Shown here: positions 1 through 39,540 of the stretch, piece after piece
Layout: each line of letters opens with the position of its first letter
Position numbering within the stretch: position 1 is the first letter of the stretch
Source of the DNA: a virus
Reading direction: 5' to 3' (one strand)
DNA: 39,540 bases
Virus record (IMG/VR): IMGVR_UViG_3300019124_000017
Span: 1 to 39,540 of that record
Made by a program: the position numbers and the translations under genes
Notes under the pieces: generated by a model
What the model saw: the letters and a program-made list of their open reading frames with translations, nothing else
Databases searched by the model: none
Told to the model about the DNA's origin: nothing

Positions 1-127
1 TCGCCGCCGCTCCCTCAGTGCCCGAGCAGGCAGAGCAGCCGGCAGTAGCGGATGAGCGGGCTATGCTTTGCGCAAACTGCGGCAAGCACTTGGAGCAGGC
101 AGAGGGCTGCATCAGCGACTACCCAGA
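1..127. repeat. Terminal direct repeat, copy 1. Identical to 39414-39540, so this is a contig end overlap of a closed molecule.
   Basis: Both ends read base by base: tcgccgccgctccctcagtg...gcatcagcgactacccaga is present at both termini. Confidence 0.9.
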
Positions 128-782
128 AGAGGGCGAGTGGTTTTGCTCTCAGGCGTGCTACGACCAGCACTCGGATCTCGGCTGCCCTCATGAGAAGCAC
201 AGCGGTTACCGGCACCCTCACGAGGCAGAGCGCTTGATTGCGTGTGAAGCGGCACTGCGCTCGCTGGCTTGTTGGCTGGGAGTCGGCGGCTACAACGCAG
301 ACACGGTAGATGCCTCCACGTTCGAGGCCAAGATTCGTGATGGCGTTGAGCACCTGCTCGCCGCCGCCGCTCCCTCAGTGCCCGAGCAGGCAGAGCAGCC
401 GGCAGTGGTGGAAGGGCGGGCGGCCTACGCGCTGCGTCTGCTTGTTGCGGCCGGCCACATCACACAGGAGAGAGCCGACGAGTCGCTGGCGCTGGCCGAG
501 AAGTATGCCATCCCCACAGCACCCGCACAGCCGCCCTCGGCGGCTAGCTCCGGTGGTATGGGCGCTAGCTCCGGTGGTGCACCCGGCAACTCCGGTGGTA
601 TGGGGGCACAGCCGCCCTCGGCGCAGGGGCAAGAGGCGCTGGAAGAACTGCGGCGCGCGATCTGCGCCGTTGGCATCGTGGGCACCATTGACGGGCACGC
701 CGTGATCCGCCGAGAAAGCGTGATCGACCTGATCGACCGCCGGATCGCCGCCCTCTCTGGCGCACAAGGGGGTGGGGTGTGA
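1..782 (+). CDS. 3' part of the junction-spanning modular early protein. It holds a Cys-rich module, linker repeats and a Gly/Ser tandem.
   Basis: Tracked ORF 18..782 is open back to base 3 in the same frame. The stop TGA at 780-782 overlaps the GTG start of the next gene. Confidence 0.65.
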   Translation, partial: AAAPSVPEQAEQPAVADERAMLCANCGKHLEQAEGCISDYPEEGEWFCSQACYDQHSDLGCPHEKHSGYRHPHEAERLIACEAALRSLACWLGVGGYNADTVDASTFEAKIRDGVEHLLAAAAPSVPEQAEQPAVVEGRAAYALRLLVAAGHITQERADESLALAEKYAIPTAPAQPPSAASSGGMGASSGGAPGNSGGMGAQPPSAQGQEALEELRRAICAVGIVGTIDGHAVIRRESVIDLIDRRIAALSGAQGGGV

Positions 783-1414
783 GCACCGTCGCAGCCTTGT
801 TCGTTGAAACGGATGGCGTCTACTTCCGCATGCCGGATGTGGACCCGTGGGACAAGCAGCGGGATGCCCGCCAGTACGCCGGCCCGCATCCAGTGGTGGC
901 TCACCCGCCCTGCAAGCGATGGGGGCGCTTCTGGCACGGCAGCACCGCCAAGCCGCACCAGTTCAAGCTCGGTGCCGATGAAGGCTGCTTCGCCGCGGCA
1001 CTCACCGCCGTGCGCAACTTCGGAGGCGTGCTGGAGCACCCGGCGCACTCCAAGGCGTGGGCGTGGTTCGGCCTGAAGGCGCCCGAGCAGGGCAAGGGCT
1101 GGCAGCCGGCCGACGCATTCGGCGGCATGGCCTGCTATGTCGAGCAAGGGCACTACGGCCACGAGAGCCGCAAGCCGACGTGGCTGTACGCCGCTGGCTG
1201 CGCACTGCCGGAACTGAACTGGTCGAAGGGTGCCCAGCGCATCCCCGCCTGGATGATCGAGCGCTACGGCTACGAGAAGGCCCGGCGCATCGGTGTCGTC
1301 GCCATGATCGGCGGCAAGGACAAGGAACGGATCAGGGATCGCACACCACTGCCGTTCCGTGACGTTCTGCTGTCCATCGCGCGTGCAGCGCACAAGCAAC
1401 TGGAGGCAGCATGA
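779..1414 (+). CDS. C5-cytosine-methyltransferase-like protein. It is a minimal core with no obvious target-recognition domain.
   Basis: 211 aa. HPPCKRWG resembles C5-MTase motif IV (PC), VLEHPAHS resembles motif VI (ENV), and HESRKPTWLY resembles motif VIII. The motif I region (ALFVETDGVY) is degenerate. GTGA overlap with the upstream gene. Confidence 0.35.
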   Translation: MSTVAALFVETDGVYFRMPDVDPWDKQRDARQYAGPHPVVAHPPCKRWGRFWHGSTAKPHQFKLGADEGCFAAALTAVRNFGGVLEHPAHSKAWAWFGLKAPEQGKGWQPADAFGGMACYVEQGHYGHESRKPTWLYAAGCALPELNWSKGAQRIPAWMIERYGYEKARRIGVVAMIGGKDKERIRDRTPLPFRDVLLSIARAAHKQLEAA

Positions 1415-2091
1415 GCCACATCGACACACCCAGCCGATCGCATGGCGCGAACTACGCGGAGCGGGTCTGGTGTCATTGCCGGACCGGCGGTGTAGGCGAG
1501 CACGGCTGCACTGATTGCCTGAACACCGGCTTGGACAGCATGGCTATGGCGGCCGGCATCGAGCAAGCACTCAATGACGCCTATGCCGAAGGCCGCAAGG
1601 ACGAGCGCGAGGAATGGATTGATATCACAAGCAAAAACAAGGACTTAGGCGGCGCTCCGCTGACCCAAGCCGCCCACGACTTGCTGGCCGAGCGGCAGCG
1701 GCAGGTGACGGCCGAGGGCTGGAGCCCGAGGCACGATGACGCGCACACAGAAGGATCGCTTGCAATGGCTGCATCCTGCTATGCCCTAAACGCGGCCACC
1801 TGGGCAGCGCATGGCAGCTGGGTTCCCAGGGGCGGCGGCAACTACAGGGCACTATCACCAGTCAGCCAGCGGTGGCCGTGGCGCGAATCGTGGTGGAAGC
1901 CGTCAAGCCAGAGGCGCGATCTGGTCAAGGCTGGCGCTCTGATCCTCGCAGAGATTGAGCGCCTTGACCGCGCGAGGGATCGTGACCCCGGAGGGGCGAA
2001 TCCCGAAGGGATGAGTGCCGAAGGCATAGAGCCCGGTGCCGCAGGCACGCGCCCAGACCCTATCTCCTCCCATATGAGGGATCACCCATGA
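1411..2091 (+). CDS. Conserved phage hypothetical protein with an N-terminal Cys cluster.
   Basis: 226 aa. ATGA overlaps at both ends. Contains CHC..GC..C and the motif ERQRQVTAEGWSPRHDDAH...WPW...WKP...AGALILAEIERLDR. Confidence 0.6.
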   Translation: MSHIDTPSRSHGANYAERVWCHCRTGGVGEHGCTDCLNTGLDSMAMAAGIEQALNDAYAEGRKDEREEWIDITSKNKDLGGAPLTQAAHDLLAERQRQVTAEGWSPRHDDAHTEGSLAMAASCYALNAATWAAHGSWVPRGGGNYRALSPVSQRWPWRESWWKPSSQRRDLVKAGALILAEIERLDRARDRDPGGANPEGMSAEGIEPGAAGTRPDPISSHMRDHP

Positions 2092-2414
2092 GCAGCACCA
2101 CACCACTGCCTGAGCCGTTCGGCTGGATCACCGACCAGGGCGGGCACGGCGGCACCTTCTTTCAGCGACACGAGCCTACCGGGCTGGCCGCCTTGACCGC
2201 TTCGACCATGCCGGTCTACAGCGCCTCACAGATCGCATCCCTACGGGAGAAGCTGGCAGCAGCCGAGGCCGATGCAAAGCGGCTGGATTGGCTGGAGAAG
2301 CAGTGCCGCGGCGCGTCCGACTCCGAGCGCTACTTGCCATTCCGCATCTACTGGGGTGACGGTCGCGGAATCCGCGCCGCCATAGACGCCCACCTTGAAC
2401 GGGGGGAGGGATGA
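2088..2414 (+). CDS. Hypothetical early protein.
   Basis: 108 aa. ATGA coupling at both ends. High GC3. Confidence 0.6.
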   Translation: MSSTTPLPEPFGWITDQGGHGGTFFQRHEPTGLAALTASTMPVYSASQIASLREKLAAAEADAKRLDWLEKQCRGASDSERYLPFRIYWGDGRGIRAAIDAHLERGEG

Positions 2415-2719
2415 TGCGACCCGGTGACGGCGGCGCACCGTGCCACCGCTGCGGCGCCGCCACCCGCGACGACGCCGACCGCTTCGACCTGTGCATGCCC
2501 GACCCGCACCTGCCGTGCTTGCTCTACAAGCCGGCGGCGCAGCTGGAGCCCTGCCCCTTCTGCGGCGCCGAGCCCATGCGCACCGTCGCGCCCGCGCCGG
2601 CCGGCATCGACGGCGCCCTGCCCACCCTTACGATCGAATGCGCGCAGTGCGGCATCCCCCACGTGACCGGCGACGACTTCGCCGCCGTGGCGGCCGCCTG
2701 GAACACCCGCACCCGCTGA
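2411..2719 (+). CDS. lar: Lar-family restriction-alleviation-like protein.
   Basis: 102 aa. C-terminal half reads CPFCG...TIECAQCG...AAWNTR, the hallmark layout of Lar-family zinc-ribbon proteins. Confidence 0.6.
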   Translation: MMRPGDGGAPCHRCGAATRDDADRFDLCMPDPHLPCLLYKPAAQLEPCPFCGAEPMRTVAPAPAGIDGALPTLTIECAQCGIPHVTGDDFAAVAAAWNTRTR

Positions 2720-2720
2720 C

Positions 2721-3788
2721 ATGCCCCGCAAGCCCCAGCAGCCCAACCAGCGCCCCCGCTTTCGCGTGCGCACCCGCCGCGGCGCGGCCGGCCAGGTCTA
2801 CACCTACTACTTCTGGGACGGCCGCACCCAGGGCCGCGGCGAGGTGCCGCTGGGCAGCGACTTCACGGCCGCGCTGGAGCGCTACGAGGAACTGGAGGGC
2901 CTGCGCTCGGCGCGCAAGGACAAGATCGCCGAGGCCTTCGACCGCTTCGAGCGCGAGGTGCTGACGCCCGAGCACTACCCCAGCGCCACCACCCGCCGCG
3001 ACTACCTGCTGTGCCTGACCAAGCTGCGGCCGGTGTTCGGCAACGCGGTGTGGGCCAGCGTCAAGACGCCACACCTGGCCGCCTACCGCGACAAGCGCAG
3101 CGCCAAGACGCGGGCCAACCGCGAGCTGGCCGTGCTGTCGATCGTGTGGGGGTGGGCGCGCGAATGGGGCCTCACGCAGCTGCCCTACCCGGGCTTTCGC
3201 ATGCGCAAGAACAAGGAAAGGGCGCGGCTGGTGCAGGTGAGCGACGAGGCATTCGAGGCGATCTACGCCGAGGCCGACCCCGTGCTGCGCCAGGCGCTGG
3301 ACACGATCACCGCCACCGGCCTGCGCATCACCGACGTGCTGCAGCTCACGCTGCCGCAGTTCAACGGCGGCCAGCTGCTGCGCGTCACGCCCAGCAAGAC
3401 GCAGCGCAAGGGCAAGACCATCGAGCTTGCGCTGAACGACCCTGAGCACCCCACCATCCTGGCCGACCTGTACGCGGCCCGCATGGCGCACCGCGGCGCG
3501 CTGCACATGCGCTGGCTGGCCGGCAGGGGCAATGAGACGATCACCTACCGGATGCTGGCCGATCGCTTCGGCGATGCGCGCGAGAAGGCCGCCAAGAAGG
3601 CCGCAGAATCGGGCCAGGATGCATTTTCAGCGCACGTCCGGGGGTTGATCCTCAGGGACATGCGAAAACACGCCGCAGACAAAGCGGAGAGCCTGCGCCA
3701 CGCCCAGGAACTGCTGCAGCACGACGACGTGCGCGTCACACGGCTGCACTACCGGGGCAAGGGCGAGCGGGTGAAGCCGTCGCGTTAG
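2721..3788 (+). CDS. int: Tyrosine recombinase, the phage integrase.
   Basis: 355 aa. Contains TGLRITDVLQL (box I Arg), LRDMRKHAA and LLQHDDVRVTRLHY (box II His/Tyr). It is the last gene of the + operon and lies next to the tRNA-derived attP. Confidence 0.85.
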   Translation: MPRKPQQPNQRPRFRVRTRRGAAGQVYTYYFWDGRTQGRGEVPLGSDFTAALERYEELEGLRSARKDKIAEAFDRFEREVLTPEHYPSATTRRDYLLCLTKLRPVFGNAVWASVKTPHLAAYRDKRSAKTRANRELAVLSIVWGWAREWGLTQLPYPGFRMRKNKERARLVQVSDEAFEAIYAEADPVLRQALDTITATGLRITDVLQLTLPQFNGGQLLRVTPSKTQRKGKTIELALNDPEHPTILADLYAARMAHRGALHMRWLAGRGNETITYRMLADRFGDAREKAAKKAAESGQDAFSAHVRGLILRDMRKHAADKAESLRHAQELLQHDDVRVTRLHYRGKGERVKPSR

Positions 3789-3806
3789 GAAAGCCGACTG
3801 GCAGCG

Positions 3807-4259
3807 CTAAAGCTGCACGCGCACGAGCGCTGGAGTATTGCTGTCGGTGTGCACGACCCCAATCCACAACAGGTTGCCTTTGGCGATCTTTTTCGCCTGG
3901 TCCTGCTCGACAACACCGGTCCAGCGTTGGCCGGCTGCAAGCTCGGCAGGGAGCGGTCCTGAAGGCTTGGGGACGAAGCCAAGCGAACTCGGGCGACGGC
4001 GGAAGAACCTCGCGAGCCGGGACGGGTACGCGTAGAGCGCGAGATGGGTGATCGTCGTCGAGCGGTCGCCGCGATTCATCACCTCGACAAAGACATGGCT
4101 GGTTGGGTCCACGCCTACACCTTCGATGTACTGCTGCATGCCCGTTACTGCGCGCACGTGCAGCCTGGCCCCGCTCGTTGCCCACTTGAACAAGTCCCAG
4201 ATGAGGACGAGGGTCGCTACTCCAGCTCCCCACCAAGCCGCCCAATCTGATGCGCTCAT
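3807..4259 (-). CDS. Cargo membrane protein of unknown function. The maximal ORF extends to 4325.
   Basis: I prefer the Met at 4259 (MSASDWAAWWGAGVATLVLIWDLF, one TM helix) because the TTGCGGAAA repeats at 4268-4300 lie in the longer extension. GC is visibly lower than in the flanks. Confidence 0.55.
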   Translation of the reverse strand: MSASDWAAWWGAGVATLVLIWDLFKWATSGARLHVRAVTGMQQYIEGVGVDPTSHVFVEVMNRGDRSTTITHLALYAYPSRLARFFRRRPSSLGFVPKPSGPLPAELAAGQRWTGVVEQDQAKKIAKGNLLWIGVVHTDSNTPALVRVQL

Positions 4260-4267
4260 AGCCCTCG

Positions 4268-4300
4268 TTGCGGAAAAACGCTTGCGGAAAATTGCGGAAA
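4268..4300 (+). repeat. Three direct copies of TTGCGGAAA, candidate integrase arm-type sites on the P arm.
   Basis: Copies at 4268-4276, 4282-4290 and 4292-4300, about 50 bp from the tRNA-derived core. Confidence 0.55.
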
Positions 4301-4347
4301 CAGCGGCGGCCTTGTTAGTGGGCACTATGCGCTAAGTCGTTGTCAGC

Positions 4348-4406
4348 TGGTGCCCGGGAGGGGGCTCGAACCCCTATGACCGTTTAAGGTCCGCGGATTT
4401 TAAGTC
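4348..4406 (-). other. attP core: the 3' 59 nt of a tRNA-Leu(UAA) gene, from the anticodon loop to CCA. It is not a complete tRNA.
   Basis: The reverse complement reads GACTTAAAATCCGCGGACCTTAAACGGTCATAGGGGTTCGAGCCCCCTCCCGGGCACCA. This gives a T arm AGGGG-TTCGAGC-CCCCT, a long variable arm and a loop CTTAAAA. No matching 5' acceptor strand (GCCCGGG), D arm or 5' anticodon-stem strand lies upstream. Confidence 0.75.
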
Positions 4407-4447
4407 TTGGCGCAACTCCAGCCGCATCAACCACTTAGGTCGTTTCC

Positions 4448-4509
4448 TTTCCGCATTCTGCCGGGCGGCCGGCGTGTATCGGCCCTGGGACAAAAAGGCG
4501 TTGCGGAAA
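4448..4509. repeat. Further arm-type site copies on the other side of the core, the P' arm.
   Basis: TTTCCGCAT at 4448-4456 is an inverted copy matching 8 of 9 positions. TTGCGGAAA at 4501-4509 is a direct, exact copy. Confidence 0.45.
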
Positions 4510-4542
4510 CGAACCGAGGGCCGGCTGCGCTATCCTGCACTG

Positions 4543-4758
4543 GTGAAACGTACAGCGTTTTATTTCTTCCGGTACCGCAGCCCGACCACCGGCCGGTGGG
4601 TGAAGTCGCGCCACCGGGCGAAGCTGGAGGACATCCCGGCTGGAGCGGAGCCGATCACCGACACGGTGGAATGGCGCGAGCTGCCGGCGACGCCTGAGGA
4701 GGCGCGGGCCTTGTGCACGGGCGCCTGGCAGCGCGGGAAGCACGAACCCCGAGGCTAA
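4543..4758 (+). CDS. Small basic hypothetical protein. The maximal ORF starts at 4474.
   Basis: GTG at 4543 (VKRTAFYFFRYRSPTTGRWVKSRHRAKLEDI...). Strong GC3 bias. The longer form would cover the arm-type repeat at 4501. Confidence 0.45.
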   Translation: MKRTAFYFFRYRSPTTGRWVKSRHRAKLEDIPAGAEPITDTVEWRELPATPEEARALCTGAWQRGKHEPRG

Positions 4759-4869
4759 TCTCAGCGGTATGGCCGCCCCACCCCAAAACGGGGGATGCCC
4801 CCTAGTTTGAAGACTGCCTCGGCACGGGCAATGCCGGCAGCATGCGGCCACAACCACAGGGAGATCCGC

Positions 4870-5463
4870 ATGCGTTCATTGCTCGCAGCCACGGCGCTGG
4901 CCGTTGCCACTTCTGCAGGCGCCTTTAGCCTCGATGGTGAGGGCGTCACTGTCACCATCCCCACCCACGTCATTCACGGCATCCACACCGTGGAAGGGGA
5001 GTTTGGGGAGCGCGTCACCATCGGCGACGGCATCGAGGCCCAGGGCATCGGTCATGGCGTCTTTGGCACCACGTGGAACCTATGGGTTGACGTGAACGGC
5101 GACACGGTGCGGGTCGGCTGGAACGACACCACTGGGCACGGGAACCTGTGGGGCGGGGGCACCCCCACGATGGGGGTTTACTTCCAGTTCGACGACCGGC
5201 AGCCGCTGCGGCTCGAAATGGAGTACGTCAGTTTTGAGCGCGGCACCATCATGGGGCCCGGCACGAACGTACCCGCGTTCATGTTTGGCGGACCACGGCG
5301 GCACGGCGGCACCAACTTCCTGGTGCGCTGGGACCGCATGCTGTCCGGCGAGGTCTACACGTTCCGGGTGCGCGAGGTGCCCGAGCCGGAAACCTACGCG
5401 CTCATGCTTGCGGGGCTCGCGGCACTGGCCGCGGTTGCGCGCCGACGGGCTACTCCTGCGTGA
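4870..5463 (+). CDS. Secreted PEP-CTERM sorting-domain protein, a phage cargo gene.
   Basis: AGGGAGA lies 7 nt upstream of the ATG at 4870. The signal peptide is MRSLLAATALAVATSAGA. The C-terminus VPEPETYALMLAGLAALAAVARRRATPA is PEP, then a TM helix, then an Arg cluster. Confidence 0.8.
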   Translation: MRSLLAATALAVATSAGAFSLDGEGVTVTIPTHVIHGIHTVEGEFGERVTIGDGIEAQGIGHGVFGTTWNLWVDVNGDTVRVGWNDTTGHGNLWGGGTPTMGVYFQFDDRQPLRLEMEYVSFERGTIMGPGTNVPAFMFGGPRRHGGTNFLVRWDRMLSGEVYTFRVREVPEPETYALMLAGLAALAAVARRRATPA

Positions 5464-5935
5464 TCGCGCGCACGTAGCCCTGCAGCTCGATCAGGCGCCC
5501 TCGGTCCTGGTCAGCTTCTCGCGCCAGGCCCTCAAGAGTTGCTGCACACGCCCCGAGTAGCTGCCGCTCGACGGCGCCTGCATCGACTCGGCACTCGGCG
5601 CCGGGAGCCTGGGCGGCTCGATCACGGTCGGCGAGGGCGCCGCGCAGCCGCTCAAGCTCATCACGAGCGCCCACAGCATCAGCGCGCGCGGCGCTGGCGA
5701 TCTTCCTTGCATGGTCTTGTGCCTCCTGCACGTTGGTGGCCCGGCGAGATTCCAGGCGCCGGGCTTCCTGGCTGGCTTGCAGCGCGTCAGCCAGGCGCTG
5801 GGCCTTCTCGGCATCCCACTCGGCCTGAACCCGGCCGGCGCCCACGCGCACGCCCAGGGCGAACAGGCCCAGCAGCACGGCCGCGACAAGCGCTGCCTTG
5901 GCGGCGCCGAGGTAGGGGCTGAGGGCGGCCAGCAT
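5450..5935 (-). CDS. i-spanin (Rz-like).
   Basis: 161 aa with an N-terminal TM followed by a charged coiled-coil. It lies immediately downstream of the endolysin (ATGA overlap) and contains an embedded lipoprotein ORF. Confidence 0.75.
   Translation of the reverse strand: MLAALSPYLGAAKAALVAAVLLGLFALGVRVGAGRVQAEWDAEKAQRLADALQASQEARRLESRRATNVQEAQDHARKIASAARADAVGARDELERLRGALADRDRAAQAPGAECRVDAGAVERQLLGACAATLEGLAREADQDRGRLIELQGYVRAITQE
5491..5712 (-). CDS. o-spanin (Rz1-like), fully embedded in the i-spanin gene in another frame.
   Basis: Reads MQGRSPAPRALMLWALVMSLSGC|AAPSPTVIEPPRLPAP, with a lipobox LSGC and a Pro-rich mature part. Confidence 0.7.
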   Translation of the reverse strand: MQGRSPAPRALMLWALVMSLSGCAAPSPTVIEPPRLPAPSAESMQAPSSGSYSGRVQQLLRAWREKLTRTEGA

Positions 5936-6552
5936 CAGCCGGCCACCAGCAGGCGGAACGCGCGGGCCGTGCGCTCCTGGCGGTCGGCCATGCCGTGGGT
6001 GCGGCCGTTGATGCGCTTGGTGATCTCCACCGCGCTGGAGGTATCGGCCAGCGCGTTACAGCCGCGGTCCTCCCAAAACCAGGCCGCGGCGCGGGCGCCG
6101 TGCTGGGGCAACTCCAGCAGCTCGGGGCAGTCGCGCAGCGGCAGGTTCAGGGCGATGCCGGCGCGGCGGTAGTTGTCGGCGCCGGTGATCTGCAGCGGGC
6201 CGCGGCCGCGGTAGCGCCATCCGTCGCCGCTTTCATAGGGCCCGTTGCCCATGCGGTTGGCATAGACCAGGTTGGCCAAGCGCTCGGGGGCGTGCGCGTA
6301 GTGGGCCGCGGCCTTGGCGTCAGGAAAGCGCGACGGCCACACTTCGCGCAGGCGCTGCAGCGAATAGTTCAGGTTCTCGGTGGTGCGGCTGAGCGAGCCG
6401 CTTTCGTGCCCCACCTGGCCCAGGAAGGCGGCGATGCGTGGGCGGGTGGTGATTTGCCGCTCGGTCATGGCCGACACAAACGGCTTGTGCCAGCGCTCGG
6501 CGAGATCGGCGGTGCAGCCGATGATGGCCGCGAACTGCTGCAGGGTGAACAT
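5935..6552 (-). CDS. Endolysin, glycoside hydrolase family 19 (chitinase-like).
   Basis: MFTLQQFAAIIGC...GQVGHESGSL...TENLNYS...YRGRGPLQITG. GGAGGA lies upstream of the ATG at 6552. The longer tracked ORF overlaps the holin and is rejected. Confidence 0.85.
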   Translation of the reverse strand: MFTLQQFAAIIGCTADLAERWHKPFVSAMTERQITTRPRIAAFLGQVGHESGSLSRTTENLNYSLQRLREVWPSRFPDAKAAAHYAHAPERLANLVYANRMGNGPYESGDGWRYRGRGPLQITGADNYRRAGIALNLPLRDCPELLELPQHGARAAAWFWEDRGCNALADTSSAVEITKRINGRTHGMADRQERTARAFRLLVAG

Positions 6553-6572
6553 GGGGTGTCTCCTCCGGGGTG

Positions 6573-6998
6573 TCAGGGTTTGGCGGGTGGCTGCAGGCGT
6601 GCGGCGAGGGCTTCCACCCAGCCCTCGCCGACACGAGACAGCAGGCGCGCGCCGGCATAGCCACCCAGCCACAGCGCAGCGCCCAGCAGCCACACGCCCC
6701 ATTCCTGCCAGGCGCCCACCGCGAAGGTGAGGAAGCCCACGCCGCTGGACACCACCACGTCCTTGGCCAGCTCCAGCCAGATCGGGAAGGGCTGCGGCGG
6801 CTCGGCCTTCACCGCCTCGAGCGCGCGCTCGGCGGTGCGGGTGAGGCCGCCCCACAGGCTGAGGGCCGCGCCGATGCCGATCTGCACCCACGGCAGGCCG
6901 GCCAGATCGGGCGGCACGCTGTCGGCCGCCATGGCGGTGGCCAGGGTGCCCAGGCCGATCAGCAGGCCCAGCAGGTTGCGAAGGGTTTCAAAGCGCAT
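6573..6998 (-). CDS. Putative holin, a multi-TM protein.
   Basis: 141 aa with several hydrophobic helices. It lies directly upstream of the endolysin. Confidence 0.6.
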   Translation of the reverse strand: MRFETLRNLLGLLIGLGTLATAMAADSVPPDLAGLPWVQIGIGAALSLWGGLTRTAERALEAVKAEPPQPFPIWLELAKDVVVSSGVGFLTFAVGAWQEWGVWLLGAALWLGGYAGARLLSRVGEGWVEALAARLQPPAKP

Positions 6999-7419
6999 GT
7001 GTAGGCCTCAAAGCGGCGGTCCAGGCGAACCAGGCGCACACGGCGCCGGTGGCTGCGTATTGCAGGATCAGCACGGCAACGCCGGGCAGCGCCGGCATGG
7101 CACCGGCCGCGGCGAAGGCCATCACCAAATAGACCGCGCCCAGCAGCGCGTAGCCCAGGTGCCGCCTACGACGCGCCCACAGCAATGCGAAGCGGTCGGG
7201 CAGCGCGTCGTTGATCAGCACGTCCAGCCAGCCGATCACCACCAGCAGCGTGAGGCCGGCCAGCACGGCCATCGCGGGCCGGCCGCCCTGCTCCACCACG
7301 TCGTTGACCAAGCTGGTCGGCGCCCACCAAGCCAATGCCACCGTGCTGCTGGCCTGCAGCAGCAACGCGAAGCGCGATACCAGGTGGAACCGCAGCAAGC
7401 GGTGGGGGCGGTCCATCAT
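6988..7419 (-). CDS. Membrane protein with about 4 TM helices. It may be a second holin or antiholin component.
   Basis: 143 aa and hydrophobic. It overlaps the holin start by 11 nt. GGAG lies upstream. Confidence 0.5.
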   Translation of the reverse strand: MMDRPHRLLRFHLVSRFALLLQASSTVALAWWAPTSLVNDVVEQGGRPAMAVLAGLTLLVVIGWLDVLINDALPDRFALLWARRRRHLGYALLGAVYLVMAFAAAGAMPALPGVAVLILQYAATGAVCAWFAWTAALRPTHAL

Positions 7420-7455
7420 GGCGTGAGGCTCCGGTGATGAGGGAAACGGATGGGG

Positions 7456-8109
7456 CTAAATGCCAGCCAGCGCGGCCAGCGTGACCTGCAGCACCGTCCG
7501 CAGGGTGGCCTCGTCGGCGGCGGCATCCACGGCGCGCTTGCCGCCGATGCGAAGCGCCTCGATCGCGGGGCTGAGTTGTTCGTCCCACACCTGCGCAATC
7601 GCCAGGATGGTCTGCGCGGCCTCCAGGGGCGCTACCCCGGTCGCCAGAGCCTCGGCCGCGATGTAGGCCGGCGGGGCGCCCTGCCCTTCAGCGGCCGCAA
7701 ACACCCTGGCCTGCTCGAGCTTGCGCAGGTAGACCGCCTGCTGCCCAGGAACCTCGGTGACGTAGCGCATGCGCGCCTCGCCGGCGGCGGCGTCGATCGC
7801 AGAGCGCGCATCGCGCTTGATCGCGGCGAGCGTGGGCACCGGCAGCCACTGGCCCGCATCGGTGTCCCACTGCCACGTGCGCCACTCGTCGGCCGGCGGC
7901 TCGGGTGGCTGCCAGGGCATGGCCACCGGCTGCTGGTGGCCAAAATCGTCGACGACCAGGTGCACGCACCAGCGGCGCGGGTCATGTTCCCCGGGGATGG
8001 CCGCACACCCTGGCGGCGTGTTGGCCTGCAGCCATTCGACCGGCCCCGCATAGGTGCGCCCCAGCAGACAGCCGGTGGCGGGATCGTAGAAGCTCCACAC
8101 GTCGCTCAC
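7456..8109 (-). CDS. Tail fibre assembly/chaperone-like protein (DUF4376-like C-terminus).
   Basis: The GTG at 8109 overlaps the stop of the J-like gene (GTGA). Begins VSDVWSFYDPATG and carries ...IKRDARSAIDAAAGEARMRYVTEVPGQQAVYLRKLEQA. The 586-aa tracked extension is out of frame with the J-like gene and is rejected. Confidence 0.5.
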   Translation of the reverse strand: MSDVWSFYDPATGCLLGRTYAGPVEWLQANTPPGCAAIPGEHDPRRWCVHLVVDDFGHQQPVAMPWQPPEPPADEWRTWQWDTDAGQWLPVPTLAAIKRDARSAIDAAAGEARMRYVTEVPGQQAVYLRKLEQARVFAAAEGQGAPPAYIAAEALATGVAPLEAAQTILAIAQVWDEQLSPAIEALRIGGKRAVDAAADEATLRTVLQVTLAALAGI

Positions 8110-11100
8110 CGCTTGATCTCCTCGATTCGCAGCTCGCCGTTGTCGATCGTGGTGGTGACGTTGGGGGCCAGCTTTTGCGCTCGCCAGTTGATCGTGTAGC
8201 TTTGCCCGGCGGTGACCGCAAAGCGGCGCGTGAGGGACACGGTGACTCGCGCGGTCTTGTTGAGGCCGATCTGCTGCTCCATCGCCCAATTGCGCGACGT
8301 GCCGATCAGTGCCGTGCCGCCGTTGTCCAACCCGGTGGACAGCCCTGCGTAGTCGTCGCTGCCGCTGGTGTTGGATGCCGGCGTGATCATGGTGGCCGAG
8401 CCGTTGGCGGTGATCAGCACATCCCCAGTGATGCTGGCGGTGAAGGTCAGCGATGCCACGATCGTGGTGGATCCGCCATACAAACCGCCGGAGCCGGTCT
8501 GCCCGGTGATCGTGACCGCGCTGCTGAAGTTGGACACGTGCACCGCGGTTGCGGCGTTGGCGGCAATCTGTGAGGTGGTGACCGAAACGCCGGAGATCGC
8601 TGACCACACGTTGACGTTGGCCGCGGGTATGCCGTTCACGGTGCCGGTGACGTCGCCACCGAAGGCCACGCTGCTGGCCGGCTGGTAGGGGTTCTCGCCG
8701 GCGAGGCTGGGCTTCGTCCAGCTGCTGTAGATCACGCCTGCAGCGTTGATGTCCGGGTCCACCACCCGATAGGCGCGCACCGCCCAGGTGTAGTAGTGCG
8801 TGGGGTTCAGGCCCAGGGCGATGAATGCGCGCTTGTTGGCAGGCACCACCACCACTGTTTCCGCCGCGGGTGATGTGCCTGGCGTGTAGGCGCTGCTGCT
8901 GGTGCTTGCATAGAGCATGACTTCGAAGCCGTCGATCTGGCTTTCCGTGCCGCTCCACGCCCATTCGAAACTGACGTCGGCGCTGCCGTTGGTGTTGATC
9001 GCGTGATCGACGGCATCGCCGTTGGTGACGATGGTGGGCGCAGGGATGGCGGTGGCCAGCCGGTCGTTGCGGGCGTCGAAGTTGACCGAGGCCGCGTCGC
9101 GCAGGTTGTTTGCCGTGAAGGTGAGCGCCACGCTGGCCGAGCTGGCGCTCTCGTTGCCGCTGGTGTCGCGGTGGCGCGCCTGCACGGTGTAGCTGCCAGC
9201 GGCCGGCATCGGCCACAGGTAGGTGTTGCCGCGGCCGCGATAGATGCGGGTGGCGGTGCTCCAGGTGGCGCCCACACGCAGCTCGGTCTCGGCATAGTCG
9301 AGCTCGGTGTTGGGCGTCCAGCTGAACAGCACGCCGCCCACCTGTGCGGTGCCGTTGAAGCTGGCCACGTTGGCCGGCAGCGCCGTTTTGCCCACCACGC
9401 GATGCGAGGCCTGCGCGGACCAGCGGCCAGCCACCAGCGCATTGGCAGCGCGGGCGCGCACCAGGTACACCGCACCGTCCTGCACGTCGGGGATATAGGC
9501 CTGCGTCTCGTAGCCGGGTACGCGCAAGCTGGACCAGGGCGCCGCGGCCGCGTTGGCGTGCTTGTATTGCACCTCGATGTGGCCATTGGCGACCACCGCA
9601 CGATCGGCGATTGCCGGCCAGCTGACCAGGATGCGCGAGGCCACAGTGCCATCGGCCTGCCGCAGCAGCTGGGCCGTGCCGCTGCTGAGGGTCAGGCTGG
9701 CAATGTCTGCCACCGTGGTGGGGCTGGGCAGCGAGGTGTTCGGTGTGATATCGACCGATGGGAAACCGGTGGCCGGGTCATAGATGGCCGCCGCGGTCTC
9801 GCGCAGCGTGAGCACCACCCCACCGGTCTGACTGAACCGCCAGTCGATCACCTGCATGGTCTTGGCGACCCAGCCGTAACGCTCCAGCGTGACCGTGCAC
9901 ACGTCGAACAGCTCGGCACCGAAGGCGCGCATGTTGCACGGGATGACTGCGGTCAACCCGGAATGCGCCTCACGGATTCGCACACCGCAGATGTGCTGGG
10001 CCTGTATGTCGTCGGTGACGGCGTGCAGCGTGACGTCCTGCGGCCGCTCGATGCCGTCCAGCGCGATGTAGGTGGAGGCACGTACCTCGGCGATGGGCGT
10101 GGGCACATAACCGGCGCTGGCCAGCGCGATGCTCGGGCGCATGACGTTGACGTCGTCCTCGGCCGGCAGGTCGGGCACCACGGAAATGCCCTCGGCACCC
10201 GAAAGCCAGTCCTCGGTGATGTGGAACGCAGGCGCGCTGTAGCCGGTGGCGAACCGCAACCGGCCGCCGGACCAACCGAAACGGCCCGCCATGGCCTCCA
10301 CGATTTGCGCCAGCGTGGCCTCCGGCGACTGCTCCGGGTTGCACACGATGCCGGCGCGGTAGGTCTTTTGCGACACGACGCCGACCACGTTGCCGTTCGC
10401 GTCGGTGCGGGTGAAGTTCTGGACCACGTCGCAAGCGTTCGCCGACGCGATGACCGAGGCGGTGTCGATCACGTCGGCAGGCAGTCCGCCGCCAAAGGTA
10501 TAGCGGGCCCAGTCGTATGCGATCAGCGCAGGGTTGTCGCTCCACGCCGTGGTGTTGTTGCGCAGGTCCAGGATCTTGGCGCCACGGAAGTCCACCGAGA
10601 CGTTGGGCACGCCGGTGGGGAACACATCGGCGTCGTACTCCAGCTGCACCTCGAGGCACGCGAAGCCCTGGAACAGGTCGGTGGTGTCGTTGATCAGCGC
10701 CGGGAACTTTGCTTTCAGCGACGCGACCAGGCCCGCGTTGTTGTTGCCCAGGTATGGCGTGATGCGCACGCGCGGCTGCACCAGGTCGTACTGGTAGGAG
10801 ATGGTGACCGTGTCTCCCGTCATCCCCGCGGTGTTGTAACTGACCTGTGTGCTGCTGGGCGTCGTGAACGGCACCGGGTTCGAGTAATCGACCCCGCCCG
10901 CCACCACTGCGACGGAGCCGGGCACAAAGGGGTGCGGCAGCGTCTCTGTTGCGGCCCCCATCGCCTTGGTGATGTGGGCCGTTTCGCGCGTGACCCTGGC
11001 CCATGGCGCGGTGGTGACGTAGCCACTGCCGTCGAGGGTGACCGGCGTATCGTTGAGGTAGATCTGCTCGATCCCGTCGATCTCGTGCCCGGCGAGCGCG

Positions 11101-11393
11101 ACCACCAGCGTGTAGTAGCGGCTGTGGTCGCCATGGGTGCCTTTGAACACCACCCCATCCGCATTCCGCACGCGACCGTAGCAGCGACTGCGCGCACGGT
11201 CGGTGGTGGCCGTCATCACCAGGCGGTCCTGTAGCGACGCGTTGTATGCCGCACGGGCGCGCTGGCGGGCGCGGTTGTTTTGGTAAGCACCTACCGCCAC
11301 TGCCGCCACTGCCGCCGCGACAGCCGCCTGCGCGGCGGTGTAGCCCGCGACCTGCGCACCGTAGTAGATGATGTAGGGAATGGCCTGCGGCAT
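8106..11393 (-). CDS. Host-specificity / central tail fibre protein (lambda J / GTA g15-like).
   Basis: 1095 aa from MPQAIPYIIYYGAQVAGY. Contains ...DRARSRCYGRVRNADGVVF...VVALAGHEIDGIEQIYLND. The middle looks like fibronectin-type repeats. ATGA overlap with the upstream gene. Confidence 0.8.
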   Translation of the reverse strand: MPQAIPYIIYYGAQVAGYTAAQAAVAAAVAAVAVGAYQNNRARQRARAAYNASLQDRLVMTATTDRARSRCYGRVRNADGVVFKGTHGDHSRYYTLVVALAGHEIDGIEQIYLNDTPVTLDGSGYVTTAPWARVTRETAHITKAMGAATETLPHPFVPGSVAVVAGGVDYSNPVPFTTPSSTQVSYNTAGMTGDTVTISYQYDLVQPRVRITPYLGNNNAGLVASLKAKFPALINDTTDLFQGFACLEVQLEYDADVFPTGVPNVSVDFRGAKILDLRNNTTAWSDNPALIAYDWARYTFGGGLPADVIDTASVIASANACDVVQNFTRTDANGNVVGVVSQKTYRAGIVCNPEQSPEATLAQIVEAMAGRFGWSGGRLRFATGYSAPAFHITEDWLSGAEGISVVPDLPAEDDVNVMRPSIALASAGYVPTPIAEVRASTYIALDGIERPQDVTLHAVTDDIQAQHICGVRIREAHSGLTAVIPCNMRAFGAELFDVCTVTLERYGWVAKTMQVIDWRFSQTGGVVLTLRETAAAIYDPATGFPSVDITPNTSLPSPTTVADIASLTLSSGTAQLLRQADGTVASRILVSWPAIADRAVVANGHIEVQYKHANAAAAPWSSLRVPGYETQAYIPDVQDGAVYLVRARAANALVAGRWSAQASHRVVGKTALPANVASFNGTAQVGGVLFSWTPNTELDYAETELRVGATWSTATRIYRGRGNTYLWPMPAAGSYTVQARHRDTSGNESASSASVALTFTANNLRDAASVNFDARNDRLATAIPAPTIVTNGDAVDHAINTNGSADVSFEWAWSGTESQIDGFEVMLYASTSSSAYTPGTSPAAETVVVVPANKRAFIALGLNPTHYYTWAVRAYRVVDPDINAAGVIYSSWTKPSLAGENPYQPASSVAFGGDVTGTVNGIPAANVNVWSAISGVSVTTSQIAANAATAVHVSNFSSAVTITGQTGSGGLYGGSTTIVASLTFTASITGDVLITANGSATMITPASNTSGSDDYAGLSTGLDNGGTALIGTSRNWAMEQQIGLNKTARVTVSLTRRFAVTAGQSYTINWRAQKLAPNVTTTIDNGELRIEEIKR

Positions 11394-11794
11394 CAGCACA
11401 CCCCCCAGGCCACCACGGCCTCTGCCAGCGGATACGCCACCAACCCGTACCGCCCGGGGGCCAGCCAAAACCCACCACCGCACACCGCCATCGCTTCACG
11501 CTTGCCGGCGCGCACCACACCCACGTCGCCCAGCTGTGCAAACGCGGGCGCGATAGGGGCACCCAGACGTGCGGCCGCCAACCCGCGCAGTCCGCCGTGC
11601 CGGTGGAGCACGCGCACCGCCTCGCGTGCCGTGGTGTAGCCGCGCAGGTCCGCCGCCGGGTCGGCGCCGGTGACCGCGTGCACGCAATCCGCTGCGAGCA
11701 GCGCGCAGTCCTGCTGGCCCCAGGCAAACGGGCGCTGGTAGCGCTCCGCCAGGCAGGCAGCCAAGCGGCTCTGCCAATCGGGTAGTCGGTGCAT
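11393..11794 (-). CDS. Minor tail-tip protein, NlpC/P60-like (papain-fold-like).
   Basis: 133 aa with the motif PFAWGQQDCALLAADCV. It occupies the position between the tail-tip genes and the J-like gene. Confidence 0.5.
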   Translation of the reverse strand: MHRLPDWQSRLAACLAERYQRPFAWGQQDCALLAADCVHAVTGADPAADLRGYTTAREAVRVLHRHGGLRGLAAARLGAPIAPAFAQLGDVGVVRAGKREAMAVCGGGFWLAPGRYGLVAYPLAEAVVAWGVC

Positions 11795-11800
11795 GTGGCT

Positions 11801-12370
11801 CTACTTACGGAAGAAGCTGGCCGCCGGCCACACGTCTTGGTGTTGGCTTTGGCTGACGACGAAGCGCATGGAACTGTCGCCGGGGTACAGCCGCCGCTGG
11901 TCCGCGTCGCTGTAGCGAATGCTTTTGACGCGCTGCAGGTGCTTGCCCAGGTGCATGGCCGTGACGGCGATCACCCCCTGCTGCCCCTCCTCACGGATGG
12001 CCATGGTGTCCAGCACGCCGGGGAATATCAGCGGCGCATCGAGCACCGCGCCGCTCACGCTGTCCAGCACGGCGAGGTACACCCGGCAGGCCTTGCCGCG
12101 CGGCGACTCTGCCAGGGCGAGGGCGAGGTTTTCCGTGGGCACGCCGCTGAGCGTGAACTCCACGCCCACCACCTCGCCGCCGGCCGCCTCGCGCAAGGGC
12201 TCCACACTGCCGAGGGCACCCGCACCGAGCCAGTCGGCCCCCGCGTGATTGATGGTGAACGGCGTGTTATTCAGCCGCACAGGCGTGCTGAACATCATTT
12301 CGACCAACACGGCCGTGGTGATGACGGGCGCGCTGAGCGCGGCCGAGGCACTGGTGGTGAGCGAGCGCAT
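11801..12370 (-). CDS. Minor tail-tip protein (DUF2163/GTA g13-like position).
   Basis: 189 aa, between the Dit-like and NlpC-like genes. 1-nt TAATG overlap with the upstream gene. Confidence 0.5.
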   Translation of the reverse strand: MRSLTTSASAALSAPVITTAVLVEMMFSTPVRLNNTPFTINHAGADWLGAGALGSVEPLREAAGGEVVGVEFTLSGVPTENLALALAESPRGKACRVYLAVLDSVSGAVLDAPLIFPGVLDTMAIREEGQQGVIAVTAMHLGKHLQRVKSIRYSDADQRRLYPGDSSMRFVVSQSQHQDVWPAASFFRK

Positions 12371-13518
12371 TACCAGACCTCGAGGAAGTCGAACTCACCC
12401 CCCTCCAGCACCACGGGCACGTGGGCGAAGCGGGCACTGAGCGCGGGGACGATGAACTCGGTGGTGGGGCGGTCCCAAGTGACCGCGGCCCCGCTGGCGA
12501 TCGATGCGCGGGCACGGTTCAGCACGTCGACGGTGATGGTGCCGGCGTCGGCCATGACGGCATCGGCCGCGACCTGGAACAGCTGGCCGCCCACACTGAA
12601 TAGGTCACCGGCCACCAGAGACGGCCGACCACTGTAGGGGCTGGCTGCCGATGCCTGCTCCACCTGCGCGCCCCAGGCATAGACACCGCTGGTGCCGTCC
12701 CCCGTGTAGGTGGTGTTGGTGCTGGTGATGCCATCTGTGAGCACCAGCAGGGTGGCCCCCGCGCCGCTGCTGGAGCAGGTGGCCGTGACCTCGACTCGCC
12801 ACGAACCGTTGCCCGCGTCGGTGATGCGCCAGCTCTTGAGCCCCGCCCCTGCGGACACCACGGCGCCTGTGTCCGGTCGCATGACCAGCGTGGCGGTGGC
12901 TGAGAACCGGGTGGTGGCACCCGGCTGCACGCGCACCGCGCGGTTGCCGGACGCGTTGCGCACGAACACGGAGCCCGTGTAATCCAGCCCCGCCACATAG
13001 CCGCCAAAGCCGTGGGCCAGCACATGCTGCACGCTGGCCGTGGTGTTCTCCACCAGCAGGTCCATCGTGGTGCTGCCATCCGGCGCCGCGATTGCGTTCG
13101 GCGTGACGTTGAGGTTGGTCTTTACCCAATACGCGTTGTCCAGCTGGTCGGTAAAGCGCAGCAGGTTGGCGCCCGAAAGCAGCCCGGCGCCACCGATCAC
13201 CAACTGCGATGCGCGGGCATTGGCCGTGGCGGCGAGGGTCGGCGTGCCGCGCATCGTGCCGACAGGCACCGGCCGCCCCAGGTGGTGCATGCGCAAGCGA
13301 TGCACCCCGCCGGCCAGCTGAGAGAACAGCGCCTCCAGCCGGCCAGAATTCCGACGCAGGGCCGGCGTGTGGCGAATGCTGGCGACGAAACGCTCACCCA
13401 GGAACTGGTGGGACTGCGTGGTGCCGTTGTGGGGGCTGGCGAACAGCAACCCCGACTTCTGAATGCCCCACTCCATGGCGGCGACGCGCAGCCATTCGGG
13501 CATGTCGTAAGTGGCCAT
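12370..13518 (-). CDS. Distal-tail-protein-like protein with an inserted beta-sandwich (lectin/CBM-like) domain.
   Basis: 382 aa, immediately downstream of the tape measure. The central segment NLLRFTDQLDNAYWVKTNL...GNGSWRVEV...GVYAWGAQVEQ looks like a carbohydrate-binding jelly-roll insertion. Confidence 0.55.
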   Translation of the reverse strand: MATYDMPEWLRVAAMEWGIQKSGLLFASPHNGTTQSHQFLGERFVASIRHTPALRRNSGRLEALFSQLAGGVHRLRMHHLGRPVPVGTMRGTPTLAATANARASQLVIGGAGLLSGANLLRFTDQLDNAYWVKTNLNVTPNAIAAPDGSTTMDLLVENTTASVQHVLAHGFGGYVAGLDYTGSVFVRNASGNRAVRVQPGATTRFSATATLVMRPDTGAVVSAGAGLKSWRITDAGNGSWRVEVTATCSSSGAGATLLVLTDGITSTNTTYTGDGTSGVYAWGAQVEQASAASPYSGRPSLVAGDLFSVGGQLFQVAADAVMADAGTITVDVLNRARASIASGAAVTWDRPTTEFIVPALSARFAHVPVVLEGGEFDFLEVW

Positions 13519-13521
13519 CGG

Positions 13522-15573
13522 TTACCCCATCGCCGCCTGTGAATACAGGCCGCCGTTGCGCAGCGAGCGCTGCAGGCGCGCCTCTAGCGAGCCCATCGCC
13601 GCCTGAATCGCCGACATGGTTTCCTGCCGCGTCATCCCGGCCTGCACGTTGATGACGGTCTGCATCTGCGGGCCGCCACCGCCCTCGCCCACCGAAGGTT
13701 TCAGTGGCGTGATGCGCCCGCCGGCAGCACCAGCCATCAGGTAGTCACGGCCGTTGATCGTGGCCAGCTCGGGCATGCCGTTCTCGTTGACCGCGTAGAA
13801 CTTCCCACGCTGGATGGAACCCCCGGTCGCGCGGCCCCCGCCGAAGACCTGCGCCAGCAGCGCCACCCAGCCGGAGGCCCCACCGCCACCACTGCCCCCA
13901 GCGCCGCCACCCTGCCCATCGCCAAAGACCGCCTTTGCCAGATTGGCCGCAATGGCCTCAGCTGCCATGCGCGCGAGCATGTCGCCCCACAGCTTGAGGA
14001 TGCTGTCGAAATCGCCCTTCATGGTGCGCACGATGGTGTCGCCGAGGGCGTCTTGAATGTTGCGCTGGGCCTCGTCTGCGAAGGTGCTCATGCGCTTGAC
14101 GTGCTCATCGCTTGCCTCGTTGATCGAGCCCAGGCGGGCGCGCACCGCCTCGGCATAACGCTCAATCGCCTCCTGGGACTCTCGAGCGCCGAACGCCCCC
14201 CGCTCAAAGGCCTCGGCCAGCAGCAGCATGTCGCTGCGGGTCTTCTCCAACTGCGCGCTGGGGGTGGCCGCCAGCAGATCATTCAGGCGCTGCTGGCGAT
14301 CAGCAGCCGCCTGCGTCGCCGGGTCCAGCTGGGCCAGTTCCTCGCGCAGGCGCACGATGGCCTCGGTGCGCGCGGCGCTCTCCGGCATCGTGAGCAGTTC
14401 GTCCAGCGTCTTGTTCAACTCCGCGATGCGCGCGGCGTCGGTGTTCTCCAACGCCTTGATCGCCGACTTGAACGACTCGGGGATCTCAGGGCCGACGAAA
14501 GCCGGCTTGTCGATCTTGGCCTTGCCCTCCACCTTGGGCAAAGCGGGCAGACTGAGCTTGTCGCCGGTGGCCAACTCAGCGCGCCGAAACGATTCCTTCG
14601 CGCCGTCAGGCGACGGCGAGCCGCGGCGGTCCAGCTCATTGAAGCGCTGTTTGGCGAGCCGCAGCTTTTCGTTTGTCTCGTCAAGCTCCCTCTTGAACTG
14701 AGGGCCATAGAACCCGTTCTCGAGCCCGTTCTTCAGCACGGTGGCCCGGCGGTTCAGCTTCAGCACCTCATCGGCGGCGGCCGCCAGCTCGCGCTTCGAC
14801 TTGAATTCCTTGTCGAAGCCGAACAGCGCAAAGAAGCCGTCGTTGTTCACCCGCTCGAAAAGCGAATTCAACGCAGGAAGCAGCGTCGAGGTCAGTTCAC
14901 GCGCGGCTGCGCCTGCATTGGTGCGCAGCGCGGCCATCTGCTTGTTGAACGCCTCGGCCGCGTCGGCTTGACTCGTCGTGACGGTGGCGTTGAGCTGCCC
15001 CTGCTCGGCCAGGTTCTTCAGGAACGGGGCCGCCTCCCTCACCGACTTGCCAAAAAGCTCCTGCGTGATGCGCGCCTTGTTGCCGTCGTTCTCAAAGCGA
15101 GCCAGCGCCACCGCCACCTGGCGCAGCGCCTCTGCAGGGTCAAGCCGGCGCAGCTGCTCGACGCTGACGCCGATCGCCAGGAGGGCTTGCGAGGCGCCGT
15201 TCTTGCCGTCCGCCTCCGACAGCACACCGTTGAACTTGACCAGGATGGACGAAATGTCCCCCAACGCCGTGCCGGTGCGCAGGCCAACGTCTTCGAGCGC
15301 GGACAGGTTTTCGACGGTGGAGCCGGTGGCGTCGGCCAGATCGTTCAGCGCCGCCAGAGCTTCTGTGGTTTGGCCGATCAGCGCAGTGACTTGCACCCCA
15401 GCAAAAGCACCGGCCAAGGCAGACCCGACCCCCACCGCCACGCCTTTCAGGCGGGCGAAGCTGGCCTCGATCTTGGCCGCGTGCTTCTCAGCCAGGCGGC
15501 TGGCTTTGTCCAGGCCCTCCTGGAGCTTGGCCAGCCGCGCCTCCAGGTCGATCGATAGGGTGGCGATGGGCAT
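13522..15573 (-). CDS. Tape measure protein.
   Basis: 683 aa, Ala/Leu/Glu-rich and helical, with a Gly-rich patch. It follows the G/GT chaperone. Confidence 0.85.
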   Translation of the reverse strand: MPIATLSIDLEARLAKLQEGLDKASRLAEKHAAKIEASFARLKGVAVGVGSALAGAFAGVQVTALIGQTTEALAALNDLADATGSTVENLSALEDVGLRTGTALGDISSILVKFNGVLSEADGKNGASQALLAIGVSVEQLRRLDPAEALRQVAVALARFENDGNKARITQELFGKSVREAAPFLKNLAEQGQLNATVTTSQADAAEAFNKQMAALRTNAGAAARELTSTLLPALNSLFERVNNDGFFALFGFDKEFKSKRELAAAADEVLKLNRRATVLKNGLENGFYGPQFKRELDETNEKLRLAKQRFNELDRRGSPSPDGAKESFRRAELATGDKLSLPALPKVEGKAKIDKPAFVGPEIPESFKSAIKALENTDAARIAELNKTLDELLTMPESAARTEAIVRLREELAQLDPATQAAADRQQRLNDLLAATPSAQLEKTRSDMLLLAEAFERGAFGARESQEAIERYAEAVRARLGSINEASDEHVKRMSTFADEAQRNIQDALGDTIVRTMKGDFDSILKLWGDMLARMAAEAIAANLAKAVFGDGQGGGAGGSGGGGASGWVALLAQVFGGGRATGGSIQRGKFYAVNENGMPELATINGRDYLMAGAAGGRITPLKPSVGEGGGGPQMQTVINVQAGMTRQETMSAIQAAMGSLEARLQRSLRNGGLYSQAAMG

Positions 15574-16159
15574 CAGGTGTCCTCATTGGTGGGCGGCCGG
15601 TGCAGCTTGATGACGCACAGGCGCCGCAGCAGCAGCTCCACGTCCGTCACGCCGAGCAGCTGCACCACAAACGGCAAGCCGGCCCAGTCAAAGCCGCCGC
15701 TGCCGTTGGCCAGCAGCGCATAGGCCTCGAGCGCCACCTCGTCGTCGGCGGTCAGCTGCGGCGGTGCCTCGCCCTCGTACTCGATGCCGGCGCGTGCATC
15801 GAGCAGGGCGATCAGTTTTTTCCTGCGGCCTCGCGTGCCTTCAGGTGTTCGCCGATGGCCTTGGCCAGGTGTTCGAAGACCTTCTCGATCCAGTCGATCC
15901 GGTCAGCGACCAGGACCGCCCAAAGCTCAGGCTCGAACGGCACCGGCGAACTGCCGCCGACGCCAGCGCCCAGCAGATCCGACTCAACGAAGCCGTCCCA
16001 GCCGACCACATGACGGGCAGCGGCATCCACCGGGGTGGCGTGCCGGAAGCCGTAGAACTCCGCCTCGGGCGGGCGGCGCACGCGCACCCGCTTACCCGGC
16101 GCCAGGTCAACCCAGGCCTCACGCTGGGCGAGCACCTGCTGCAGCAGCTTCTCGCTCAT
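15573..16159 (-). CDS. Tail assembly chaperone GT-like fusion made by a programmed -1 frameshift.
   Basis: The -1 frame is open for 80 codons after A_AAA_AAC (LIALLDARAGIEYEGE...KLHRPPTNEDT). Its TGA at 15573-15575 overlaps the tape measure ATG. Confidence 0.7.
15812..16159 (-). CDS. Tail assembly chaperone (gpG-like).
   Basis: 115 aa, between the major tail and tape measure genes. It ends ...GGA AAA AAC TGA, which carries a slippery heptamer. Confidence 0.8.
   Translation of the reverse strand: MSEKLLQQVLAQREAWVDLAPGKRVRVRRPPEAEFYGFRHATPVDAAARHVVGWDGFVESDLLGAGVGGSSPVPFEPELWAVLVADRIDWIEKVFEHLAKAIGEHLKAREAAGKN
15815..15821 (-). other. Slippery heptamer A_AAA_AAC, a -1 ribosomal frameshift site.
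   Basis: The plus strand reads gtttttt. In the G frame the codons are GGA AAA AAC, followed by the stop. Confidence 0.7.
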
Positions 16160-16800
16160 CAGGCTGCACCCTTGAGCACCCAGCCGTCGACGGTGATGCC
16201 GATTTGCCCGCTGGCCAGCTGGCCAGCCGCGACCGACTCACCCGGCACCGACGGCACCCCGCCAAAGACACGCACGGAGCCATCCGCCAGGGTGATGCGG
16301 TACACCTGTGCCACCTGGCGGCGGGCAGCGCTCTCGATCGCATCCATGACCGCTGTGTTGAAGGTCTGGTTGCGAATGTCGATGGTGACGTCTTGCGCGC
16401 TCAACAGGCCGTTGATGTTGCGTTTCTTGACGTCCTGCAGGCGGGTGTCGTCCAGTTTGTCGGCCTCGCCGCCGCCAATGGCATAGCCGGCCGCCTCGGC
16501 GAGCGTGCCCCAGGTGGCCACCGGAGTGAAGGTGCCGGCCGTGAAGGTGGTGTAGTCGGTGGTGTCCAGCCCCTGCAGTTCAAAGGAGTTGGTCGCCTGG
16601 TTGTAGACCCGGGACACCTGCCCGTCCAGCTCCACCATGCCAGCGCTGACGGCCCAGCGGCCCACGGTGCCGTTGGTCATGGCGTGCGCCGAGCTGGTGG
16701 CCACGCCGGGCATGGCTTTGGTGACGGCGGTCACCGTCTTGACGGTGCCGAACGTGAGGGCAACTTCGATCCGGCAGTTGCGGCCGATTGCGGTGGGCAT
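16159..16800 (-). CDS. Major tail (tube) protein.
   Basis: 213 aa, in the position upstream of the chaperones. AAAGGAG RBS. Beta-rich sequence. Confidence 0.75.
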   Translation of the reverse strand: MPTAIGRNCRIEVALTFGTVKTVTAVTKAMPGVATSSAHAMTNGTVGRWAVSAGMVELDGQVSRVYNQATNSFELQGLDTTDYTTFTAGTFTPVATWGTLAEAAGYAIGGGEADKLDDTRLQDVKKRNINGLLSAQDVTIDIRNQTFNTAVMDAIESAARRQVAQVYRITLADGSVRVFGGVPSVPGESVAAGQLASGQIGITVDGWVLKGAA

Positions 16801-16842
16801 GAAATGCTCCTTTCAAAGCACAGTGCCGGCGCGCCGGCGGTT

Positions 16843-16871
16843 AGAAATGAAAAGGCCACCAGAAGGTGGCC
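16843..16871 (-). terminator. Intrinsic-terminator-like hairpin between the tail-completion gene and the major tail gene.
   Basis: The minus strand reads GGCCACC-TTCT-GGTGGCC followed by TTTTCATTTCT. Confidence 0.55.
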
Positions 16872-16898
16872 CGTTGAGAAGAAGGAAGGCGGGAGGCG

Positions 16899-17258
16899 CT
16901 ACTGCCACCACTCGATGGACAGGGACACGCAGTCGAGGCCGGTCTCGGCGTCGTGTGCGTCTGCACGCTCAAGCACCGTCGCGCCGCGGATCGCCCCAGC
17001 GCCGGAAAGGGCGGCCACCACCTCATCGGCAACAGCATCCGCGCCGGAGGCGGTGCGAGCCCAGCATTGCACCGAGAACGTGACTTGATCGGCGTGCAGC
17101 TCGCCGTTCAACCCATAGACCGGCGCGTGCACCGAGGCATAGACGACAAAGGCGCTTGGCCCCTGCTGGATGGCATTGCGAGCGATGTGGCCGCCGACCA
17201 AGGCGGCCAGCGGCGCGTGGCCGCTCAGCAGGGCATGGAACTCGGACTCGGCGCTCAC
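16899..17258 (-). CDS. Tail completion/terminator protein (DUF3168-like).
   Basis: 119 aa. Position and size fit the gene between the gp10-like protein and the major tail protein. Confidence 0.6.
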   Translation of the reverse strand: MSAESEFHALLSGHAPLAALVGGHIARNAIQQGPSAFVVYASVHAPVYGLNGELHADQVTFSVQCWARTASGADAVADEVVAALSGAGAIRGATVLERADAHDAETGLDCVSLSIEWWQ

Positions 17259-17737
17259 AGGGCATCCTTCCTGGCATTCAGCCGCTGGATTTGCGGGCCG
17301 ATCGTGGCCTTGAATTTGTCCAGGGCCTGGCCGAGCTTTTGCGCGGCGCCTTGCAGCATTCCCACCCCCGGCAGCTTTGATGTGCCGAACTCAAGGAACC
17401 GCCAGTAAAACGGGTCGTCCTTGCTCTTTGCACCGCGCAGCGCGGCCTTTGCCGGGCGCACGTTGACGAACACGCCGACGTCCCCCGCCCGGCGCGCGAG
17501 CTTGCTGGTGCGCACACTGATGGCCTTACGCACCGTGCCGGGCTTGCGGTAGGGTGCGCGGGCCGCGTTCGTGGGCGACAGCACCGGGGTGCGCGCCCGG
17601 GCGTCCTTTTGAACGATGCGCGCCCCGGCGGCGAGGGCGTTGCGAAGTGCACGCACGCGCAGTTTTGAAGGCAGCGATCTCAGCGCCTCGCGGTAGTCAG
17701 GAAGGCCGTGCACCTTCGCCTGGATCTCATCGGCCAT
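17255..17737 (-). CDS. HK97 gp10-family head-tail joining protein.
   Basis: MADEIQAKVHGLPDYREALRSLP...FYWRFLEFGTSK. Start at the ATG at 17737; the longer tracked ORF is rejected. Confidence 0.7.
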   Translation of the reverse strand: MADEIQAKVHGLPDYREALRSLPSKLRVRALRNALAAGARIVQKDARARTPVLSPTNAARAPYRKPGTVRKAISVRTSKLARRAGDVGVFVNVRPAKAALRGAKSKDDPFYWRFLEFGTSKLPGVGMLQGAAQKLGQALDKFKATIGPQIQRLNARKDAL

Positions 17738-18080
17738 CGCGCACCCCTTGTGTGCAGCGCAGCTCGAGCAGCGCCCGCCCACCATCGACGTCCACCGGCT
17801 GGCCAATGATCTCGAAGGGCTGGCCGCGCCACAGCACGCGCATGTCTGCCGTGACGTCAGCACGCCAGCGGATGGTGAACTTGGCGTCGAGCGTGGCTTG
17901 CAGCTGGTCCGCCGCTGCAAAGTCGCGCCCGGCGCCGGGGCTGACCGCGGCCCACACGGTGGGCTGCGTCGGCAGGTTCTCCCAGGTTTCAGCACGCTGG
18001 CCAAAGCCGGCGCTGCCAGCCACGCGGCGCTGCAGGGTGATGCGTTGGTCAAACCGGCCAGCAGGCAGCGACGTTGTCAT
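17727..18080 (-). CDS. Head-tail adaptor (head closure protein).
   Basis: 117 aa. GRFDQRITLQRR...VWAAV.P..GRDF...FTIRWR pattern. Confidence 0.7.
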   Translation of the reverse strand: MTTSLPAGRFDQRITLQRRVAGSAGFGQRAETWENLPTQPTVWAAVSPGAGRDFAAADQLQATLDAKFTIRWRADVTADMRVLWRGQPFEIIGQPVDVDGGRALLELRCTQGVRDGR

Positions 18081-18637
18081 GCATACACCCGATAGGCATC
18101 CAGCAGCGCGCCGACGTGCGGCAGCGTCTGCAGCTTCTCAGTGCCGCTGGCCTCGCGGTTGCGGTAGTAGTGGCCCACGTGCAGCAGGATCCACAGGCGC
18201 AGCGGCTCGGGCACCGCGGCGCCGGTGGCCCCGTAGCCGGCGCGGTACTGCACGCGCACGGCGTTGGGCTGCTCGCGCGTGGCAGGCCAGGCGGCGCCGG
18301 GCGCGGGCACCAGCCAGCCGGGTTCCGACGCGGTGTCCACCTGGTAGTCCTGCGGCGCCAGGGTGTAGGCCTGGCCATCGGGCGCGGTGTATTCCACGCT
18401 GTCGACGGCCAGCAGCGGTGGGTGCTCGAGGCGAATCGCGTCAGGGAAGCCGTCTAGGTGCTGCTCCCACGTGGTTTCGACGAGGGTGCGCTGCACCTGC
18501 TCCTCGCAGGCGGTGCGGGCGGCCACGATCAGGGCCTGCACGAGGGCGTCCTCGTCGGTGCCGTCAATGCGGTTCCAGGCTTTCGCTTCGGCCAGGCTCA
18601 CGGGCTCGACGGCCGGCGGGGTGATGCGACGGGGCAT
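18077..18637 (-). CDS. gp6-like head-tail connector protein.
   Basis: 186 aa. VSLAEAKAWNRIDGTDEDALVQALIVAARTACEEQVQRTL is the typical N-terminus. Confidence 0.7.
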   Translation of the reverse strand: MPRRITPPAVEPVSLAEAKAWNRIDGTDEDALVQALIVAARTACEEQVQRTLVETTWEQHLDGFPDAIRLEHPPLLAVDSVEYTAPDGQAYTLAPQDYQVDTASEPGWLVPAPGAAWPATREQPNAVRVQYRAGYGATGAAVPEPLRLWILLHVGHYYRNREASGTEKLQTLPHVGALLDAYRVYA

Positions 18638-18643
18638 GGCGGA

Positions 18644-19171
18644 CTACCTTGCACGGCGCCGGGGCGCGGCTTGTTGGCTGCGCGCGCCCATGGCGGGGGT
18701 TGTTCTGACAGTGACGGCCTGCTGCGGCCGCACGGACACCACGGCGCCGGGGACGAAGCCCGCACCGGCCTGCGCACGGGCGAGCAGGCGCACCCGCAGC
18801 GACGGCACACCAAACGCAGAGGCCGAGAGCACAGCGGCAGGAGCCACCGGCACCCCCTGCAGCCCGACGACCAGCGGCGCGCCACACGCCGACACAGCGG
18901 AGATGGCGGGCGCCTGCACTTGCGCCAGCTGCAGACGGACGATGGACGGCCCACCGACCAGCGCCGTCGAGCCCAGCGATCCGACCTGAAGGGCCGCGAC
19001 GCTGGTGCGCAGGATTGCCGGCGCCCCGAACGCCGCCGACGACGACAGGCCCGCGGGCGAGGCCTGTGCACGCCAGGCGACGGCGGGCGACCCCACCGCC
19101 GAGGCCGCCGGAACGCCCTGCGGGTAGACCTCGGCCGTGAGCGCCGATTGCAGGAGAAGCAGCAGCATCAC
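18644..19171 (-). CDS. Ala/Ser/Pro-rich repeat protein with about 6 degenerate units of the type S.SAFG.P.L.
   Basis: 175 aa. The start overlaps the upstream stop (GTG at 19171 or ATG at 19168). It is the only operon-strand ORF in this interval. Confidence 0.5.
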   Translation of the reverse strand: MMLLLLLQSALTAEVYPQGVPAASAVGSPAVAWRAQASPAGLSSSAAFGAPAILRTSVAALQVGSLGSTALVGGPSIVRLQLAQVQAPAISAVSACGAPLVVGLQGVPVAPAAVLSASAFGVPSLRVRLLARAQAGAGFVPGAVVSVRPQQAVTVRTTPAMGARSQQAAPRRRAR

Positions 19172-21069
19172 GCGAAGAAGAAGGCGCCGCTGACGTCGTT
19201 GGCGGCCAGGCCGGTGCTGGTGTTGTCGGTCAGGCCCTTGGCCGACGTGACGCTGTAGGTCATCGCCGTGGCGAAACCGATGCCGCCGGGAAGGTTGACG
19301 TCGCTGCGCCCGCCTGCGGGAATGTCGATCGTGAAGCTGGCCGAAGTCGTCCCCAGCGTGGGCGCGGTGGCGTTGAACACCTTCACGCTGCGAACACCGC
19401 TGGAGCTGTTCTGCAGTTGCCAGCCGATCAAGCGGCCCGCGCTGGCTTTGATGGTCGCAGCGGCGGGGGTGGCGGGCGATTGCACCGCCACAAACGAGGC
19501 GGCGCCCGTGGCGTTGGCACGGTATTGCACGCCCACATCGCCAATCGCGTTGGTGCTGGCTGCCGCCGTTACGGTGCCGGAGACGGGCTGCGTGCCCACT
19601 GACGGCGCGATCGGCTGATCGGCGCCCGACAGGTTGATCGCCGTCGTGCCGCCCGTGGTGGCCGTGGTCAACCGCAGCCTGAAGTACCTGGCCGCCACGT
19701 TGACCTGCCGCAGGATCGAGCCCGCGTTGAACGTCGTGCTGGACGCGCCGGCCTGGTCATACAGCGTCGCGGTGACCACGTTGGCGAAGTCGGGCGTGCT
19801 TGACCATTGCGCGGTCACCACCCCGCTCGTGCCCATGCTCACGCAATGGATCATCAGCGCTCGCAGCTGCGAGCAGTCGACCACGATCAGGTCGGTGTTG
19901 ATCGCAATGGCACCGGCCTGGGAGTAGGTGACGGTGGTCAACGGCGGGACGGCGGCGACGATGCGCTCGGTTTCCGAGAAGATCCCCACCTCGACCTTGT
20001 TGTGGTTCTTGGTGGTGATGTAGTCCACCGTCACGGTGGTGGAGCTGGCCGCGGCGCCGGTGTTCTCGCAGTCAATGGCCGAGGCCATGATGTCGTAAGC
20101 CGCCGGGATGACCCGGGTGTGCTCGGCGACCTGCACGCCGTTGACGAAGAACTTCACCGCCTCGGTCATCTGCTCGATTCGATACTCGAGCATGTTCGTC
20201 GTCGCCATCGGCGCCGGCAGCGTGACGGTGTAGCTTTCAACTTCGCCGCCGGCCGGCCCGGTCGTCGGGTTGCGCCCGGTCTCGGTGATCACGGTGGTGG
20301 CGTTGGTGCCGTCCAGCCGGAACCTGCAGTACCAACGCGGGTTGGCGCTGCGCTTCTCACGCAGGCCAATGTTGAAGCGCTGGTTGGCGATGCGCTGGCT
20401 GACCTGCACACGCTGCCGGCTGATCAGCGGCGAATAGTCCACCTCTCGCTCGAGCAGCGTCAACGAACCGGAGGTGGTGCCCGTGGTGATCACCGCATTG
20501 CCGCCGCTGACGGTGATGGAACCGCCGGAGCCGGTCTGCGGGCGCACCTGCGCGCGGCTGGCCGCGCCGGTGCCAGGCGTGCCGCGGTAGGGCTCGGTCA
20601 GGTAGATGGTCTCGTCGTCACCGATGCCGGCAATCTGCGTCCATGCCGATTCCGGGTCAGCGTCCAGCTTGAAGTAGTCCCGCAGGCTGGCAGCGCTGGC
20701 TGCAAAGCCGGTACCTGTGACCACATCGTCGGCCACCGTGCAGGTGCCGATCGGCACCGCCAACGAGGCGTTGGCGAAGTTAACCCGGTAGGTGCCTTCG
20801 TCCGTCAACACCGCGCCACGCACGGACAACGCGCCGCCCGGGTCCGTGCTCAACTCGGCGCGGTCAGCGCCGGGAGGCGCCCCATAGCTGGGCCAGTAGG
20901 CCACCTGCGTGGCCTTGAGCTTGAACGGGTACGGCGTTTCTTCCGTCACCTCCGTGGCCACGCCCTCCTCTCCATAAGCGAGCTTCGCCCGCTGAAAAAG
21001 GCTGCCCCCGACGTTGTCGCCAGCCACCGCGGTGCCGGTGGCTGGAAGTGCTGGGTTGGTGTAGGCCAT
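19168..21069 (-). CDS. Large unknown virion-type protein, beta-rich, with jelly-roll-like C-terminal domains.
   Basis: 633 aa, operon-coupled, with Thr/Ser/Gly/Val-rich composition typical of fibre or receptor-binding proteins. Confidence 0.6.
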   Translation of the reverse strand: MAYTNPALPATGTAVAGDNVGGSLFQRAKLAYGEEGVATEVTEETPYPFKLKATQVAYWPSYGAPPGADRAELSTDPGGALSVRGAVLTDEGTYRVNFANASLAVPIGTCTVADDVVTGTGFAASAASLRDYFKLDADPESAWTQIAGIGDDETIYLTEPYRGTPGTGAASRAQVRPQTGSGGSITVSGGNAVITTGTTSGSLTLLEREVDYSPLISRQRVQVSQRIANQRFNIGLREKRSANPRWYCRFRLDGTNATTVITETGRNPTTGPAGGEVESYTVTLPAPMATTNMLEYRIEQMTEAVKFFVNGVQVAEHTRVIPAAYDIMASAIDCENTGAAASSTTVTVDYITTKNHNKVEVGIFSETERIVAAVPPLTTVTYSQAGAIAINTDLIVVDCSQLRALMIHCVSMGTSGVVTAQWSSTPDFANVVTATLYDQAGASSTTFNAGSILRQVNVAARYFRLRLTTATTGGTTAINLSGADQPIAPSVGTQPVSGTVTAAASTNAIGDVGVQYRANATGAASFVAVQSPATPAAATIKASAGRLIGWQLQNSSSGVRSVKVFNATAPTLGTTSASFTIDIPAGGRSDVNLPGGIGFATAMTYSVTSAKGLTDNTSTGLAANDVSGAFFFA

Positions 21070-21076
21070 TGCGTGC

Positions 21077-21487
21077 TCAGAGCCTGAAGATCTTGTCCGC
21101 GCCGGTGTCCCAGGTCACATCCACCTGCGTGGCACCTGCCGCCACAGGCAGGCCGGAGGCGGTGTCAATGAAGGCCACCAGCGGCGAGGTGGCCTCGCTG
21201 CCGCTGTCCACATAGATCACGATGGCCTCGATCGACGGCGCCGAGGTGAGGCCGGTGAAGCTGGGGTTGGTGGTGCTGCTGAACACACCATCGGTCACCG
21301 ACTTGCCGGCGAGCGTGACGGCGCTACCGACGCGGGCGCCGGCTGAAATGGAACTCAGAAACTCATGCGCCCCCGAGTAGGTATAGGCGCCGGTGTCGAC
21401 GAGGATCGCGCGCACGGTGCCCGCCAACAGGTTGCCGCCACCGGCGAGACAGCGCTCTTTGAACTTTGGGTACAGGGCGTTCGCCAT
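21077..21487 (-). CDS. Small unknown structural-type protein.
   Basis: 136 aa (MANALYPKFKERCLAGGGNLLAGTVRAILVD...). GGAGG RBS. Confidence 0.6.
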   Translation of the reverse strand: MANALYPKFKERCLAGGGNLLAGTVRAILVDTGAYTYSGAHEFLSSISAGARVGSAVTLAGKSVTDGVFSSTTNPSFTGLTSAPSIEAIVIYVDSGSEATSPLVAFIDTASGLPVAAGATQVDVTWDTGADKIFRL

Positions 21488-21500
21488 GAAGGGCCTCCGG

Positions 21501-23330
21501 TTAGGCGGTCTGCAGCACCTGCTGCGCTTGCGCGTTGCGGTACTCCGAATCGTTGGCGTAGGACTTCCAGCCGGTGTTCACGGCGCAGCTGAGCGACCCC
21601 ACCGGCACCTTGAGTCGACTGCTGCCGTTGAACGTCGCGTTCTGCATGCCGCCGATCTCGGTGTTGTTGATGAGGCGCACGGCGTTCGCGCAGCTGTTGC
21701 GCGTGTCGATCTGCACCGCCACACCCACCTCGCCGGGCGACGACCCGCGACGGAACAGGCAGTTCGCCACCGTCACCGATTGGTTGGCCGTGGGGACCGC
21801 GTCGGTAGTGACCGCAACCGCCGGCCCCATTGGCGCGTCGAACTCACAGTCGACCACCGCCAGGTGGCCGAACTGCACGTTTGCGCCGCTGTTGTAAATC
21901 GCAAGGCACTGCGCGTCCCACCATTTGCCGTCAGCGAGCGCGTTGCCGTAGTTGCGCGTCTGTCCGCCGAAGCGGCTGGTGTAGCTCGTCACCAAGCCGC
22001 TGTTGTTCGCCGCATTGCGGGCGGCCGGGATCATCGGCAGGCGGTTGAAACTCTTGTAATTGCGCACAAACCCGGAGCCATGGATTTGATCGGGGGCGCG
22101 CATGTTGTAGACCCGGCCGCCGATATCCAGGCCGGTCAGGCTGGTACCCGTGCCGTTGAACGCGAACGCGCGGGAATACTGCTGCCCAGCGCCGTCGAAC
22201 AGGAACTCAGGCTCGACGGTCAGCCCGTGGATGTACCCCGCGCCGCCGACGCCGCGGGCGATCGCCGAGTGGTTGGCGCCACGGATGTGAGCCTGCAGGC
22301 CGCTGCTGCTCTTGGCAGCGAAGCGGATGTTGCGCACGCATGCGTTGGTGCCGAACTGCACCAGGTCGTTGAACCCGCCGTTGTGGTGCCCGCTCTCGAA
22401 CGGGTAGAACGGCCGCTCCTTGATGAGCGCGTCGATGCGGGGCGCCAGCGTGCAGTTCTGCAGTTCGGCGGTCGTGTTGAGCGGGCCCTCGTTGACGGCG
22501 ACCGTCGGGCGATACGGCGAGGTCGCCAGAATCTGCGGCTCGAATCGCCAATTGCTGCCACCGTTCAAGCGGAAGGCGTACTGCCCGCCGCCCAGGCATT
22601 TGATGGTGTCGTCCAGCGTCCAGTTGTCCAGGCCCTGAATGCGCATGAAGTTGTGGAAGCCCTCTTGCGTCAACACAGCGATGCCGCCCCACACCGTCGC
22701 CGGGTTGCCCTTCGGGCTGTAGAGGTACAGCGTGCGCATGGCGGCGAACGACGTCGGCGTCGTGTCGCTCGTGCCCCATGTGTTGCCGCTGTCGACCTGC
22801 GTCCAGGCGTGCGATTCGTTGTCGCCCAGCGTGGCGTAGCTGGCCGCCTCGAACAGTTCGTTGTCCGGGTCGAGCACAGCCAGCCGCTTGTCGGTCAACG
22901 CCGTGGCGCACCGCCACACGCGCACTGCTTTGTTCGACAGGCCCGCGGTCACGAACGTCGTGCTGGTGCGCCAGATTCCGCCGCCCAGGTCCGTGAAGTC
23001 GGCCGTGCTGGTCAGCGTGCGAATGTCGCTGAAATGCCAGTTCGCGGTGGGGTCGTACGCGGTGATCAGGATGCCGTTGGCGCACTGCACGCTGATCGTC
23101 GCGTTGGCTGCGACGTTGTTGTTCGTGAAGTTGCCGAAGTAGCCAAACGCGCCGTTCGAGCTGAAGTCGAACGCATCCACGAAGATGCGCACCGTGTCGT
23201 TGATGCCCGGCGGGTTCTCCGACGCGATCAGCTGGTTCATCTTCGGCCAGGTCTGCACGCGGTTCGCGTAGCTCTGCCCGTTGTTGCTGTTGTTGCCGGT
23301 CGGGCCGATGTAGTAGTCCTTGAACGGCAT
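21501..23330 (-). CDS. Right-handed beta-helix (pectate-lyase-fold) protein, a putative polysaccharide depolymerase.
   Basis: 609 aa from MPFKDYYIGPTGNNSNNGQSYANR. It has many Asn/Gly-rich coils (NNTEIGG, VANCLF, VVDCEF). The ATG at 23330 lies 1 nt after the upstream stop. Confidence 0.6.
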   Translation of the reverse strand: MPFKDYYIGPTGNNSNNGQSYANRVQTWPKMNQLIASENPPGINDTVRIFVDAFDFSSNGAFGYFGNFTNNNVAANATISVQCANGILITAYDPTANWHFSDIRTLTSTADFTDLGGGIWRTSTTFVTAGLSNKAVRVWRCATALTDKRLAVLDPDNELFEAASYATLGDNESHAWTQVDSGNTWGTSDTTPTSFAAMRTLYLYSPKGNPATVWGGIAVLTQEGFHNFMRIQGLDNWTLDDTIKCLGGGQYAFRLNGGSNWRFEPQILATSPYRPTVAVNEGPLNTTAELQNCTLAPRIDALIKERPFYPFESGHHNGGFNDLVQFGTNACVRNIRFAAKSSSGLQAHIRGANHSAIARGVGGAGYIHGLTVEPEFLFDGAGQQYSRAFAFNGTGTSLTGLDIGGRVYNMRAPDQIHGSGFVRNYKSFNRLPMIPAARNAANNSGLVTSYTSRFGGQTRNYGNALADGKWWDAQCLAIYNSGANVQFGHLAVVDCEFDAPMGPAVAVTTDAVPTANQSVTVANCLFRRGSSPGEVGVAVQIDTRNSCANAVRLINNTEIGGMQNATFNGSSRLKVPVGSLSCAVNTGWKSYANDSEYRNAQAQQVLQTA

Positions 23331-23331
23331 G

Positions 23332-23778
23332 TCAGGCTCCCACCGCCACCGGCAGCGAGCCGGTGCCATTGAAGGCCGTGGTGCGCAGCGCCATCGCCGT
23401 CACCCCTGCGGGCTTGCGGAACCGGCGGCCGCTGCCGTCCGGGTAGAAGAAGAAGCCGAACACCTGGCCGTTGGAGGCGTCCTCCACCTGCACCGCGGCC
23501 TGCGCCACGCTGCCAGTGGGCAAGCCGATGCTCACCTGCAGCACACCCCCATCCGGCACGGCGGCCAGCGAGATCGGGGCGCCCAGGCCCGTGCCGCTGA
23601 TGGTTTGCGTGGCCAGCACGATGGTGGCGGTACCGCCTGCCAGTGCCGATTGGCCATCCATGCCAGCGCTGTAGTAACGCGCCAGGCCCAGCCCCACGAG
23701 GCGGGCTTCTTCGGCCGTGTCGAGCGTGTGGACGGAGTGGAACTCCAAGCCACCCCAGGAGGTGAGCATCTGGATCAT
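23332..23778 (-). CDS. Unknown protein in the head module.
   Basis: 148 aa, beta-rich, operon strand. Confidence 0.55.
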   Translation of the reverse strand: MIQMLTSWGGLEFHSVHTLDTAEEARLVGLGLARYYSAGMDGQSALAGGTATIVLATQTISGTGLGAPISLAAVPDGGVLQVSIGLPTGSVAQAAVQVEDASNGQVFGFFFYPDGSGRRFRKPAGVTAMALRTTAFNGTGSLPVAVGA

Positions 23779-23789
23779 GAGGGGGCCTT

Positions 23790-24005
23790 TCAGGAGGGAT
23801 TGCGGGTGCGCTTGCGCGGCGCGGGCACGGGCGCCGGCTCGGCCGGGGCGGGTGCCGGCGGCGCCGCGTCTGCGTAGACGGCGGCCTGCGCGTCCTCGAC
23901 GAAGTGGCGCGCCACGTCCTCGGGGAAGCGCGCGACGTCGCCCTCGCCGAAGCTGCCGTAGACCGTGCTCGCGGCGGTGCGAGTGAAGCGGATGGTGCGT
24001 TGCAT
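23790..24005 (-). CDS. Small unknown protein with a Pro/Ala-rich tail.
   Basis: 71 aa. GGAGCA lies 8 nt upstream of the ATG. Confidence 0.5.
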   Translation of the reverse strand: MQRTIRFTRTAASTVYGSFGEGDVARFPEDVARHFVEDAQAAVYADAAPPAPAPAEPAPVPAPRKRTRNPS

Positions 24006-24024
24006 GTGCGGTGCTCCAGAAACA

Positions 24025-24055
24025 CCACGGGGCCGCGGGTAAGGCGGCCCCGTGG
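24025..24055 (-). terminator. Perfect 12-bp stem-loop just downstream of the major capsid gene.
   Basis: CCACGGGGCCGC-7 nt-GCGGCCCCGTGG, followed on the minus strand by TGTTTCTGG. Confidence 0.55.
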
Positions 24056-24070
24056 GTCAGGGGTTGGCGG

Positions 24071-25225
24071 TTAGGCCGGGGTCAGGTCGCCGTAGCGAAC
24101 GGCGGCCGGGCGCTCCACAGCCAACATGCAGCGACGCTCAGCGCGGATGGTCACCAGGTTGCGCTGGAAGTTGTCGCCGTCGCTGTCGCTCAGCTCCACC
24201 ACCACGCCCTCGCGGTTGTAGAAGGTGGCCGCCATGGCCAGCGAGGCCACCAGCACGTTGTCGGCCGTGATGGCGTTGGACACGGCCACCGGCAGGCCCC
24301 ACAGGCGCGGCGTGCCTTCCTGCTTGGGGTCGCCGATCAGGTACCGGCCCTGGCTGTCCTTCAGCAGCTCGATCGCGGCCCAATCAGTCGGGTTGAGCAC
24401 GATCGCATCGGCGGGGAAGTCAGCCGCCCAGCAGTCACCGATGATCCGGCGGATCAGGTCCAGGCGGGTGGCCCCGGCGCCCAGCGCGGCGGCGGTGTAG
24501 CCGTGCGCGGTGAAGTTGCCGGCCTTGGTGAAGCCGCTCATGTTCGGCGCGGTGCCGTTGCCGTTGATGATCTGGTTTTCCACGCGCAGGTTGACGCCGT
24601 ACACCATGCGGGTGTTGATGTAGGCAGCCAGCGCGGCGTTGTCGTTGGCCAGCTGGCGGCTGATCTTGATCCAGTGGGCCACGGTGGCCACCGGCTCGGA
24701 GACGGGCGTGGTGGTGATCGAGCTTTCCGGCTTCAGGGATCCCTCGGCCGTTTCTGCCGCGGCATTGGTGAACACGTTTTCACGCACGTAGTCCACCGCG
24801 TTGCTGCTGGTGGGCAGCGAGGCCAGCAGCGCCTCGAGCGTGAGGTTACGGAAGGCCCCACCAACGATGCCGGGGCGGCGGTCGCTGTACGTGTTGCCAA
24901 CAGCGTTGGTGACCGTGTTCTTCAGTTCGGCGCGCGCCTTCTGCGCGTGGCCACCCGCGAATGCCTTGTAGGCTTCGCATTTGGTGAACAGCTGGCCCAG
25001 GCCTTCCTGGTCGGCCGACTGCGCCGGCGCGGTGAGGCCCTTTTGCTCCAGCTGCAGCAGGCGCTCGGCCAGCTCGCGCTGCTGGGTGCCCAGCGTGTCC
25101 ATCGCGGCCTTGGTGTCGGCGGTGACCTTGCCGAGGTTCTTCAGTTCGGCGTCGGCCTTGTCGGCCTGGGCTTTCAGGGCGGCCTCGATTGTGTCGAGGC
25201 CCTTCATCACTTGTTCGAGAGACAT
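24071..25225 (-). CDS. Major capsid protein, HK97 family.
   Basis: 384 aa. It has an N-terminal coiled delta-like region (MSLEQVMKGLDTIEAALKAQADK...) and then the HK97-fold pattern. Confidence 0.85.
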   Translation of the reverse strand: MSLEQVMKGLDTIEAALKAQADKADAELKNLGKVTADTKAAMDTLGTQQRELAERLLQLEQKGLTAPAQSADQEGLGQLFTKCEAYKAFAGGHAQKARAELKNTVTNAVGNTYSDRRPGIVGGAFRNLTLEALLASLPTSSNAVDYVRENVFTNAAAETAEGSLKPESSITTTPVSEPVATVAHWIKISRQLANDNAALAAYINTRMVYGVNLRVENQIINGNGTAPNMSGFTKAGNFTAHGYTAAALGAGATRLDLIRRIIGDCWAADFPADAIVLNPTDWAAIELLKDSQGRYLIGDPKQEGTPRLWGLPVAVSNAITADNVLVASLAMAATFYNREGVVVELSDSDGDNFQRNLVTIRAERRCMLAVERPAAVRYGDLTPA

Positions 25226-25292
25226 GGTGCGTTTCCTTTCGGGCAAAGAAAAAGCCGCCTCGAGGGCGGCTGACAGTGGCGGGATGCGCGCG

Positions 25293-25976
25293 TTATGCAG
25301 GCACGCGGAAGCGGGCCAGCCGCTCGCTGAGGGCCTGCAGGGCTTTCGCCTCGACGTCGCTGCCGGCGGGTTCCCCCTCGGCGGCCAGGATCGTCTTGGC
25401 GCGGCTGACCAGCGCAGCGGCCAGCCCTTTGCTGAGGCCGCCTGCATCCCGCAGGAAGCGCTCGAAATCGCGGATGGTGAGAATGTCCTCGACGGCCTCG
25501 GCCATGTCGTCGGCCTTGACGCTGGCCACGCGGGCGGCGCCATCGGCCGGGAACACCACCGGGCTGAACTCCATCAGGTTGGACCACTTGCGGATCACTC
25601 GGCCGCCTTCGGTCTCCTCGTAGTCGCCCTTCTTCAGGAAGCCGCCGATGCTCAGGCCGTCCAGCGTGCCGTGCTTCATCGCGGCGTGCACGTCGTCGGC
25701 CAGGCTCATGCCCAGCGTCAGCTCGCCCTCGACGTAGAGGCCGTGGTCGTCTTCCTTCGCCACGGTGCACTTGGCGATCGGCATGCGCCACTCGTGGTTG
25801 AAGAACACCTTGGGCTTGCCGTTGTTGCGCAGCGTGCTCTCGAAGGCGCCCTTGATGATGGTGTCGCCATGGCTGTCGACACCGCCGAACACCGACGCGT
25901 AGCCGGCGAAGTGGCCGGTCTTGTCGTCGAGCTTCAGCTGAACATCACTGAGCTTCAGGTGTTTGCGTACCAGCAT
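25293..25976 (-). CDS. Prohead protease, HK97 family (S78).
   Basis: MLVRKHLKLSDVQLKLDDKTGHFAGYASVFGGVDSHGDTIIKGAF... GGAGG RBS. Confidence 0.85.
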   Translation of the reverse strand: MLVRKHLKLSDVQLKLDDKTGHFAGYASVFGGVDSHGDTIIKGAFESTLRNNGKPKVFFNHEWRMPIAKCTVAKEDDHGLYVEGELTLGMSLADDVHAAMKHGTLDGLSIGGFLKKGDYEETEGGRVIRKWSNLMEFSPVVFPADGAARVASVKADDMAEAVEDILTIRDFERFLRDAGGLSKGLAAALVSRAKTILAAEGEPAGSDVEAKALQALSERLARFRVPA

Positions 25977-27198
25977 TGGGGCCTCCGGTGGGCTGGGTCT
26001 TGCCGAGCATGTCGATCGGCACGAGGTTGGATTGCACGGTGAGCTGGTCCCCACCCGGCAGCGGCGGCAGGTTCTCCAGCTGCCGCGCTTCGTTGCGGGT
26101 GAGGATGCCGTTTTGGCTGCCGGTGGCGTAGACGCCGAAGCGGTCCTTGATGTTGCCGCGCAGCAGGGCGTCGAGGCTGAACTCGACCGTGTAGCGGGCG
26201 CGCTGCGCGGGGGTCAACACGCGCTTGCGCACGGCCTGCTCGATGCTGACCAGCATGGGGCGAATGGTGAACTTGTGGAACCCGTCGATGATCTGCTCGA
26301 CCCCGCTGCCCCAGGTGGTGACGTTGCTGTGGTGGGCCAGCACCGGGGGTACGTCGAACCAGCGGCAGATCTCCTCCACGCTGAAGCGGCGGGTTTCCAG
26401 CAGCTGCTGGTCTTCCGCGCTCATGCTGATCTGCTGGTACTTCATGCTCGCCTCGAGCAGGTACAGCCGGGCGGTGTTGCCGCGCGCCATTTCCGAGAAG
26501 CGCTCCAGCAGGGCCTCGCGCTGGCCAGGCTTGAGCGTGCTGTCGATCATCAGCACGCCGGTGGGCTTGCCGCCGTTGCCGAACAGGCGGGAGGCGCTGG
26601 TTTGCGCGGCCGCGGCCTCGTGCGTGGTGGCGCGCATGAAGTCCAGCTTGCTCAGGCCCACGCTGCCATTGCCCAGGCCCTTGAGGTGCAGCACGTTCTC
26701 GGCGGCCAGCACCGCCACGTTTTCGCCCAGGCGGTACAGGTAGACCTCGCTGCCGTCGTCGAGGATCCGCAGCTCCACCTGATCGGCCGGCATCGGCCAC
26801 AGTGCGACGGCCTCGCCGCGGTTGTCGCGGTCGATCCGCGCATACGCATTGCCGCGCAGATCGTGGTTCATCAGCATGGCCCGCCAGAACTCGAACGGCG
26901 TCATGCGGCTGTTGGGGCTGTCGTGCAGCAGGCTGTGCAGCCGCGACGTGCGCGCCACCGTGCGCCGGCCGTCGCCCAGGTCTTCGTAGGCGAAGAACGG
27001 CAGCGAGGCCACGGTGGTGGCGCGACGGTCCACGCAAGACCACACGGCCGACAGCTGCAGCGCGCCATCGAGCCCGAGGTTGGCCGTGTCGGGCACCAGC
27101 GAGGCCGAGGGCAGCGCCAGCTGCGTGCCGGGGCGCTCGGCCAGGGCGTTGCCACCCCAGCGGAACATGCCCAGCAGGGACTTCAGGGCGGGCACCAT
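25945..27198 (-). CDS. Portal protein, HK97 family.
   Basis: 417 aa, between TerL and the protease. ATGA overlap with TerL. Confidence 0.85.
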   Translation of the reverse strand: MVPALKSLLGMFRWGGNALAERPGTQLALPSASLVPDTANLGLDGALQLSAVWSCVDRRATTVASLPFFAYEDLGDGRRTVARTSRLHSLLHDSPNSRMTPFEFWRAMLMNHDLRGNAYARIDRDNRGEAVALWPMPADQVELRILDDGSEVYLYRLGENVAVLAAENVLHLKGLGNGSVGLSKLDFMRATTHEAAAAQTSASRLFGNGGKPTGVLMIDSTLKPGQREALLERFSEMARGNTARLYLLEASMKYQQISMSAEDQQLLETRRFSVEEICRWFDVPPVLAHHSNVTTWGSGVEQIIDGFHKFTIRPMLVSIEQAVRKRVLTPAQRARYTVEFSLDALLRGNIKDRFGVYATGSQNGILTRNEARQLENLPPLPGGDQLTVQSNLVPIDMLGKTQPTGGPNAGTQTPEAQ

Positions 27199-28865
27199 CA
27201 GGCGATCACCGGGGAGTTGATGAAGGCATCCAAGTCGATCACCTCATGGGTGGCGGCGCGGCTGAGGGCGATCACCGAGGCCACAATGCCGTCGATTCGC
27301 CCGTTCAGGTTCGATTTCTTCTTGTCCGGCCGGAAGTTGCCGTTGGTGTCGTACAGCAGCGCGACATTCGACGCGCAGTAGCGCAACACAGGGTTGCCGT
27401 CGTGGCGCAGGCGGCGCCCGAAAACCAGCATTTCCAGCGCCTTGGCGCCGGGGTACATGCCGCCGGTGTTCTGCGGCACGGCCACCCACTGCGTGTTGAT
27501 GCCCTCCAGGTCGTTGGCCACCTGGCGGGCGTTCCATTCGTCGAAGCCCAGCTCGACCAGCTCGAAGGTCTGCGCGGCCCAGCGGATTCGCTCTTTCACC
27601 GGGCCGTAGTCGGTCACGTCGCCAGGCGTGGCGGTAAGGTGCTTCTCGGCCTGCCAGCGCTTGTAGGGCGCGGCGTCGTCGGCCTCCTGCGCGTCCACCT
27701 TGGCCTGCGGGCACCAGAACCACACCAGCAGGTGCCATTCGCCGTCGCTCTCGTCGGGCGGGAACACCAGCGCGAAGGCGGTCAGATCGCGCGTGCTGGC
27801 CAGGTCCAGGCCGCCGTAACACCGCCGGCCCTTGAGCACCTGCCAATCGAAGCGCCGCGCGCCCTTGTCCCACACGTCGACGTCGAGCCAGCCCTCGGCG
27901 TCGTTGACCCACAGATTCAGGTCTTTGGTCTTGAAGTTGGCCAACGCGCTGGGCAGGGCCGCTGCCTTGCGCGCCATGCCCTTCATGTAGTCCAGCGTCT
28001 TGGACCGGCCCAATCCGGGGTTGGCCTTGATCCACACCCGCTCATCGAACGGGCTGTCGCCTTCGTCCAAGGTGTAGACGTAGCCGAAGAACGCGTCATC
28101 CTCGCGCCGCCCCTCCAGCACGCTGATGAGGTAGTTGCGCAGCTCGGTGCAGATGCCGTCGAGGATGAACCCCGCAGTGGTGATCGCCGACAGCAGCGGC
28201 TGCGCACGCGCGCCCAGCGCCGACTCCATCACGTCCCACACGTCGCGGGTCTTCTGCGCGTGCAGCTCATCGAACAGGATCGCGCTGGGGTTCAAGCCGT
28301 CCAGCGAATCGGCGGTCGCCGGCAGCGGGCGGAACACGCTTTCCAGCTCGCCCTCGGTCTTTACCGCCTCCTGGTTCGGCGCGGTGTAGACCTTCAGCGA
28401 GCGGGCCATGCCGGGCGATCGCTTCACCCACCGGCGCATGTTGTCGAAGGCCGGCTTAAACACCGTCATCGCCTGCTCGCGCTTGGTGGCCACCGCGTAC
28501 ACCTCGGCGCCGGCCTCGCCGTCCATCAGCATCAGGTAGGCGCCCTGCGGCCCCTTCCAGGTGCTCTTTCCGTTCTTGCGGGCCACCTCCTCGTAACCCC
28601 GGCTGAAGCGCCGCAGCCCATCCGACTGCCGCCGCCATCCGTACAGCACCGCTGTCCAGAACCGCTGCCACGGGTCCAGCAGGATCGGCTGCCCGGCCAG
28701 CGGTCCCTTGATGTGGCAGAACCACCGCTCCACGAACTGGATGACGTGCCACGCGTGCGGAGGGCTGAACACCAAGCCCCGCCGGTGCGCGTCCTTCAGG
28801 TCGCGGTAGTGGCGCAGCACCGCCAGATAGGCCAGCCGGCCGGTGACGACCTCGCCACGCAGCAC
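27198..28865 (-). CDS. terL: Terminase large subunit. The start is uncertain; the GTG at 28865 is proposed.
   Basis: ...LDPWQRFWTAVLYGWRR...EVARKNGKST (Walker A)...GAEVYAVATKREQA. The 651-aa tracked form overlaps TerS and is rejected. Confidence 0.85.
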   Translation of the reverse strand: MLRGEVVTGRLAYLAVLRHYRDLKDAHRRGLVFSPPHAWHVIQFVERWFCHIKGPLAGQPILLDPWQRFWTAVLYGWRRQSDGLRRFSRGYEEVARKNGKSTWKGPQGAYLMLMDGEAGAEVYAVATKREQAMTVFKPAFDNMRRWVKRSPGMARSLKVYTAPNQEAVKTEGELESVFRPLPATADSLDGLNPSAILFDELHAQKTRDVWDVMESALGARAQPLLSAITTAGFILDGICTELRNYLISVLEGRREDDAFFGYVYTLDEGDSPFDERVWIKANPGLGRSKTLDYMKGMARKAAALPSALANFKTKDLNLWVNDAEGWLDVDVWDKGARRFDWQVLKGRRCYGGLDLASTRDLTAFALVFPPDESDGEWHLLVWFWCPQAKVDAQEADDAAPYKRWQAEKHLTATPGDVTDYGPVKERIRWAAQTFELVELGFDEWNARQVANDLEGINTQWVAVPQNTGGMYPGAKALEMLVFGRRLRHDGNPVLRYCASNVALLYDTNGNFRPDKKKSNLNGRIDGIVASVIALSRAATHEVIDLDAFINSPVIA

Positions 28866-28906
28866 GGCCAGCCCGTAGCTGTCCCACTCCTCGAGGTGGG
28901 GCGGAA

Positions 28907-29392
28907 CTAGTTCGGCAACCCGTTTGGGCGTGAGCTGGTGGCGTGCCCGACGAGATCGGCGAACAGGTCGTCCTGCCCCGTCGCGGCGCCGCTCTCTTTG
29001 CGCACGCGCGTCAGCGACGGGATGGTCAAGCAAGCCTTCGGCAACCATTGGCCCAGCTCCATCTTCAGCCGCTTCTCGTCGTCCGCCCAAGGGGTCGGTG
29101 AGTACCAGCCGCTCTGTGCTTTCTGCACCCGGCCGAAGTTCGGGTCTTGGCACTTGGCCAGCGCGTCGAGCCAGTCGCAGTAGGTGCGCACGATCACCGC
29201 GATCGGCATGCCGGCCGTCAGGTGCTCGATGCCGGCCTCACGAAGCGAGGTGCAGATGTGCTCGAACACCTCCCGCTCACGCTCGCCGAACTTCATGCCT
29301 GGCGGCACCGTGGGCGACTGCAGCTGTGCACCGGCGCTGCGCGAGCTGGCCGGCGCCTGCTCACCAACGCTGAAGGGCACTTCGTCGCTCAT
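28907..29392 (-). CDS. terS: Terminase small subunit (P27-family-like).
   Basis: 161 aa, directly upstream of TerL and downstream of the HNH gene. The start could instead be the internal Met of MKFGERE. Confidence 0.6.
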   Translation of the reverse strand: MSDEVPFSVGEQAPASSRSAGAQLQSPTVPPGMKFGEREREVFEHICTSLREAGIEHLTAGMPIAVIVRTYCDWLDALAKCQDPNFGRVQKAQSGWYSPTPWADDEKRLKMELGQWLPKACLTIPSLTRVRKESGAATGQDDLFADLVGHATSSRPNGLPN

Positions 29393-29470
29393 GGCCTACC
29401 TGCTGAACCCCCAGGGGGGTAGTTTTCGCTGCGCCAAGAAATCCAGCTGCTGGTTCGGTTTCCGGTGGGC

Positions 29471-29830
29471 TCAGCGAGACTTTCGACCCGCCCTCCCCCT
29501 TCGCGCTTCTTCCGCCGTCTTCCCGTCGCTGCACGCCTGACACAGTGGCTGCGTGTTCTCGTCGGTGTCCTCGCCGCCTTCAGCCAGCGGGATGATGTGG
29601 TCGCGGATCACAGCCAGGGCCAGCAGTCCCTTGCTTGCGCACACCCTGCACATCGGCTCACGGGAGAACAGCGCGCGGCGCCTTGCCTGCAGCTTGCGAC
29701 CGGTTATGCGCTTGACCTGTGCCGGCGTCGTTGACCACTTCGGCCGGGCATGCTGCTCGCATCGGCTGCCGCCCTTCACCAGCGCTTTGCAGCCTGGGTG
29801 TGTGCAAGGGCGAGGAGCGCTCAGCGGCAT
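29471..29830 (-). CDS. HNH endonuclease associated with the packaging module.
   Basis: MPLSAPRPCTHPGCKALV...CEQHA...DHIIPLAEGGEDTDENTQPLCQAC. The tracked GTG at 29851 lies inside a hairpin. Confidence 0.8.
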   Translation of the reverse strand: MPLSAPRPCTHPGCKALVKGGSRCEQHARPKWSTTPAQVKRITGRKLQARRRALFSREPMCRVCASKGLLALAVIRDHIIPLAEGGEDTDENTQPLCQACSDGKTAEEARRGRAGRKSR

Positions 29831-29838
29831 GGAATGAC

Positions 29839-29870
29839 GAAGCCCCGACACCTTGCGATGACGGGGCTTC
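29839..29870. other. 9-bp perfect inverted repeat (GAAGCCCCG-14 nt-CGGGGCTTC) at the head of the late operon.
   Basis: Read directly from the sequence. No clear U-tract on the minus strand, so the role is uncertain. Confidence 0.4.
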
Positions 29871-29968
29871 TGGTTCGTTGCGTTGCCGGGAGACAGCTAT
29901 GCCCAGCGTGCCTGAAATGTAGCGGGAATCTATAACTCGTAAAACTCCCCGCACACATGGACAAGCGC

Positions 29969-30406
29969 TCAGCTTTCGAGCACGCCGAGCCGCAAGCGCT
30001 GCGCCGGATGCCCTGCCAACGCCTCCACACGCTCACGCTCGCGCTGCGCCTGGTCACGCTTGTCCCGGAAGTGCGCCGCTAGCAGGCGGTGTGCGTGGTC
30101 GATCCGTGCGTGCACGGTGCTCACACTGCAGCCCAGCAGCCGCGCCTGGTTCGGTATGTCGGTGTGCTTGCCGCAGTAGTGCTCGTGCACGGTCTCCTGC
30201 AGGTGCTTCGGCAGCTGCTTGATGGCGGCATCTGTGTCGGCCGCCTCGCAGTCGCTCACCGGGATGGCCGCCTCACGGTAGCCGCTGCCGGTGGGCGTGT
30301 CCAGGCTGCTCCAGTTCACCGCAGCATGCCCGAGCCGCCCGCCTGGCCGCATCTTCCACAGCGCCCAATTCAGCAGGCGCTGCTCCACGTAGTCGCTCTT
30401 TGCCAT
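29969..30406 (-). CDS. Putative late-gene regulator (antiterminator Q-like or sigma region-4-like HTH).
   Basis: 145 aa. It is the last gene before the packaging genes. C-terminal HTH-like IPNQARLLGCSVSTVHARIDHAHRLL. ATGA overlap with dnaB. Confidence 0.4.
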   Translation of the reverse strand: MAKSDYVEQRLLNWALWKMRPGGRLGHAAVNWSSLDTPTGSGYREAAIPVSDCEAADTDAAIKQLPKHLQETVHEHYCGKHTDIPNQARLLGCSVSTVHARIDHAHRLLAAHFRDKRDQAQRERERVEALAGHPAQRLRLGVLES

Positions 30407-31752
30407 CAGTCCAACCCCCTCCCGTTGCCCCCACGCACCACGCCGCGCATCGGCGGTGGGCCGTCCCAGTTGCCGAAGCGCTGCGTCGCGCCGTCGAAGT
30501 AGAGGTTGACCGTGCCCGTGGGGCCGTTCTTCTGCTTGACCACCCGCAGCTCGGCGTGGTGCTTGTTCTGGTCGGTCGGCTTGCGCATGGCCTCCCGGTG
30601 CAGCAGGCCGATCAGGTGGGCAGCGCCCTCGATATCGCCGCTGTCGCGCAGGTCTTGCATTTCCGGGCCGGTGGGCCGCTCGTCGGCCTTGCGGTTCAGC
30701 TGAGACAGCAGCACGATCCACGTGCCCAGCTCTTTGGCGACACGGCCCAGCCCGTTGGAGATCGCGCCCAGCGCCTGGTTGCGGTTGTCGCCCTCGCCGT
30801 CCGCGTCCATCAGCTGCAGGTAATCGATGATCACCAGCGCCGGCCGGCCGTGCCGGCGGGTCGTCTGCTGGATCTTGCGCCGCACGTCTCGCAGCGTCAG
30901 CGCCGCCTGATCGTCGATCACCAGCTTGGCGTTCTGCAGGGCCTCCACACCCTCGGTCACGCCGGCCCACATCGAATCCGGAGCGCGCTGCGGGCTGCGA
31001 ATGTCGGCCAGGTTCACCCGCCCGGCGGCAGCCACCTGCCGCGCCACCAGCATTTCGTTGCTGTCCTCCTGCGTCAGCGTCAGCACCACCTGCCCGCGCA
31101 GCGCGATGTTGCGGGCCAGCGTGAGCGTGATCGCCGTCTTGCCCATGGATGGCCGGGCGCCGATCACCCACAGCTCGCCCTCGCGCCCGCCGCCACCAGT
31201 GATGCGGTCCAGGTCGTCCAGCCCGGTGGCGATGGAATCGTCGCGCCCTTCTGCCCGCGCGCTCAGCCGGTCGAGGAAGTCGCCCAGCAGTTCCGCGATC
31301 ACCCGCGGTTCGTCCTGCACCTCGCCACGCTCCAAGGCCAGCAGCGCCGTCACCGTCTTGTCGATCAACTCGGCCGGCTCAGCAGCACCACGCATCGCGT
31401 CGTCGACTAGCCCGCTGCCGATGCGCATCAGCTCCCGCGCACGCCAGTGCTTCAGCACGATCTGCGCGTAAGCCCGCACGTTGGCCGCACTGACCACGCT
31501 TTGCGCCAAGGCGCTCAGGTAGCGCATTTCATGGCCGCCAGCTTCGTACACCGTCACCAGATCGGCCGGCTGCTGCGCCCCGATCAGCTGAGCAATCGTG
31601 CTGTAGATCGCCCGGTGTTGCGGGTGGTAGAAGCTCTCGCCGCTGAGCAGGTTCGCCACGTGGTCGAAGCACCGGTTGTCCAGCAGCAGCCCGCCCAGCA
31701 CGGCCTGCTCGGCCTCGTTGCTGTGGGGAGGGGTCAGCTCGTGCAGGTTCAT
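30406..31752 (-). CDS. dnaB: Replicative DNA helicase.
   Basis: 448 aa. PPHSNEAEQAVLGGLLLDN and Walker A GARPSMGKTA. Confidence 0.9.
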   Translation of the reverse strand: MNLHELTPPHSNEAEQAVLGGLLLDNRCFDHVANLLSGESFYHPQHRAIYSTIAQLIGAQQPADLVTVYEAGGHEMRYLSALAQSVVSAANVRAYAQIVLKHWRARELMRIGSGLVDDAMRGAAEPAELIDKTVTALLALERGEVQDEPRVIAELLGDFLDRLSARAEGRDDSIATGLDDLDRITGGGGREGELWVIGARPSMGKTAITLTLARNIALRGQVVLTLTQEDSNEMLVARQVAAAGRVNLADIRSPQRAPDSMWAGVTEGVEALQNAKLVIDDQAALTLRDVRRKIQQTTRRHGRPALVIIDYLQLMDADGEGDNRNQALGAISNGLGRVAKELGTWIVLLSQLNRKADERPTGPEMQDLRDSGDIEGAAHLIGLLHREAMRKPTDQNKHHAELRVVKQKNGPTGTVNLYFDGATQRFGNWDGPPPMRGVVRGGNGRGLD

Positions 31753-32675
31753 CGCTCGTTCTCCTCGTCAGGTTGTTGTTCGGCACGCTCGGCGTCGCGC
31801 AGGCGCTGCTCCTGCAGCCCCACGGTCGTGAGCTGGTAGTCGCCCTCGGGCCGCAGTGCCCACAGCCGCAGGTAGTTGCCCTCGACGTAGTTGCGGAAGG
31901 TCTGCCGCCAATCGCTTTGCGTCTTGCGCGGCTTGCCCAGGTGTCGGCGCTTGAAGGCGAACCACGCCAGCGCCACCAGGTCATCCGGCAGCCCCACCTG
32001 GGCGGCATAGCGCCACACGGGGTCGCTTTCCGGCACCGGCTTCACGCCCTCGGCCTTGCAGGCAGCCACGAAGGCCCCGAGGTTCACCGCCTCGCGCTTT
32101 CGCTTGCCCTTGCCACCCTGCGACCCCTCAGCCCACACCGAAGGGGGTGAAGCGCCCCCCTTTTTGGGGACAGGTTGCGATTCCCCCTGCAAAGGGGGTA
32201 AGGGGGTATTTGTATTTGGTTCTATGACGGTTTGGGTGCCACTGTGGCGGGGTGCGTCCGCCTGTGTGGCGGGGTGCCTGTGTGGCGGGGTGCCTGTGTG
32301 GCGGGGTGCTCCCCCATCCAAAGCACCCGTTTCGGCTTCCTCGTCAGCCGGTCCAGCAGCCGCCGCAGCCCGCTGTTCGGCCAGCATTTGGCGGAGTGCG
32401 CCCAGCCTGACCACGTACCGGTTCACGAACGTGGCGCCGCCCGCATACACCACCTTGCGGGCCGACTTGAACACCTGCAGCAGCCCCCGGGCCTCCAGCT
32501 CGCGCAGCGACCGCTGCACCGTGCGTTCGCCCAGGCAGGTGCGCCGGCAGATCGTGCCGACGGACGGCCAGCACTCGCCCTCATCGTTGGCCTGATCCGC
32601 CAGGCTGATCAGCACCACCTTCTCGGTAGCGGGCAAAAAAAGCGGCCAACAGGCCGCCATCACGATCGTGCTCAT
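31749..32675 (-). CDS. Replication initiator / helicase-loader-like protein with an N-terminal winged HTH.
   Basis: 308 aa from MSTIVMAACWPLFLPATEKVVLISLADQANDEGECWPS. It lies upstream of dnaB and contains iterons in its linker region. Confidence 0.65.
   Translation of the reverse strand: MSTIVMAACWPLFLPATEKVVLISLADQANDEGECWPSVGTICRRTCLGERTVQRSLRELEARGLLQVFKSARKVVYAGGATFVNRYVVRLGALRQMLAEQRAAAAAGPADEEAETGALDGGAPRHTGTPPHRHPATQADAPRHSGTQTVIEPNTNTPLPPLQGESQPVPKKGGASPPSVWAEGSQGGKGKRKREAVNLGAFVAACKAEGVKPVPESDPVWRYAAQVGLPDDLVALAWFAFKRRHLGKPRKTQSDWRQTFRNYVEGNYLRLWALRPEGDYQLTTVGLQEQRLRDAERAEQQPDEENER
32243..32309. repeat. Iterons: four copies of TGTGGCGGGGTGC, the last three on a 16-nt period. This is the candidate origin of replication.
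   Basis: Copies at 32243-55, 32265-77, 32281-93 and 32297-309. An AT-rich tract (tatttgtatttggttctatga) lies next to them at about 32207-32227. Confidence 0.6.
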
Positions 32676-32676
32676 G

Positions 32677-33030
32677 TCAGGTGCGTCCTGCCGCCTGTGC
32701 GAAGTTGAAGACGCTGGATGCCGCGCGCATCCGCTCCAGGCGCCGCCGGGCGGCATGTGCTTTCACATTCGAGGCGCTGCGCCCCACCACCATCAGATGG
32801 GCCGGGTTCACGCAACGTGGGTCGGCGCAGCGCAGCCGCACCGTCTTGCTGAGGCTCATCGGCTCGCCGCGCTGCTGCACGGCCCAACGGCGCACCAGCT
32901 GCCCCGGGCGGCCGTTGATGCAGGCCTGCGGCTGCCCGCTGTGGTGCATGCCCTCCTGCCACAGCCAGCAGCCCGCCACCACCTCGCAGCGGCTGCGCAG
33001 CGTGTCCAGGGTCCAGCGCTTCGCGGTCAT
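32677..33030 (-). CDS. HNH_3-like zinc-binding, DNA-binding or nuclease-type protein.
   Basis: 117 aa. GCWLWQEG...INGRPGQLVRRWA...RCADPRCVNPAHL pattern. Confidence 0.5.
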   Translation of the reverse strand: MTAKRWTLDTLRSRCEVVAGCWLWQEGMHHSGQPQACINGRPGQLVRRWAVQQRGEPMSLSKTVRLRCADPRCVNPAHLMVVGRSASNVKAHAARRRLERMRAASSVFNFAQAAGRT

Positions 33031-33323
33031 TCGGCAAACGCCACGTCCAGCGCCCACACCCCGATCGCATCGGCCAGCGCCTGCGCCGCCTGCGCCGCGG
33101 TGTGCTGCTGCTGCTGGGCCGCATACACCGGCACCGGCCGCTTCGCCCCGGGCACCTTCACCTGGGCCAGCTTCACCGCCTCACCGGCGCGCACCATGTT
33201 GTCCAGCGTCAGGCGCGCGGCCTCCAGACCCACATTCGTGCGGCTGGCCAGGTCGCGCGTGGTGCCGGCGCCTGACGACAGCGCTTGACGCAGCACCTGG
33301 CGGATTTCACCGTGCGGGCGCAT
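33027..33323 (-). CDS. Small winged-helix-like hypothetical protein.
   Basis: 98 aa from MRPHGEIRQVLRQALSSGAGTTRDLASRTNV. The 324-aa tracked form is rejected. Confidence 0.5.
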   Translation of the reverse strand: MRPHGEIRQVLRQALSSGAGTTRDLASRTNVGLEAARLTLDNMVRAGEAVKLAQVKVPGAKRPVPVYAAQQQQHTAAQAAQALADAIGVWALDVAFAE

Positions 33324-33325
33324 GG

Positions 33326-33817
33326 TCAGGCCACCCGCTGCAGGTTGGCCGGCTTGGACGCCTCGTGCTTGGCCCGGCAATGGGCCAGCAGCGTGTGCGC
33401 TGCCACCAGCAGGGCCTCGCCGTTGGCTTCGATCCGGCGCAGTTCGTTGGCGTTGATCTCGCCGTCGCGCGCGTCCTCGGCCACCTCCTCGGCCAGCTGG
33501 CCAACCCGCAGCGCGAGCTTGGCCAAGTCCACGGCCAGATCCGCCTCCAAGTCGTTGCGCGGCACCATCAACGGCACCGCGTGGCGGTCGAACTCGGCCT
33601 CGATCTTGTCCAGCGGCACCAGCGCGCCGGGCATGCCCAGCTGCTGGCACAGCCGCATGATCTGCAGCGCATCCTCCACGCCCAGCTTGGCGCTGCTGCC
33701 GGCCGGCGGGCACAGCTCGTGGCGAAGCGTGCCGGGGTGCTTGTCGAGCCGCTGCGCGACAGCAGCCACCCCGCCCGGGTAGGCCTGGGCCAGCCGCTGG
33801 AATGCATCGAGGATCAT
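33326..33817 (-). CDS. Phage regulatory protein of CII type (CP76-like).
   Basis: 163 aa from MILDAFQRLAQAYPGG...LRHELCPP...EDARDGEINANELRRIE. It lies downstream of the Cro-like gene. Confidence 0.55.
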   Translation of the reverse strand: MILDAFQRLAQAYPGGVAAVAQRLDKHPGTLRHELCPPAGSSAKLGVEDALQIMRLCQQLGMPGALVPLDKIEAEFDRHAVPLMVPRNDLEADLAVDLAKLALRVGQLAEEVAEDARDGEINANELRRIEANGEALLVAAHTLLAHCRAKHEASKPANLQRVA

Positions 33818-33903
33818 GTGAGGGCCCCTCCATTGCTGTGATGGATCGCGCACCGCACCGCCGGCATACTGCTTGCCATGGGGGTTGCGCCTTGACGACG
33901 AAG

Positions 33904-33957
33904 AAAAAACGCCCCGCGCTCACGCGCACCGGTCGGAGGGAGAGCCCGACCGGGCGA
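33904..33957 (-). terminator. Structured GC-rich stem region followed by T6, lying between the Cro-like and CII-like genes (tR1-like position).
   Basis: The minus strand reads CGCCCGGTCGG...CCGACCGG...GGGGCG TTTTTTC. The inner stem is 8 bp, CCGGTCGG/CCGACCGG. Confidence 0.4.
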
Positions 33958-34062
33958 CCCCGCGCGCGCACTGCCGTTGCTGGCAGCCAGAGGGGGCACA
34001 AGACCGACCACAGAAGCCGTGGTGAAGAAGGTGGCCGGCTGCATGACTTGAACCACCACGGA

Positions 34063-34449
34063 TCAGCAGCCGCCGCGCTCGCGCATCACACGCCGCTGCG
34101 GCCGGTTGCGACGGCGCTCGACGCGGCCGGCCAGTGGCAGGTGCAGATCGATCCCCTCGCCGTATTCGTTGGCGAGGCGGCGCTCGGCATGGTCGGCGCC
34201 CCCTTTACGCTGGGCATCCGGCTCGCCGGACGCCTTTGGTGCGGTGGCACCGTCAGCCTGCGTCCCAGCCGCCCCCAGCAGAGAGGGCGGCAGGTGGCGG
34301 CGCGCCAGCGCTGCCAGCACCCGGTTCTCTATGTCCTTCGTGAGCACGACGGGCCACTGCGACACCGCCTGGACAGAGATCCCGCAAGCCTCGGCCGCAC
34401 TCCGGGGGGTGCCGCCCAGCAGTCGGATCGCTTCTTTCTTTTCCATCAT
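34063..34449 (-). CDS. Cro/YdaS-like HTH regulator with a long basic C-terminal extension. The maximal ORF extends to 34461.
   Basis: MMEKKEAIRLLGGTPRSAAEACGISVQAVSQWP. It is divergent from the cI-like gene. Confidence 0.65.
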   Translation of the reverse strand: MMEKKEAIRLLGGTPRSAAEACGISVQAVSQWPVVLTKDIENRVLAALARRHLPPSLLGAAGTQADGATAPKASGEPDAQRKGGADHAERRLANEYGEGIDLHLPLAGRVERRRNRPQRRVMRERGGC

Positions 34450-34452
34450 CGG

Positions 34453-34488
34453 ATTAAACATGCTTAACCGTCTGACTGTCAAGCATGC
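34453..34488 (-). promoter_or_regulatory. PR-like promoter (TTGACA-18-TTTAAT) overlapped by operator-like GCATGCTTGACAG / ACATGCTTAAC sites.
   Basis: The -35 is the reverse complement of 34477-34482 and the -10 is the reverse complement of 34453-34458. An inverted pair CATGCTTAAC-9-GTCAAGCATG is present. Confidence 0.5.
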
Positions 34489-34525
34489 CTTACCCCTTCC
34501 CGGCACCGCGCTTAAGCTGGCTTAC

Positions 34526-34990
34526 ATGGATGAGGAAAAGGGCGGCCCGAGACGGAAACTCGTGAAGTTTCCCGAGGCGGCAGCGCGCCTACACGAAGCC
34601 ATCGCGCGCTCGGGCCTAGACCCAACAGAGGCCAGGCGCCTGCTTGTGCAGCGCCTCGGCATCAGCAATTCCGCGATCGGCGATGCCCTTAAGGGGTTCA
34701 CGCGGCTGCGGGCAGACAACACAGCGCTGGCCGCCCGCGCGCTGAACGTCAGCGCCCATTGGCTGGCAACAGGCGAGGGCTCGCTGGACCCCGGGCTATC
34801 GCCCGAGGTGATGCGGATCGCCGTTCAGCTCGAATCGCTCAAGAGTGACCCCGCTCGGCGCGCGTGGGCGATTCGCTTCTGCGAGCTATTTGCGTTTGCT
34901 CGCCCGCCTCAGACGGCCGCGGAGACTCTGGATCTGGTCGCAGAGGTGACCGGCGAACTTCGAGCCACCCCTGCGCATCTAGGAGGCTGA
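34526..34990 (+). CDS. cI-like repressor with an HTH and no S24 peptidase domain.
   Basis: 154 aa from MDEEKGGPRRKLVKFPEAAARLHEAIARSGL...LGISNSAIGDALKG...ALNVSAHWLATGEG. It is divergent from the Cro-like gene. Confidence 0.65.
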   Translation: MDEEKGGPRRKLVKFPEAAARLHEAIARSGLDPTEARRLLVQRLGISNSAIGDALKGFTRLRADNTALAARALNVSAHWLATGEGSLDPGLSPEVMRIAVQLESLKSDPARRAWAIRFCELFAFARPPQTAAETLDLVAEVTGELRATPAHLGG

Positions 34991-35312
34991 CAAACGGCAT
35001 CCGCGTCCTGCCCGTGCGGGCCGCGCGCATGCAATACCGCCAGGCGGTGCGCTCCAGCGCCTCATCGACCAGCAGCCCGGCAGCGACCTCCACCACGTCG
35101 CCATCCTCGGCTGTGAACATACTATCGAGCCCATGCTCGCACAGCGTGACAACTGCGCCCCGCATGTCGATCAACGCCTTGACAGCGCTTGCACGCGCCA
35201 ACTCGTCGCGCAACAGCCGCCGCACGCCAGCGGCGCCCTCTGCTGTCAATAGCCCGGTGACTTGCAACAGCAGCGCCCCGCCAATCCGATATACCTCCAC
35301 ACGCACCGACAC
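34839..35312 (-). CDS. STAS-domain-like (anti-sigma-antagonist fold) protein in the immunity region.
   Basis: 157 aa. MSVRVEVYRIGGALLLQVTGLLTAEGAAGVRRLLRDELARASAVKALIDMRGAVVTL...FVSLLDAQGWL. The 3' 152 nt overlap the cI-like gene convergently. Confidence 0.45.
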   Translation of the reverse strand: MSVRVEVYRIGGALLLQVTGLLTAEGAAGVRRLLRDELARASAVKALIDMRGAVVTLCEHGLDSMFTAEDGDVVEVAAGLLVDEALERTAWRYCMRAARTGRTRMPFVSLLDAQGWLEVRRSPLRPDPESPRPSEAGEQTQIARRSESPTRAERGHS

Positions 35313-35550
35313 TTTTTGCCCTTCTTGGTTTAAAGCCCACTCCTGCCCCCCCTAGATTTAGGGGGGCCGTCTCCGGGGAAACGTAGATCGGGGCCAAAAC
35401 CCGACACAGCTTGTCACAAAAGTTCAGTCTTGCCACCGTTCGGTCCCTGCGGCACTGACCTGCAAACGACTGATCACCGGAGCCACTGCGGCACACGCAA
35501 AGGGCAGGTGCACCGTGCACCGCGTGAAAGTACCTACAGCTTGAGATCAT

Positions 35551-35585
35551 GCATGCTTGACAGCGTTTAAAGCATGCTTGATCAT
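35551..35585 (+). promoter_or_regulatory. PL-like early promoter (TTGACA-17-GATCAT) with two GCATGCTTGA(C/T) operator-like repeats 21 bp apart.
   Basis: TTGACA lies at 35557-35562. The 13-mer GCATGCTTGACAG at 35551-35563 is identical to the reverse complement of 34476-34488. Confidence 0.5.
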
Positions 35586-35610
35586 GCCGCCATCGCAACC
35601 GGAGACCGCG

Positions 35611-35796
35611 ATGGCCACCAGAAGCTACCGCTGCTACTACCACCCCCGCCCTGACGAACCCGCCGAGTCCGGCGTGCTGCCCTCCGTGCAGCTGCAGGCC
35701 AGCAGCGCGGAAGAAGCCGCCCGGCTGGCCTTTATCACCCTCGGCAAGCCGGTCGACCGCGTGGAGCGCATCGAGCCCGAGCAGGTGGCAGCGTGA
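35611..35796 (+). CDS. Small hypothetical early protein.
   Basis: 61 aa. GGAGA lies 6 nt upstream of the ATG. It is the first gene after the PL-like promoter. Confidence 0.55.
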   Translation: MATRSYRCYYHPRPDEPAESGVLPSVQLQASSAEEAARLAFITLGKPVDRVERIEPEQVAA

Positions 35797-35978
35797 CAGG
35801 CTACCGCCCCACCGCCAACTTCGTGGCCGTCGCCCTCGTGGCCGCCCTGGCCTTCGCCTGGTTGACCGCTTGCGGCGGCGGCGACGCCGAGCCCGGCACC
35901 TGCGACCAAGCCGCGCAGCACCTGCCCCCGGACAGCAAGGCCCGCCCCGCCGAGCCCTGCCCGCCGGCCAGCCGCTGA
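35793..35978 (+). CDS. Small lipoprotein.
   Basis: 61 aa with a GTG start overlapping the upstream stop. Signal peptide plus lipobox AFAWLTAC|GGGD. Confidence 0.5.
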   Translation: MTGYRPTANFVAVALVAALAFAWLTACGGGDAEPGTCDQAAQHLPPDSKARPAEPCPPASR

Positions 35979-35988
35979 AGGCCTGTCG

Positions 35989-36138
35989 ATGACGCTCGCC
36001 AACGCCCTGGCCCTGCTGCGCGGCACCCCTGCCCCGCAGCCCACGCCGGTGCCGCTGCCACCGCAGCCCGCACCGCCCATCAGCGACGAACAGTGCCGCG
36101 CCGTGGACGACACGGCGGGGCTGGAGGCTCGCCCATGA
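35989..36138 (+). CDS. Small Pro-rich hypothetical protein.
   Basis: 49 aa (MTLANALALLRGTPAPQPTPVPLPPQP...). It is below the ORF-track size cutoff. ATGA overlap with the next gene. Confidence 0.4.
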   Translation: MTLANALALLRGTPAPQPTPVPLPPQPAPPISDEQCRAVDDTAGLEARP

Positions 36139-36431
36139 CTGCCCGCCTGCTCGACCCCAAATTCCGCTACGTGCCCGCCGCGGCCACGGACATTCGCAAG
36201 ACCTTTGCGCGCATCCGTCGGCAACAGGCCCAGGCCGCCGCCGGCAACGCGCCCGCGCCCGGCCCGGCTGATGAAGCCGACGCACAGCCCGCCCAGGCCC
36301 ACCTCGAGCTGGTGGTGCCCGCCCCCAGCGGCTGGGCGCGACGCCAGGCCGGCCGCATCACCGTCGACGAGCAGGTCGCCATCGCCGCGCTCGCGCTGCT
36401 GGTGACCGCCGCGGCGCTGGGAGGGCTGTGA
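36135..36431 (+). CDS. Hypothetical protein with a C-terminal TM anchor.
   Basis: 98 aa from MTARLLDPKFRYVPAAATDIRKTF. Tail VAIAALALLVTAAALGGL. Confidence 0.5.
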   Translation: MTARLLDPKFRYVPAAATDIRKTFARIRRQQAQAAAGNAPAPGPADEADAQPAQAHLELVVPAPSGWARRQAGRITVDEQVAIAALALLVTAAALGGL

Positions 36432-36736
36432 CCATGCGCCTGATCACCCACGACACCGCCCCTGGCACCGCCCACCACGTCGACACCCTGCGCGGCTGCG
36501 GCAGCCCTTGCTGGCAGGGCCGCGAGGTTTGCACCTGCCACATGGGCCAGCCGGAGGCCGCCAGCGCGTGCAGCGAGCTGCTGGCCAACGATTGGGACGG
36601 CGCCGAGCTGCACGCGCTTCAGCAGGCCCAGCGGCTGGCGCGCGCGCTCGACGCGCTGCTGGCGGTGGTGCTGACCGGCAGCCTGGCCGCGCTGCTGGCC
36701 GCGGCGTGGCTGACCACCGGGGGCCTGCCCACATGA
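36428..36736 (+). CDS. Cys-rich hypothetical protein with a C-terminal TM anchor.
   Basis: 102 aa. CGSPCWQGREVCTCH, then LLAVVLTGSLAALLAAAWL. Confidence 0.5.
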   Translation: MTMRLITHDTAPGTAHHVDTLRGCGSPCWQGREVCTCHMGQPEAASACSELLANDWDGAELHALQQAQRLARALDALLAVVLTGSLAALLAAAWLTTGGLPT

Positions 36737-37071
36737 GCCCCGACCTGATCCGCCTCACCGGCCACCTGCACCGCGACGCGCGCACCGCCGCCGGCGTTGA
36801 CGGCAGCGCCTTCCTGATCGTGGAGGTGAGCCAGGGCCAGCGCAGCGTGTGCGCCGTGGCGCGCCACCGCATGGGCACCGGCCCCGCAGCCCACTTCGCC
36901 GCGCAAAACCGCGCCTACCACCTGCGCCGCGGCGCCCGCGTCACCGTCTACGCCACCGGCTGGACGGTGGACCCCGCCAACCAGCAGCTGGTGCTGTGCG
37001 GGGTGTCGCGCGTGGAGGCGATGGACGCGCCCGCCATCACTCACGAGCCCGCAACCGAGGCCACCGCATGA
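36733..37071 (+). CDS. Hypothetical early protein.
   Basis: 112 aa from MSPDLIRLTGHLHRDART. ATGA overlaps at both ends. Confidence 0.5.
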   Translation: MSPDLIRLTGHLHRDARTAAGVDGSAFLIVEVSQGQRSVCAVARHRMGTGPAAHFAAQNRAYHLRRGARVTVYATGWTVDPANQQLVLCGVSRVEAMDAPAITHEPATEATA

Positions 37072-37547
37072 CCACCGCCCTGCTTCTTTTCGCCGCCACC
37101 TTCTGCGTGGTCTTCGCGCTCGGCCTGCAAAGCCTGAACGTCAACGGCGGCCACCGGCTGGCCGCGGCGCTCACGTCCTTTCTGATCGGCACCAGCCAGC
37201 TGTATCTGTTCAAGGTGCTGCCCGGCCCCACTGACGCCCTGCAGGTGGCCTGCTACCTGCTCGGCGGCCCGCTGGGCATCGTGTGCAGCATGGTGGCGCA
37301 CCCCTGGCTGATGGCCCGCCTGCTCAAGCGCCCGGCTTCCTCGGCCGCAGTGCCGCAGCCCGCGCCCCAGCCGGCCCCGCCGCCGCCCCTGCGCCCGCCG
37401 CGCGACGTCACCGCCGCCGACGTGGAGCACACCCGCCTGCACCAGCTGGCGCGTGACCTTCTCGACCCCGAGGCCCTGGGCTACGCGGTGCCGCCCGAAG
37501 TGCGCAACCGTGCCCGCCAAGCCCTCGGCATGACCCACCGGGAGTAA
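37068..37547 (+). CDS. Integral membrane protein with about 3 TM helices and a Pro-rich linker.
   Basis: 159 aa from MTTALLLFAATFCVVFALGLQSL. Confidence 0.55.
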   Translation: MTTALLLFAATFCVVFALGLQSLNVNGGHRLAAALTSFLIGTSQLYLFKVLPGPTDALQVACYLLGGPLGIVCSMVAHPWLMARLLKRPASSAAVPQPAPQPAPPPPLRPPRDVTAADVEHTRLHQLARDLLDPEALGYAVPPEVRNRARQALGMTHRE

Positions 37548-37552
37548 CCGCC

Positions 37553-38056
37553 ATGCCCCGCAGCCACAAGCCCCGCAAGCGCTACGTGCCCAAGCGCGCC
37601 GACCACTTCGCCATCGCCGGCAACACCATCGTGCGCGCCCGCACCCGCCAATGCACCGCTCCGCTGGACGACACCCAGCTGCGCGACCTGGCCATCGGCT
37701 ACCACGGCGCGCTCGACAGCATGCGCCGCGGCGCCGCGACCGGCGACGACTTCACCACCCTGGCCCTGGGCGCCAACGTCGCGCTGGTGCTGTGCGAGCT
37801 GGGCCTGGGCGAGGAATGGATCGACAAGGTGAAGCAAGGCCAGGACGCGCTGGTGTGCTTGCAGGCCCGCAGCGCCAAGCTGCGCGGCCGCTACGTGCTC
37901 ACCGGCGGCGAGCTGCAGGCCCTGCAGGCCATGCTGGAGCTGCACGACGCCCAGCTCGCCAGCCCCGACTGCACGCAAGGCATGCTCAGCGCCTGCCTGG
38001 TGGAAATCACGCGCCGCATGCACGCCGGCGACGTGCTGGAGGCGCAAGCCGCGTAA
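37553..38056 (+). CDS. Conserved hypothetical early protein.
   Basis: 167 aa with a basic N-terminus, MPRSHKPRKRYVPKR. Confidence 0.55.
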   Translation: MPRSHKPRKRYVPKRADHFAIAGNTIVRARTRQCTAPLDDTQLRDLAIGYHGALDSMRRGAATGDDFTTLALGANVALVLCELGLGEEWIDKVKQGQDALVCLQARSAKLRGRYVLTGGELQALQAMLELHDAQLASPDCTQGMLSACLVEITRRMHAGDVLEAQAA

Positions 38057-38060
38057 GACC

Positions 38061-38315
38061 ATGGCCGCAACAGCCCACCACCTGCCCACCCACGACCTGC
38101 CCACCGGCGAGTTTCTGACGGCCGCCGAGCTGGCGGACCTGACCGGCAAGACCACCGGCGCCGCGCAATGCCGCGCGCTCGACGACATGGGATGGCGCTA
38201 TGTGCGCCGCGGCAACACGCCGGTGGTGGGCCGCTGGTATGCCCGACTGCGCGCCGCGGGCCTGAGCCCCACCAACGCCGCGAACGACGAGCCCGACCTG
38301 GGCGCGGTTTCTTGA
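38061..38315 (+). CDS. DUF4224-like small DNA-binding protein, a possible excisionase or accessory factor.
   Basis: 84 aa. FLTAAELADLTGKTTGAAQCRALDDMGWRYVRRGNTPVV pattern. Confidence 0.45.
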   Translation: MAATAHHLPTHDLPTGEFLTAAELADLTGKTTGAAQCRALDDMGWRYVRRGNTPVVGRWYARLRAAGLSPTNAANDEPDLGAVS

Positions 38316-38329
38316 GCAAAGGCAACAGC

Positions 38330-39540
38330 ATGACCCAAGACCACCAAGCGCTGGCCGCCCTGCGCCGGCTGATCGCCAACGACGCGCACGCCTGCACGTT
38401 CCAGAGCTTCGGCCAGTACCGCACAGCGCTGCTGGAGCACATCGACAAGCTCGCCGCCCTCGCCCAGCAGGAGGCAGCAGAGCCGGCGGGCTTCCACGAC
38501 AAGGACCAACCGGAGGGCATCGCCTGGTGCCCCGGCTACCCGGACAAGCTGCAGGACATAACGCCCCTCTACACCACCCCACCAGCACCACAGCACGCAG
38601 GGGCGGCAGAACCCGTCGGCAGCGTGGTGTGGAGCATTACTGGCAGGCCAGTGTTTGCGTCGTTGAACCCGGAATGGTTTGCGTCCCTGCGACACAGCAA
38701 ATCGCCCGTGCCCCTCTACACCACTCCCACCCCTGCAGCACAGGGGCTGACGGATGCGCAGATCGACACGCTGCTGCATGAGATCGATCGCATTGCCAGG
38801 GAGTACGACGTGCACGAGTACGGGCTGCCACTTGGTATCGACGACGACGCGTACTCAGCACCACAGGCCGCAATGATCGCCGCCGTTCGCGCCGCCCTCG
38901 CCACCACCGAGCAGGCACCCGCGCCGTCTATCGCCCTCCCTATCGACCAATCTATCGCCATTCGCGCAGAAAGGGGTGATAGGGCCGAGCAGGCACCCGC
39001 AGCACTGACGTGGCCGGTGATGCCGCCCTCAAAGGGGCAGTCGCCCGTGCTTTTCGAGGATGGGTACGCCGAGGGATGGGCGAAGTGCGATTCGCAATAC
39101 CGCGCCCTGCTCGCCGCCGCTCCCTCAGTGCCCGAGCAGGCAGAGCAGCCGGCAGTGGCGGGGCCTGTTGCTCGCGCGCTTGAAGCCTCGTATCTCAACG
39201 CCACGCTCGCCACCCCCACAGCACCCGCACAGCAGGCAGAGCAGCCGGCAGTGGACGTTGGGCAGATGGAATACCGAGGCAACAGCGTCGCTTACATCTA
39301 CCAGAAGTTGACCGCGTACCGGAGTGCGATCGACAAGGCGTGGGACGCAATGCGCGCCGCTGGCTTCCCACCTGACGGCAAGACCGCACTTGCTGATGCC
39401 ATCACCGCCGCAATCGCCGCCGCTCCCTCAGTGCCCGAGCAGGCAGAGCAGCCGGCAGTAGCGGATGAGCGGGCTATGCTTTGCGCAAACTGCGGCAAGC
39501 ACTTGGAGCAGGCAGAGGGCTGCATCAGCGACTACCCAGA
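38330..39540 (+). CDS. 5' part of a junction-spanning modular early protein of about 621 aa in total. It continues at 1..782.
   Basis: ATG at 38330 (MTQDHQALAALRRLIANDAH...) with no stop to the window end. It is in frame with 18..782 once 39414 is equated with position 1. High GC3. It contains AAAPSVPEQAEQPAV linkers. Confidence 0.65.
   Translation, partial: MTQDHQALAALRRLIANDAHACTFQSFGQYRTALLEHIDKLAALAQQEAAEPAGFHDKDQPEGIAWCPGYPDKLQDITPLYTTPPAPQHAGAAEPVGSVVWSITGRPVFASLNPEWFASLRHSKSPVPLYTTPTPAAQGLTDAQIDTLLHEIDRIAREYDVHEYGLPLGIDDDAYSAPQAAMIAAVRAALATTEQAPAPSIALPIDQSIAIRAERGDRAEQAPAALTWPVMPPSKGQSPVLFEDGYAEGWAKCDSQYRALLAAAPSVPEQAEQPAVAGPVARALEASYLNATLATPTAPAQQAEQPAVDVGQMEYRGNSVAYIYQKLTAYRSAIDKAWDAMRAAGFPPDGKTALADAITAAIAAAPSVPEQAEQPAVADERAMLCANCGKHLEQAEGCISDYP
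39414..39540. repeat. Terminal direct repeat, copy 2. Identical to 1-127.
   Basis: Same 127-nt string as the window start. The reading frame of the ORF starting at 38330 continues into the frame of ORF 18..782. Confidence 0.9.

Follow-up and report, generated by a model that had tools for sequence, protein, structure and literature searches.

The window, that is, the whole 39,540-nt viral record IMGVR_UViG_3300019124_000017, is the complete circular assembly of a temperate siphophage with a GC content of 68%. Positions 1–127 are repeated exactly at positions 39,414–39,540, so the circle measures about 39,413 bp (39.4 kb), and a 621-aa gene crosses its junction in public gene calls. Comparison with Pfam and PHROGs revealed a large terminase, a portal, the major head and tail proteins, a tape measure and a fibre, together with a holin, a GH19 endolysin, an Rz-like spanin and an integrase. 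These genes and the circular ends bear out the phage origin given in the first-pass annotation. There are zero DNA matches to the window among GenBank phages, and the endolysin homologues at 55–67% identity are all metagenome proteins. The putative polysaccharide depolymerase previously attributed to the phage was not recovered: no ORF matched such an enzyme in Pfam, PHROGs or PDB sequence searches. A scan of the window ORFs for hydrophobic segments yielded no exosortase candidate, and none has five or more transmembrane segments.

Between the attP/int region and Rz lies a gene for a PEP-CTERM protein, and two independent public gene calls give the identical 197-aa product. Its coordinates, its Sec signal peptide and a passenger of about 150 aa agree with the earlier description. 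The gene is preceded by the Shine-Dalgarno sequence AGGGAG (4858–4863) and is convergent with Rz, the two 3′ ends overlapping tail to tail by 14 nt; no terminator was found. Its GC3 is 0.81, versus about 0.88 in the phage core genes. The lysis cassette, including the Rz/Rz1 spanin pair, is complete without it. We rejected a role of the PEP-CTERM protein as a replacement o-spanin, since Rz already contains the ORF of an Rz1-type lipoprotein. The features of the locus are summarized in Table 1.

Table 1. Features of the phage locus around the PEP-CTERM gene (positions in the window).
Feature	Position	Strand	Details
Tyrosine integrase (int)	2721..3788	+	phrog_1, E 4e-22; PF00589 sub-threshold
orf150, small protein between int and attP	3807..4259	-	hydrophobic N-terminus; GC3 0.75
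Probable attP core	4348..4404	-	57-nt 3′ part of a class-II tRNA, tRNA-Leu(UAA)-like
Predicted end of a host tRNA-Leu(UAA) gene at attB			...CUUAAAAUCCGCGGACCUUAAACGGUCAUAGGGGUUCGAGCCCCCUCCCGGGCACCA
orf94, small basic protein	4474..4758	+	directly upstream of and co-directional with the PEP-CTERM gene
Sigma-54-type -24/-12 promoter-like element	4821..4834	+	GGCACGggcaaTGC; 35 nt before the ATG
Conserved leader and Shine-Dalgarno	4850..4863	+	ACAACCACAGGGAG; block common to the window, L071 and L073
PEP-CTERM protein gene	4870..5463	+	197 aa plus stop; ATG 4870, stop 5461-5463
Signal peptide (predicted)	4870..4923	+	aa 1-18, MRSLLAATALAVATSAGA, then FS; predicted cleavage after AGA
Passenger	4924..5376	+	aa 19-169 (147 to about 150 aa); Gly/Thr/Val-rich, predicted all-beta
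PEP-CTERM sorting domain	5377..5448	+	aa 170-193; VPEP motif, TM helix, RRR
Rz-like i-spanin (DUF2514)	5450..5935	-	PF10721, 38.8 bits; phrog_312
Rz1-like lipoprotein ORF, embedded in Rz	5491-5712		LSGC lipobox; +1 frame
GH19 endolysin	5935..6552	-	phrog_181, E 4.5e-80; PF00182
Holin	6573..6998	-	phrog_785; PF16083

The probable attP core sits in the gap between orf150 and orf94; its anticodon loop reads CUUAAAA, its variable arm GACC/GGUC, its T arm AGGGGUUCGAGCCCCCU and its acceptor end CCCGGGCACCA. A tRNA-clan match at 4356–4432(−) reached 20 bits (E 0.076), and ARAGORN reported a tRNA-like structure at 4348–4422(−) with a relaxed threshold and no intact tRNA in the window at default settings. 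The fragment is about 470 nt from the PEP-CTERM gene with one small ORF, orf94, between them, which supports the earlier placement of the gene next to attP; in the prophage, the gene would therefore be the second from one end. The fragment had no match in plasmids, in IMG/VR or in the related loci compared. No attP-like tRNA fragment was found in the phage loci L067 and L071, and 12 related loci contain no intact tRNA. orf150 has no family match in Pfam, NCBIfam, PHROGs or PADLOC. orf94 gave a sub-threshold match to Arm-DNA-bind_1 (E 0.089), no match in PDB, PHROGs or PADLOC and no relatives in the IMG/VR search; a homologue (49–55% identity) lies directly 5′ of the L071 PEP-CTERM gene, and the two copies differ mostly at third codon positions.

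The PEP-CTERM protein has two hydrophobic segments only, the signal peptide and the C-terminal TM helix. MRSLLAATALAVATSAGA has a single basic residue, a hydrophobic core of 15 residues (segment 3–17 on the Kyte-Doolittle scale) and A-G-A at positions −3 to −1, and contains neither a Cys nor a lipobox; on these sequence features, which make the call a heuristic one, it is assigned to the signal-peptidase-I type. The protein ends in VPEPETYALMLAGLAALAAVARRRATPA, in which Pro-Glu-Pro is followed by a hydrophobic segment (175–189) and then RRR. The C-terminus VPEPETYALMLAGLAALAAVARRR scores 31.8 bits against PF07589 (gathering threshold 20.7) and 22.6 bits against TIGR02595 (cut-off 16). The first-pass annotation had called this tag textbook and had named failure of the PEP-CTERM profile as grounds for giving the reading up; the motif did not fail, and a score above the TIGR02595 cut-off leaves the reading unrefuted by that profile. 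The top NCBIfam match, NF038126 (FxDxF family), reached 42 bits against a cut-off of 50 and aligned over profile positions 136–165 (the tail) only, and the flocculation protein family NF033554 (PepA) reached 29.1 bits against a cut-off of 80, again in the tail only; the protein is a member of neither. Searching GenBank phages by tblastn with this protein or with the PEP-CTERM protein of the viral contig L004 gave no match, in a search whose low-complexity filter may hide matches confined to the tail. Two bacterial proteins with similar tails, P0032 and P0020, were set aside because both belong to ordinary chromosomal loci.

The passenger (G 18.4%, T 10.9%, V 10.2%, H 4.1%) is rich in Gly and Thr, as described before, and also in Val; the description as His-rich was an overstatement. 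It has no match in Pfam, NCBIfam, PHROGs or PADLOC and falls outside every named PEP-CTERM subfamily. Among 1.84 billion representative proteins it has a single homologue, P0016 (38% identity), which shares the cleavage context A(F/Y)(S/T)LDG and lies on a 100-kb (100.5-kb) contig that may be chromosomal. Looking up the exact P0016 protein retrieved no entry, and a metagenome scan returned tail-level matches only, with the contigs of both P0016 and the window missing from them. AlphaFold2 produced a poor model from the single sequence (pLDDT 43) and an all-beta model from the two sequences (pLDDT 61, pTM 0.62), the latter reached in one of five models. A Foldseek comparison of the passenger model with PDB and BFVD returned nothing at E ≤ 0.001. 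Since neither a fold nor a family is recognisable, the passenger is not linked to a specific activity.

Upstream of the gene, GGCACGggcaaTGC fits nine of the 12 positions of the sigma-54 consensus; matches with three mismatches are common in GC-rich DNA (53 found versus 96 expected). The pattern GGCAC-N6-TGC occurs only once in the window, both strands counted, where 6.3 occurrences are expected by chance, and about 0.009 are expected in the 111-nt intergenic gap. It is also present at a similar distance, with a variable spacer, in L071 (−48) and L073 (−54). GGCA[CT]-N6-TGC was found in 7 of 39 non-redundant regions upstream of viral PEP-CTERM genes versus 0.44 expected, the seven falling into about three homologous groups and thus not being independent; the sigma-54-like site of L005, L006 and L008 lies inside an upstream ORF. 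The proteobacterial PEP-CTERM regulon is controlled by PrsK/PrsR and sigma-54 (Haft 2006, PMC1569441), and the sigma-54 motif was found in 99 of 167 proteobacterial PEP-CTERM genes (PMC1569441). GGCACGggcaaTGC has the form of the second motif described there, a sigma-54 -24(GG)/-12(GC) site at least 23 nt before the start. The first motif (17 nt, a presumed PrsR site with a TTTACA end) is located about 63 nt (32–92 nt) upstream of the second (Haft 2006, PMC1569441), and no TTTACA-like element was found in 4610–4820; the classical arrangement of both motifs is present in L018. For pepA of Aquincola, the transcription start was mapped to TGGCAC/CTGCTT and depends on RpoN1 (PMC9850573).

No sigma-70-like site was found in 3700–5700, and the sigma-54 element is absent from two bacterial PEP-CTERM genes with similar tails. 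We regard the -24/-12 element as a candidate promoter that a host sigma-54 activator probably turns on. The element is also partly palindromic (GGCA...TGCC), with a perfect GCATCC-C-GGATGC in L073, and may alternatively serve as an operator to which a dimeric regulator binds. A search of IMG/VR with the leader motif CACAACCACNGGGAGA returned 41 matches, all of which were attributed to chance and none of which lies 5′ of a PEP-CTERM ORF.

PEP-CTERM ORFs that pass both PF07589 and TIGR02595 also adjoin the lysis cassettes of L028, L035, L067/L068, L071 and L073, which are sipho-, myo- and podo-like phages of 64–68% GC. Such an ORF lies beside the lysis cassette in three of six close endolysin relatives versus none of 80 distant ones, and the slot is empty or otherwise filled in L069, L072 and L074. 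The passengers of the window, L028, L035, L067, L071 and L073 are mutually unrelated, and the full VPEP motif is nevertheless kept in every phage copy and in P0016. Aligned at the DNA level, the window and L071 are 55–67% identical in orf94 and 50–80% identical in Rz, with the PEP-CTERM ORF at background; a block of orf94, promoter and leader has been kept in both a sipho-type and a myo-type phage. In the window, L028, L035 and L071 the PEP-CTERM gene runs towards the late operon, and in L067 and L073 it is co-directional with the lysis genes. L004 and its relatives carry a true NF038126 member (76 bits); L004, which encodes a DNA polymerase, a primase and a helicase of its own, has its PEP-CTERM pair between replication and structural genes. 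Among related phages the slot, the tag and partly the promoter persist while the passenger is exchanged, which suggests selection for bringing some protein along this path. Since the tag and the slot are shared by unrelated proteins, such phages probably supplement the host surface or slime matrix with proteins that they encode themselves. The first-pass annotation had called a lysogenic-conversion function of this kind unusual. That word needs qualifying: our literature search yielded no paper on PEP-CTERM proteins encoded by phages, but the arrangement itself recurs in relatives and in other viral contigs.

Bacterial PEP-CTERM substrates, such as PepA of Zoogloea resiniphila and Aquincola tertiaricarbonis, share with the phage protein the signal peptide, a passenger of about 150–250 aa and the VPEP/TM/basic tail, and the window gene stands alone and is preceded by a sigma-54-type -24/-12 element, as are many proteobacterial members. 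In contrast to these substrates, it is phage-borne, its passenger is unrelated to PepA, and its upstream gap is short (111 nt) with no recognisable motif 1. Among phage genes, bor and lom are the lysogenic-conversion morons of lambdoid phages. Lambda bor is located immediately 3′ of Rz/Rz1 on the opposite strand, is expressed in lysogens from its own promoter and encodes a small envelope protein that reaches its place by a host pathway (lipobox and Lol) and confers serum resistance. The window gene resembles bor in position and logic, occupying the slot where lambda carries it, but has a PEP-CTERM tag and an exosortase route in place of the lipobox, and its sigma-54-type candidate promoter would make it dependent on a host activator. 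SasX, an LPXTG surface protein encoded on a phiSPbeta-like prophage of Staphylococcus aureus, belongs to the sortase A/cell-wall system. There a prophage adds a surface protein by providing the substrate of a C-terminal sorting transpeptidase that the host encodes, as the window gene would; SasX uses the Gram-positive sortase A, whereas the window gene would use the Gram-negative exosortase system, the chemistry and acceptor of which are unproven. Only one paper was found that notes this domain in a mobile element of virus-like character; it concerns the PEP-CTERM-domain protein HOG10 of the Dehalococcoides IME1 elements and takes up neither exosortase nor regulation (bioRxiv 10.64898/2026.09.15.751708). 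HOG10 belongs to a different, filamentous or budding-virus-like element in another host phylum and lacks the lysis-cassette context.

A genome scan with the fibre alignment retrieved six prophages, all of them distant; the top match belongs to Roseateles cavernae (Sphaerotilaceae), whose prophage is the closest sequenced relative of the tail module. The host is probably a Sphaerotilaceae-like member of the Burkholderiales, judging from this relationship. Aquincola, Rubrivivax and Leptothrix carry a PEP-CTERM/exosortase system, and in Aquincola (Sphaerotilaceae) PEP-CTERM proteins, RpoN and flocs make up a functioning system (PMC9850573). The predicted exosortase-bearing Gram-negative host is consistent with these data, which do not prove it.

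Taken together, the data show that the PEP-CTERM gene is an accessory gene (moron) inserted in the variable slot that separates the lysis cassette from the integration module, and we favour, with a probability of roughly 0.6, the reading that its product is exported and sorted by the host exosortase. In keeping with a moron, the gene lies between functional modules, is dispensable to both flanks and varies among relatives; it also has its own promoter-like block, an orientation independent of the flanking operon and a deviating GC3. The structural core of the earlier interpretation (Sec export, PEP-CTERM tag, temperate phage, proximity to a probable attP) thus stands, and the depolymerase drops out. 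New here are the single passenger homologue, the unrelated PEP-CTERM proteins beside the lysis cassettes of five other phages, and the sigma-54-type element.

We infer the function, host and exosortase dependence of the protein by drawing on the known PEP-CTERM/exosortase system (Haft 2006, PMC1569441; Aquincola pepA, PMC9850573). The gene would be transcribed from the sigma-54-type -24/-12 promoter and would stay silent without a host enhancer-binding activator, so that it would track the exopolysaccharide and floc programme of the host and not the phage late cascade, which is convergent to it. Sec would export the pre-protein and signal peptidase I would cut after Ala18; the C-terminal helix and RRR would anchor the protein in the inner membrane with VPEP at the periplasmic face. 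The host exosortase would then cleave at VPEP, and the beta-rich passenger of about 150 aa would pass to the cell surface or the exopolysaccharide matrix. There it may alter a surface property useful to the phage or lysogen, such as how other phages adsorb, how cells aggregate or how flocs behave; the lysogen would in this way have its surface remodelled by lysogenic conversion.

Lysogenic expression is not the only possibility, given the co-directional genes of L067 and L073 and the L004 pair in a phage with a DNA polymerase. Expressed late or by read-through, the protein might aid the escape and spread of progeny through the exopolysaccharide or floc matrix, or occupy the exosortase pathway, with no part in lysogenic conversion. 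The constant position beside the lysis cassette suits such a lytic-cycle role, as does the PEP-CTERM pair of the L004-type phages, which are probably virulent. We nevertheless consider it rather unlikely, since the gene opposes the late operon in the window and three of the other phages, has its own conserved promoter-like element and leader, and is superfluous to the complete spanin pair.

The protein might also do without an exosortase and act as a membrane-anchored periplasmic factor that excludes superinfecting phages or blocks injection. A signal peptide, a C-terminal TM helix and an RRR stop-transfer signal suffice for an anchored periplasmic topology, and exclusion is a frequent role of small membrane proteins encoded close to att sites. 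A simple anchor, however, does not need the VPEP motif that all phage copies and P0016 keep, and PADLOC gave no match; this makes the anchored protein an unlikely candidate. We find it improbable that the gene is a host PEP-CTERM gene caught near att by illegitimate recombination and carried along with no role for the phage. It does adjoin attP, a place at which host DNA is picked up when excision is imprecise, its GC3 is below that of the core genes, its sole homologue is on a contig that may be chromosomal, and similar tails occur in ordinary chromosomal loci. Against such a neutral passenger of the genome, a PEP-CTERM gene occupies this slot independently in at least five further phage lineages, which span three morphotypes, and such genes are clustered in the close relatives and not in the distant ones; the orf94/promoter/leader block has been kept across two morphotypes, and two datasets contain the same intact ORF. 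Finally, a host fragment joined to the phage contig during assembly is scarcely credible although the sequence is known from metagenome assemblies only, as the gene overlaps Rz, the 3.3 kb at 2388–5704 (Lar to Rz) were assembled with 100% identity from another run, which counts against a chimera, and the ENA copy, a second assembly that is rotated differently, reproduces the whole circle.

Beyond the accessory gene itself, a broader proposal can be made tentatively, and we hold it to be possible without being likely: phages that infect high-GC, floc- and biofilm-forming Betaproteobacteria may carry a swappable 'display cassette' (sigma-54 promoter dependent on a host activator, signal peptide, passenger, PEP-CTERM tag) by their lysis genes, which would feed the exosortase pathway and a PrsK/PrsR-type regulon and edit the matrix or surface only when the host builds a matrix. 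The benefit could be the blocking of rival phages, the marking of kin or a change in aggregation. If true, this would be the first virus exploiting exosortase sorting, and its gene would be among the few phage accessory genes wired to sigma-54.

About 20 years after the system was predicted, the roles of PEP-CTERM proteins and their handling by exosortases are still largely unproven, and the few experiments tie such proteins to floc formation in activated-sludge bacteria. A phage that brings in just one such substrate, small and dispensable, gives natural access to these proteins: a lysogen and its cured strain would differ by one PEP-CTERM protein, so cleavage, destination and phenotype could be traced cleanly. 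A sigma-54-type promoter on a phage gene would mean that a prophage gene obeys a signal-transduction pathway of the host and not the phage repressor, an unusual mode of control for phage accessory genes. The recurrent slot with unrelated passengers suggests that phages shape the matrix and the surface proteome of floc-forming Burkholderiales, which would bear on sludge settling, biofilm ecology and phage resistance.

The gene under study encodes a 197-aa protein that carries a predicted signal peptide, a passenger and a C-terminal PEP-CTERM tag, the substrate mark for a host exosortase. The N-terminus (MRSLLAATALAVATSAGA, followed by FS) is Cys-free, with a single basic residue, a hydrophobic core of 15 residues (by hydropathy) and A-G-A at positions -3 to -1, which predicts a signal peptide of the signal-peptidase-I type. 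An alternative ATG at 4795 would place 25 residues of non-signal character ahead of the hydrophobic core and would precede the promoter-like element, so the start is taken as 4870. The C-terminus, VPEPETYALMLAGLAALAAVARRR, scores 31.8 bits against PF07589 (gathering threshold 20.7) and 22.6 bits against TIGR02595 (cut-off 16); the tag proposed in the first-pass annotation is thus borne out by both profiles. As it passes the profile and has the motif, the helix, the basic cluster and a signal peptide, the product is classified, on its sequence, as a PEP-CTERM domain protein. It belongs to no named subfamily (FxDxF, PepA and others), as it scores below every cut-off with tail-only matches.

Gly makes up 18% of the passenger, Thr 11%, Val 10% and His 4%. 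This part of the protein is almost an orphan. Besides the protein itself, a search of 5.8 billion clustered proteins returned tail-level matches only. HMMER, run in full on 1.84 billion representatives with a passenger-only query, yielded one spurious match, of a repeat protein, and one true relative, P0016, which is encoded on a single 100.5-kb contig, has 196 aa and shares 38% identity and the same signal peptide/passenger/PEP-CTERM layout. An all-beta fold of modest confidence (pLDDT 61, pTM 0.62) was obtained in one of five AF2 models, with no significant match in PDB or BFVD.

The window is a complete temperate phage, whose ends share an exact 127-nt overlap, and no GenBank phage resembles it at the DNA level. 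The spanin pair is complete, since an Rz1-type ORF is embedded in the Rz-like gene. The putative polysaccharide depolymerase suggested at first could not be confirmed; neither of the two large ORFs of 633 and 622 aa could be shown to be one, and both are without a Pfam, PHROG or PDB sequence match.

Features of the phage genome and of one tandem PEP-CTERM locus
Feature	Position	Strand	Remarks
Lar-like restriction-alleviation gene	2411-2719	+	PF14354; directly upstream of integrase, separated by a single base
Tyrosine integrase		+	
orf150	3807-4259	-	
Class-II tRNA 3' fragment	4348-4404, extending to 4422	-	tRNA-Leu(UAA)-like, ends CCCGGGCACCA
orf94	4474-4758	+	small basic protein, motif VKRTxFYFFR...GRxxxSRxR
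Sigma-54-type promoter-like element GGCACGggcaaTGC	4821-4834	+	35 nt before ATG; GG-N10-GC spacing
PEP-CTERM gene	4870-5463	+	ATG 4870; AGGGAG at 4858-4863 ahead of ATG
Rz1-type outer-membrane lipoprotein ORF	5491-5712	-	lipobox LSGC, proline-rich; +1 frame within Rz-like gene
Holin, GH19 endolysin, Rz-like spanin		-	
Large terminase, portal, major head protein, major tail protein, tape measure, distal tail protein		-	
Central fibre		-	1,125 aa
633-aa and 622-aa ORFs	19168-21069, 21501-23369	-	high GC3; between major head protein and head-tail connector genes
DnaB-type helicase	30406-31752	-	
621-aa gene across contig junction	38330-39540 joined to 1-782	+	60-nt repeat, 4 copies (2-61, 362-421, 39112-39171, 39208-39267), encoding PSVPEQAEQPAV-like segments
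Tandem PEP-CTERM pair (L004)	7455-8733		first gene encodes VTVGFENEFSGG... protein; second is of FxDxF family

A 3' tRNA fragment in a phage beside the integrase is the usual signature of attP, and integration restores the tRNA. The 214 nt separating orf150 from orf94, two small ORFs, contain such a fragment of a class-II tRNA, which is the probable attP core. ARAGORN detects no tRNA in the window and, at 70% thresholds only, a tRNA-like structure at 4348-4422 (-); the Rfam tRNA clan matches 4356-4432 (-) with 20 bits (E 0.076). The fragment retains an anticodon loop (CUUAAAA), from which we read it as tRNA-Leu(UAA), a variable arm (GACC-UUAAAC-GGUC), a T arm (AGGGG-UUCGAGC-CCCCU) and the acceptor strand CCCGGGC with discriminator A and CCA. 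With this fragment as attP, the integrated phage would read attL, orf94, PEP-CTERM gene, Rz ... early genes, int, orf150, attR. The placement of the gene next to attP therefore stands, the two being about 470 nt apart with a single small ORF in between. The fragment could be used for locating attB in the host. The orf94 product could be a recombination directionality factor, or it could regulate the adjacent gene; its resemblance to the arm-binding domain of lambda Int is sub-threshold only.

Upstream of the PEP-CTERM gene lies a sigma-54-type promoter-like element; no sigma-70-like promoter or intrinsic terminator was found around the gene. The element agrees with TGGCACG-N4-TTGCW at 9 of 12 positions, a level at which matches are common (53 with up to three mismatches on both strands of the whole window, against 96 expected). 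The stricter GGCAC-N6-TGC occurs only once on both strands of the whole window, against about 6.3 expected, and the chance of a copy falling in the 111-nt upstream gap in the right orientation is about 0.009. Both patterns are rarer than expected across both strands of the window, an apparent avoidance of spurious sigma-54-like sites that would suit a phage whose host has active sigma-54. Counterparts are present in two other phages, as GGCACGgctgaTGC at -48 in L071 and GGCATcccggaTGC at -54 in L073; the flanking hexamers are kept, the spacer is variable, and downstream follows a further conserved block in all three, ACAACCACnGGGAGA (leader and Shine-Dalgarno). GGCA[CT]-N6-TGC is found in 7 of 39 non-redundant 150-nt regions upstream of viral PEP-CTERM genes, these seven forming about three homologous groups, where the background over all loci compared predicts 0.44. 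A sigma-54 motif precedes 99 of 167 proteobacterial PEP-CTERM genes and is tied to PrsK/PrsR/PrsT (Haft et al., PMC1569441), and the pepA start site of Aquincola tertiaricarbonis maps to an RpoN1-dependent TGGCAC/CTGCTT promoter (PMC9850573). The window element matches this biology. Haft motif 1 (ending TTTACA) is absent upstream of the window gene, and the partly palindromic element could instead be an operator for a dimeric regulator. In L018, a predicted prophage, the region at about 7100-7314 contains TTTACG, about 64 nt, TGGCACGCTTCCTGCT, about 52 nt and the ATG of a PEP-CTERM gene that may belong to the host flank; this classical Haft arrangement can serve as a positive control when the motifs are searched for.

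Phage-borne PEP-CTERM genes are recurrent in some high-GC phage groups and no one-off. A pattern scan of IMG/VR for this tail type returned 34 viral contigs, two of which (L028 and L035) have the tail module in common with the window at 36-54% identity, each with a PEP-CTERM ORF convergent with the lysis cassette. In L035, a prophage in an isolate genome, the gene is last and abuts host PAAR-domain and peptidoglycan amidase genes, so that the prophage boundary lies no more than about 170 nt from the gene start; this agrees with the prophage-end position proposed for the window gene. These host genes (L035 1-1850) resemble a type VI secretion effector pair. Among six distinct relatives sampled by endolysin (52-66% identity), a PEP-CTERM ORF lies beside the lysis genes in L067/L068 (sipho-like), L071 (myo-like baseplate) and L073 (podo-like), and does not in L069/L070, L072 and L074. 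All five slot proteins (L028, L035, L067/L068, L071 and L073) exceed the PF07589 and TIGR02595 cut-offs, and the related phages all have a GC content of 64-68%. By contrast, in 80 IMG/VR loci whose GH19 endolysins are more distant (42-54% identity, GC 35-70%), no PEP-CTERM ORF lies within 5 kb.

The passengers of the slot proteins show no mutual relationship. L071 is otherwise unlike the window, and its orf94 homologue (7831-8076, -; 49-55% identity) lies directly upstream of its PEP-CTERM gene; at the protein level the flanks are homologous (orf94 55%, Rz 50% identical), with the PEP-CTERM ORF body between them at background identity. Tandem PEP-CTERM pairs occur on other viral contigs of roughly 40 kb (L003-L011, L014, L015, L025, L029 and L030), the second gene being a full FxDxF member (76 bits, cut-off 50). 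The L004 pair has a DNA polymerase/primase/helicase block on one side and structural genes on the other, so this phage is probably virulent.

Several features bear on the host. The GC content of the phage is 68%. Among 185,579 species genomes, the closest relative in the tail module turned up in Roseateles cavernae, as a prophage; this species belongs to the Burkholderiales and to the Sphaerotilaceae, the family that also contains Aquincola. The second nearest is in Pigmentiphaga, and one tail-level match is annotated as from an uncultured Roseateles. No phage-encoded protein has five or more TM segments, which indicates that the phage brings no exosortase.

The best-supported reading is that the PEP-CTERM gene is a Bor-like moron. 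The product would be exported by Sec and retained by its C-terminal helix until a host exosortase releases it towards the surface or the exopolysaccharide matrix; its transcription would depend on a sigma-54 activator supplied by the host. The sequence data establish the gene, its tag, the phage around it, its position, its recurrence and the conserved promoter-like block, whereas all steps that follow translation, the regulator and the benefit are inferred. Given the adjoining lysis genes, the strongest rival is that the protein acts in the lytic cycle. Alternatively, the helix might be no more than a membrane anchor, the protein then serving superinfection exclusion. A neutral gene captured from a host is a further rival, to be weighed against the recurrence of the slot. 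An assembly artefact is the least likely, with the same circle present in another rotation in a second public assembly and the product identical in two independent public gene calls.

As a Bor-like moron, the gene is alike in position and logic to lambda bor, which lies beside Rz, and in principle to prophage-borne sortase substrates such as SasX of Staphylococcus aureus. Literature searches on PEP-CTERM or exosortase with phages, prophages, viral contigs or lysogenic conversion found phage-encoded PEP-CTERM proteins described nowhere, apart from a brief mention for a Dehalococcoides mobile element, and no GenBank phage record matches the window or L004 PEP-CTERM proteins. The gene is probably a lysogenic-conversion-type moron, one that uses an exosortase sorting tag and probably a sigma-54 promoter, and it offers a clean experimental handle on the under-studied exosortase sorting system.

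Follow-up and report, generated by a model that had tools for sequence, protein, structure and literature searches.

The window, the whole 39,540-nt stretch of viral DNA analysed here, carries a block of genes between the gene for the HK97-type major capsid protein (MCP) and that for a gp6-like head-tail adaptor. All open reading frames (ORFs) from the capsid to the adaptor lie on the minus strand and have GC3 values of the coding type (0.84–0.92). The spacers across the block measure only 11, 1, 13, 7, -4 and 6 nt, and the genes are thus coupled. From the upstream to the downstream border, the following features were recognized:

24071-25240, minus strand: HK97-type major capsid protein gene, the upstream border of the slot (Pfam Phage_capsid, 2.2e-45; phrog_10, 6e-69)
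24025-24055, minus strand: terminator- or attenuator-like hairpin past the capsid gene (12-bp stem; RNAfold)
23790-24005, minus strand: 71-aa ORF, an ordinary small post-capsid gene of the lineage (N-terminus conserved in relatives)
23332-23778, minus strand: gp148, 148 aa, an anchor module plus a small C-terminal domain
23644-23778, minus strand: gp148 residues 1-45, putative portable N-terminal virion-anchor module (shared N-termini)
23338-23634, minus strand: gp148 residues ~49-147, small domain, presumed docking platform for gp609 (stand-alone homologs)
21501-23330, minus strand: gp609, 609 aa, probable right-handed beta-helix polysaccharide-degrading enzyme of tentative fold (AF2 and Foldseek, weak)
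21077-21487, minus strand: gp136, 136 aa, homolog of the Bxb1 gp31 'tail wing arm', putative small bridging subunit (phrog_644; profile match to PDB 9d93)
19168-21069, minus strand: gp633, 633 aa, lectin-like protein with three beta-sandwich domains (AF2 and Foldseek)
18644-19171, minus strand: gp175, 175 aa, degenerate-repeat, linker- or fibre-like partner protein (L090 homolog; recurrent neighbour of gp633 homologs)
18077-18637, minus strand: gp6-like head-tail adaptor gene, the downstream border of the slot (Phage_connect_1, 2e-8; TIGR02215, 1.9e-30; phrog_442, 3e-30)

The earlier note had described a block of coupled genes at a place where the capsid gene is normally followed almost directly by connector genes. 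The block is real, as ORFs, GC3 and spacers agree, and the norm holds for Ralstonia phage Dina, Burkholderia phage phi1026b and Mesorhizobium phage P1, which lack the block and have at most one gene of 70–75 aa between the MCP and adaptor genes. The extent given there, 19168-23778, left the 175-aa gene outside; since this gene is a member of the cassette, the block spans 18644-23778, or extends to 24005 with the 71-aa ORF. The reported richness in Thr, Ser, Asn and Gly is borne out for the 148-, 609-, 136- and 633-aa proteins (33–35% S/T/N/G, 11–15% charged residues), whose composition resembles that of the Dit, J-like and major tail proteins and differs from that of head and neck proteins; gp175 has 23% S/T/N/G and 8% charged residues. 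The GC3 of the block matches that of the neighbouring genes and gives no sign of a recent foreign insertion. Searches of Pfam, PHROGs and NCBIfam with the block proteins returned a single match, phrog_644 for gp136, and among the parts of the block gp136 alone shows DNA similarity to cultured phages. Further along the window, the J-like gene is followed by a holin gene, with no side-fibre gene after it.

Both the terminator-like hairpin and the 71-aa ORF that had been noted after the capsid gene are present. The hairpin (24055-24025) lies just past the MCP stop and has a 12-bp stem with 11 G-C pairs, a T-rich tail (TGTTTCTGGA) and a predicted energy of -32 kcal/mol (RNAfold); 15 related contigs have an equivalent hairpin behind their MCP gene. 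The location of the slot downstream of this conserved attenuator argues for a low copy number of its products, not for capsid-wide decoration. The 71-aa ORF consists of a conserved N-terminal part of ~36 aa and a Pro/Ala-rich tail and has no significant family match in Pfam or PHROGs. Its residues 1-36 recur with 43–56% identity in 14 or more related contigs, each time directly before the anchor gene described below; phi1026b and Mesorhizobium P1 also have small genes at this position, one of them annotated as FI-like.

The N-terminus of gp148, encoded downstream of a related HK97-type capsid gene, carries the slot-anchor family motif M-x-IQ-[MF]-L-x-x-W-[NG]-G-x-E ... EE-x-RL-[IV]-x-x-GLAR, in the form MIQMLxxW[NG]G.E...EExRL[IV]..GLAR.Y..G.DG over residues 1-45, and is 39–70% identical to 19 family members. 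These 45 residues recur as the N-termini of proteins of 97–655 aa, some of which have GDSL/SGNH esterase, SASA plus fn3, polysaccharide deacetylase or beta-helix-like bodies. An anchor heading such varied enzymatic bodies is the usual architecture of exchangeable receptor-binding proteins. Sequence and profile searches of the PDB with the anchor gave nothing usable, and gp148 has no match in Pfam or PHROGs. Homologs of its C-terminal domain (46–56% identity) occur as separate 109–231-aa proteins without the anchor; in L087, L088/L089 and L090/L091, three different sequence contexts, their genes immediately precede those of gp609 homologs. This combination of gene fusion or fission with adjacency suggests that the C-terminal domain could be a docking platform for gp609.

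Of 31 related contigs with informative context, 29 have an anchor-bearing gene either between the genes for the capsid and the gp6 adaptor or between gp6 and Hc1; anchor genes occupy the capsid-to-adaptor slot in all 18 IMG/VR loci and all 11 informative metagenome loci. The preceding capsid proteins are 53–70% identical to that of the window (>80% on short end fragments). The usual anchor gene in the slot of relatives encodes a single SGNH-esterase-type protein. Comparison of synteny with relatives, which the earlier note had proposed, places the borders of the slot at the capsid and adaptor genes and shows no one-off insertion between them: the block is an expanded version of a slot that varies across the lineage. 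Because relatives keep a single interchangeable enzyme gene there, the block combines parts of known kinds in an unusual way and is not a new kind of machine. In the relative L098 the slot also carries lysis genes, and so behaves as a general cargo site. Anchor genes were also found in the tail-fibre loci of two contigs, L065 and L066, adjoining tail-fibre and fibre-assembly genes; the TMP, Dit, tail and J-like proteins of L065 are ~40% identical to those of the window. Gene position as such favours a head or neck role and counts against mounting at the tail tip.

In the branched or modular receptor-binding systems of E. coli phage G7C (gp63.1/gp66), phage CBA120 (TSP1-4) and the Klebsiella multi-depolymerase phages, depolymerases with genes of their own are held by an anchor or adaptor protein. 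The slot resembles these systems in the swapping of a short conserved N-terminal anchor between enzymatic bodies, in the use of SGNH esterases and beta-helix enzymes as effectors, and, if the contacts proposed here are correct, in an adaptor that holds an enzyme devoid of its own virion-binding domain. It differs from them in that neither a T4 gp10-like branching domain nor another known adaptor domain was detected in gp148, and in that the genes lie between capsid and neck instead of in a tail-fibre locus.

The longest ORF of gp609, from 23369, would encode 622 aa; the 609-aa start was adopted because the homologs begin at that Met. Only four homologs were found, one of them 95% identical on a 100-kb contig and another a stand-alone chromosomal gene in Sorangium, with which gp609 shares its conserved N-terminus (D5, G12, G18, N23 and others). 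gp609 has no N-terminal virion-binding domain of its own, the anchor motif of the lineage being located on gp148. In its AF2 model (pLDDT 60, pTM 0.61) the beta-helix part has regular short strands, and the top Foldseek matches are all beta-helix enzymes (HK620 tailspike, fucoidan lyase, polygalacturonases, chondroitinase B), albeit at a best E-value of 0.0096 and TM-scores of 0.15–0.3. The Pfam Beta_helix family was hit weakly (0.099) in a single gp609 homolog; sequence and profile searches of the PDB with gp609 gave nothing usable, tblastn against 50,697 phage records gave no match, and no catalytic residues were identified. As in the earlier description of a beta-helix enzyme, the structural matches are to beta-helix depolymerases only, though weak, and gp609 is probably a beta-helix polysaccharide depolymerase, as judged from a weak model.

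The 136-aa protein is a clear homolog of the 'tail wing arm' gp31 of mycobacteriophage Bxb1. It matches phrog_644 at 1.1e-28, and a profile of 38 homologs aligns residues 29-127 with residues 1-100 of the 106 in chain Ra of PDB 9d93 (E 6.3e-17); the gp136/phrog_644 family has at least 912 homologs. The tail wings of Bxb1 comprise a wing base (gp30, a D-Ala-D-Ala carboxypeptidase), the wing arm gp31 and a wing brush (gp33), with the dispensable gp31 linking the enzymatic base to the brush in the virion (PDB 9d93; PMC12646305). The order of enzyme, arm and large distal protein is the same in the two phages (609, 136 and 633 versus genes 30, 31 and 33). Unlike the Bxb1 base, gp609 is tentatively beta-helix-like and not a carboxypeptidase; gp633 has no sequence similarity to the 9d93 chains; the window genes lie in the head-neck region, whereas those of Bxb1 are in the tail region; and the host is of Gram-negative type, judging from high-GC proteobacterial phage relatives, and not a mycobacterium. 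The Bxb1 wings are, like the appendage proposed here, a dispensable accessory structure; they stand on an enzymatic base. In the window, L003, L014 and L019 the gene immediately preceding the gp633 homolog is of the gp136 family (gaps of 8–40 nt); in L051 a gene of this family stands 723 nt upstream. A universal partner of this family was considered and rejected, as an iterated HMM found only 11 loci; alignment of the gp136 family to two other upstream-gene families was negative (hhalign probability <1%). At most loci of gp633 homologs the small upstream gene is unrelated, so the pairing is not universal.

In the AF2 model of gp633 (pLDDT 82.5) an extended, conserved N-terminus is followed by a ConA/GH16-like beta-sandwich (~100-355) and by two more beta-sandwiches in the C-terminal part (378-483 and 525-633). 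The ConA-like fold of the central domain is established by this model together with Foldseek matches in the PDB to laminarinases and galectins (2vy0, 4dfs, 3azx and similar; E 3e-7 to 1e-5), which have target-normalised TM-scores of 0.51–0.60 and rmsd of 3.4–4.5 A over ~200–215 columns. Neither a GH16 signature nor a Pfam match, Glyco_hydro_16 included, was obtained at E<=0.1: the conserved candidate stretch R297-x-E299-x-[L/M]-T-E303 has no Asp, in contrast to the catalytic E-x-D-x(x)-E strand of GH16. Because the signature is absent, lectin-type binding is the safer reading, and the model suggests that gp633 may bind a surface glycan and possibly also cleave it. More than 346 full-length, unannotated homologs (~50% identity, 58 invariant residues) were found; gp633 itself has no sequence match in Pfam, PHROG or NCBIfam, and sequence and profile searches of the PDB with it gave nothing usable. 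In tblastn against the 50,697 phage records only its last domain was matched, in Caulobacter S2B and KSC, Synechococcus S-SRP01 and an Octadecabacter virus.

The start of the gp175 gene (GC3 0.84) overlaps the gp633 stop by 4 nt. The protein has an 'M-LLLL-Q' N-terminus followed by four to five copies of degenerate S-x-x-[F/V/C]-G-x-P repeats. The repeat character claimed earlier exists at the protein level only; a DNA tandem repeat was considered as an explanation of the region and none was found. gp175 is 43% identical to a 125-aa protein of L090 with four clean 'GIASAEAFGTPTF' repeats, which matches the minor tail protein family phrog_13352 at 4e-20, and in 16 of 35 loci the gene after the gp633 homolog encodes an N-terminus of this kind, like that of gp175. 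No match to gp175 was found by tblastn in the 50,697 phage records, and sequence and profile searches of the PDB with it gave nothing usable. In the podophage contig L090, homologs of gp136, gp175, the gp148 C-terminal domain and gp609 form one cluster beside the tail-hub gene Hc3. A parallel of this cluster with gp50-gp54 of Pseudomonas phage H66 is positional only, the gp136 homolog alone being shared.

Taken together, we consider it probable that the block is a cargo cassette of virion-appendage genes in the variable slot typical of the lineage, with the tail tip or side as the slightly favoured site. The 45-residue anchor of gp148 would plug into the virion and its C-terminal domain would hold gp609, the effector without an anchor; gp136 would bridge to gp633 as the glycan-binding and possibly glycan-cleaving component, and gp175 would act as a fibre or as a flexible linker. 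With its two pairs of adaptor and effector and its repeat linker, the cassette may thus encode an accessory, non-essential appendage with which the adsorbing phage captures host exopolysaccharide or LPS and strips it locally. The physical contacts are proposed from gene fusion or fission and adjacency, and enzymatic activity is likewise presumed. A glycan-binding and glycan-degrading appendage, as suggested in the earlier note, is favoured by the gp136 homology, the N-terminus of gp148, which elsewhere heads carbohydrate esterases and deacetylases, and the gp633 fold, and only weakly by gp609. The option of a relocated receptor-binding cassette, offered in the same place, fits best, as two contigs carry this anchor in tail-fibre loci and one of them has a tail module homologous to that of the window. 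With respect to mounting, a site at the tip or side of the tail, comparable to that of the Bxb1 wings, appears slightly ahead of the neck, and the capsid surface would be the least likely site. The only evidence for the capsid or collar site suggested in the earlier note is gene position, and this evidence is weakened because the slot of L098 also holds lysis genes.

A tentative alternative is that the anchor binds the portal/adaptor region and that enzymes and lectins form a collar of fibres at the head-tail junction. Apart from the position of the anchor gene in 29 of 31 contexts, this reading draws on the gp633 homologs, which are nearly always in head modules, with terminases and portals of four Pfam families upstream and capsid, adaptor and Gp77 fibre-tail-adaptor genes downstream. 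In SU10/GP4-like contigs, the only ones where Gp77 adjoins them, these homologs and their repeat-protein partners lie directly upstream of the Gp77 and SU10 adaptor genes. In podophage GP4, 15 copies of the fibre-tail adaptor gp77 surround the head-to-tail adaptor and three fibre sets attach there (PMC11445570), an example of small adaptors that carry several types of fibre close to the portal vertex. Unlike GP4, however, the window is a siphovirus-type genome, no Gp77 (PF23148) was detected by Pfam among the 71-, 148-, 136- and 175-aa proteins, and gp633 has no detected homology to any solved fibre. Collar, whisker and neck passage structures of lactococcal phages, R7M and T4 (Wac) are similarly accessory, non-essential fibres encoded in or near head-tail joining genes; in Alteromonas siphophage R7M a gene of the head-tail module was proposed as the source of the whiskers (PMC8265664). 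The comparison differs in that tblastn of gp148, gp609, gp633 and gp175 against the phage records gave nothing relevant. Also against a neck collar are the cargo nature of the slot, the occurrence of the same anchor in tail-fibre loci, and the tail-tip location of the only solved homolog, Bxb1 gp31. Anchor divergence tracks neither gp6 nor the portal protein (Spearman r 0.02 and 0.11, from pairs that are not independent).

Fibres or decoration on the capsid surface, at vertices or hexamer centres as in phi29 head fibres or Hoc-type adhesins, seem unlikely. The block genes directly follow the capsid gene, the anchor occurs almost only with the capsid proteins of one lineage, with which its divergence correlates best, if weakly (r 0.34, from the same non-independent pairs), and gp633-type C-terminal domains lie between the scaffold and capsid genes of Synechococcus phage S-SRP01. 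However, the genes stand behind the strong conserved attenuator together with neck genes of 12-copy products, and gp633 homologs at ~50% identity co-occur with at least five unrelated capsid families, which is hard to reconcile with direct capsid binding. Moreover, no similarity to a solved decoration or head-fibre protein of the lambda gpD, T4 Hoc or phi29 gp8.5 type was detected in Pfam, PHROG, NCBIfam or PDB sequence searches. Since all divergence correlations (capsid, portal, gp6, Hc1, Neck1, major tail, tape measure and large terminase proteins; r <= 0.34) are weak and the pairs not independent, they were not used as evidence, and the identification of a docking partner from them was dropped.

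That the genes are morons for soluble enzymes and lectins freed at lysis, degrading exopolysaccharide or modifying the host surface, is very improbable. In favour of this reading, gp609 lacks an anchor and has a remote homolog in an ordinary Sorangium chromosomal gene, the slot can hold non-structural lysis genes and gp633 is highly conserved across very different virions. Against it, the anchor module of gp148 is built as in receptor-binding proteins attached to virions, a solved virion subunit is among the homologs of gp136, gp175 relatives match minor tail proteins and the genes are tightly coupled to those of the neck.

The probable cargo cassette described here defines a hypervariable receptor-binding/depolymerase slot between capsid and adaptor genes across a lineage of uncultured HK97-type siphophages. 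Annotation pipelines look elsewhere for host-range determinants, so predictions of host range or of depolymerases that consider only tail-fibre loci would overlook those in the slot. The analysis gives a first functional handle on three large unannotated families, namely gp633 (>346 members), gp136/phrog_644 (at least 912, now tied to a solved structure) and the 'MLLxxQ-repeat' family, and the adaptor-effector gene pairs could be reused for mounting new enzymes on phages. More speculatively, and with considerable doubt, gp136, gp633 and the repeat protein might form a universal plug-in module that docks not at the tail tip but at the neck or portal vertex, across at least four unrelated portal/capsid types; in the window it would appear as a multi-enzyme lectin collar at the head-tail junction, on a lineage-specific 45-residue anchor. 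If true, this would be a neck-mounted glycan-processing organ of a kind not described for Gram-negative siphophages. An appendage at the neck would change the view of where siphophages can carry glycan-processing enzymes.

The window, a phage genome with a G+C content of 68%, carries an exact 127-bp direct repeat at both ends (1-127 = 39414-39540), and these identical ends indicate a circularly closed, complete genome of ~39.4 kb rather than a fragment. Its packaging, head and tail genes are arranged as follows.

Minus strand, in this order: packaging and head genes TerS, TerL, portal, S78-type protease, HK97-type capsid
24071-25240, minus strand: HK97-type capsid gene
Minus strand, after the capsid gene: 71-aa ORF, then genes for proteins of 148, 609, 136, 633 and 175 aa (gp148, gp609, gp136, gp633 and gp175)
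18077-18637, minus strand: gp6-like adaptor, followed by Hc1, Neck1 and the tail terminator
Minus strand, in this order: major tail protein, chaperones, tape measure, Dit, 189-aa tail protein
Minus strand, end of the tail genes: DUF6950-like protein, 1125-aa J-like fibre protein, 143-aa protein, holin

The capsid stop codon is followed by a hairpin whose 12-bp stem has 11 G-C pairs and which ends in a T-rich tail, and the spacers in the block measure 11, 1, 13, 7, -4 and 6 nt, with GC3 values of 0.84-0.92. The gene order, spacing, GC3 and hairpin bear out the layout described in the earlier note, where a hairpin and a 71-aa ORF precede a series of coupled genes. The start of gp609 was set by its homologs, which support the 609-aa protein and not the maximal ORF of 622 aa. 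At the end of the tail genes, the J-like gene is followed by genes for two proteins, one of 143 aa and unknown function and one of 141 aa that is holin-like (phrog_785 match, 6e-8; window 6573-7419, minus strand); a side tail fibre or tailspike gene is absent from this usual place. The Dit protein (12370-13518, minus strand) is of the 'evolved' kind, with 382 aa vs 197 aa in L065, a contig from an SRA assembly. The L065 Dit aligns solely to residues ~6-118 and 300-368 of the window Dit, placing roughly 180 inserted residues between them; residues 117-296 match PHROG tail-protein families, and the insert may give the tail tip an additional module for carbohydrate binding.

The block had been viewed as an insertion, and it is indeed extra compared with cultured relatives, which have at most one gene of 70-75 aa between capsid and adaptor. 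These are Ralstonia phage Dina (74% nucleotide identity to the window in TerL), Burkholderia phage phi1026b and Mesorhizobium phage P1 (41% and 38% capsid identity, respectively). A megablast summary also lists one Mesorhizobium phage record with 90-95% identity somewhere in window 16000-29200. However, the site itself is not unique to the window. An exhaustive HMMER search divided gp148 into two modules, the first of which (residues 1-45, MIQMLTSWGGLE...EEARLVGLGLARYYSAGMDG; hereafter the anchor) recurs N-terminally in proteins ranging from 97 to 655 aa. We scanned IMG/VR (18 loci) and JGI/ENA metagenomes (13 loci, 11 informative) for the anchor motif and found the anchor gene just 3' of the capsid gene in 18/18 and 11/11 informative loci, respectively. 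The preceding capsid proteins are 53-70% identical to that of the window over most of their length. Most often a homolog of the 71-aa ORF comes before the anchor gene and gp6 after it; two loci have the anchor gene between gp6 and Hc1. In most relatives this capsid-to-adaptor slot holds a single gene of 315-657 aa, and the strong post-capsid hairpin keeps its position in all 15 relatives examined. In another compared contig, L098, the slot spans 6.8 kb and contains an anchor protein, an 827-aa PKD protein, a lysozyme and neighbouring small genes. The lysozyme (Pfam 6e-23) is flanked by small membrane-like proteins (10072-12457), suggesting a lysis cassette between head and neck genes and, by extension, that the slot downstream of the capsid attenuator accepts cargo in general.

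In longer anchor proteins the body that follows is a GDSL/SGNH esterase, a SASA esterase with fn3, a polysaccharide deacetylase or beta-helix-like. The second module of gp148, the C-domain (residues ~49-147), also has homologs without the anchor, and these are encoded directly upstream of a gp609 homolog in contigs L087, L088/L089 and L090/L091. Three arrangements are thus observed, namely anchor and C-domain fused (window), C-domain alone beside the enzyme, and anchor fused to enzymes; taken together, these sequence relationships imply that gp148 tethers gp609. The description of gp609 as beta-helix enzyme-like is plausible but tentative: Foldseek matched it to right-handed beta-helix depolymerases and tailspikes only, but with a best E-value of 0.0096, from an AlphaFold model of low confidence (pLDDT 60), and a Pfam Beta_helix match is marginal and confined to one homolog. 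Only four gp609 homologs were found. One of them, a stand-alone gene with 31% identity on the chromosome of Sorangium sp. So ce1151 (L006 8001-9950), sits among metabolic and regulatory genes outside any phage context, which suggests a cellular origin of the enzyme.

The gp633 model is good (pLDDT 82.5). After an extended, highly conserved N-terminal region of ~100 residues predicted with low confidence, it shows a ConA/GH16-like sandwich and two more beta-sandwich domains. Laminarinases and other GH16 enzymes, together with galectins, are its best PDB structure matches (E 3e-7 to 1e-5, with target-normalised TM-scores of roughly 0.5-0.6), and the best viral ones are uncharacterised phage proteins. 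Since neither a Pfam search nor a conserved-residue alignment revealed a GH16 sequence signature, we treat gp633 as a predicted lectin-like binder with possible hydrolase activity. Its family comprises >346 proteins, nearly all of ~610-660 aa, that are ~50% identical, share 58 invariant residues and have not a single annotated member; among representative bacterial genomes, only four have homologs (an unclassified betaproteobacterial MAG, Roseateles, Rhodoferax and Novosphingobium). The neighbourhoods are very diverse, yet almost always head modules, with terminases and portals of four Pfam families (SU10, lambda, P22 and HK97/SPP1 type) upstream, and capsid genes of ~5 Pfam families, SU10 adaptors and Gp77 (four clusters), the fibre-tail adaptor of podophage GP4 (PMC11445570), downstream. 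The last beta-sandwich alone is matched by sequence in proteins of Synechococcus phage S-SRP01 (291 aa, L105 5470-6345) and Caulobacter phage S2B (gp004, 277 aa, L001 7560-8393), both annotated as hypothetical and encoded in head/packaging regions of T7-like podophages. A Comamonadaceae prophage with a gp633 homolog (L003) has a 540-aa Peptidase_M14 (zinc carboxypeptidase) gene (14606-16228) between its lambda-type portal and protease-capsid fusion genes, an unusual content for this position.

The gp136 protein belongs to phrog_644, with at least 912 homologs (54-72% identity among the 120 listed), and its family profile matches the tail wing arm gp31 of mycobacteriophage Bxb1 (PDB 9d93 chain Ra, E 6.3e-17). 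In Bxb1, gp31 and the brush protein gp33 bind gp30, the enzymatic wing base on the tail spike, and the wing as a whole is dispensable (PMC12646305). The 3' half of the gp136 gene (21077-21260, minus strand) shows 72-77% nucleotide similarity to Pseudomonas and Mycobacterium phages, indicating unusually strong conservation over very distant hosts; it is the sole part of the block with nucleotide-level similarity to cultured phages. A gp136-family gene lies directly upstream of the gp633 homolog in the window and three other loci (L003, L014 and L019) and nearby in L051 and L004, and the remaining gp633 loci have unrelated small genes there. On the 3' side, 16 of 35 loci have a gene with the 'MLL(W/L)Q(L)NL...' start and degenerate repeats after the gp633 homolog; the window is among them, and there the gene encodes gp175. 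The latter is 43% identical to a 125-aa protein with four clean 'GIASAEAFGTPTF' repeats from podophage contig L090. This L090 protein resembles a PHROG family of minor tail proteins (E 4e-20) over the N-terminal repeats of that family. The same contig combines gp136 and gp175 homologs with counterparts of the gp148 C-domain and of gp609, and tail hub Hc3 is the next gene. Together, these families make up a recurrent, mobile tool-kit.

The block probably encodes a modular accessory appendage analogous to the Bxb1 wings. Homology, shared domains and recurrent gene pairs are established, whereas its contacts, catalysis and mounting site are inferred. The gp148 anchor would plug into the virion and its C-domain would hold the gp609 enzyme, the gp136 arm would link to gp633 as a multi-lectin 'brush', and gp175 would serve as a repeat linker. 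Such an appendage could bind reversibly to capsule, exopolysaccharide or LPS and degrade it locally before the J-like tip engages its receptor. Branched depolymerase systems offer a further analogue.

As to its mounting site, we infer that the tail tip or side is the best candidate, followed by the neck and then the capsid. The solved gp136 homolog sits at the tail tip, relatives carry minor-tail-protein annotation, four of the five block proteins match tail-tip proteins in composition, and the J-like gene lacks any other side-fibre gene after it. The same anchor is also present at tail-fibre loci, including in a phage whose tail is homologous. This departure from the slot position is seen in two SRA-assembly contigs: L065 has a 655-aa anchor-bearing protein after the J-like gene, amid tail-fibre genes, and its tape measure, Dit, tail and J-like proteins are ~40% identical to those of the window; in L066, an anchor-SASA-fn3 protein is preceded by a tail-fibre gene and a fibre-assembly gene. 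Mounting at the neck or head would agree with the consistent slot position among relatives, the portal and adaptor genes adjoining gp633 homologs and the collar of fibres in GP4 (PMC11445570). Gene position by itself argues only weakly for either of these sites.

All parts of the proposed appendage are of known kinds: the anchor is exchangeable, the putative depolymerase would be carried by an adaptor, and a lectin domain and a wing-arm subunit complete the set. What is new is the conserved slot for cargo between capsid and adaptor genes, with its five-gene expansion in the window genome, and also the first functional context that several large unannotated protein families gain from them.

Follow-up and report, generated by a model that had tools for sequence, protein, structure and literature searches.

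Many temperate phages carry repressors that are not open to RecA-assisted cleavage, and most of these have no known route to induction. Among the described cases, Tum of phage 186, GfoA, GfhA and GftA of the Gifsy phages, and AntC of N15 are small proteins that serve repressors without a Peptidase_S24 domain and whose genes have a LexA box directly upstream. A phage gene under LexA control need not be an antirepressor, as the dinI homologues of the Gifsy phages illustrate. Known non-S24 repressors are induced by LexA-controlled antirepressors that are able to act on heteroimmune repressors, and in the Gifsy phages a palindrome precedes the LexA box (PMC3121763).

In λ and in phage 434, respectively, rexAB and hex lie between cI and the PL operon. 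Both share the strand of cI, with PRM driving their transcription in the lysogen; Hex, which is encoded next to cI and overlaps its end, reportedly damps induction. In phage 186, the switch uses interference between convergent promoters.

STAS domains serve as protein-protein interaction modules. The best described single-domain members are SpoIIAA, RsbV and RsfB (PF01740, PF13466), while DUF3478 (PF11964; structures 2q3l and 2ook) comprises single-domain STAS-like proteins without the regulatory serine. To our knowledge, no function has been assigned to DUF3478, nor any connection with phages or repressors. A STAS domain is coupled to a repressor in the CapS/CapK system, in which STAS and DNA-binding parts are fused into a STAS-wHTH protein, Ser54 is phosphorylated by an adjacent, DNA-damage-activated kinase, and DNA damage leads to de-repression (PMC13373217).

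The locus described here lies in a viral DNA stretch of 39,540 nucleotides (the window; IMG/VR record IMGVR_UViG_3300019124_000017). It carries a phage-encoded gene for a small protein with a predicted STAS fold, which is tied to the repressor gene in a way that SpoIIAA, RsbV and RsfB are not. Its product, a single-domain protein, would work together with the phage repressor.

A gene convergent with the phage repressor gene

The gene occupies positions 34839-35312 of the minus strand and encodes 157 amino acids, with a GTG start at 35312 and its stop codon at 34839-34841. Over 34991-35312, GC content by codon position in its frame is 0.72/0.50/0.79, a coding-type pattern, and the codon-usage score of the frame (+0.12) is the highest of the six and equal to the scores of cI and cro. 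The window protein contains all of G20, D49, G101, A113 and W116, which are invariant or near-invariant in the family. Since this coding pattern is joined by homologues, by the conserved residues and by a confident AlphaFold2 model, the ORF is judged to be a genuine gene, previously without a name.

On the opposite strand, the cI-like repressor gene (34526-34990, plus strand) encodes 154 amino acids with a helix-turn-helix (HTH) at about residues 17-85. The protein matches PHROG repressor families (E 4e-8), and its Pfam matches are weak and of HTH type only. ATG at 34526 is the likeliest start; a public gene call (P0054) uses 34460 and arrives at 176 amino acids. Pfam finds no Peptidase_S24 domain in this repressor, and the repressors of the homologous loci have none either.

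The two genes converge and share 152 nt of dual-coding DNA (34839-34990), in which STAS residues 108-157 are antisense to repressor residues 105-154. Codon-usage scores within the overlap are -0.24 for the cI frame and -0.67 for the STAS frame; that neither is good is expected of dual coding. Helix a4 of the STAS protein (residues 110-117) falls inside the overlap together with the invariant A113 and W116 (the W116 codon is at 34965-34967), so the overlap is not the artefact of a missing stop codon. This arrangement agrees with the initial annotation, which had read from the letters a 157-aa ORF opposite to the cI-like gene, a 152-nt convergent overlap antisense to the 3' end of the repressor gene and a repressor without an S24 autocleavage domain.

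Homologues and distribution

An exhaustive phmmer search with the STAS protein recovered 53 homologue clusters of 104-201 amino acids, mostly matching across about residues 3-127, all of them metagenomic and without a name. The exhaustive search was needed for this number, as a word-indexed protein search returned one homologue with the protein and four with the profile. Identity among the family sequences is only 25-55%, and the family statistics given below were taken over 54 members. When the repressor was used in the word-indexed search, the sole match was the window's own protein.

Close alignments returned no related locus from 185,579 species genomes and only one contig, L001, from the metagenome collection, while tblastn of the STAS protein against 50,697 deposited phage genomes gave no match. 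A fold search of BFVD brought up no phage protein; one giant-virus protein matched at E <0.001 and a second at 1.3e-3. The STAS protein has no match in Pfam, PHROG, NCBIfam or PADLOC, and in these four collections it shows no homology to known antirepressor families (Ant/KilAC, Tum, Gfo, Coi, Qtip and others).

A predicted STAS fold with an unstructured tail

The AlphaFold2 model of the protein (pLDDT 88.3, pTM 0.77) is of the alpha/beta type, with four helices around a central beta-sheet, and places a structured core at residues 4-117 (34962-35303, minus strand), with elements in the order b-b-a-b-a-b-a-b-a by DSSP and in keeping with per-column conservation. Strands are predicted at residues 4-10, 13-22, 45-55, 77-81 and 104-107, and helices at 24-40, 59-66, 84-99 and 110-117. 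When the model was compared with the PDB using Foldseek, the top 19 matches were all STAS proteins, led by SpoIIAA (1tid/1th8; E 2e-5, TM-score to the target 0.67-0.71) and including 2q3l, RsfB, RsbV and RsbS. The family profile also matches SpoIIAA in the PDB (E 4e-4), over family residues 5-53 and SpoIIAA residues 3-51 only. Profile and model together point to a STAS/SpoIIAA-type fold. SpoIIAA, RsbV and RsfB share this fold and size as well as the conserved 'DL[SR]' strand, and the DUF3478 protein 2q3l is the second-best structural match.

Pfam models do not reach the family at standard thresholds. The window protein has no Pfam match at E up to 1, and none of the 54 members attains the gathering score of PF01740, PF13466 or PF11964. 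Weak matches below threshold occur for PF11964 in five members (best E 0.0014), for PF01740 in four (0.048) and for PF13466 in three (0.024).

The core is followed by a Pro/Arg-rich tail (residues 118-157; 34842-34961, minus strand) that is essentially unstructured in the model and the alignments. From about residue 121 to 157, pLDDT is about 70, with no strands, no helix longer than three residues and a short helical turn of three residues at 135-137. A loosely conserved P-L-x-P...P motif can be seen at about residues 122-135. The tail is about 20 amino acids longer than that of the closest homologue, and its last 20 or so residues are specific to the window phage. A SpoIIAA-type domain followed by a disordered tail is what had been read from the translation alone, and the profile search and the AlphaFold run bear out both parts.

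Conserved synteny and a common repressor C-terminal domain

At each of the 15 loci examined, the homologue and an HTH repressor gene converge and overlap by 86-184 nt, with a cro-like gene located downstream in the STAS orientation. Fourteen of the 15 have the same relative reading frame (overlap 2 mod 3), and the repressor stop lies 8-10 codons ahead of the invariant tryptophan in 12 of 14 mapped loci. In the relatives, the interval from the repressor gene to the PL-type operon holds variable morons, such as a MazE/PIN pair and Rap1a. By eye, the upstream ORF of two relative loci looks HNH-like.

The repressors next to STAS homologues belong to at least three unrelated HTH types and have a C-terminal motif in common (LSxEALxIAxxLDxL...P.RR.WA...C.LAAFA; 10 aligned sequences). 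In the window, this domain spans residues 90-154 (34793-34987, plus strand) and is predicted to form about three helices, placed with low confidence at 93-103, 109-124 and 131-146 by a single-sequence AlphaFold2 model of the repressor (pLDDT 51). The window and L001 repressors are 70% identical over residues 90-149, while their N-terminal domains do not align. A Ralstonia phage repressor whose HTH is of the same type (54% identity) differs at its C-terminus and is not accompanied by a STAS gene. Scans of IMG/VR with the C-terminal-domain pattern and with the STAS pattern return exactly the same two contigs. A profile of the domain matches no known family in the PDB or Pfam, where only spurious matches to designed proteins appeared.

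Co-inheritance of the STAS protein and the repressor domain could simply reflect the physical overlap of their genes. Since the first two C-terminal helices lie beyond the overlap in the loci where it is short, dual coding does not account for the conservation of these helices.

Promoters, operators and LexA boxes

The remaining neighbors of the STAS gene in the window are a cro-like gene of P22_Cro/YdaS type (34063-34461, minus strand; Pfam, PHROG), which lies downstream on the STAS strand across the cI antisense region, a cII-like activator gene (Phage_CP76; 33326-33853, minus strand; Pfam E 1.7e-17, PHROG E 5e-18) and small ORFs. No terminator-like site was found between the STAS stop codon and cro. 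A promoter scan identified a rightward PL-like promoter, TTGACA-17-GATCAT, at 35557-35585, which is overlapped by two operator-like palindromes (TCATGCATGCTTGA and TAAAGCATGCTTGA; 35547-35581). Two more of the same type lie between the cI-like and cro-like genes in an OR-like position (34454-34492). The window contains five such palindromes, a number reached in none of 100 shuffles, against 1.3 expected, and the candidate repressor operator sequence is TCAAGCATGCTTGA.

The STAS gene had been likened to rexAB, and the likeness is one of position only. It lies in the same slot as rexAB and hex, is unrelated to them in sequence and fold, and shows no Rex similarity in Pfam or PHROG. Because it is on the strand opposite to cI, unlike the co-transcribed rexAB, it needs a promoter of its own, and the non-coding region upstream (35313-35556) must contain this leftward promoter. 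No sigma-70-like leftward promoter was recognized in 35313-35556, where the scan gave the rightward promoter only, and an operator search of the same interval found no repressor operator. A GC-rich inverted repeat, GCCCCCCC-TAGATTTA-GGGGGGC, is present at 35345-35367, 33-55 nt upstream of the STAS start; the half-sites of the window palindrome are CCCCCCTA-N4-TAGGGGGG. In the corresponding place, the homologous loci carry the invariant palindrome GGCTCA-N5-TGAGC(C/T). A sigma-54 promoter at the palindrome was considered and rejected on comparison with the sigma-54 consensus by eye. Hairpin folding of the upstream region is no better than in shuffled controls, and an Rfam scan of 33800-35900 gave nothing meaningful.

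LexA boxes stand 20-45 nt upstream of the STAS start in three of the 15 lineages. Those of L001 (CTGTATATCCTTACAG) and L021 (CTGTATAAACATACAG) are perfect, and that of L022 (TACTGGATACATTTACAGTA) has one mismatch. Perfect boxes number only four in about 75 kb of distinct locus DNA, and two of these are the ones directly upstream of a STAS gene. The other loci among the 14 scanned have no LexA box within one mismatch upstream of the homologue, and LexA motifs of Alpha-proteobacterial, Gram-positive and Xanthomonas type are absent upstream of every STAS copy. In L023, a shorter AT-rich palindrome can be read by eye upstream. The window likewise has no box of the CTGT-N8-ACAG type within one mismatch upstream of the STAS gene, which leaves no basis for claiming SOS control in the window phage itself. 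A LexA-like site with one mismatch occurs at 4540-4555, within another ORF.

Possible roles of the STAS protein

We tentatively favor the reading that the STAS protein is an inducible antirepressor which docks on the repressor C-terminal domain and that convergent transcription adds a second layer, and would put the chances of this reading a little short of even. By binding this small helical domain, the protein would inactivate the repressor, which would supply an induction route where RecA cannot help with cleavage. The antirepressor gene and the docking domain would travel as one module, and different DNA-binding domains, which set immunity specificity, would be attached to it by recombination. 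Antirepression across operator specificities in the Gifsy phages likewise fits a conserved target domain that does not bind DNA (PMC3121763). The STAS gene would be driven by its own promoter, and LexA would keep this promoter shut off in some lineages until DNA damage allows it to fire. The gene is directed at the 3' end of cI and, beyond it, at cro. Its transcription is therefore expected to oppose cI expression via collision and antisense RNA, and for want of an intervening terminator may also continue into cro and cII. An antirepressor or antisense route to induction had been suggested at the outset; the LexA boxes in three homologue lineages and the constant link to the repressor C-terminal domain support it indirectly. 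The resemblance to Tum, the Gifsy antirepressors and AntC does not extend to sequence or to fold class, and the window copy is without their LexA box.

It is possible, though doubtful, that the locus is a self-contained toggle of the partner-switching type between lysis and lysogeny. The STAS protein would then sequester the master repressor via the docking domain, the two 3'-to-3' genes would shut each other down via antisense RNA and colliding polymerases, and STAS transcription would read into cro. Where a LexA box is lacking, as in the window phage, a non-SOS signal would act on the STAS domain or on the promoter of its gene; candidates are a ligand, a host factor or a palindrome-binding protein. 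If true, this would amount to an SOS-independent route of induction.

Other roles are less probable than antirepression. The STAS protein might bind the C-terminal domain to stabilize, oligomerize or protect the repressor, as a co-repressor or Hex-like helper, which we consider unlikely. The constant link to that domain would serve a helper and an antirepressor equally well, Hex of phage 434 is a precedent for a cI-overlapping gene that modulates induction, and the STAS domains of CapS are dimerization modules of a repressor (PMC13373217). However, mutual interference of expression is expected when the STAS gene converges on cI, and the LexA boxes of three lineages imply a gene that stays silent in the stable lysogen and is switched on by DNA damage; a maintenance factor would not be timed this way.

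We hold it equally unlikely that the gene is a host-acting accessory gene, or moron, whose product titrates an anti-sigma kinase or another host partner or excludes superinfecting phages. The best fold matches are indeed anti-sigma antagonists, and variable morons do occupy the interval between repressor and PL in the relatives. Yet the position, strand and phase of the STAS gene with respect to the repressor gene are fixed across loci, unlike those of morons, and PADLOC gives no match. The phosphorylatable serine is not conserved either: the equivalent of SpoIIAA Ser58 is Cys58 in the window protein and Ser or Thr in only 24 of the 54 members (T13, S11, G10, D5, A4, N4, C2), a column that reads as a helix N-cap pattern. 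In the loci with precomputed gene and Pfam tables, no HATPase/GHKL kinase or SpoIIE/PP2C phosphatase is listed next to the STAS gene. For these reasons, the initially proposed link to host partner switching is not upheld. The window protein differs from CapS in the same respects, being separate from the DNA-binding protein and lacking the conserved serine and the kinase.

Slightly less probable again is a function at the level of RNA or transcription, exerted by convergence through cI and read-through into cro, with the protein either secondary or a modulator of the SOS response akin to DinI or PsiB. The convergent overlap is universal, cro is always co-oriented, a terminator between the STAS gene and cro is missing, three lineages have LexA-controlled promoters, and the phage 186 switch provides a precedent. 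An RNA-only role cannot explain the gene, as the protein is under clear purifying selection, with an invariant tryptophan, D49 and G101 and a confident fold at 25-55% identity. Effects at the RNA level and a protein mechanism are compatible rather than exclusive. Finally, that 34839-35312 is no gene and merely a chance 'shadow' ORF is highly improbable and, as far as sequence evidence reaches, already refuted: spurious long ORFs are common in the window (68% GC, 48 ORFs of at least 40 amino acids in 4.5 kb), the gene is apparently absent from a public gene call of the contig and its codon usage is poor within the overlap, but outside the overlap its frame is the best coding frame, 53 homologue clusters share its conserved residues, and the STAS fold is predicted with confidence.

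Implications

The STAS/repressor pair is a clean, ancient example of one piece of DNA that encodes a conserved protein on each strand. Public gene calls can miss one member of the pair, as in two cases here, and such modules may therefore be under-counted. If the STAS protein is an antirepressor as favored above, STAS would be a new fold in the antirepressor class, and the antirepressor with its docking domain would form a portable two-part module compatible with any DNA-binding specificity. A testable function could be extended to some 50 sequence clusters in one step.

The immunity region in its genomic setting

The window represents a temperate phage genome of 39.5 kb and 68% GC that encodes an integrase (2721-3788), a large terminase, a DnaB-type helicase and an O-like initiator. 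Over the terminase DNA, Ralstonia phages are approximately 74% identical to it. Downstream of the integrase gene, the 3' part of a tRNA gene with T-arm and acceptor end (...GGGGTTCGAGCCCCCTCCCGGGCACCA) was recognized by eye on the minus strand (4343-4400). ARAGORN found no complete tRNA there, and integration into a tRNA gene probably uses this partial copy as its attP core.

The immunity region comprises a cII-like gene (33326-33853, minus strand), a cro-like gene (34063-34461, minus), the cI-like repressor gene (34526-34990, plus) and the STAS ORF (34839-35312, minus), followed by 240 nt of non-coding DNA and a rightward PL-like promoter (35557-35585). An operator-like palindrome with the consensus TCAAGCATGCTTGA occurs in four copies within 34454-34492 and 35547-35581, and has five matches window-wide against 1.3 expected. 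The gap separating the cro-like gene from the cII-like gene holds a terminator-like hairpin with a run of T residues (33907-33928, minus), located where lambda has tR1, a hint that the rightward-equivalent operon is under antitermination control. On the PL side, the operon includes a 61-aa ORF (35793-35978, plus) with a lipoprotein-type signal sequence (...AFAWLTACGGG) and a 232-aa ORF (36849-37547, plus) with a match to a PHROG holin family (E 1.4e-8) over residues 76-154; a holin is unusual at such a location.

A conserved gene with a predicted STAS fold

The initial annotation described a 157-aa ORF overlapping cI convergently by 152 nt, and its coordinates (34839-35312) match ours exactly. 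Spurious ORFs are very frequent in the DNA of the window, and a chance ORF in GC-rich DNA is one reading of this gene; conservation of the protein argues against it. A phmmer search, run exhaustively over 1.84 billion representative proteins, yielded 53 homologue clusters of 104-201 aa, most aligning over approximately residues 3-127 of the window protein. In the family alignment W116 is invariant and G20, D49, G101 and A113 are nearly so, and all are present in the window protein. Outside the overlap, the STAS frame shows the GC distribution across codon positions that is typical of coding DNA, and its codon-usage score is the best of the six frames and equals those of cI and cro. All ten clusters looked up have metagenome sources only and are unnamed or 'hypothetical'; no match was found among 50,697 deposited phage genomes, and scanning 185,579 species genomes with a close pattern returned nothing.

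With the 54-sequence alignment, AlphaFold2 gave a model (pLDDT 88.3, pTM 0.77) with a predicted b-b-a-b-a-b-a-b-a core spanning residues 4-117; the tail is essentially without structure, as had been anticipated. In the PDB, Foldseek's best matches are STAS proteins without exception, among them SpoIIAA (1tid and 1th8; E 2e-5, target-normalised TM 0.67-0.71), the DUF3478 'SpoIIAA-like' protein 2q3l, RsfB, RsbV and RsbS. The family profile also matches SpoIIAA (E 4e-4), and a few family members give weak, sub-threshold matches to Pfam STAS models. On the model, the Foldseek search and the profile, the STAS/SpoIIAA-type domain first proposed from sequence is confirmed at the level of fold, but membership of curated STAS sequence families is not. 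In BFVD, no phage protein with this fold was found.

At the position of the phosphorylated Ser58 of SpoIIAA, the window protein has Cys58. Only 24 of 54 family members have Ser or Thr in this column, whose residues are those typical of a helix N-cap. In the loci covered by gene and Pfam tables, neither a kinase nor a phosphatase gene adjoins the STAS homologue.

Fixed convergent synteny with the repressor gene

The main new result is a convergent, overlapping synteny. In 15 of 15 independent loci (the window and the homologue-bearing loci L001, L007, L008, L009, L011-L015 and L019-L023), the STAS homologue runs convergently into the 3' end of an HTH repressor gene, which it overlaps, and a cro-like gene then lies on the STAS strand. 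Overlap lengths range from 86 to 184 nt with the length of the STAS tail, and are 2 mod 3 in all loci except one, giving the same relative reading frame. The repressor stop lies 8-10 codons before the invariant Trp in 12 of 14 mapped loci and, by reading the sequences, lies antisense to a conserved Phe-Thr codon pair, which is Val-Ser in the window. The last STAS helix thus invariably has its codons opposite the end of the repressor gene. Of the two frames in the core overlap, that of STAS is better conserved, and in many lineages the last ~27 repressor residues are low-complexity and rich in Pro, Glu and Ala.

The window STAS protein is missing from the protein database in which its repressor is present, and the repressor of L019 (1301-1730) is not called in the public annotation. 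Since one member of the pair was uncalled in these two cases, the module may be under-counted in annotation-based surveys.

A shared repressor C-terminal domain

A Pfam search upheld the earlier claim that the window repressor has no S24 domain, and precomputed Pfam lists indicate the same for the homologue repressors. Their N-terminal HTH domains are of at least three unrelated types, and every repressor ends in a common motif, LSxEALxIAxxLDxL...P.RR.WA...C.LAAFA, within a C-terminal domain that matches no known family. Identity between the repressors of the window and L001 is 70% over residues 90-149, and their sequences N-terminal to residue 90 do not align. In short-overlap loci the first two helices of this domain fall outside the overlap, and their conservation is thus not a side-effect of dual coding. 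An IMG/VR scan with the C-terminal-domain pattern returned exactly the two contigs from the STAS-pattern scan. Together, the shared domain, the varied HTH types and the paired scan matches point to the STAS gene plus the repressor C-terminal domain as the heritable unit, onto which differing specificity domains would be recombined.

Ralstonia phage YO158_1 (ON170264.1; L024:1453-2773) has a repressor that shares the HTH type of the window repressor (54% identity across 52 aa) but differs from it at the C-terminus, and there is no STAS gene. The repressor gene is followed by a convergent 265-aa ORF that does not overlap it and has no PHROG family; this ORF may be a partner analogous to the STAS gene though unrelated to it. 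CapH is an HTH repressor of CBASS operons that is cleaved by the CapP protease after DNA damage. The window repressor weakly matches the PADLOC CapH model (E 0.007, residues 21-114), probably through generic HTH similarity.

Upstream control

Perfect LexA boxes lie 22-44 nt upstream of the STAS-homologue start codon in L001 and L021 (CTGTATATCCTTACAG and CTGTATAAACATACAG), and L022 has a box with one mismatch and consensus flanks (TACTGGATACATTTACAGTA) at the same position. Approximately 75 kb of distinct locus DNA contains only four perfect boxes, two of them in the ~1% just upstream of the STAS gene (chance <1e-3 by our own estimate). Further perfect CTGT-N8-ACAG boxes, at L022:5418-5433, overlapping a small-gene start after an HTH_31 gene, and L001:1555-1570, may mark additional SOS-controlled phage genes.

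Just upstream of the LexA-box position, six lineages carry exactly one copy per locus of an invariant palindrome with a variable spacer, GGCTCA-N5-TGAGC(C/T) (L001:8074-8089, L008:4897-4913, L019:939-955, L020:257-273, L021:1864-1880 and L022:2943-2958). The STAS-like start follows 45-75 nt downstream, and the repressors and Cro proteins of the phages concerned are of unrelated types. The right arm of the palindrome may be a -35 element, since TACAGT lies 17-18 nt away. The layout resembles that of the Gifsy antirepressor operons, which are preceded by a palindrome and then a LexA box (PMC3121763). Upstream of the window STAS gene there is no LexA box, nearby repressor operator or recognisable leftward promoter; the palindrome-equivalent position (35345-35367) holds a different, GC-rich inverted repeat.

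Variable accessory genes on the same strand lie just upstream of the homologue in four loci: a MazE/PIN toxin-antitoxin pair with Rap1a (L021:1003-1683), a secreted or lipoprotein ORF, HNH-like by eye alone (L007:3498-3923 and L023:9290-9890), and an Adhesin_E-like protein (L019:494-898). This marks the stretch from the STAS gene to the PL operon as a hotspot of moron insertion.

A putative inducible antirepressor

The most economical reading is that the STAS protein is an inducible antirepressor that would dock on the repressor C-terminal domain and inactivate the repressor. This putative role would explain why a non-cleavable repressor is always accompanied by the STAS gene, why the docking domain and STAS gene co-segregate as DNA-binding domains vary, and why some lineages place the gene under SOS control. 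From the geometry, STAS transcription would run antisense into cI and, as no terminator-like site lies between the STAS gene and cro, could continue into the lytic operon; PRM transcripts would cross the whole STAS gene in antisense. We infer binding, antirepression and the antisense and read-through effects alike.

The protein might instead help the repressor, as a Hex-like factor or co-repressor, or act on the host as a moron through partner switching or a rex-like role, as the initial annotation suggested. Both are opposed by a synteny conserved down to reading phase, by the lack of the phospho-site and by the LexA boxes in relatives, and the host-directed role is not sustained. A role of the locus mainly at the RNA level is a further rival; an RNA-only reading is at odds with the protein conservation.

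Relation to known systems

As modelled, the window protein is a STAS protein at fold level; it lacks the regulatory Ser and kinase of anti-sigma antagonists and so fails their defining tests. Closest in putative function are the LexA-controlled antirepressors Tum, GfoA/GftA and AntC, with which it has no sequence in common; unlike theirs, its gene lies inside the immunity region, overlapping the repressor gene. The nearest published link of STAS domain, repressor and DNA damage is CapS/CapK, where STAS and DNA-binding domains are fused and control is by phosphorylation (PMC13373217). Full-text literature searches found no paper in which a STAS protein is tied to antirepression or to the immunity region of a phage, and we rate the STAS gene with its repressor domain as a new antirepressor-type module of putative function.

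Follow-up and report, generated by a model that had tools for sequence, protein, structure and literature searches.

The window analyzed here is a stretch of 39,540 nucleotides of viral DNA (IMG/VR record IMGVR_UViG_3300019124_000017). Its positions 1-127 are identical to positions 39414-39540, a 127-nt terminal duplication of a rotated circular contig, and because of this repetition the unique circle comprises 39413 nt. A single open reading frame (ORF) of 621 amino acids begins with the ATG at 38330 on the plus strand, continues across the junction of the window and ends with the stop codon at 780-782. An earlier note on this DNA had reported such a junction-spanning ORF of about 621 amino acids, and both its length and its ends were confirmed as those of one gene, hereafter called the bead gene. 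In window coordinates, the gene falls into two parts:

38330..39413, plus strand: 5′ part of the bead gene, from amino acid 1 to codon 362; the gene resumes at window position 1
1..782, plus strand: 3′ part of the bead gene, from codon 362 to the stop at 780-782; positions 1-127 duplicate 39414-39540

The ENA contig ERZ27286118:k141_310921 (39538 nt) begins at window position 34258 and crosses the window junction with 0 mismatches, placing the bead gene in its interior (L002 4073-5938). Because this contig reads across the junction, the latter is a mere artefact of rotation, and the ORF is uninterrupted there by any frameshift or stop of the kind that the earlier note had considered fatal to its proposal. 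The reading frame has a GC3 of 0.65-0.93, with GC2 lower, over all 1866 nt, and in view of this continuous periodicity a frameshift or pseudo-fusion was rejected. Use of the ATG at 38330 is backed by two related proteins (P0030 and P0032) that open with MTQDREALA.

On the plus strand, the order of genes is a repressor (34460-34990), small ORFs, a xis-like DUF4224 gene (38061-38315), the bead gene, a Lar-like gene (2411-2719) and an integrase (2721-3788). This order agrees with the placement of the gene in an early-left operon, as had been suggested before. The opposite strand carries an O-like initiator, a DnaB-like helicase, a terminase and a portal gene. The terminase and portal genes occupy 25945-29153 on that strand, and the bead gene thus lies apart from the structural genes scanned. 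The O-like initiator gene (31749-32756, minus strand) bears a tandem array of 16-22-nt repeats at 32234-32309. The phage is probably temperate and lambdoid, with the bead gene as an accessory early gene in an ea22-like position that matches the exo-xis/ea22 region of lambda. No single-strand annealing recombinase was recognized in its early operon. The next gene begins with a GTG (779) that overlaps the stop codon of the bead gene. Elsewhere in the genome, a large ORF (19168-21069) gave a weak match to a Caulobacter phage as its only tblastn result, and a megablast search of a phage collection with 9.4 kb gave no match.

The protein is a chain of modules, as the earlier note had described, and the minimum of six given there falls short of the roughly 10-11 that we count. 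The modules and the insert near the C terminus are as follows, with consensus sequences where these were derived:

38330..38464, plus strand: M1, N-terminal helical module, amino acids 1-45; matches phrog_13471 (function unknown, E 4.5e-7)
38471..38587, plus strand: M2, amino acids 48-86; consensus PVAFHDKDQPxGIAWCPGYPxKLxDITPLYTTP
38612..38734, plus strand: M3, amino acids 95-135; a second, rare module of the 'PVG...PLYTTP' type
38747..38914, plus strand: M4, helical, amino acids 140-195; has a homolog in P0089
38999..39103, plus strand: M5, amino acids 224-258; WPxMPPSKGQSPVLFEDGYAEGWAKC, a nearly invariant 30-aa peptide
39158..39211, plus strand: M6, amino acids 277-294; 18-aa helical peptide from linker copy 1 to the PTAPAQ joint
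39251..39409, plus strand: M7, amino acids 308-360; consensus VGxLEYRGNSVAYIHQKMxAYRxxIDxAWxAMRxAGxxPDGKT
63..221, plus strand: M8a, predicted zinc-finger-like Cys/His module, amino acids 383-435; C385-x2-C388-x21-F-C410-S-x2-C414, then H418, C423, H425 and H433
222..362, plus strand: M8b, amino acids 436-482; two long helices, LIxCExALRSLAxWLGxGGYNAPxVDAxVFExKIRxGV
411..506, plus strand: M9, helical, amino acids 499-530; weak match to phrog_33347
537..605, plus strand: Gly/Ser-rich insert, amino acids 541-563, between two 18-nt AQPPSA copies
630..761, plus strand: M10, C-terminal module, amino acids 572-615; 5 homologs in the best 150 matches

A phmmer search of 1.84 billion representative proteins returned 701 matches at E<=1e-3. 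Each of the best 150, which are 62-686 amino acids long, covers one to at most four modules. The commonest architectures among these 150 are M5 alone (42), M7 alone (39) and M8a-M8b (19), followed by M6-M7 and M2 alone (10 each) and by M8b alone and M10 alone (5 each). Within the same 150, homologs of M2 number 14, M5 occurs in 40-50 depending on the criterion, and M7 occurs in 53-56. M5 is also present in phage phiAxp-2, the MTQD..AL start of M1 is common to P0030 and P0032, and M8b is found without M8a in some other proteins. Across relatives, the modules recur in different orders and combinations, or they lie close to the beginning of short proteins, including Met-initiated proteins of 112 aa (P0031), 116 aa (P0034), 80 aa (P0081) and 110 aa (P0146). 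The beads are therefore supported as independent evolutionary units, each with its own homolog family. This bears out the view of a string of unrelated modules, and the check proposed with it, a search for modules as separate or reordered ORFs, found other orders as well as modules close to the beginning of these short proteins of 80-116 aa.

Between loci, M5 differs synonymously at 11.3 of 27 codons and non-synonymously at 2.9 of 27, showing that purifying selection acts on the modules. Their GC3 is lower in the interior of the gene (0.55-0.82) than in most backbone genes sampled (0.83-0.95), which fits an origin as imported cassettes.

No family of known function covers any module in searches of Pfam, NCBIfam and PHROGs, and the protein does not belong to a single known multi-domain family with an above-threshold match in these collections, an outcome that the earlier note had held open. 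Scanned against Pfam at E<=1, the whole protein gave NIR_SIR_ferr, DUF7576 and TRASH_HVO_1752_C alone, each under its cut-off, and ten multi-module relatives likewise carry no enzymatic or recognized domain. M5, M7, M2 and M8 lie outside Pfam and NCBIfam, and PHROGs gives weak matches for them to families of unknown function. A PDB profile search with M5 gave no match. The same search with M7 gave weak matches to designer PPR repeat proteins that count only in sum, no single stretch passing, which hints at a helical hairpin at most. Single-sequence AlphaFold modeling of the full protein was uninformative (pLDDT 40), and when MAFFT was used to align 120 fragments with the full protein, most of them were misplaced, so that this alignment was left out of the results.

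Two relatives with the same architecture derive from isolates, namely ALA45429.1 of Achromobacter phage phiAxp-2 and a protein from an Achromobacter xylosoxidans genome (P0007). A search of 5.8e9 proteins returned 13 proteins, none of which was a version of this gene lacking a module or carrying one in duplicate, and a second search of that size with a 44-aa M5 profile gave 14 candidates and 1 match. Representative genomes of 185,579 species yielded no confirmed locus with M5 and M8 profiles, a back-translated M5 pattern or a 22-nt linker core. The M5 and M8 modules appear to be absent from this set of one representative genome per species. The sole metagenome match to the 22-nt linker core (L017) has a non-phage context and no bead-like ORF, and was rejected as a chance match.

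The Cys/His-rich module that had been noticed earlier is present at amino acids 385-435. Its residues C385-x2-C388-x21-(F409)C410(S411)-x2-C414 fit the pattern C-x2-C-x19-22-C-x3-C with F-C-S, and the four Cys residues are kept in nearly all alignment rows that contain M8a. An AlphaFold model of M8 built from a 33-sequence alignment is confident (pLDDT 86.8), with residues 27-30/35-37 forming a hairpin and residues 40-49 a helix. The top Foldseek matches of this model in PDB and BFVD are treble clefs (ClpX ZBD, L24e, MYND and VATC) at non-significant E values of 0.15-4. Thus the structural check that had been proposed, when run on M8, gave a confident model and a consistent fold class with no significant match. 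Sub-threshold Pfam matches among 33 members of M8a are to DUF7576 (16), zf-MYND (9), DUF2116 (6), zf-FLZ and zf-FCS (5 each) and TRASH (2). PDB profile matches to the MYM finger of ZMYM5 (E 0.023) and to L24e (E 0.15) are also below threshold, as is the NCBIfam match to PP0621_fam (20.3 bits, cut-off 45), so that no profile passes a curated threshold in Pfam or NCBIfam. By its signature and order of secondary structure, M8a is predicted to be like a treble-clef zinc finger of the TRASH/FCS/MYND type. It shares with TRASH, zf-FCS (MYM), MYND and L24e fingers the C-x2-C-x21-F-C-S-x2-C spacing and, as predicted, the order of knuckle, beta-hairpin and helix. However, M8a adds a conserved H/C cluster (H418, C423, H425 and H433) to what is seen in TRASH, zf-FCS and MYND fingers, and it is followed by the two-helix M8b, which is also found alone. 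The statement that no module could be recognized can consequently be refined for M8a, given its signature and confident predicted structure, and it stands for the other modules insofar as no family of known function was found.

The modules are separated by Ala/Pro/Gln/Glu-rich linkers, several of which are repeated within the gene or shared with three other phage loci (L015, L016 and L018):

38721..38763, plus strand: joint TTPTPAAQGLTDAQI, 43 nt, 100% identity to L016
38888..38922, plus strand: joint ALATTEQAPA, 31-35 nt, 97-100% to L015, L016 and L018; EQAPA repeat copy 1
38985..39016, plus strand: joint EQAPAALT, 21-32 nt, 94-100% to L015, L016 and L018; EQAPA repeat copy 2
39111..39158, plus strand: linker copy 1 (AAAPSVPEQAEQPAV), exact 46-47 nt repeat
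39214..39254, plus strand: joint of PTAPAQ copy 1 (20-nt repeat) and then the half copy QAEQPAV (24-nt repeat)
1..46 (= 39414-39459), plus strand: linker copy 2 (AAAPSVPEQAEQPAV), exact repeat
362..408, plus strand: linker copy 3 (AAAPSVPEQAEQPAV), exact repeat
512..542, plus strand: joint of PTAPAQ copy 2 and AQPPSA copy 1, 34 nt, 94-97% to L016 and L018
606..641, plus strand: joint AQPPSAQGQEAL (AQPPSA copy 2), 91-94% to L016 and L018
749..785, plus strand: C-terminal joint LSGAQGGGV*, 34-36 nt, 97-100% to L016 and L018

The three copies of AAAPSVPEQAEQPAV (amino acids 262-276, 363-377 and 484-498) are exact over 45-47 nt, and across their 15 codons they differ solely in copy 2, at the wobble position of the final Val. 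A half copy forms an exact 24-nt repeat (39231-39254). Beside this triplicate, the gene holds five shorter repeat families, among them PTAPAQ (20 nt exact, two copies at 39214 and 512), AQPPSA (18 nt exact, two copies at 525 and 606), EQAPA (16 nt exact, two copies at 38907 and 38985) and PLYTT (15 nt exact, two copies at 38563 and 38710). The triple 15-aa linker, its half copy and the TAPAQ junctions had been recognized previously as peptides, and they prove to be exact also as DNA. The bead gene contains 13 pairs of exact repeats 15 nt or longer, whereas 500 codon shuffles gave 0.01 on average and never more than 1, and 109 of 132 sliding 1866-nt windows across the genome lack any such pair. 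Conserved modules vary at synonymous sites between loci, whereas the linkers do not. Because the synonymous sites of M5 diverge while the linker copies differ by one wobble base, neither codon bias nor selection on the peptide can explain linker identity. The linkers are therefore conserved as DNA, beyond the peptide level, a point absent from the earlier note, as is the sharing of this DNA with other phages in which it joins different modules.

The joints occur in the order of the window (ALATTEQAPA, QAPAALT, AAPSVPEQAEQPAV, TPTAPAQPPSAQG and LSGAQGGGV*) in L015, L016 and L018 and, at the protein level, in P0016. A blastn comparison of the bead gene with the three DNA loci, which form a small sample in that all those sharing this linker 'dialect' come from one IMG/VR sample, yields patches of 21-55 nt that are 92-100% identical. 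These lie at linkers in every case apart from one shared module (M2, 96% identical to L016 over 155 nt), and the sequence between them is unrelated. In these alignments, short sequences are conserved between phages right at the borders of unrelated segments. The downstream gene of the window has a homolog in L018 that is 90.5% identical over 629 nt, and yet the bead gene matches this locus at the joints alone; that homolog stands one ORF further down in L018. L015 and L016 have almost nothing else in common with the window. In L016, the bead locus consists of two ORFs, and the Gly/Ser-rich insert is missing from an otherwise identical joint. A candidate Erf-like protein was noticed by eye in this phage.

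Other relatives use other dialects, such as ASAPVA (34 occurrences in 14 proteins) and QAEAVP (9 proteins), and of 42 relatives with 300 aa or more, 16 contain an internally repeated hexamer of A/P/Q/E/S/V/T. Repetition is not obligatory for the family, since linker repeats of 15 nt or more are lacking in many relatives.

Since the linker DNA repeats exactly within the gene and is shared with phages that carry different modules, the linkers look like in-frame joints for swapping cassettes. We consider it probable (about 0.68) that the gene is an accessory one of the early region and that it evolves as cassettes are exchanged by recombination at joints in the linker DNA. On this reading, one polypeptide would present some ten small autonomous modules (short conserved peptides, helical hairpins and one predicted treble-clef zinc-finger-like domain) on Ala/Pro/Gln/Glu-rich linkers. 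In the protein, these linkers probably act as flexible spacers. In the DNA, they would serve as short conserved joints of 20-55 nt in a constant reading frame, at which homologous recombination, either within the gene or between co-resident phages, might insert, delete, duplicate or swap modules. Such exchange would preserve the frame and make a new promoter or ribosome-binding site unnecessary. The three-and-a-half copies of the AAAPSVPEQAEQPAV joint would be the expected residue of unequal exchange, with one more cassette gained at every event. In early infection or upon induction, the individual modules most likely have separate binding partners, from the host or from the phage. The position of the gene suggests a possible role in host takeover or anti-defence.

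The best-surviving alternative, which we nevertheless consider unlikely, is that the gene encodes a single cooperative multi-domain scaffold or hub similar to the tetrameric Ea22 of lambda, acting for example in the lysis-lysogeny decision. Ordinary phage recombination would then have produced its mosaicism incidentally, and no selected system of cassettes would be involved. The gene shares the position of ea22 between xis and the remainder of the early-left operon, the long ORFs stay intact in all relatives, and mosaicism with portable C-terminal domains is also a feature of the Ea22 proteins (PMC10834534, PMC7093339). However, no match to Ead_Ea22 (PF13935/IPR025153) emerged when the entire protein was scanned against Pfam at E<=1, and the locus in L016 is divided into two ORFs. 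Moreover, the module sets of phages that share joints are almost wholly different, which is hard to reconcile with one machine.

It is distinctly less probable that the protein is a polyprotein, as the earlier note had entertained, with the repeated linker as a site at which a host or phage protease cleaves to release separate small early proteins. The modules match stand-alone phage ORFs in size and are found elsewhere close to the beginning of short proteins, an identical 15-aa linker could be a repeated recognition site, and processing by peptidases is known for the multidomain polyvalent proteins of phages (PMC5512222). This idea fared poorly, however, as no peptidase domain was found in the bead protein or in the scanned neighbors, nor was any sign of processing seen. 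The ASAPVA and QAEAVP linkers of relatives leave no common cleavage motif, and several joints of different sequence also delimit modules within this same protein. Selection at the peptide level would also not require conservation of the synonymous sites in linkers.

Very improbable is the notion that the repeats are functional DNA sites (iterons or protein-binding sites, as in the lambda origin within gene O) or RNA structures that are coding by chance. Exactness at the nucleotide level, synonymous sites included, is what such sites would show. Nevertheless, the copies are non-tandem and 96-360 nt apart, at least six different repeat families mark module borders, and the repeats stand in the same frame of a long ORF in every phage. 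Linker RNA folds no better than its shuffles (z = 0.75), on which basis RNA structure was rejected. Origin iterons were rejected likewise, as the linker copies are dispersed in a non-replication gene and the candidate tandem array (32234-32309) resides in the separate O-like initiator gene. A diversity-generating retroelement was also considered and rejected: a scan of the local 1.9-kb window revealed no repeat longer than 47 nt, and the copies are devoid of adenine-specific variation.

Equally remote is a chimeric or mis-ordered contig joined through 46-nt repeats common to co-occurring phages of one community, to which short-read metagenomic assembly lends itself and against which the ENA contig is possibly not an independent witness, because the k-mer of 141 suggested by the k141_ name and the terminal overlaps of 125-127 nt both exceed the longest repeat (47 nt) and should leave no ambiguity in assembly, while the frame is open and coding across all joints and the isolate-derived ALA45429.1 (phiAxp-2) and P0007 have the same architecture.

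Phage genomes are mosaic, and their crossover points are mostly invisible. To our knowledge, there are few clear examples of exchange guided by boundary sequences. The bead gene has at least eight boundaries inside one reading frame, translated as inter-domain linkers, and defined joints of 20-50 nt allow a direct test of recombination. Experiments are feasible because a cultured phage of the same architecture exists, Achromobacter phage phiAxp-2. Cassette exchange at the joints could explain how temperate phages might build up and rearrange their accessory early functions with no need for regulatory signals. Linker dialects would also offer a simple rule for splitting long 'hypothetical' phage proteins into functional units. 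The widespread and strongly constrained small modules M5, M7, M2 and M8 are reasonable candidates for binding host factors.

A bolder extension, which we advance tentatively and rate at somewhat short of even odds, is that the linker DNA joints are portable in-frame recombination sites and that the early gene is an expandable array of cassettes, an integrase-free 'protein-level integron'. If so, phages with a common host community and linker dialect would trade small host-directed modules that are expressed automatically in one polypeptide. The boundary-sequence mechanism of phage mosaicism, long under debate, would thereby gain a concrete case that is open to experiment. Perhaps hundreds of uncharacterized small modules, such as WPxMPPSKGQSPVLFEDGYAEGWAKC, would then become candidate effectors of host takeover or anti-defence.

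Our literature searches found no account of this architecture in the papers covered, which does not prove its absence, and the closest comparisons are with systems that share some of its features. Lambda Ea22, which is tetrameric and pro-lysogenic (PMC10834534, PMC7093339), is likewise a non-structural accessory early gene product from the early-left operon niche beside xis and int, and it is known as a mosaic with 'portable' C-terminal domains such as DUF551. DUF551-like tails were noticed by eye in relatives of the bead protein (P0112). In contrast, Ea22 has three modules rather than about ten, and repeated linkers conserved as DNA are undescribed for it.

The polyvalent proteins of phages and conjugative elements combine 2-15 unrelated domains per polypeptide (Iyer et al. 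2017, PMC5512222). They resemble the bead protein in their many unrelated domains, combinatorial architecture and, probably, deployment by a mobile element in early infection. However, they are large and rich in enzymes (methylases, peptidases, ARTs and nucleases) and are predicted to be injected with the DNA (PMC5512222), whereas the bead protein has small non-enzymatic modules, is encoded in the early operon and has no zincin-like peptidase. Searches of Pfam and NCBIfam revealed no enzymatic domain and no peptidase, and the gene is not among the structural genes scanned.

A further comparison is with the 'short conserved boundary sequence' model of mosaicism, credited to Susskind and Botstein and to Clark et al. 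in PMC3029335, which presents one case with sequences of ~50 bp. In both settings, short conserved sequences lie at module borders, where homologous recombination can swap the interior. The bead gene differs in that its joints, at least eight, are inside one ORF, in frame, linker-encoding and repeated within the gene.

In integrons, entire genes form the cassettes, and exchange depends on attC sites together with a site-specific integrase. Phage endolysins display intragenic mosaicism (PMC3314691, PMC9371310), with shuffling ascribed to illegitimate recombination between domains (PMC9371310). By analogy, the combinatorial exchange between mobile elements that is seen in endolysins at the level of domains and in integrons at the level of cassettes may have a counterpart in the bead gene. 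Here, in contrast to both, the 'sites' would be translated linkers, and general homologous recombination is the likely machinery.

The first 127 nt of the window are the same as its last 127 nt (1-127 = 39414-39540), and therefore the window represents a circle of 39413 nt plus a terminal duplication. The bead gene begins with an ATG at 38330, remains open across the junction, and ends with a TGA at 780-782 to yield a 621-aa protein. This is the junction-spanning ORF that the earlier note had proposed, and its sequence is the one quoted there. An identical protein is on record in ENA contig ERZ27286118:k141_310921 (39538 nt), which begins at window position 34258, has a 125-nt overlap at a place other than the window's, and shows 0 mismatches to the window across the junction. 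Because the bead gene is internal to this contig and is free of mismatches over the junction, the window junction is a mere rotation of the record. Window position 1 is exactly the first base of a 46-nt linker repeat. One real coding frame is indicated by the GC3 of 0.65-0.93, with lower GC2, in all 40-codon blocks of the 1866 nt, by relatives starting MTQDREALA that back the start codon, and by the overlap of the stop with the GTG start of the downstream gene.

Genes around the bead gene in the window phage, which is lambdoid and temperate
34460-34990, + strand: repressor-like gene, then a run of small overlapping ORFs
38061-38315, + strand: excisionase-like DUF4224 gene, directly before the bead gene in gene order
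779-1414, + strand: phrog_12600 gene, after the bead gene and followed by two more ORFs
2411-2719, + strand: Lar-like restriction-alleviation gene
2721-3788, + strand: tyrosine integrase
Opposite (-) strand: O-like replication initiator, DnaB-like helicase, large terminase, portal

The place of the bead gene is that of ea22 and other exo-xis genes in lambda (PMC7093339, PMC10834534). It is from position only, adjoining a Lar-like gene and in an ea22-like place, that we infer a role for the protein, and we favor the view that each module would bind a host or phage factor independently. The phrog_12600 gene is well conserved, with 90% nucleotide identity to L018 (a phage locus with the window's joints) and an HPPCKRW motif, and its start overlaps the bead stop (GTGA). 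The genes at 1411-2091 and 2088-2414 are also mosaic in appearance, with low GC3 (0.72 and 0.78) and patchy similarity to L018 that includes a 41-nt patch at 100% (2230-2270). In a 226-aa downstream protein, residues 80-192 gave matches to nine PHROG families (profiles of 186-685 positions), in each case at the C-terminal end of the family. Elsewhere, four 16-22-nt units (GGGTGCC..TGTGGCGGGGTGC) are arrayed in tandem at 32234-32309, inside the O-like initiator gene (31749-32756, - strand), and they are probably origin iterons, organized like those of lambda O/ori.

When the whole bead protein was searched with phmmer against 1.84 billion representative proteins, 701 matches emerged at E<=1e-3, with 91 at E<=1e-10 and 19 at E<=1e-30. 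Each match covers only part of the bead protein, and the module borders were set from the coverage given by the best 150 of the 701.

Modules of the bead protein (aa)
M1: 1-45
M2: 48-86
M3: 95-135
M4: 140-195
M5: 224-258
M6: 277-294
M7: 308-360
M8a: mapped to 383-442, with the zinc-finger core at 383-435
M8b: mapped to 443-482, two-helix part from ~436
M9: 499-530
M10: 572-615

Among these best 150 of 701, the commonest architectures are the single modules M5 alone (42), M7 alone (39), M2 alone (10), M8a alone (6), M8b alone (5), and M10 alone (5), along with the pairs M8a-M8b (19) and M6-M7 (10); three- or four-module matches are isolated cases only. The matching proteins are 62-686 aa long, and the short proteins P0031, P0034, P0081, P0146, and P0107 have their own Met just ahead of the module, although metagenomic proteins can be truncated and the stand-alone status of short relatives is secure on the N-terminal side only. 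As judged from these alignments, the beads are independent evolutionary units, which agrees with the suggestion in the earlier note that the ORF strings together unrelated-looking modules. The bead protein is covered by no known family: nothing in Pfam exceeded threshold for it or for ten long relatives, the Ead_Ea22 signature (Pfam) is absent from it, NCBIfam gave a sub-threshold PP0621_fam match only, and the PHROGs matches were weak and to families without a known function. Scans of genome contigs, with one representative genome for each of 185,579 species of bacteria and archaea, found neither M5 nor M8. An Achromobacter xylosoxidans isolate nonetheless carries a homolog (P0007), and nearly all sightings of the family are from phages and metagenomes.

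The modules are separated by repeated linkers, of which the longest, AAAPSVPEQAEQPAV, occurs at aa 262-276, 363-377, and 484-498.

Repeats in the bead gene
39111-39158, 1-46 (= 39414-39459), and 362-408, + strand: AAAPSVPEQAEQPAV, identical over 45-47 nt
39231-39254: half copy of the linker (QAEQPAV), 24 nt, exact, in frame
39214 and 512: PTAPAQ, 20 nt, two copies, exact, in frame
525 and 606: AQPPSA, 18 nt, two copies, exact, in frame
38907 and 38985: EQAPA, 16 nt, two copies, exact, in frame
38563 and 38710: PLYTT, 15 nt, two copies, exact, in frame

Within the 15 linker codons the copies differ at a single base, the wobble position of the final Val codon in copy 2. In the gene as a whole, exact repeats of 15 nt or more form 13 pairs, versus a mean of 0.01 and a maximum of 1 in 500 codon shuffles, and no such pair occurs in 109 of the 132 sliding windows taken from the genome. 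A Gly/Ser-rich low-complexity insert (ASSGGMGASSGGAPGNSGGMG; aa 541-563, window 537-605), with its own 15-nt internal repeats, is flanked by the two 18-nt AQPPSA direct repeats, and the phage locus L016 has one copy at the same joint and no insert. This arrangement fits the footprint of an unequal exchange. The triple repeat of 46-47 nt is the longest linker repeat among the loci examined.

Similar patterns, with linker 'dialects' of their own, recur among the relatives. ASAPVA occurs 34 times in 14 proteins (at least two copies in 11), and in Achromobacter phage phiAxp-2 (ALA45429.1) its copies are 15-19-nt exact repeats. QAEAVP/QPQAEA is found in nine proteins. Of the 42 relatives that reach 300 aa, 16 repeat a hexamer of A/P/Q/E/S/V/T internally, and the repeated-linker pattern is general in the bead family. 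Exact repeats of 15 nt or longer are nearly absent from other ORFs in these loci.

Codon bias and peptide-level selection were both rejected as causes of linker identity. Between loci, the 27-codon M5 core differs at a mean of 11.3 synonymous versus 2.9 non-synonymous positions, a divergence indicative of strong purifying selection on the peptide, whereas linker copies have essentially zero synonymous difference. Because M5 keeps its peptide yet diverges at synonymous sites, neither cause explains the linkers, whose identity is best attributed to recent common descent by duplication, gene conversion, or recombination. The interior modules have GC3 of 0.55-0.82, compared with 0.83-0.95 for most backbone genes sampled, and two mosaic downstream genes also fall below most of the latter; the low values in the modules are compatible with import.

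When IMG/VR was searched with three joint sequences, one of them a 22-nt linker core, three loci were returned: L015, and, together on a second contig, L016 and L018. All are from sample 3300019124, and the set sharing this linker dialect is small. The ORFs of these loci and the relative P0016 carry the window's joints with order kept: ALATTEQAPA, (E/K)QAPAALT, AAPSVPEQAEQPAV, TPTAPAQPPSAQG(QEAL), and C-terminal LSGAQGGGV*. The sequence between joints is unrelated and of differing length. Between AAPSVPEQAEQPAV and TPTAPAQ, for example, one slot of the window is filled by M6 (18 aa) and another by M9 (32 aa), L016 and L018 hold AKH(D)AVCLWEGTAIRSASDIVNCSCV, and L015 holds ALTIPAVQDAAMAARGHMAYRAKMLA; in P0016, QAPAALT leads directly to M7, with M5 and M6 skipped. 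The bead locus of L016 is two ORFs. By blastn, the window gene resembles these loci only in 21-55-nt patches (92-100%) at joints, plus M2, which in L016 spans 155 nt at 96% identity. The window's downstream gene has a homolog in L018 with 90.5% identity over 629 nt, and L018 is thus a related backbone whose bead gene looks re-filled. Because L015 and L016 have almost nothing else in common with the window, the joints are spread across unrelated backbones. L016 and L018 share one 82.5-kb contig, IMGVR_UViG_3300019124_000103, with two different bead loci in one dialect; this contig may combine two related phage genomes of ~41 kb, or it may be chimeric.

Several modules have distinctive features. 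M5 (WPxMPPSKGQSPVLFEDGYAEGWAKC) is near-invariant in 46 aligned relatives and had no match in PDB. Its 30-aa peptide (window 38999-39103) occurs, with heavy divergence at synonymous sites, in dozens of otherwise unrelated proteins, including a phiAxp-2 ORF (L001/L003; 2539-3465 of L001), and the window copy is without the second Cys of the usual KCxxxC. Alignment-based modeling covered one module, M8 (aa 373-497, 33 sequences), for which a confident model (pLDDT 86.8) predicts a knuckle, a beta-hairpin (residues 27-30 and 35-37), a helix (40-49), and two long helices. The M8a cysteines follow C-x2-C-x21-FCS-x2-C, the TRASH/FCS spacing; H418, C423, H425, and H433 are conserved as well and could form a second metal site. 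Matches from Pfam, PDB sequences, NCBIfam, and Foldseek are all non-significant and of one class (DUF7576, zf-MYND, DUF2116, zf-FLZ, zf-FCS, TRASH, ZMYM5, L24e, ClpX ZBD, VATC). Given the agreement of spacing, model, and class, we call M8a a treble-clef zinc-finger-like module filed in no single family. Treble-clef fingers usually bind proteins or nucleic acids, which says little about the target of M8a. M7 is predicted to be a helical hairpin, with PPR repeat proteins as summed weak matches only, and M2 and M3 have a common 'PV(A/G)... PLYTTP' frame, found in relatives as 'EPVAW...PLY/F.AP'.

The best-supported account of the bead gene is a chain of cassettes. Small autonomous modules would be linked by Ala/Pro/Gln/Glu-rich spacers, the coding DNA of which would provide the in-frame homology at which the gene could recombine internally or with co-resident phages, and the repeated linker would result from unequal exchange at a single joint. 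Joint lengths are 20-55 nt, which is the homology length used efficiently by phage single-strand annealing recombinases. No such recombinase was recognised in the window's early operon, and no recombinant variant of the exact bead gene was seen. An Erf-like protein, read by eye, is apparently encoded just upstream in one phage of the same dialect (L016). Besides an assembly artefact, the rivals to the cassette chain are a polyprotein, a single cooperative scaffold, and DNA-level sites.

DUF551-like tails (...THWMPLP.GP) end some bead proteins or their neighbors (P0112; L016rc 6264-6932, read by eye), and they seem to link the bead family to the portable-domain pool described for Ea22 variants. 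Within the literature that could be searched, we came across no account of translated, repeated, shared linker joints. The nearest known kinds are Ea22, a mosaic with portable domains (PMC10834534), and the polyvalent proteins (PMC5512222), and for each of them the bead protein lacks some of the defining features that were tested. The nearest known mechanism is the boundary-sequence model of phage mosaicism (PMC3029335).
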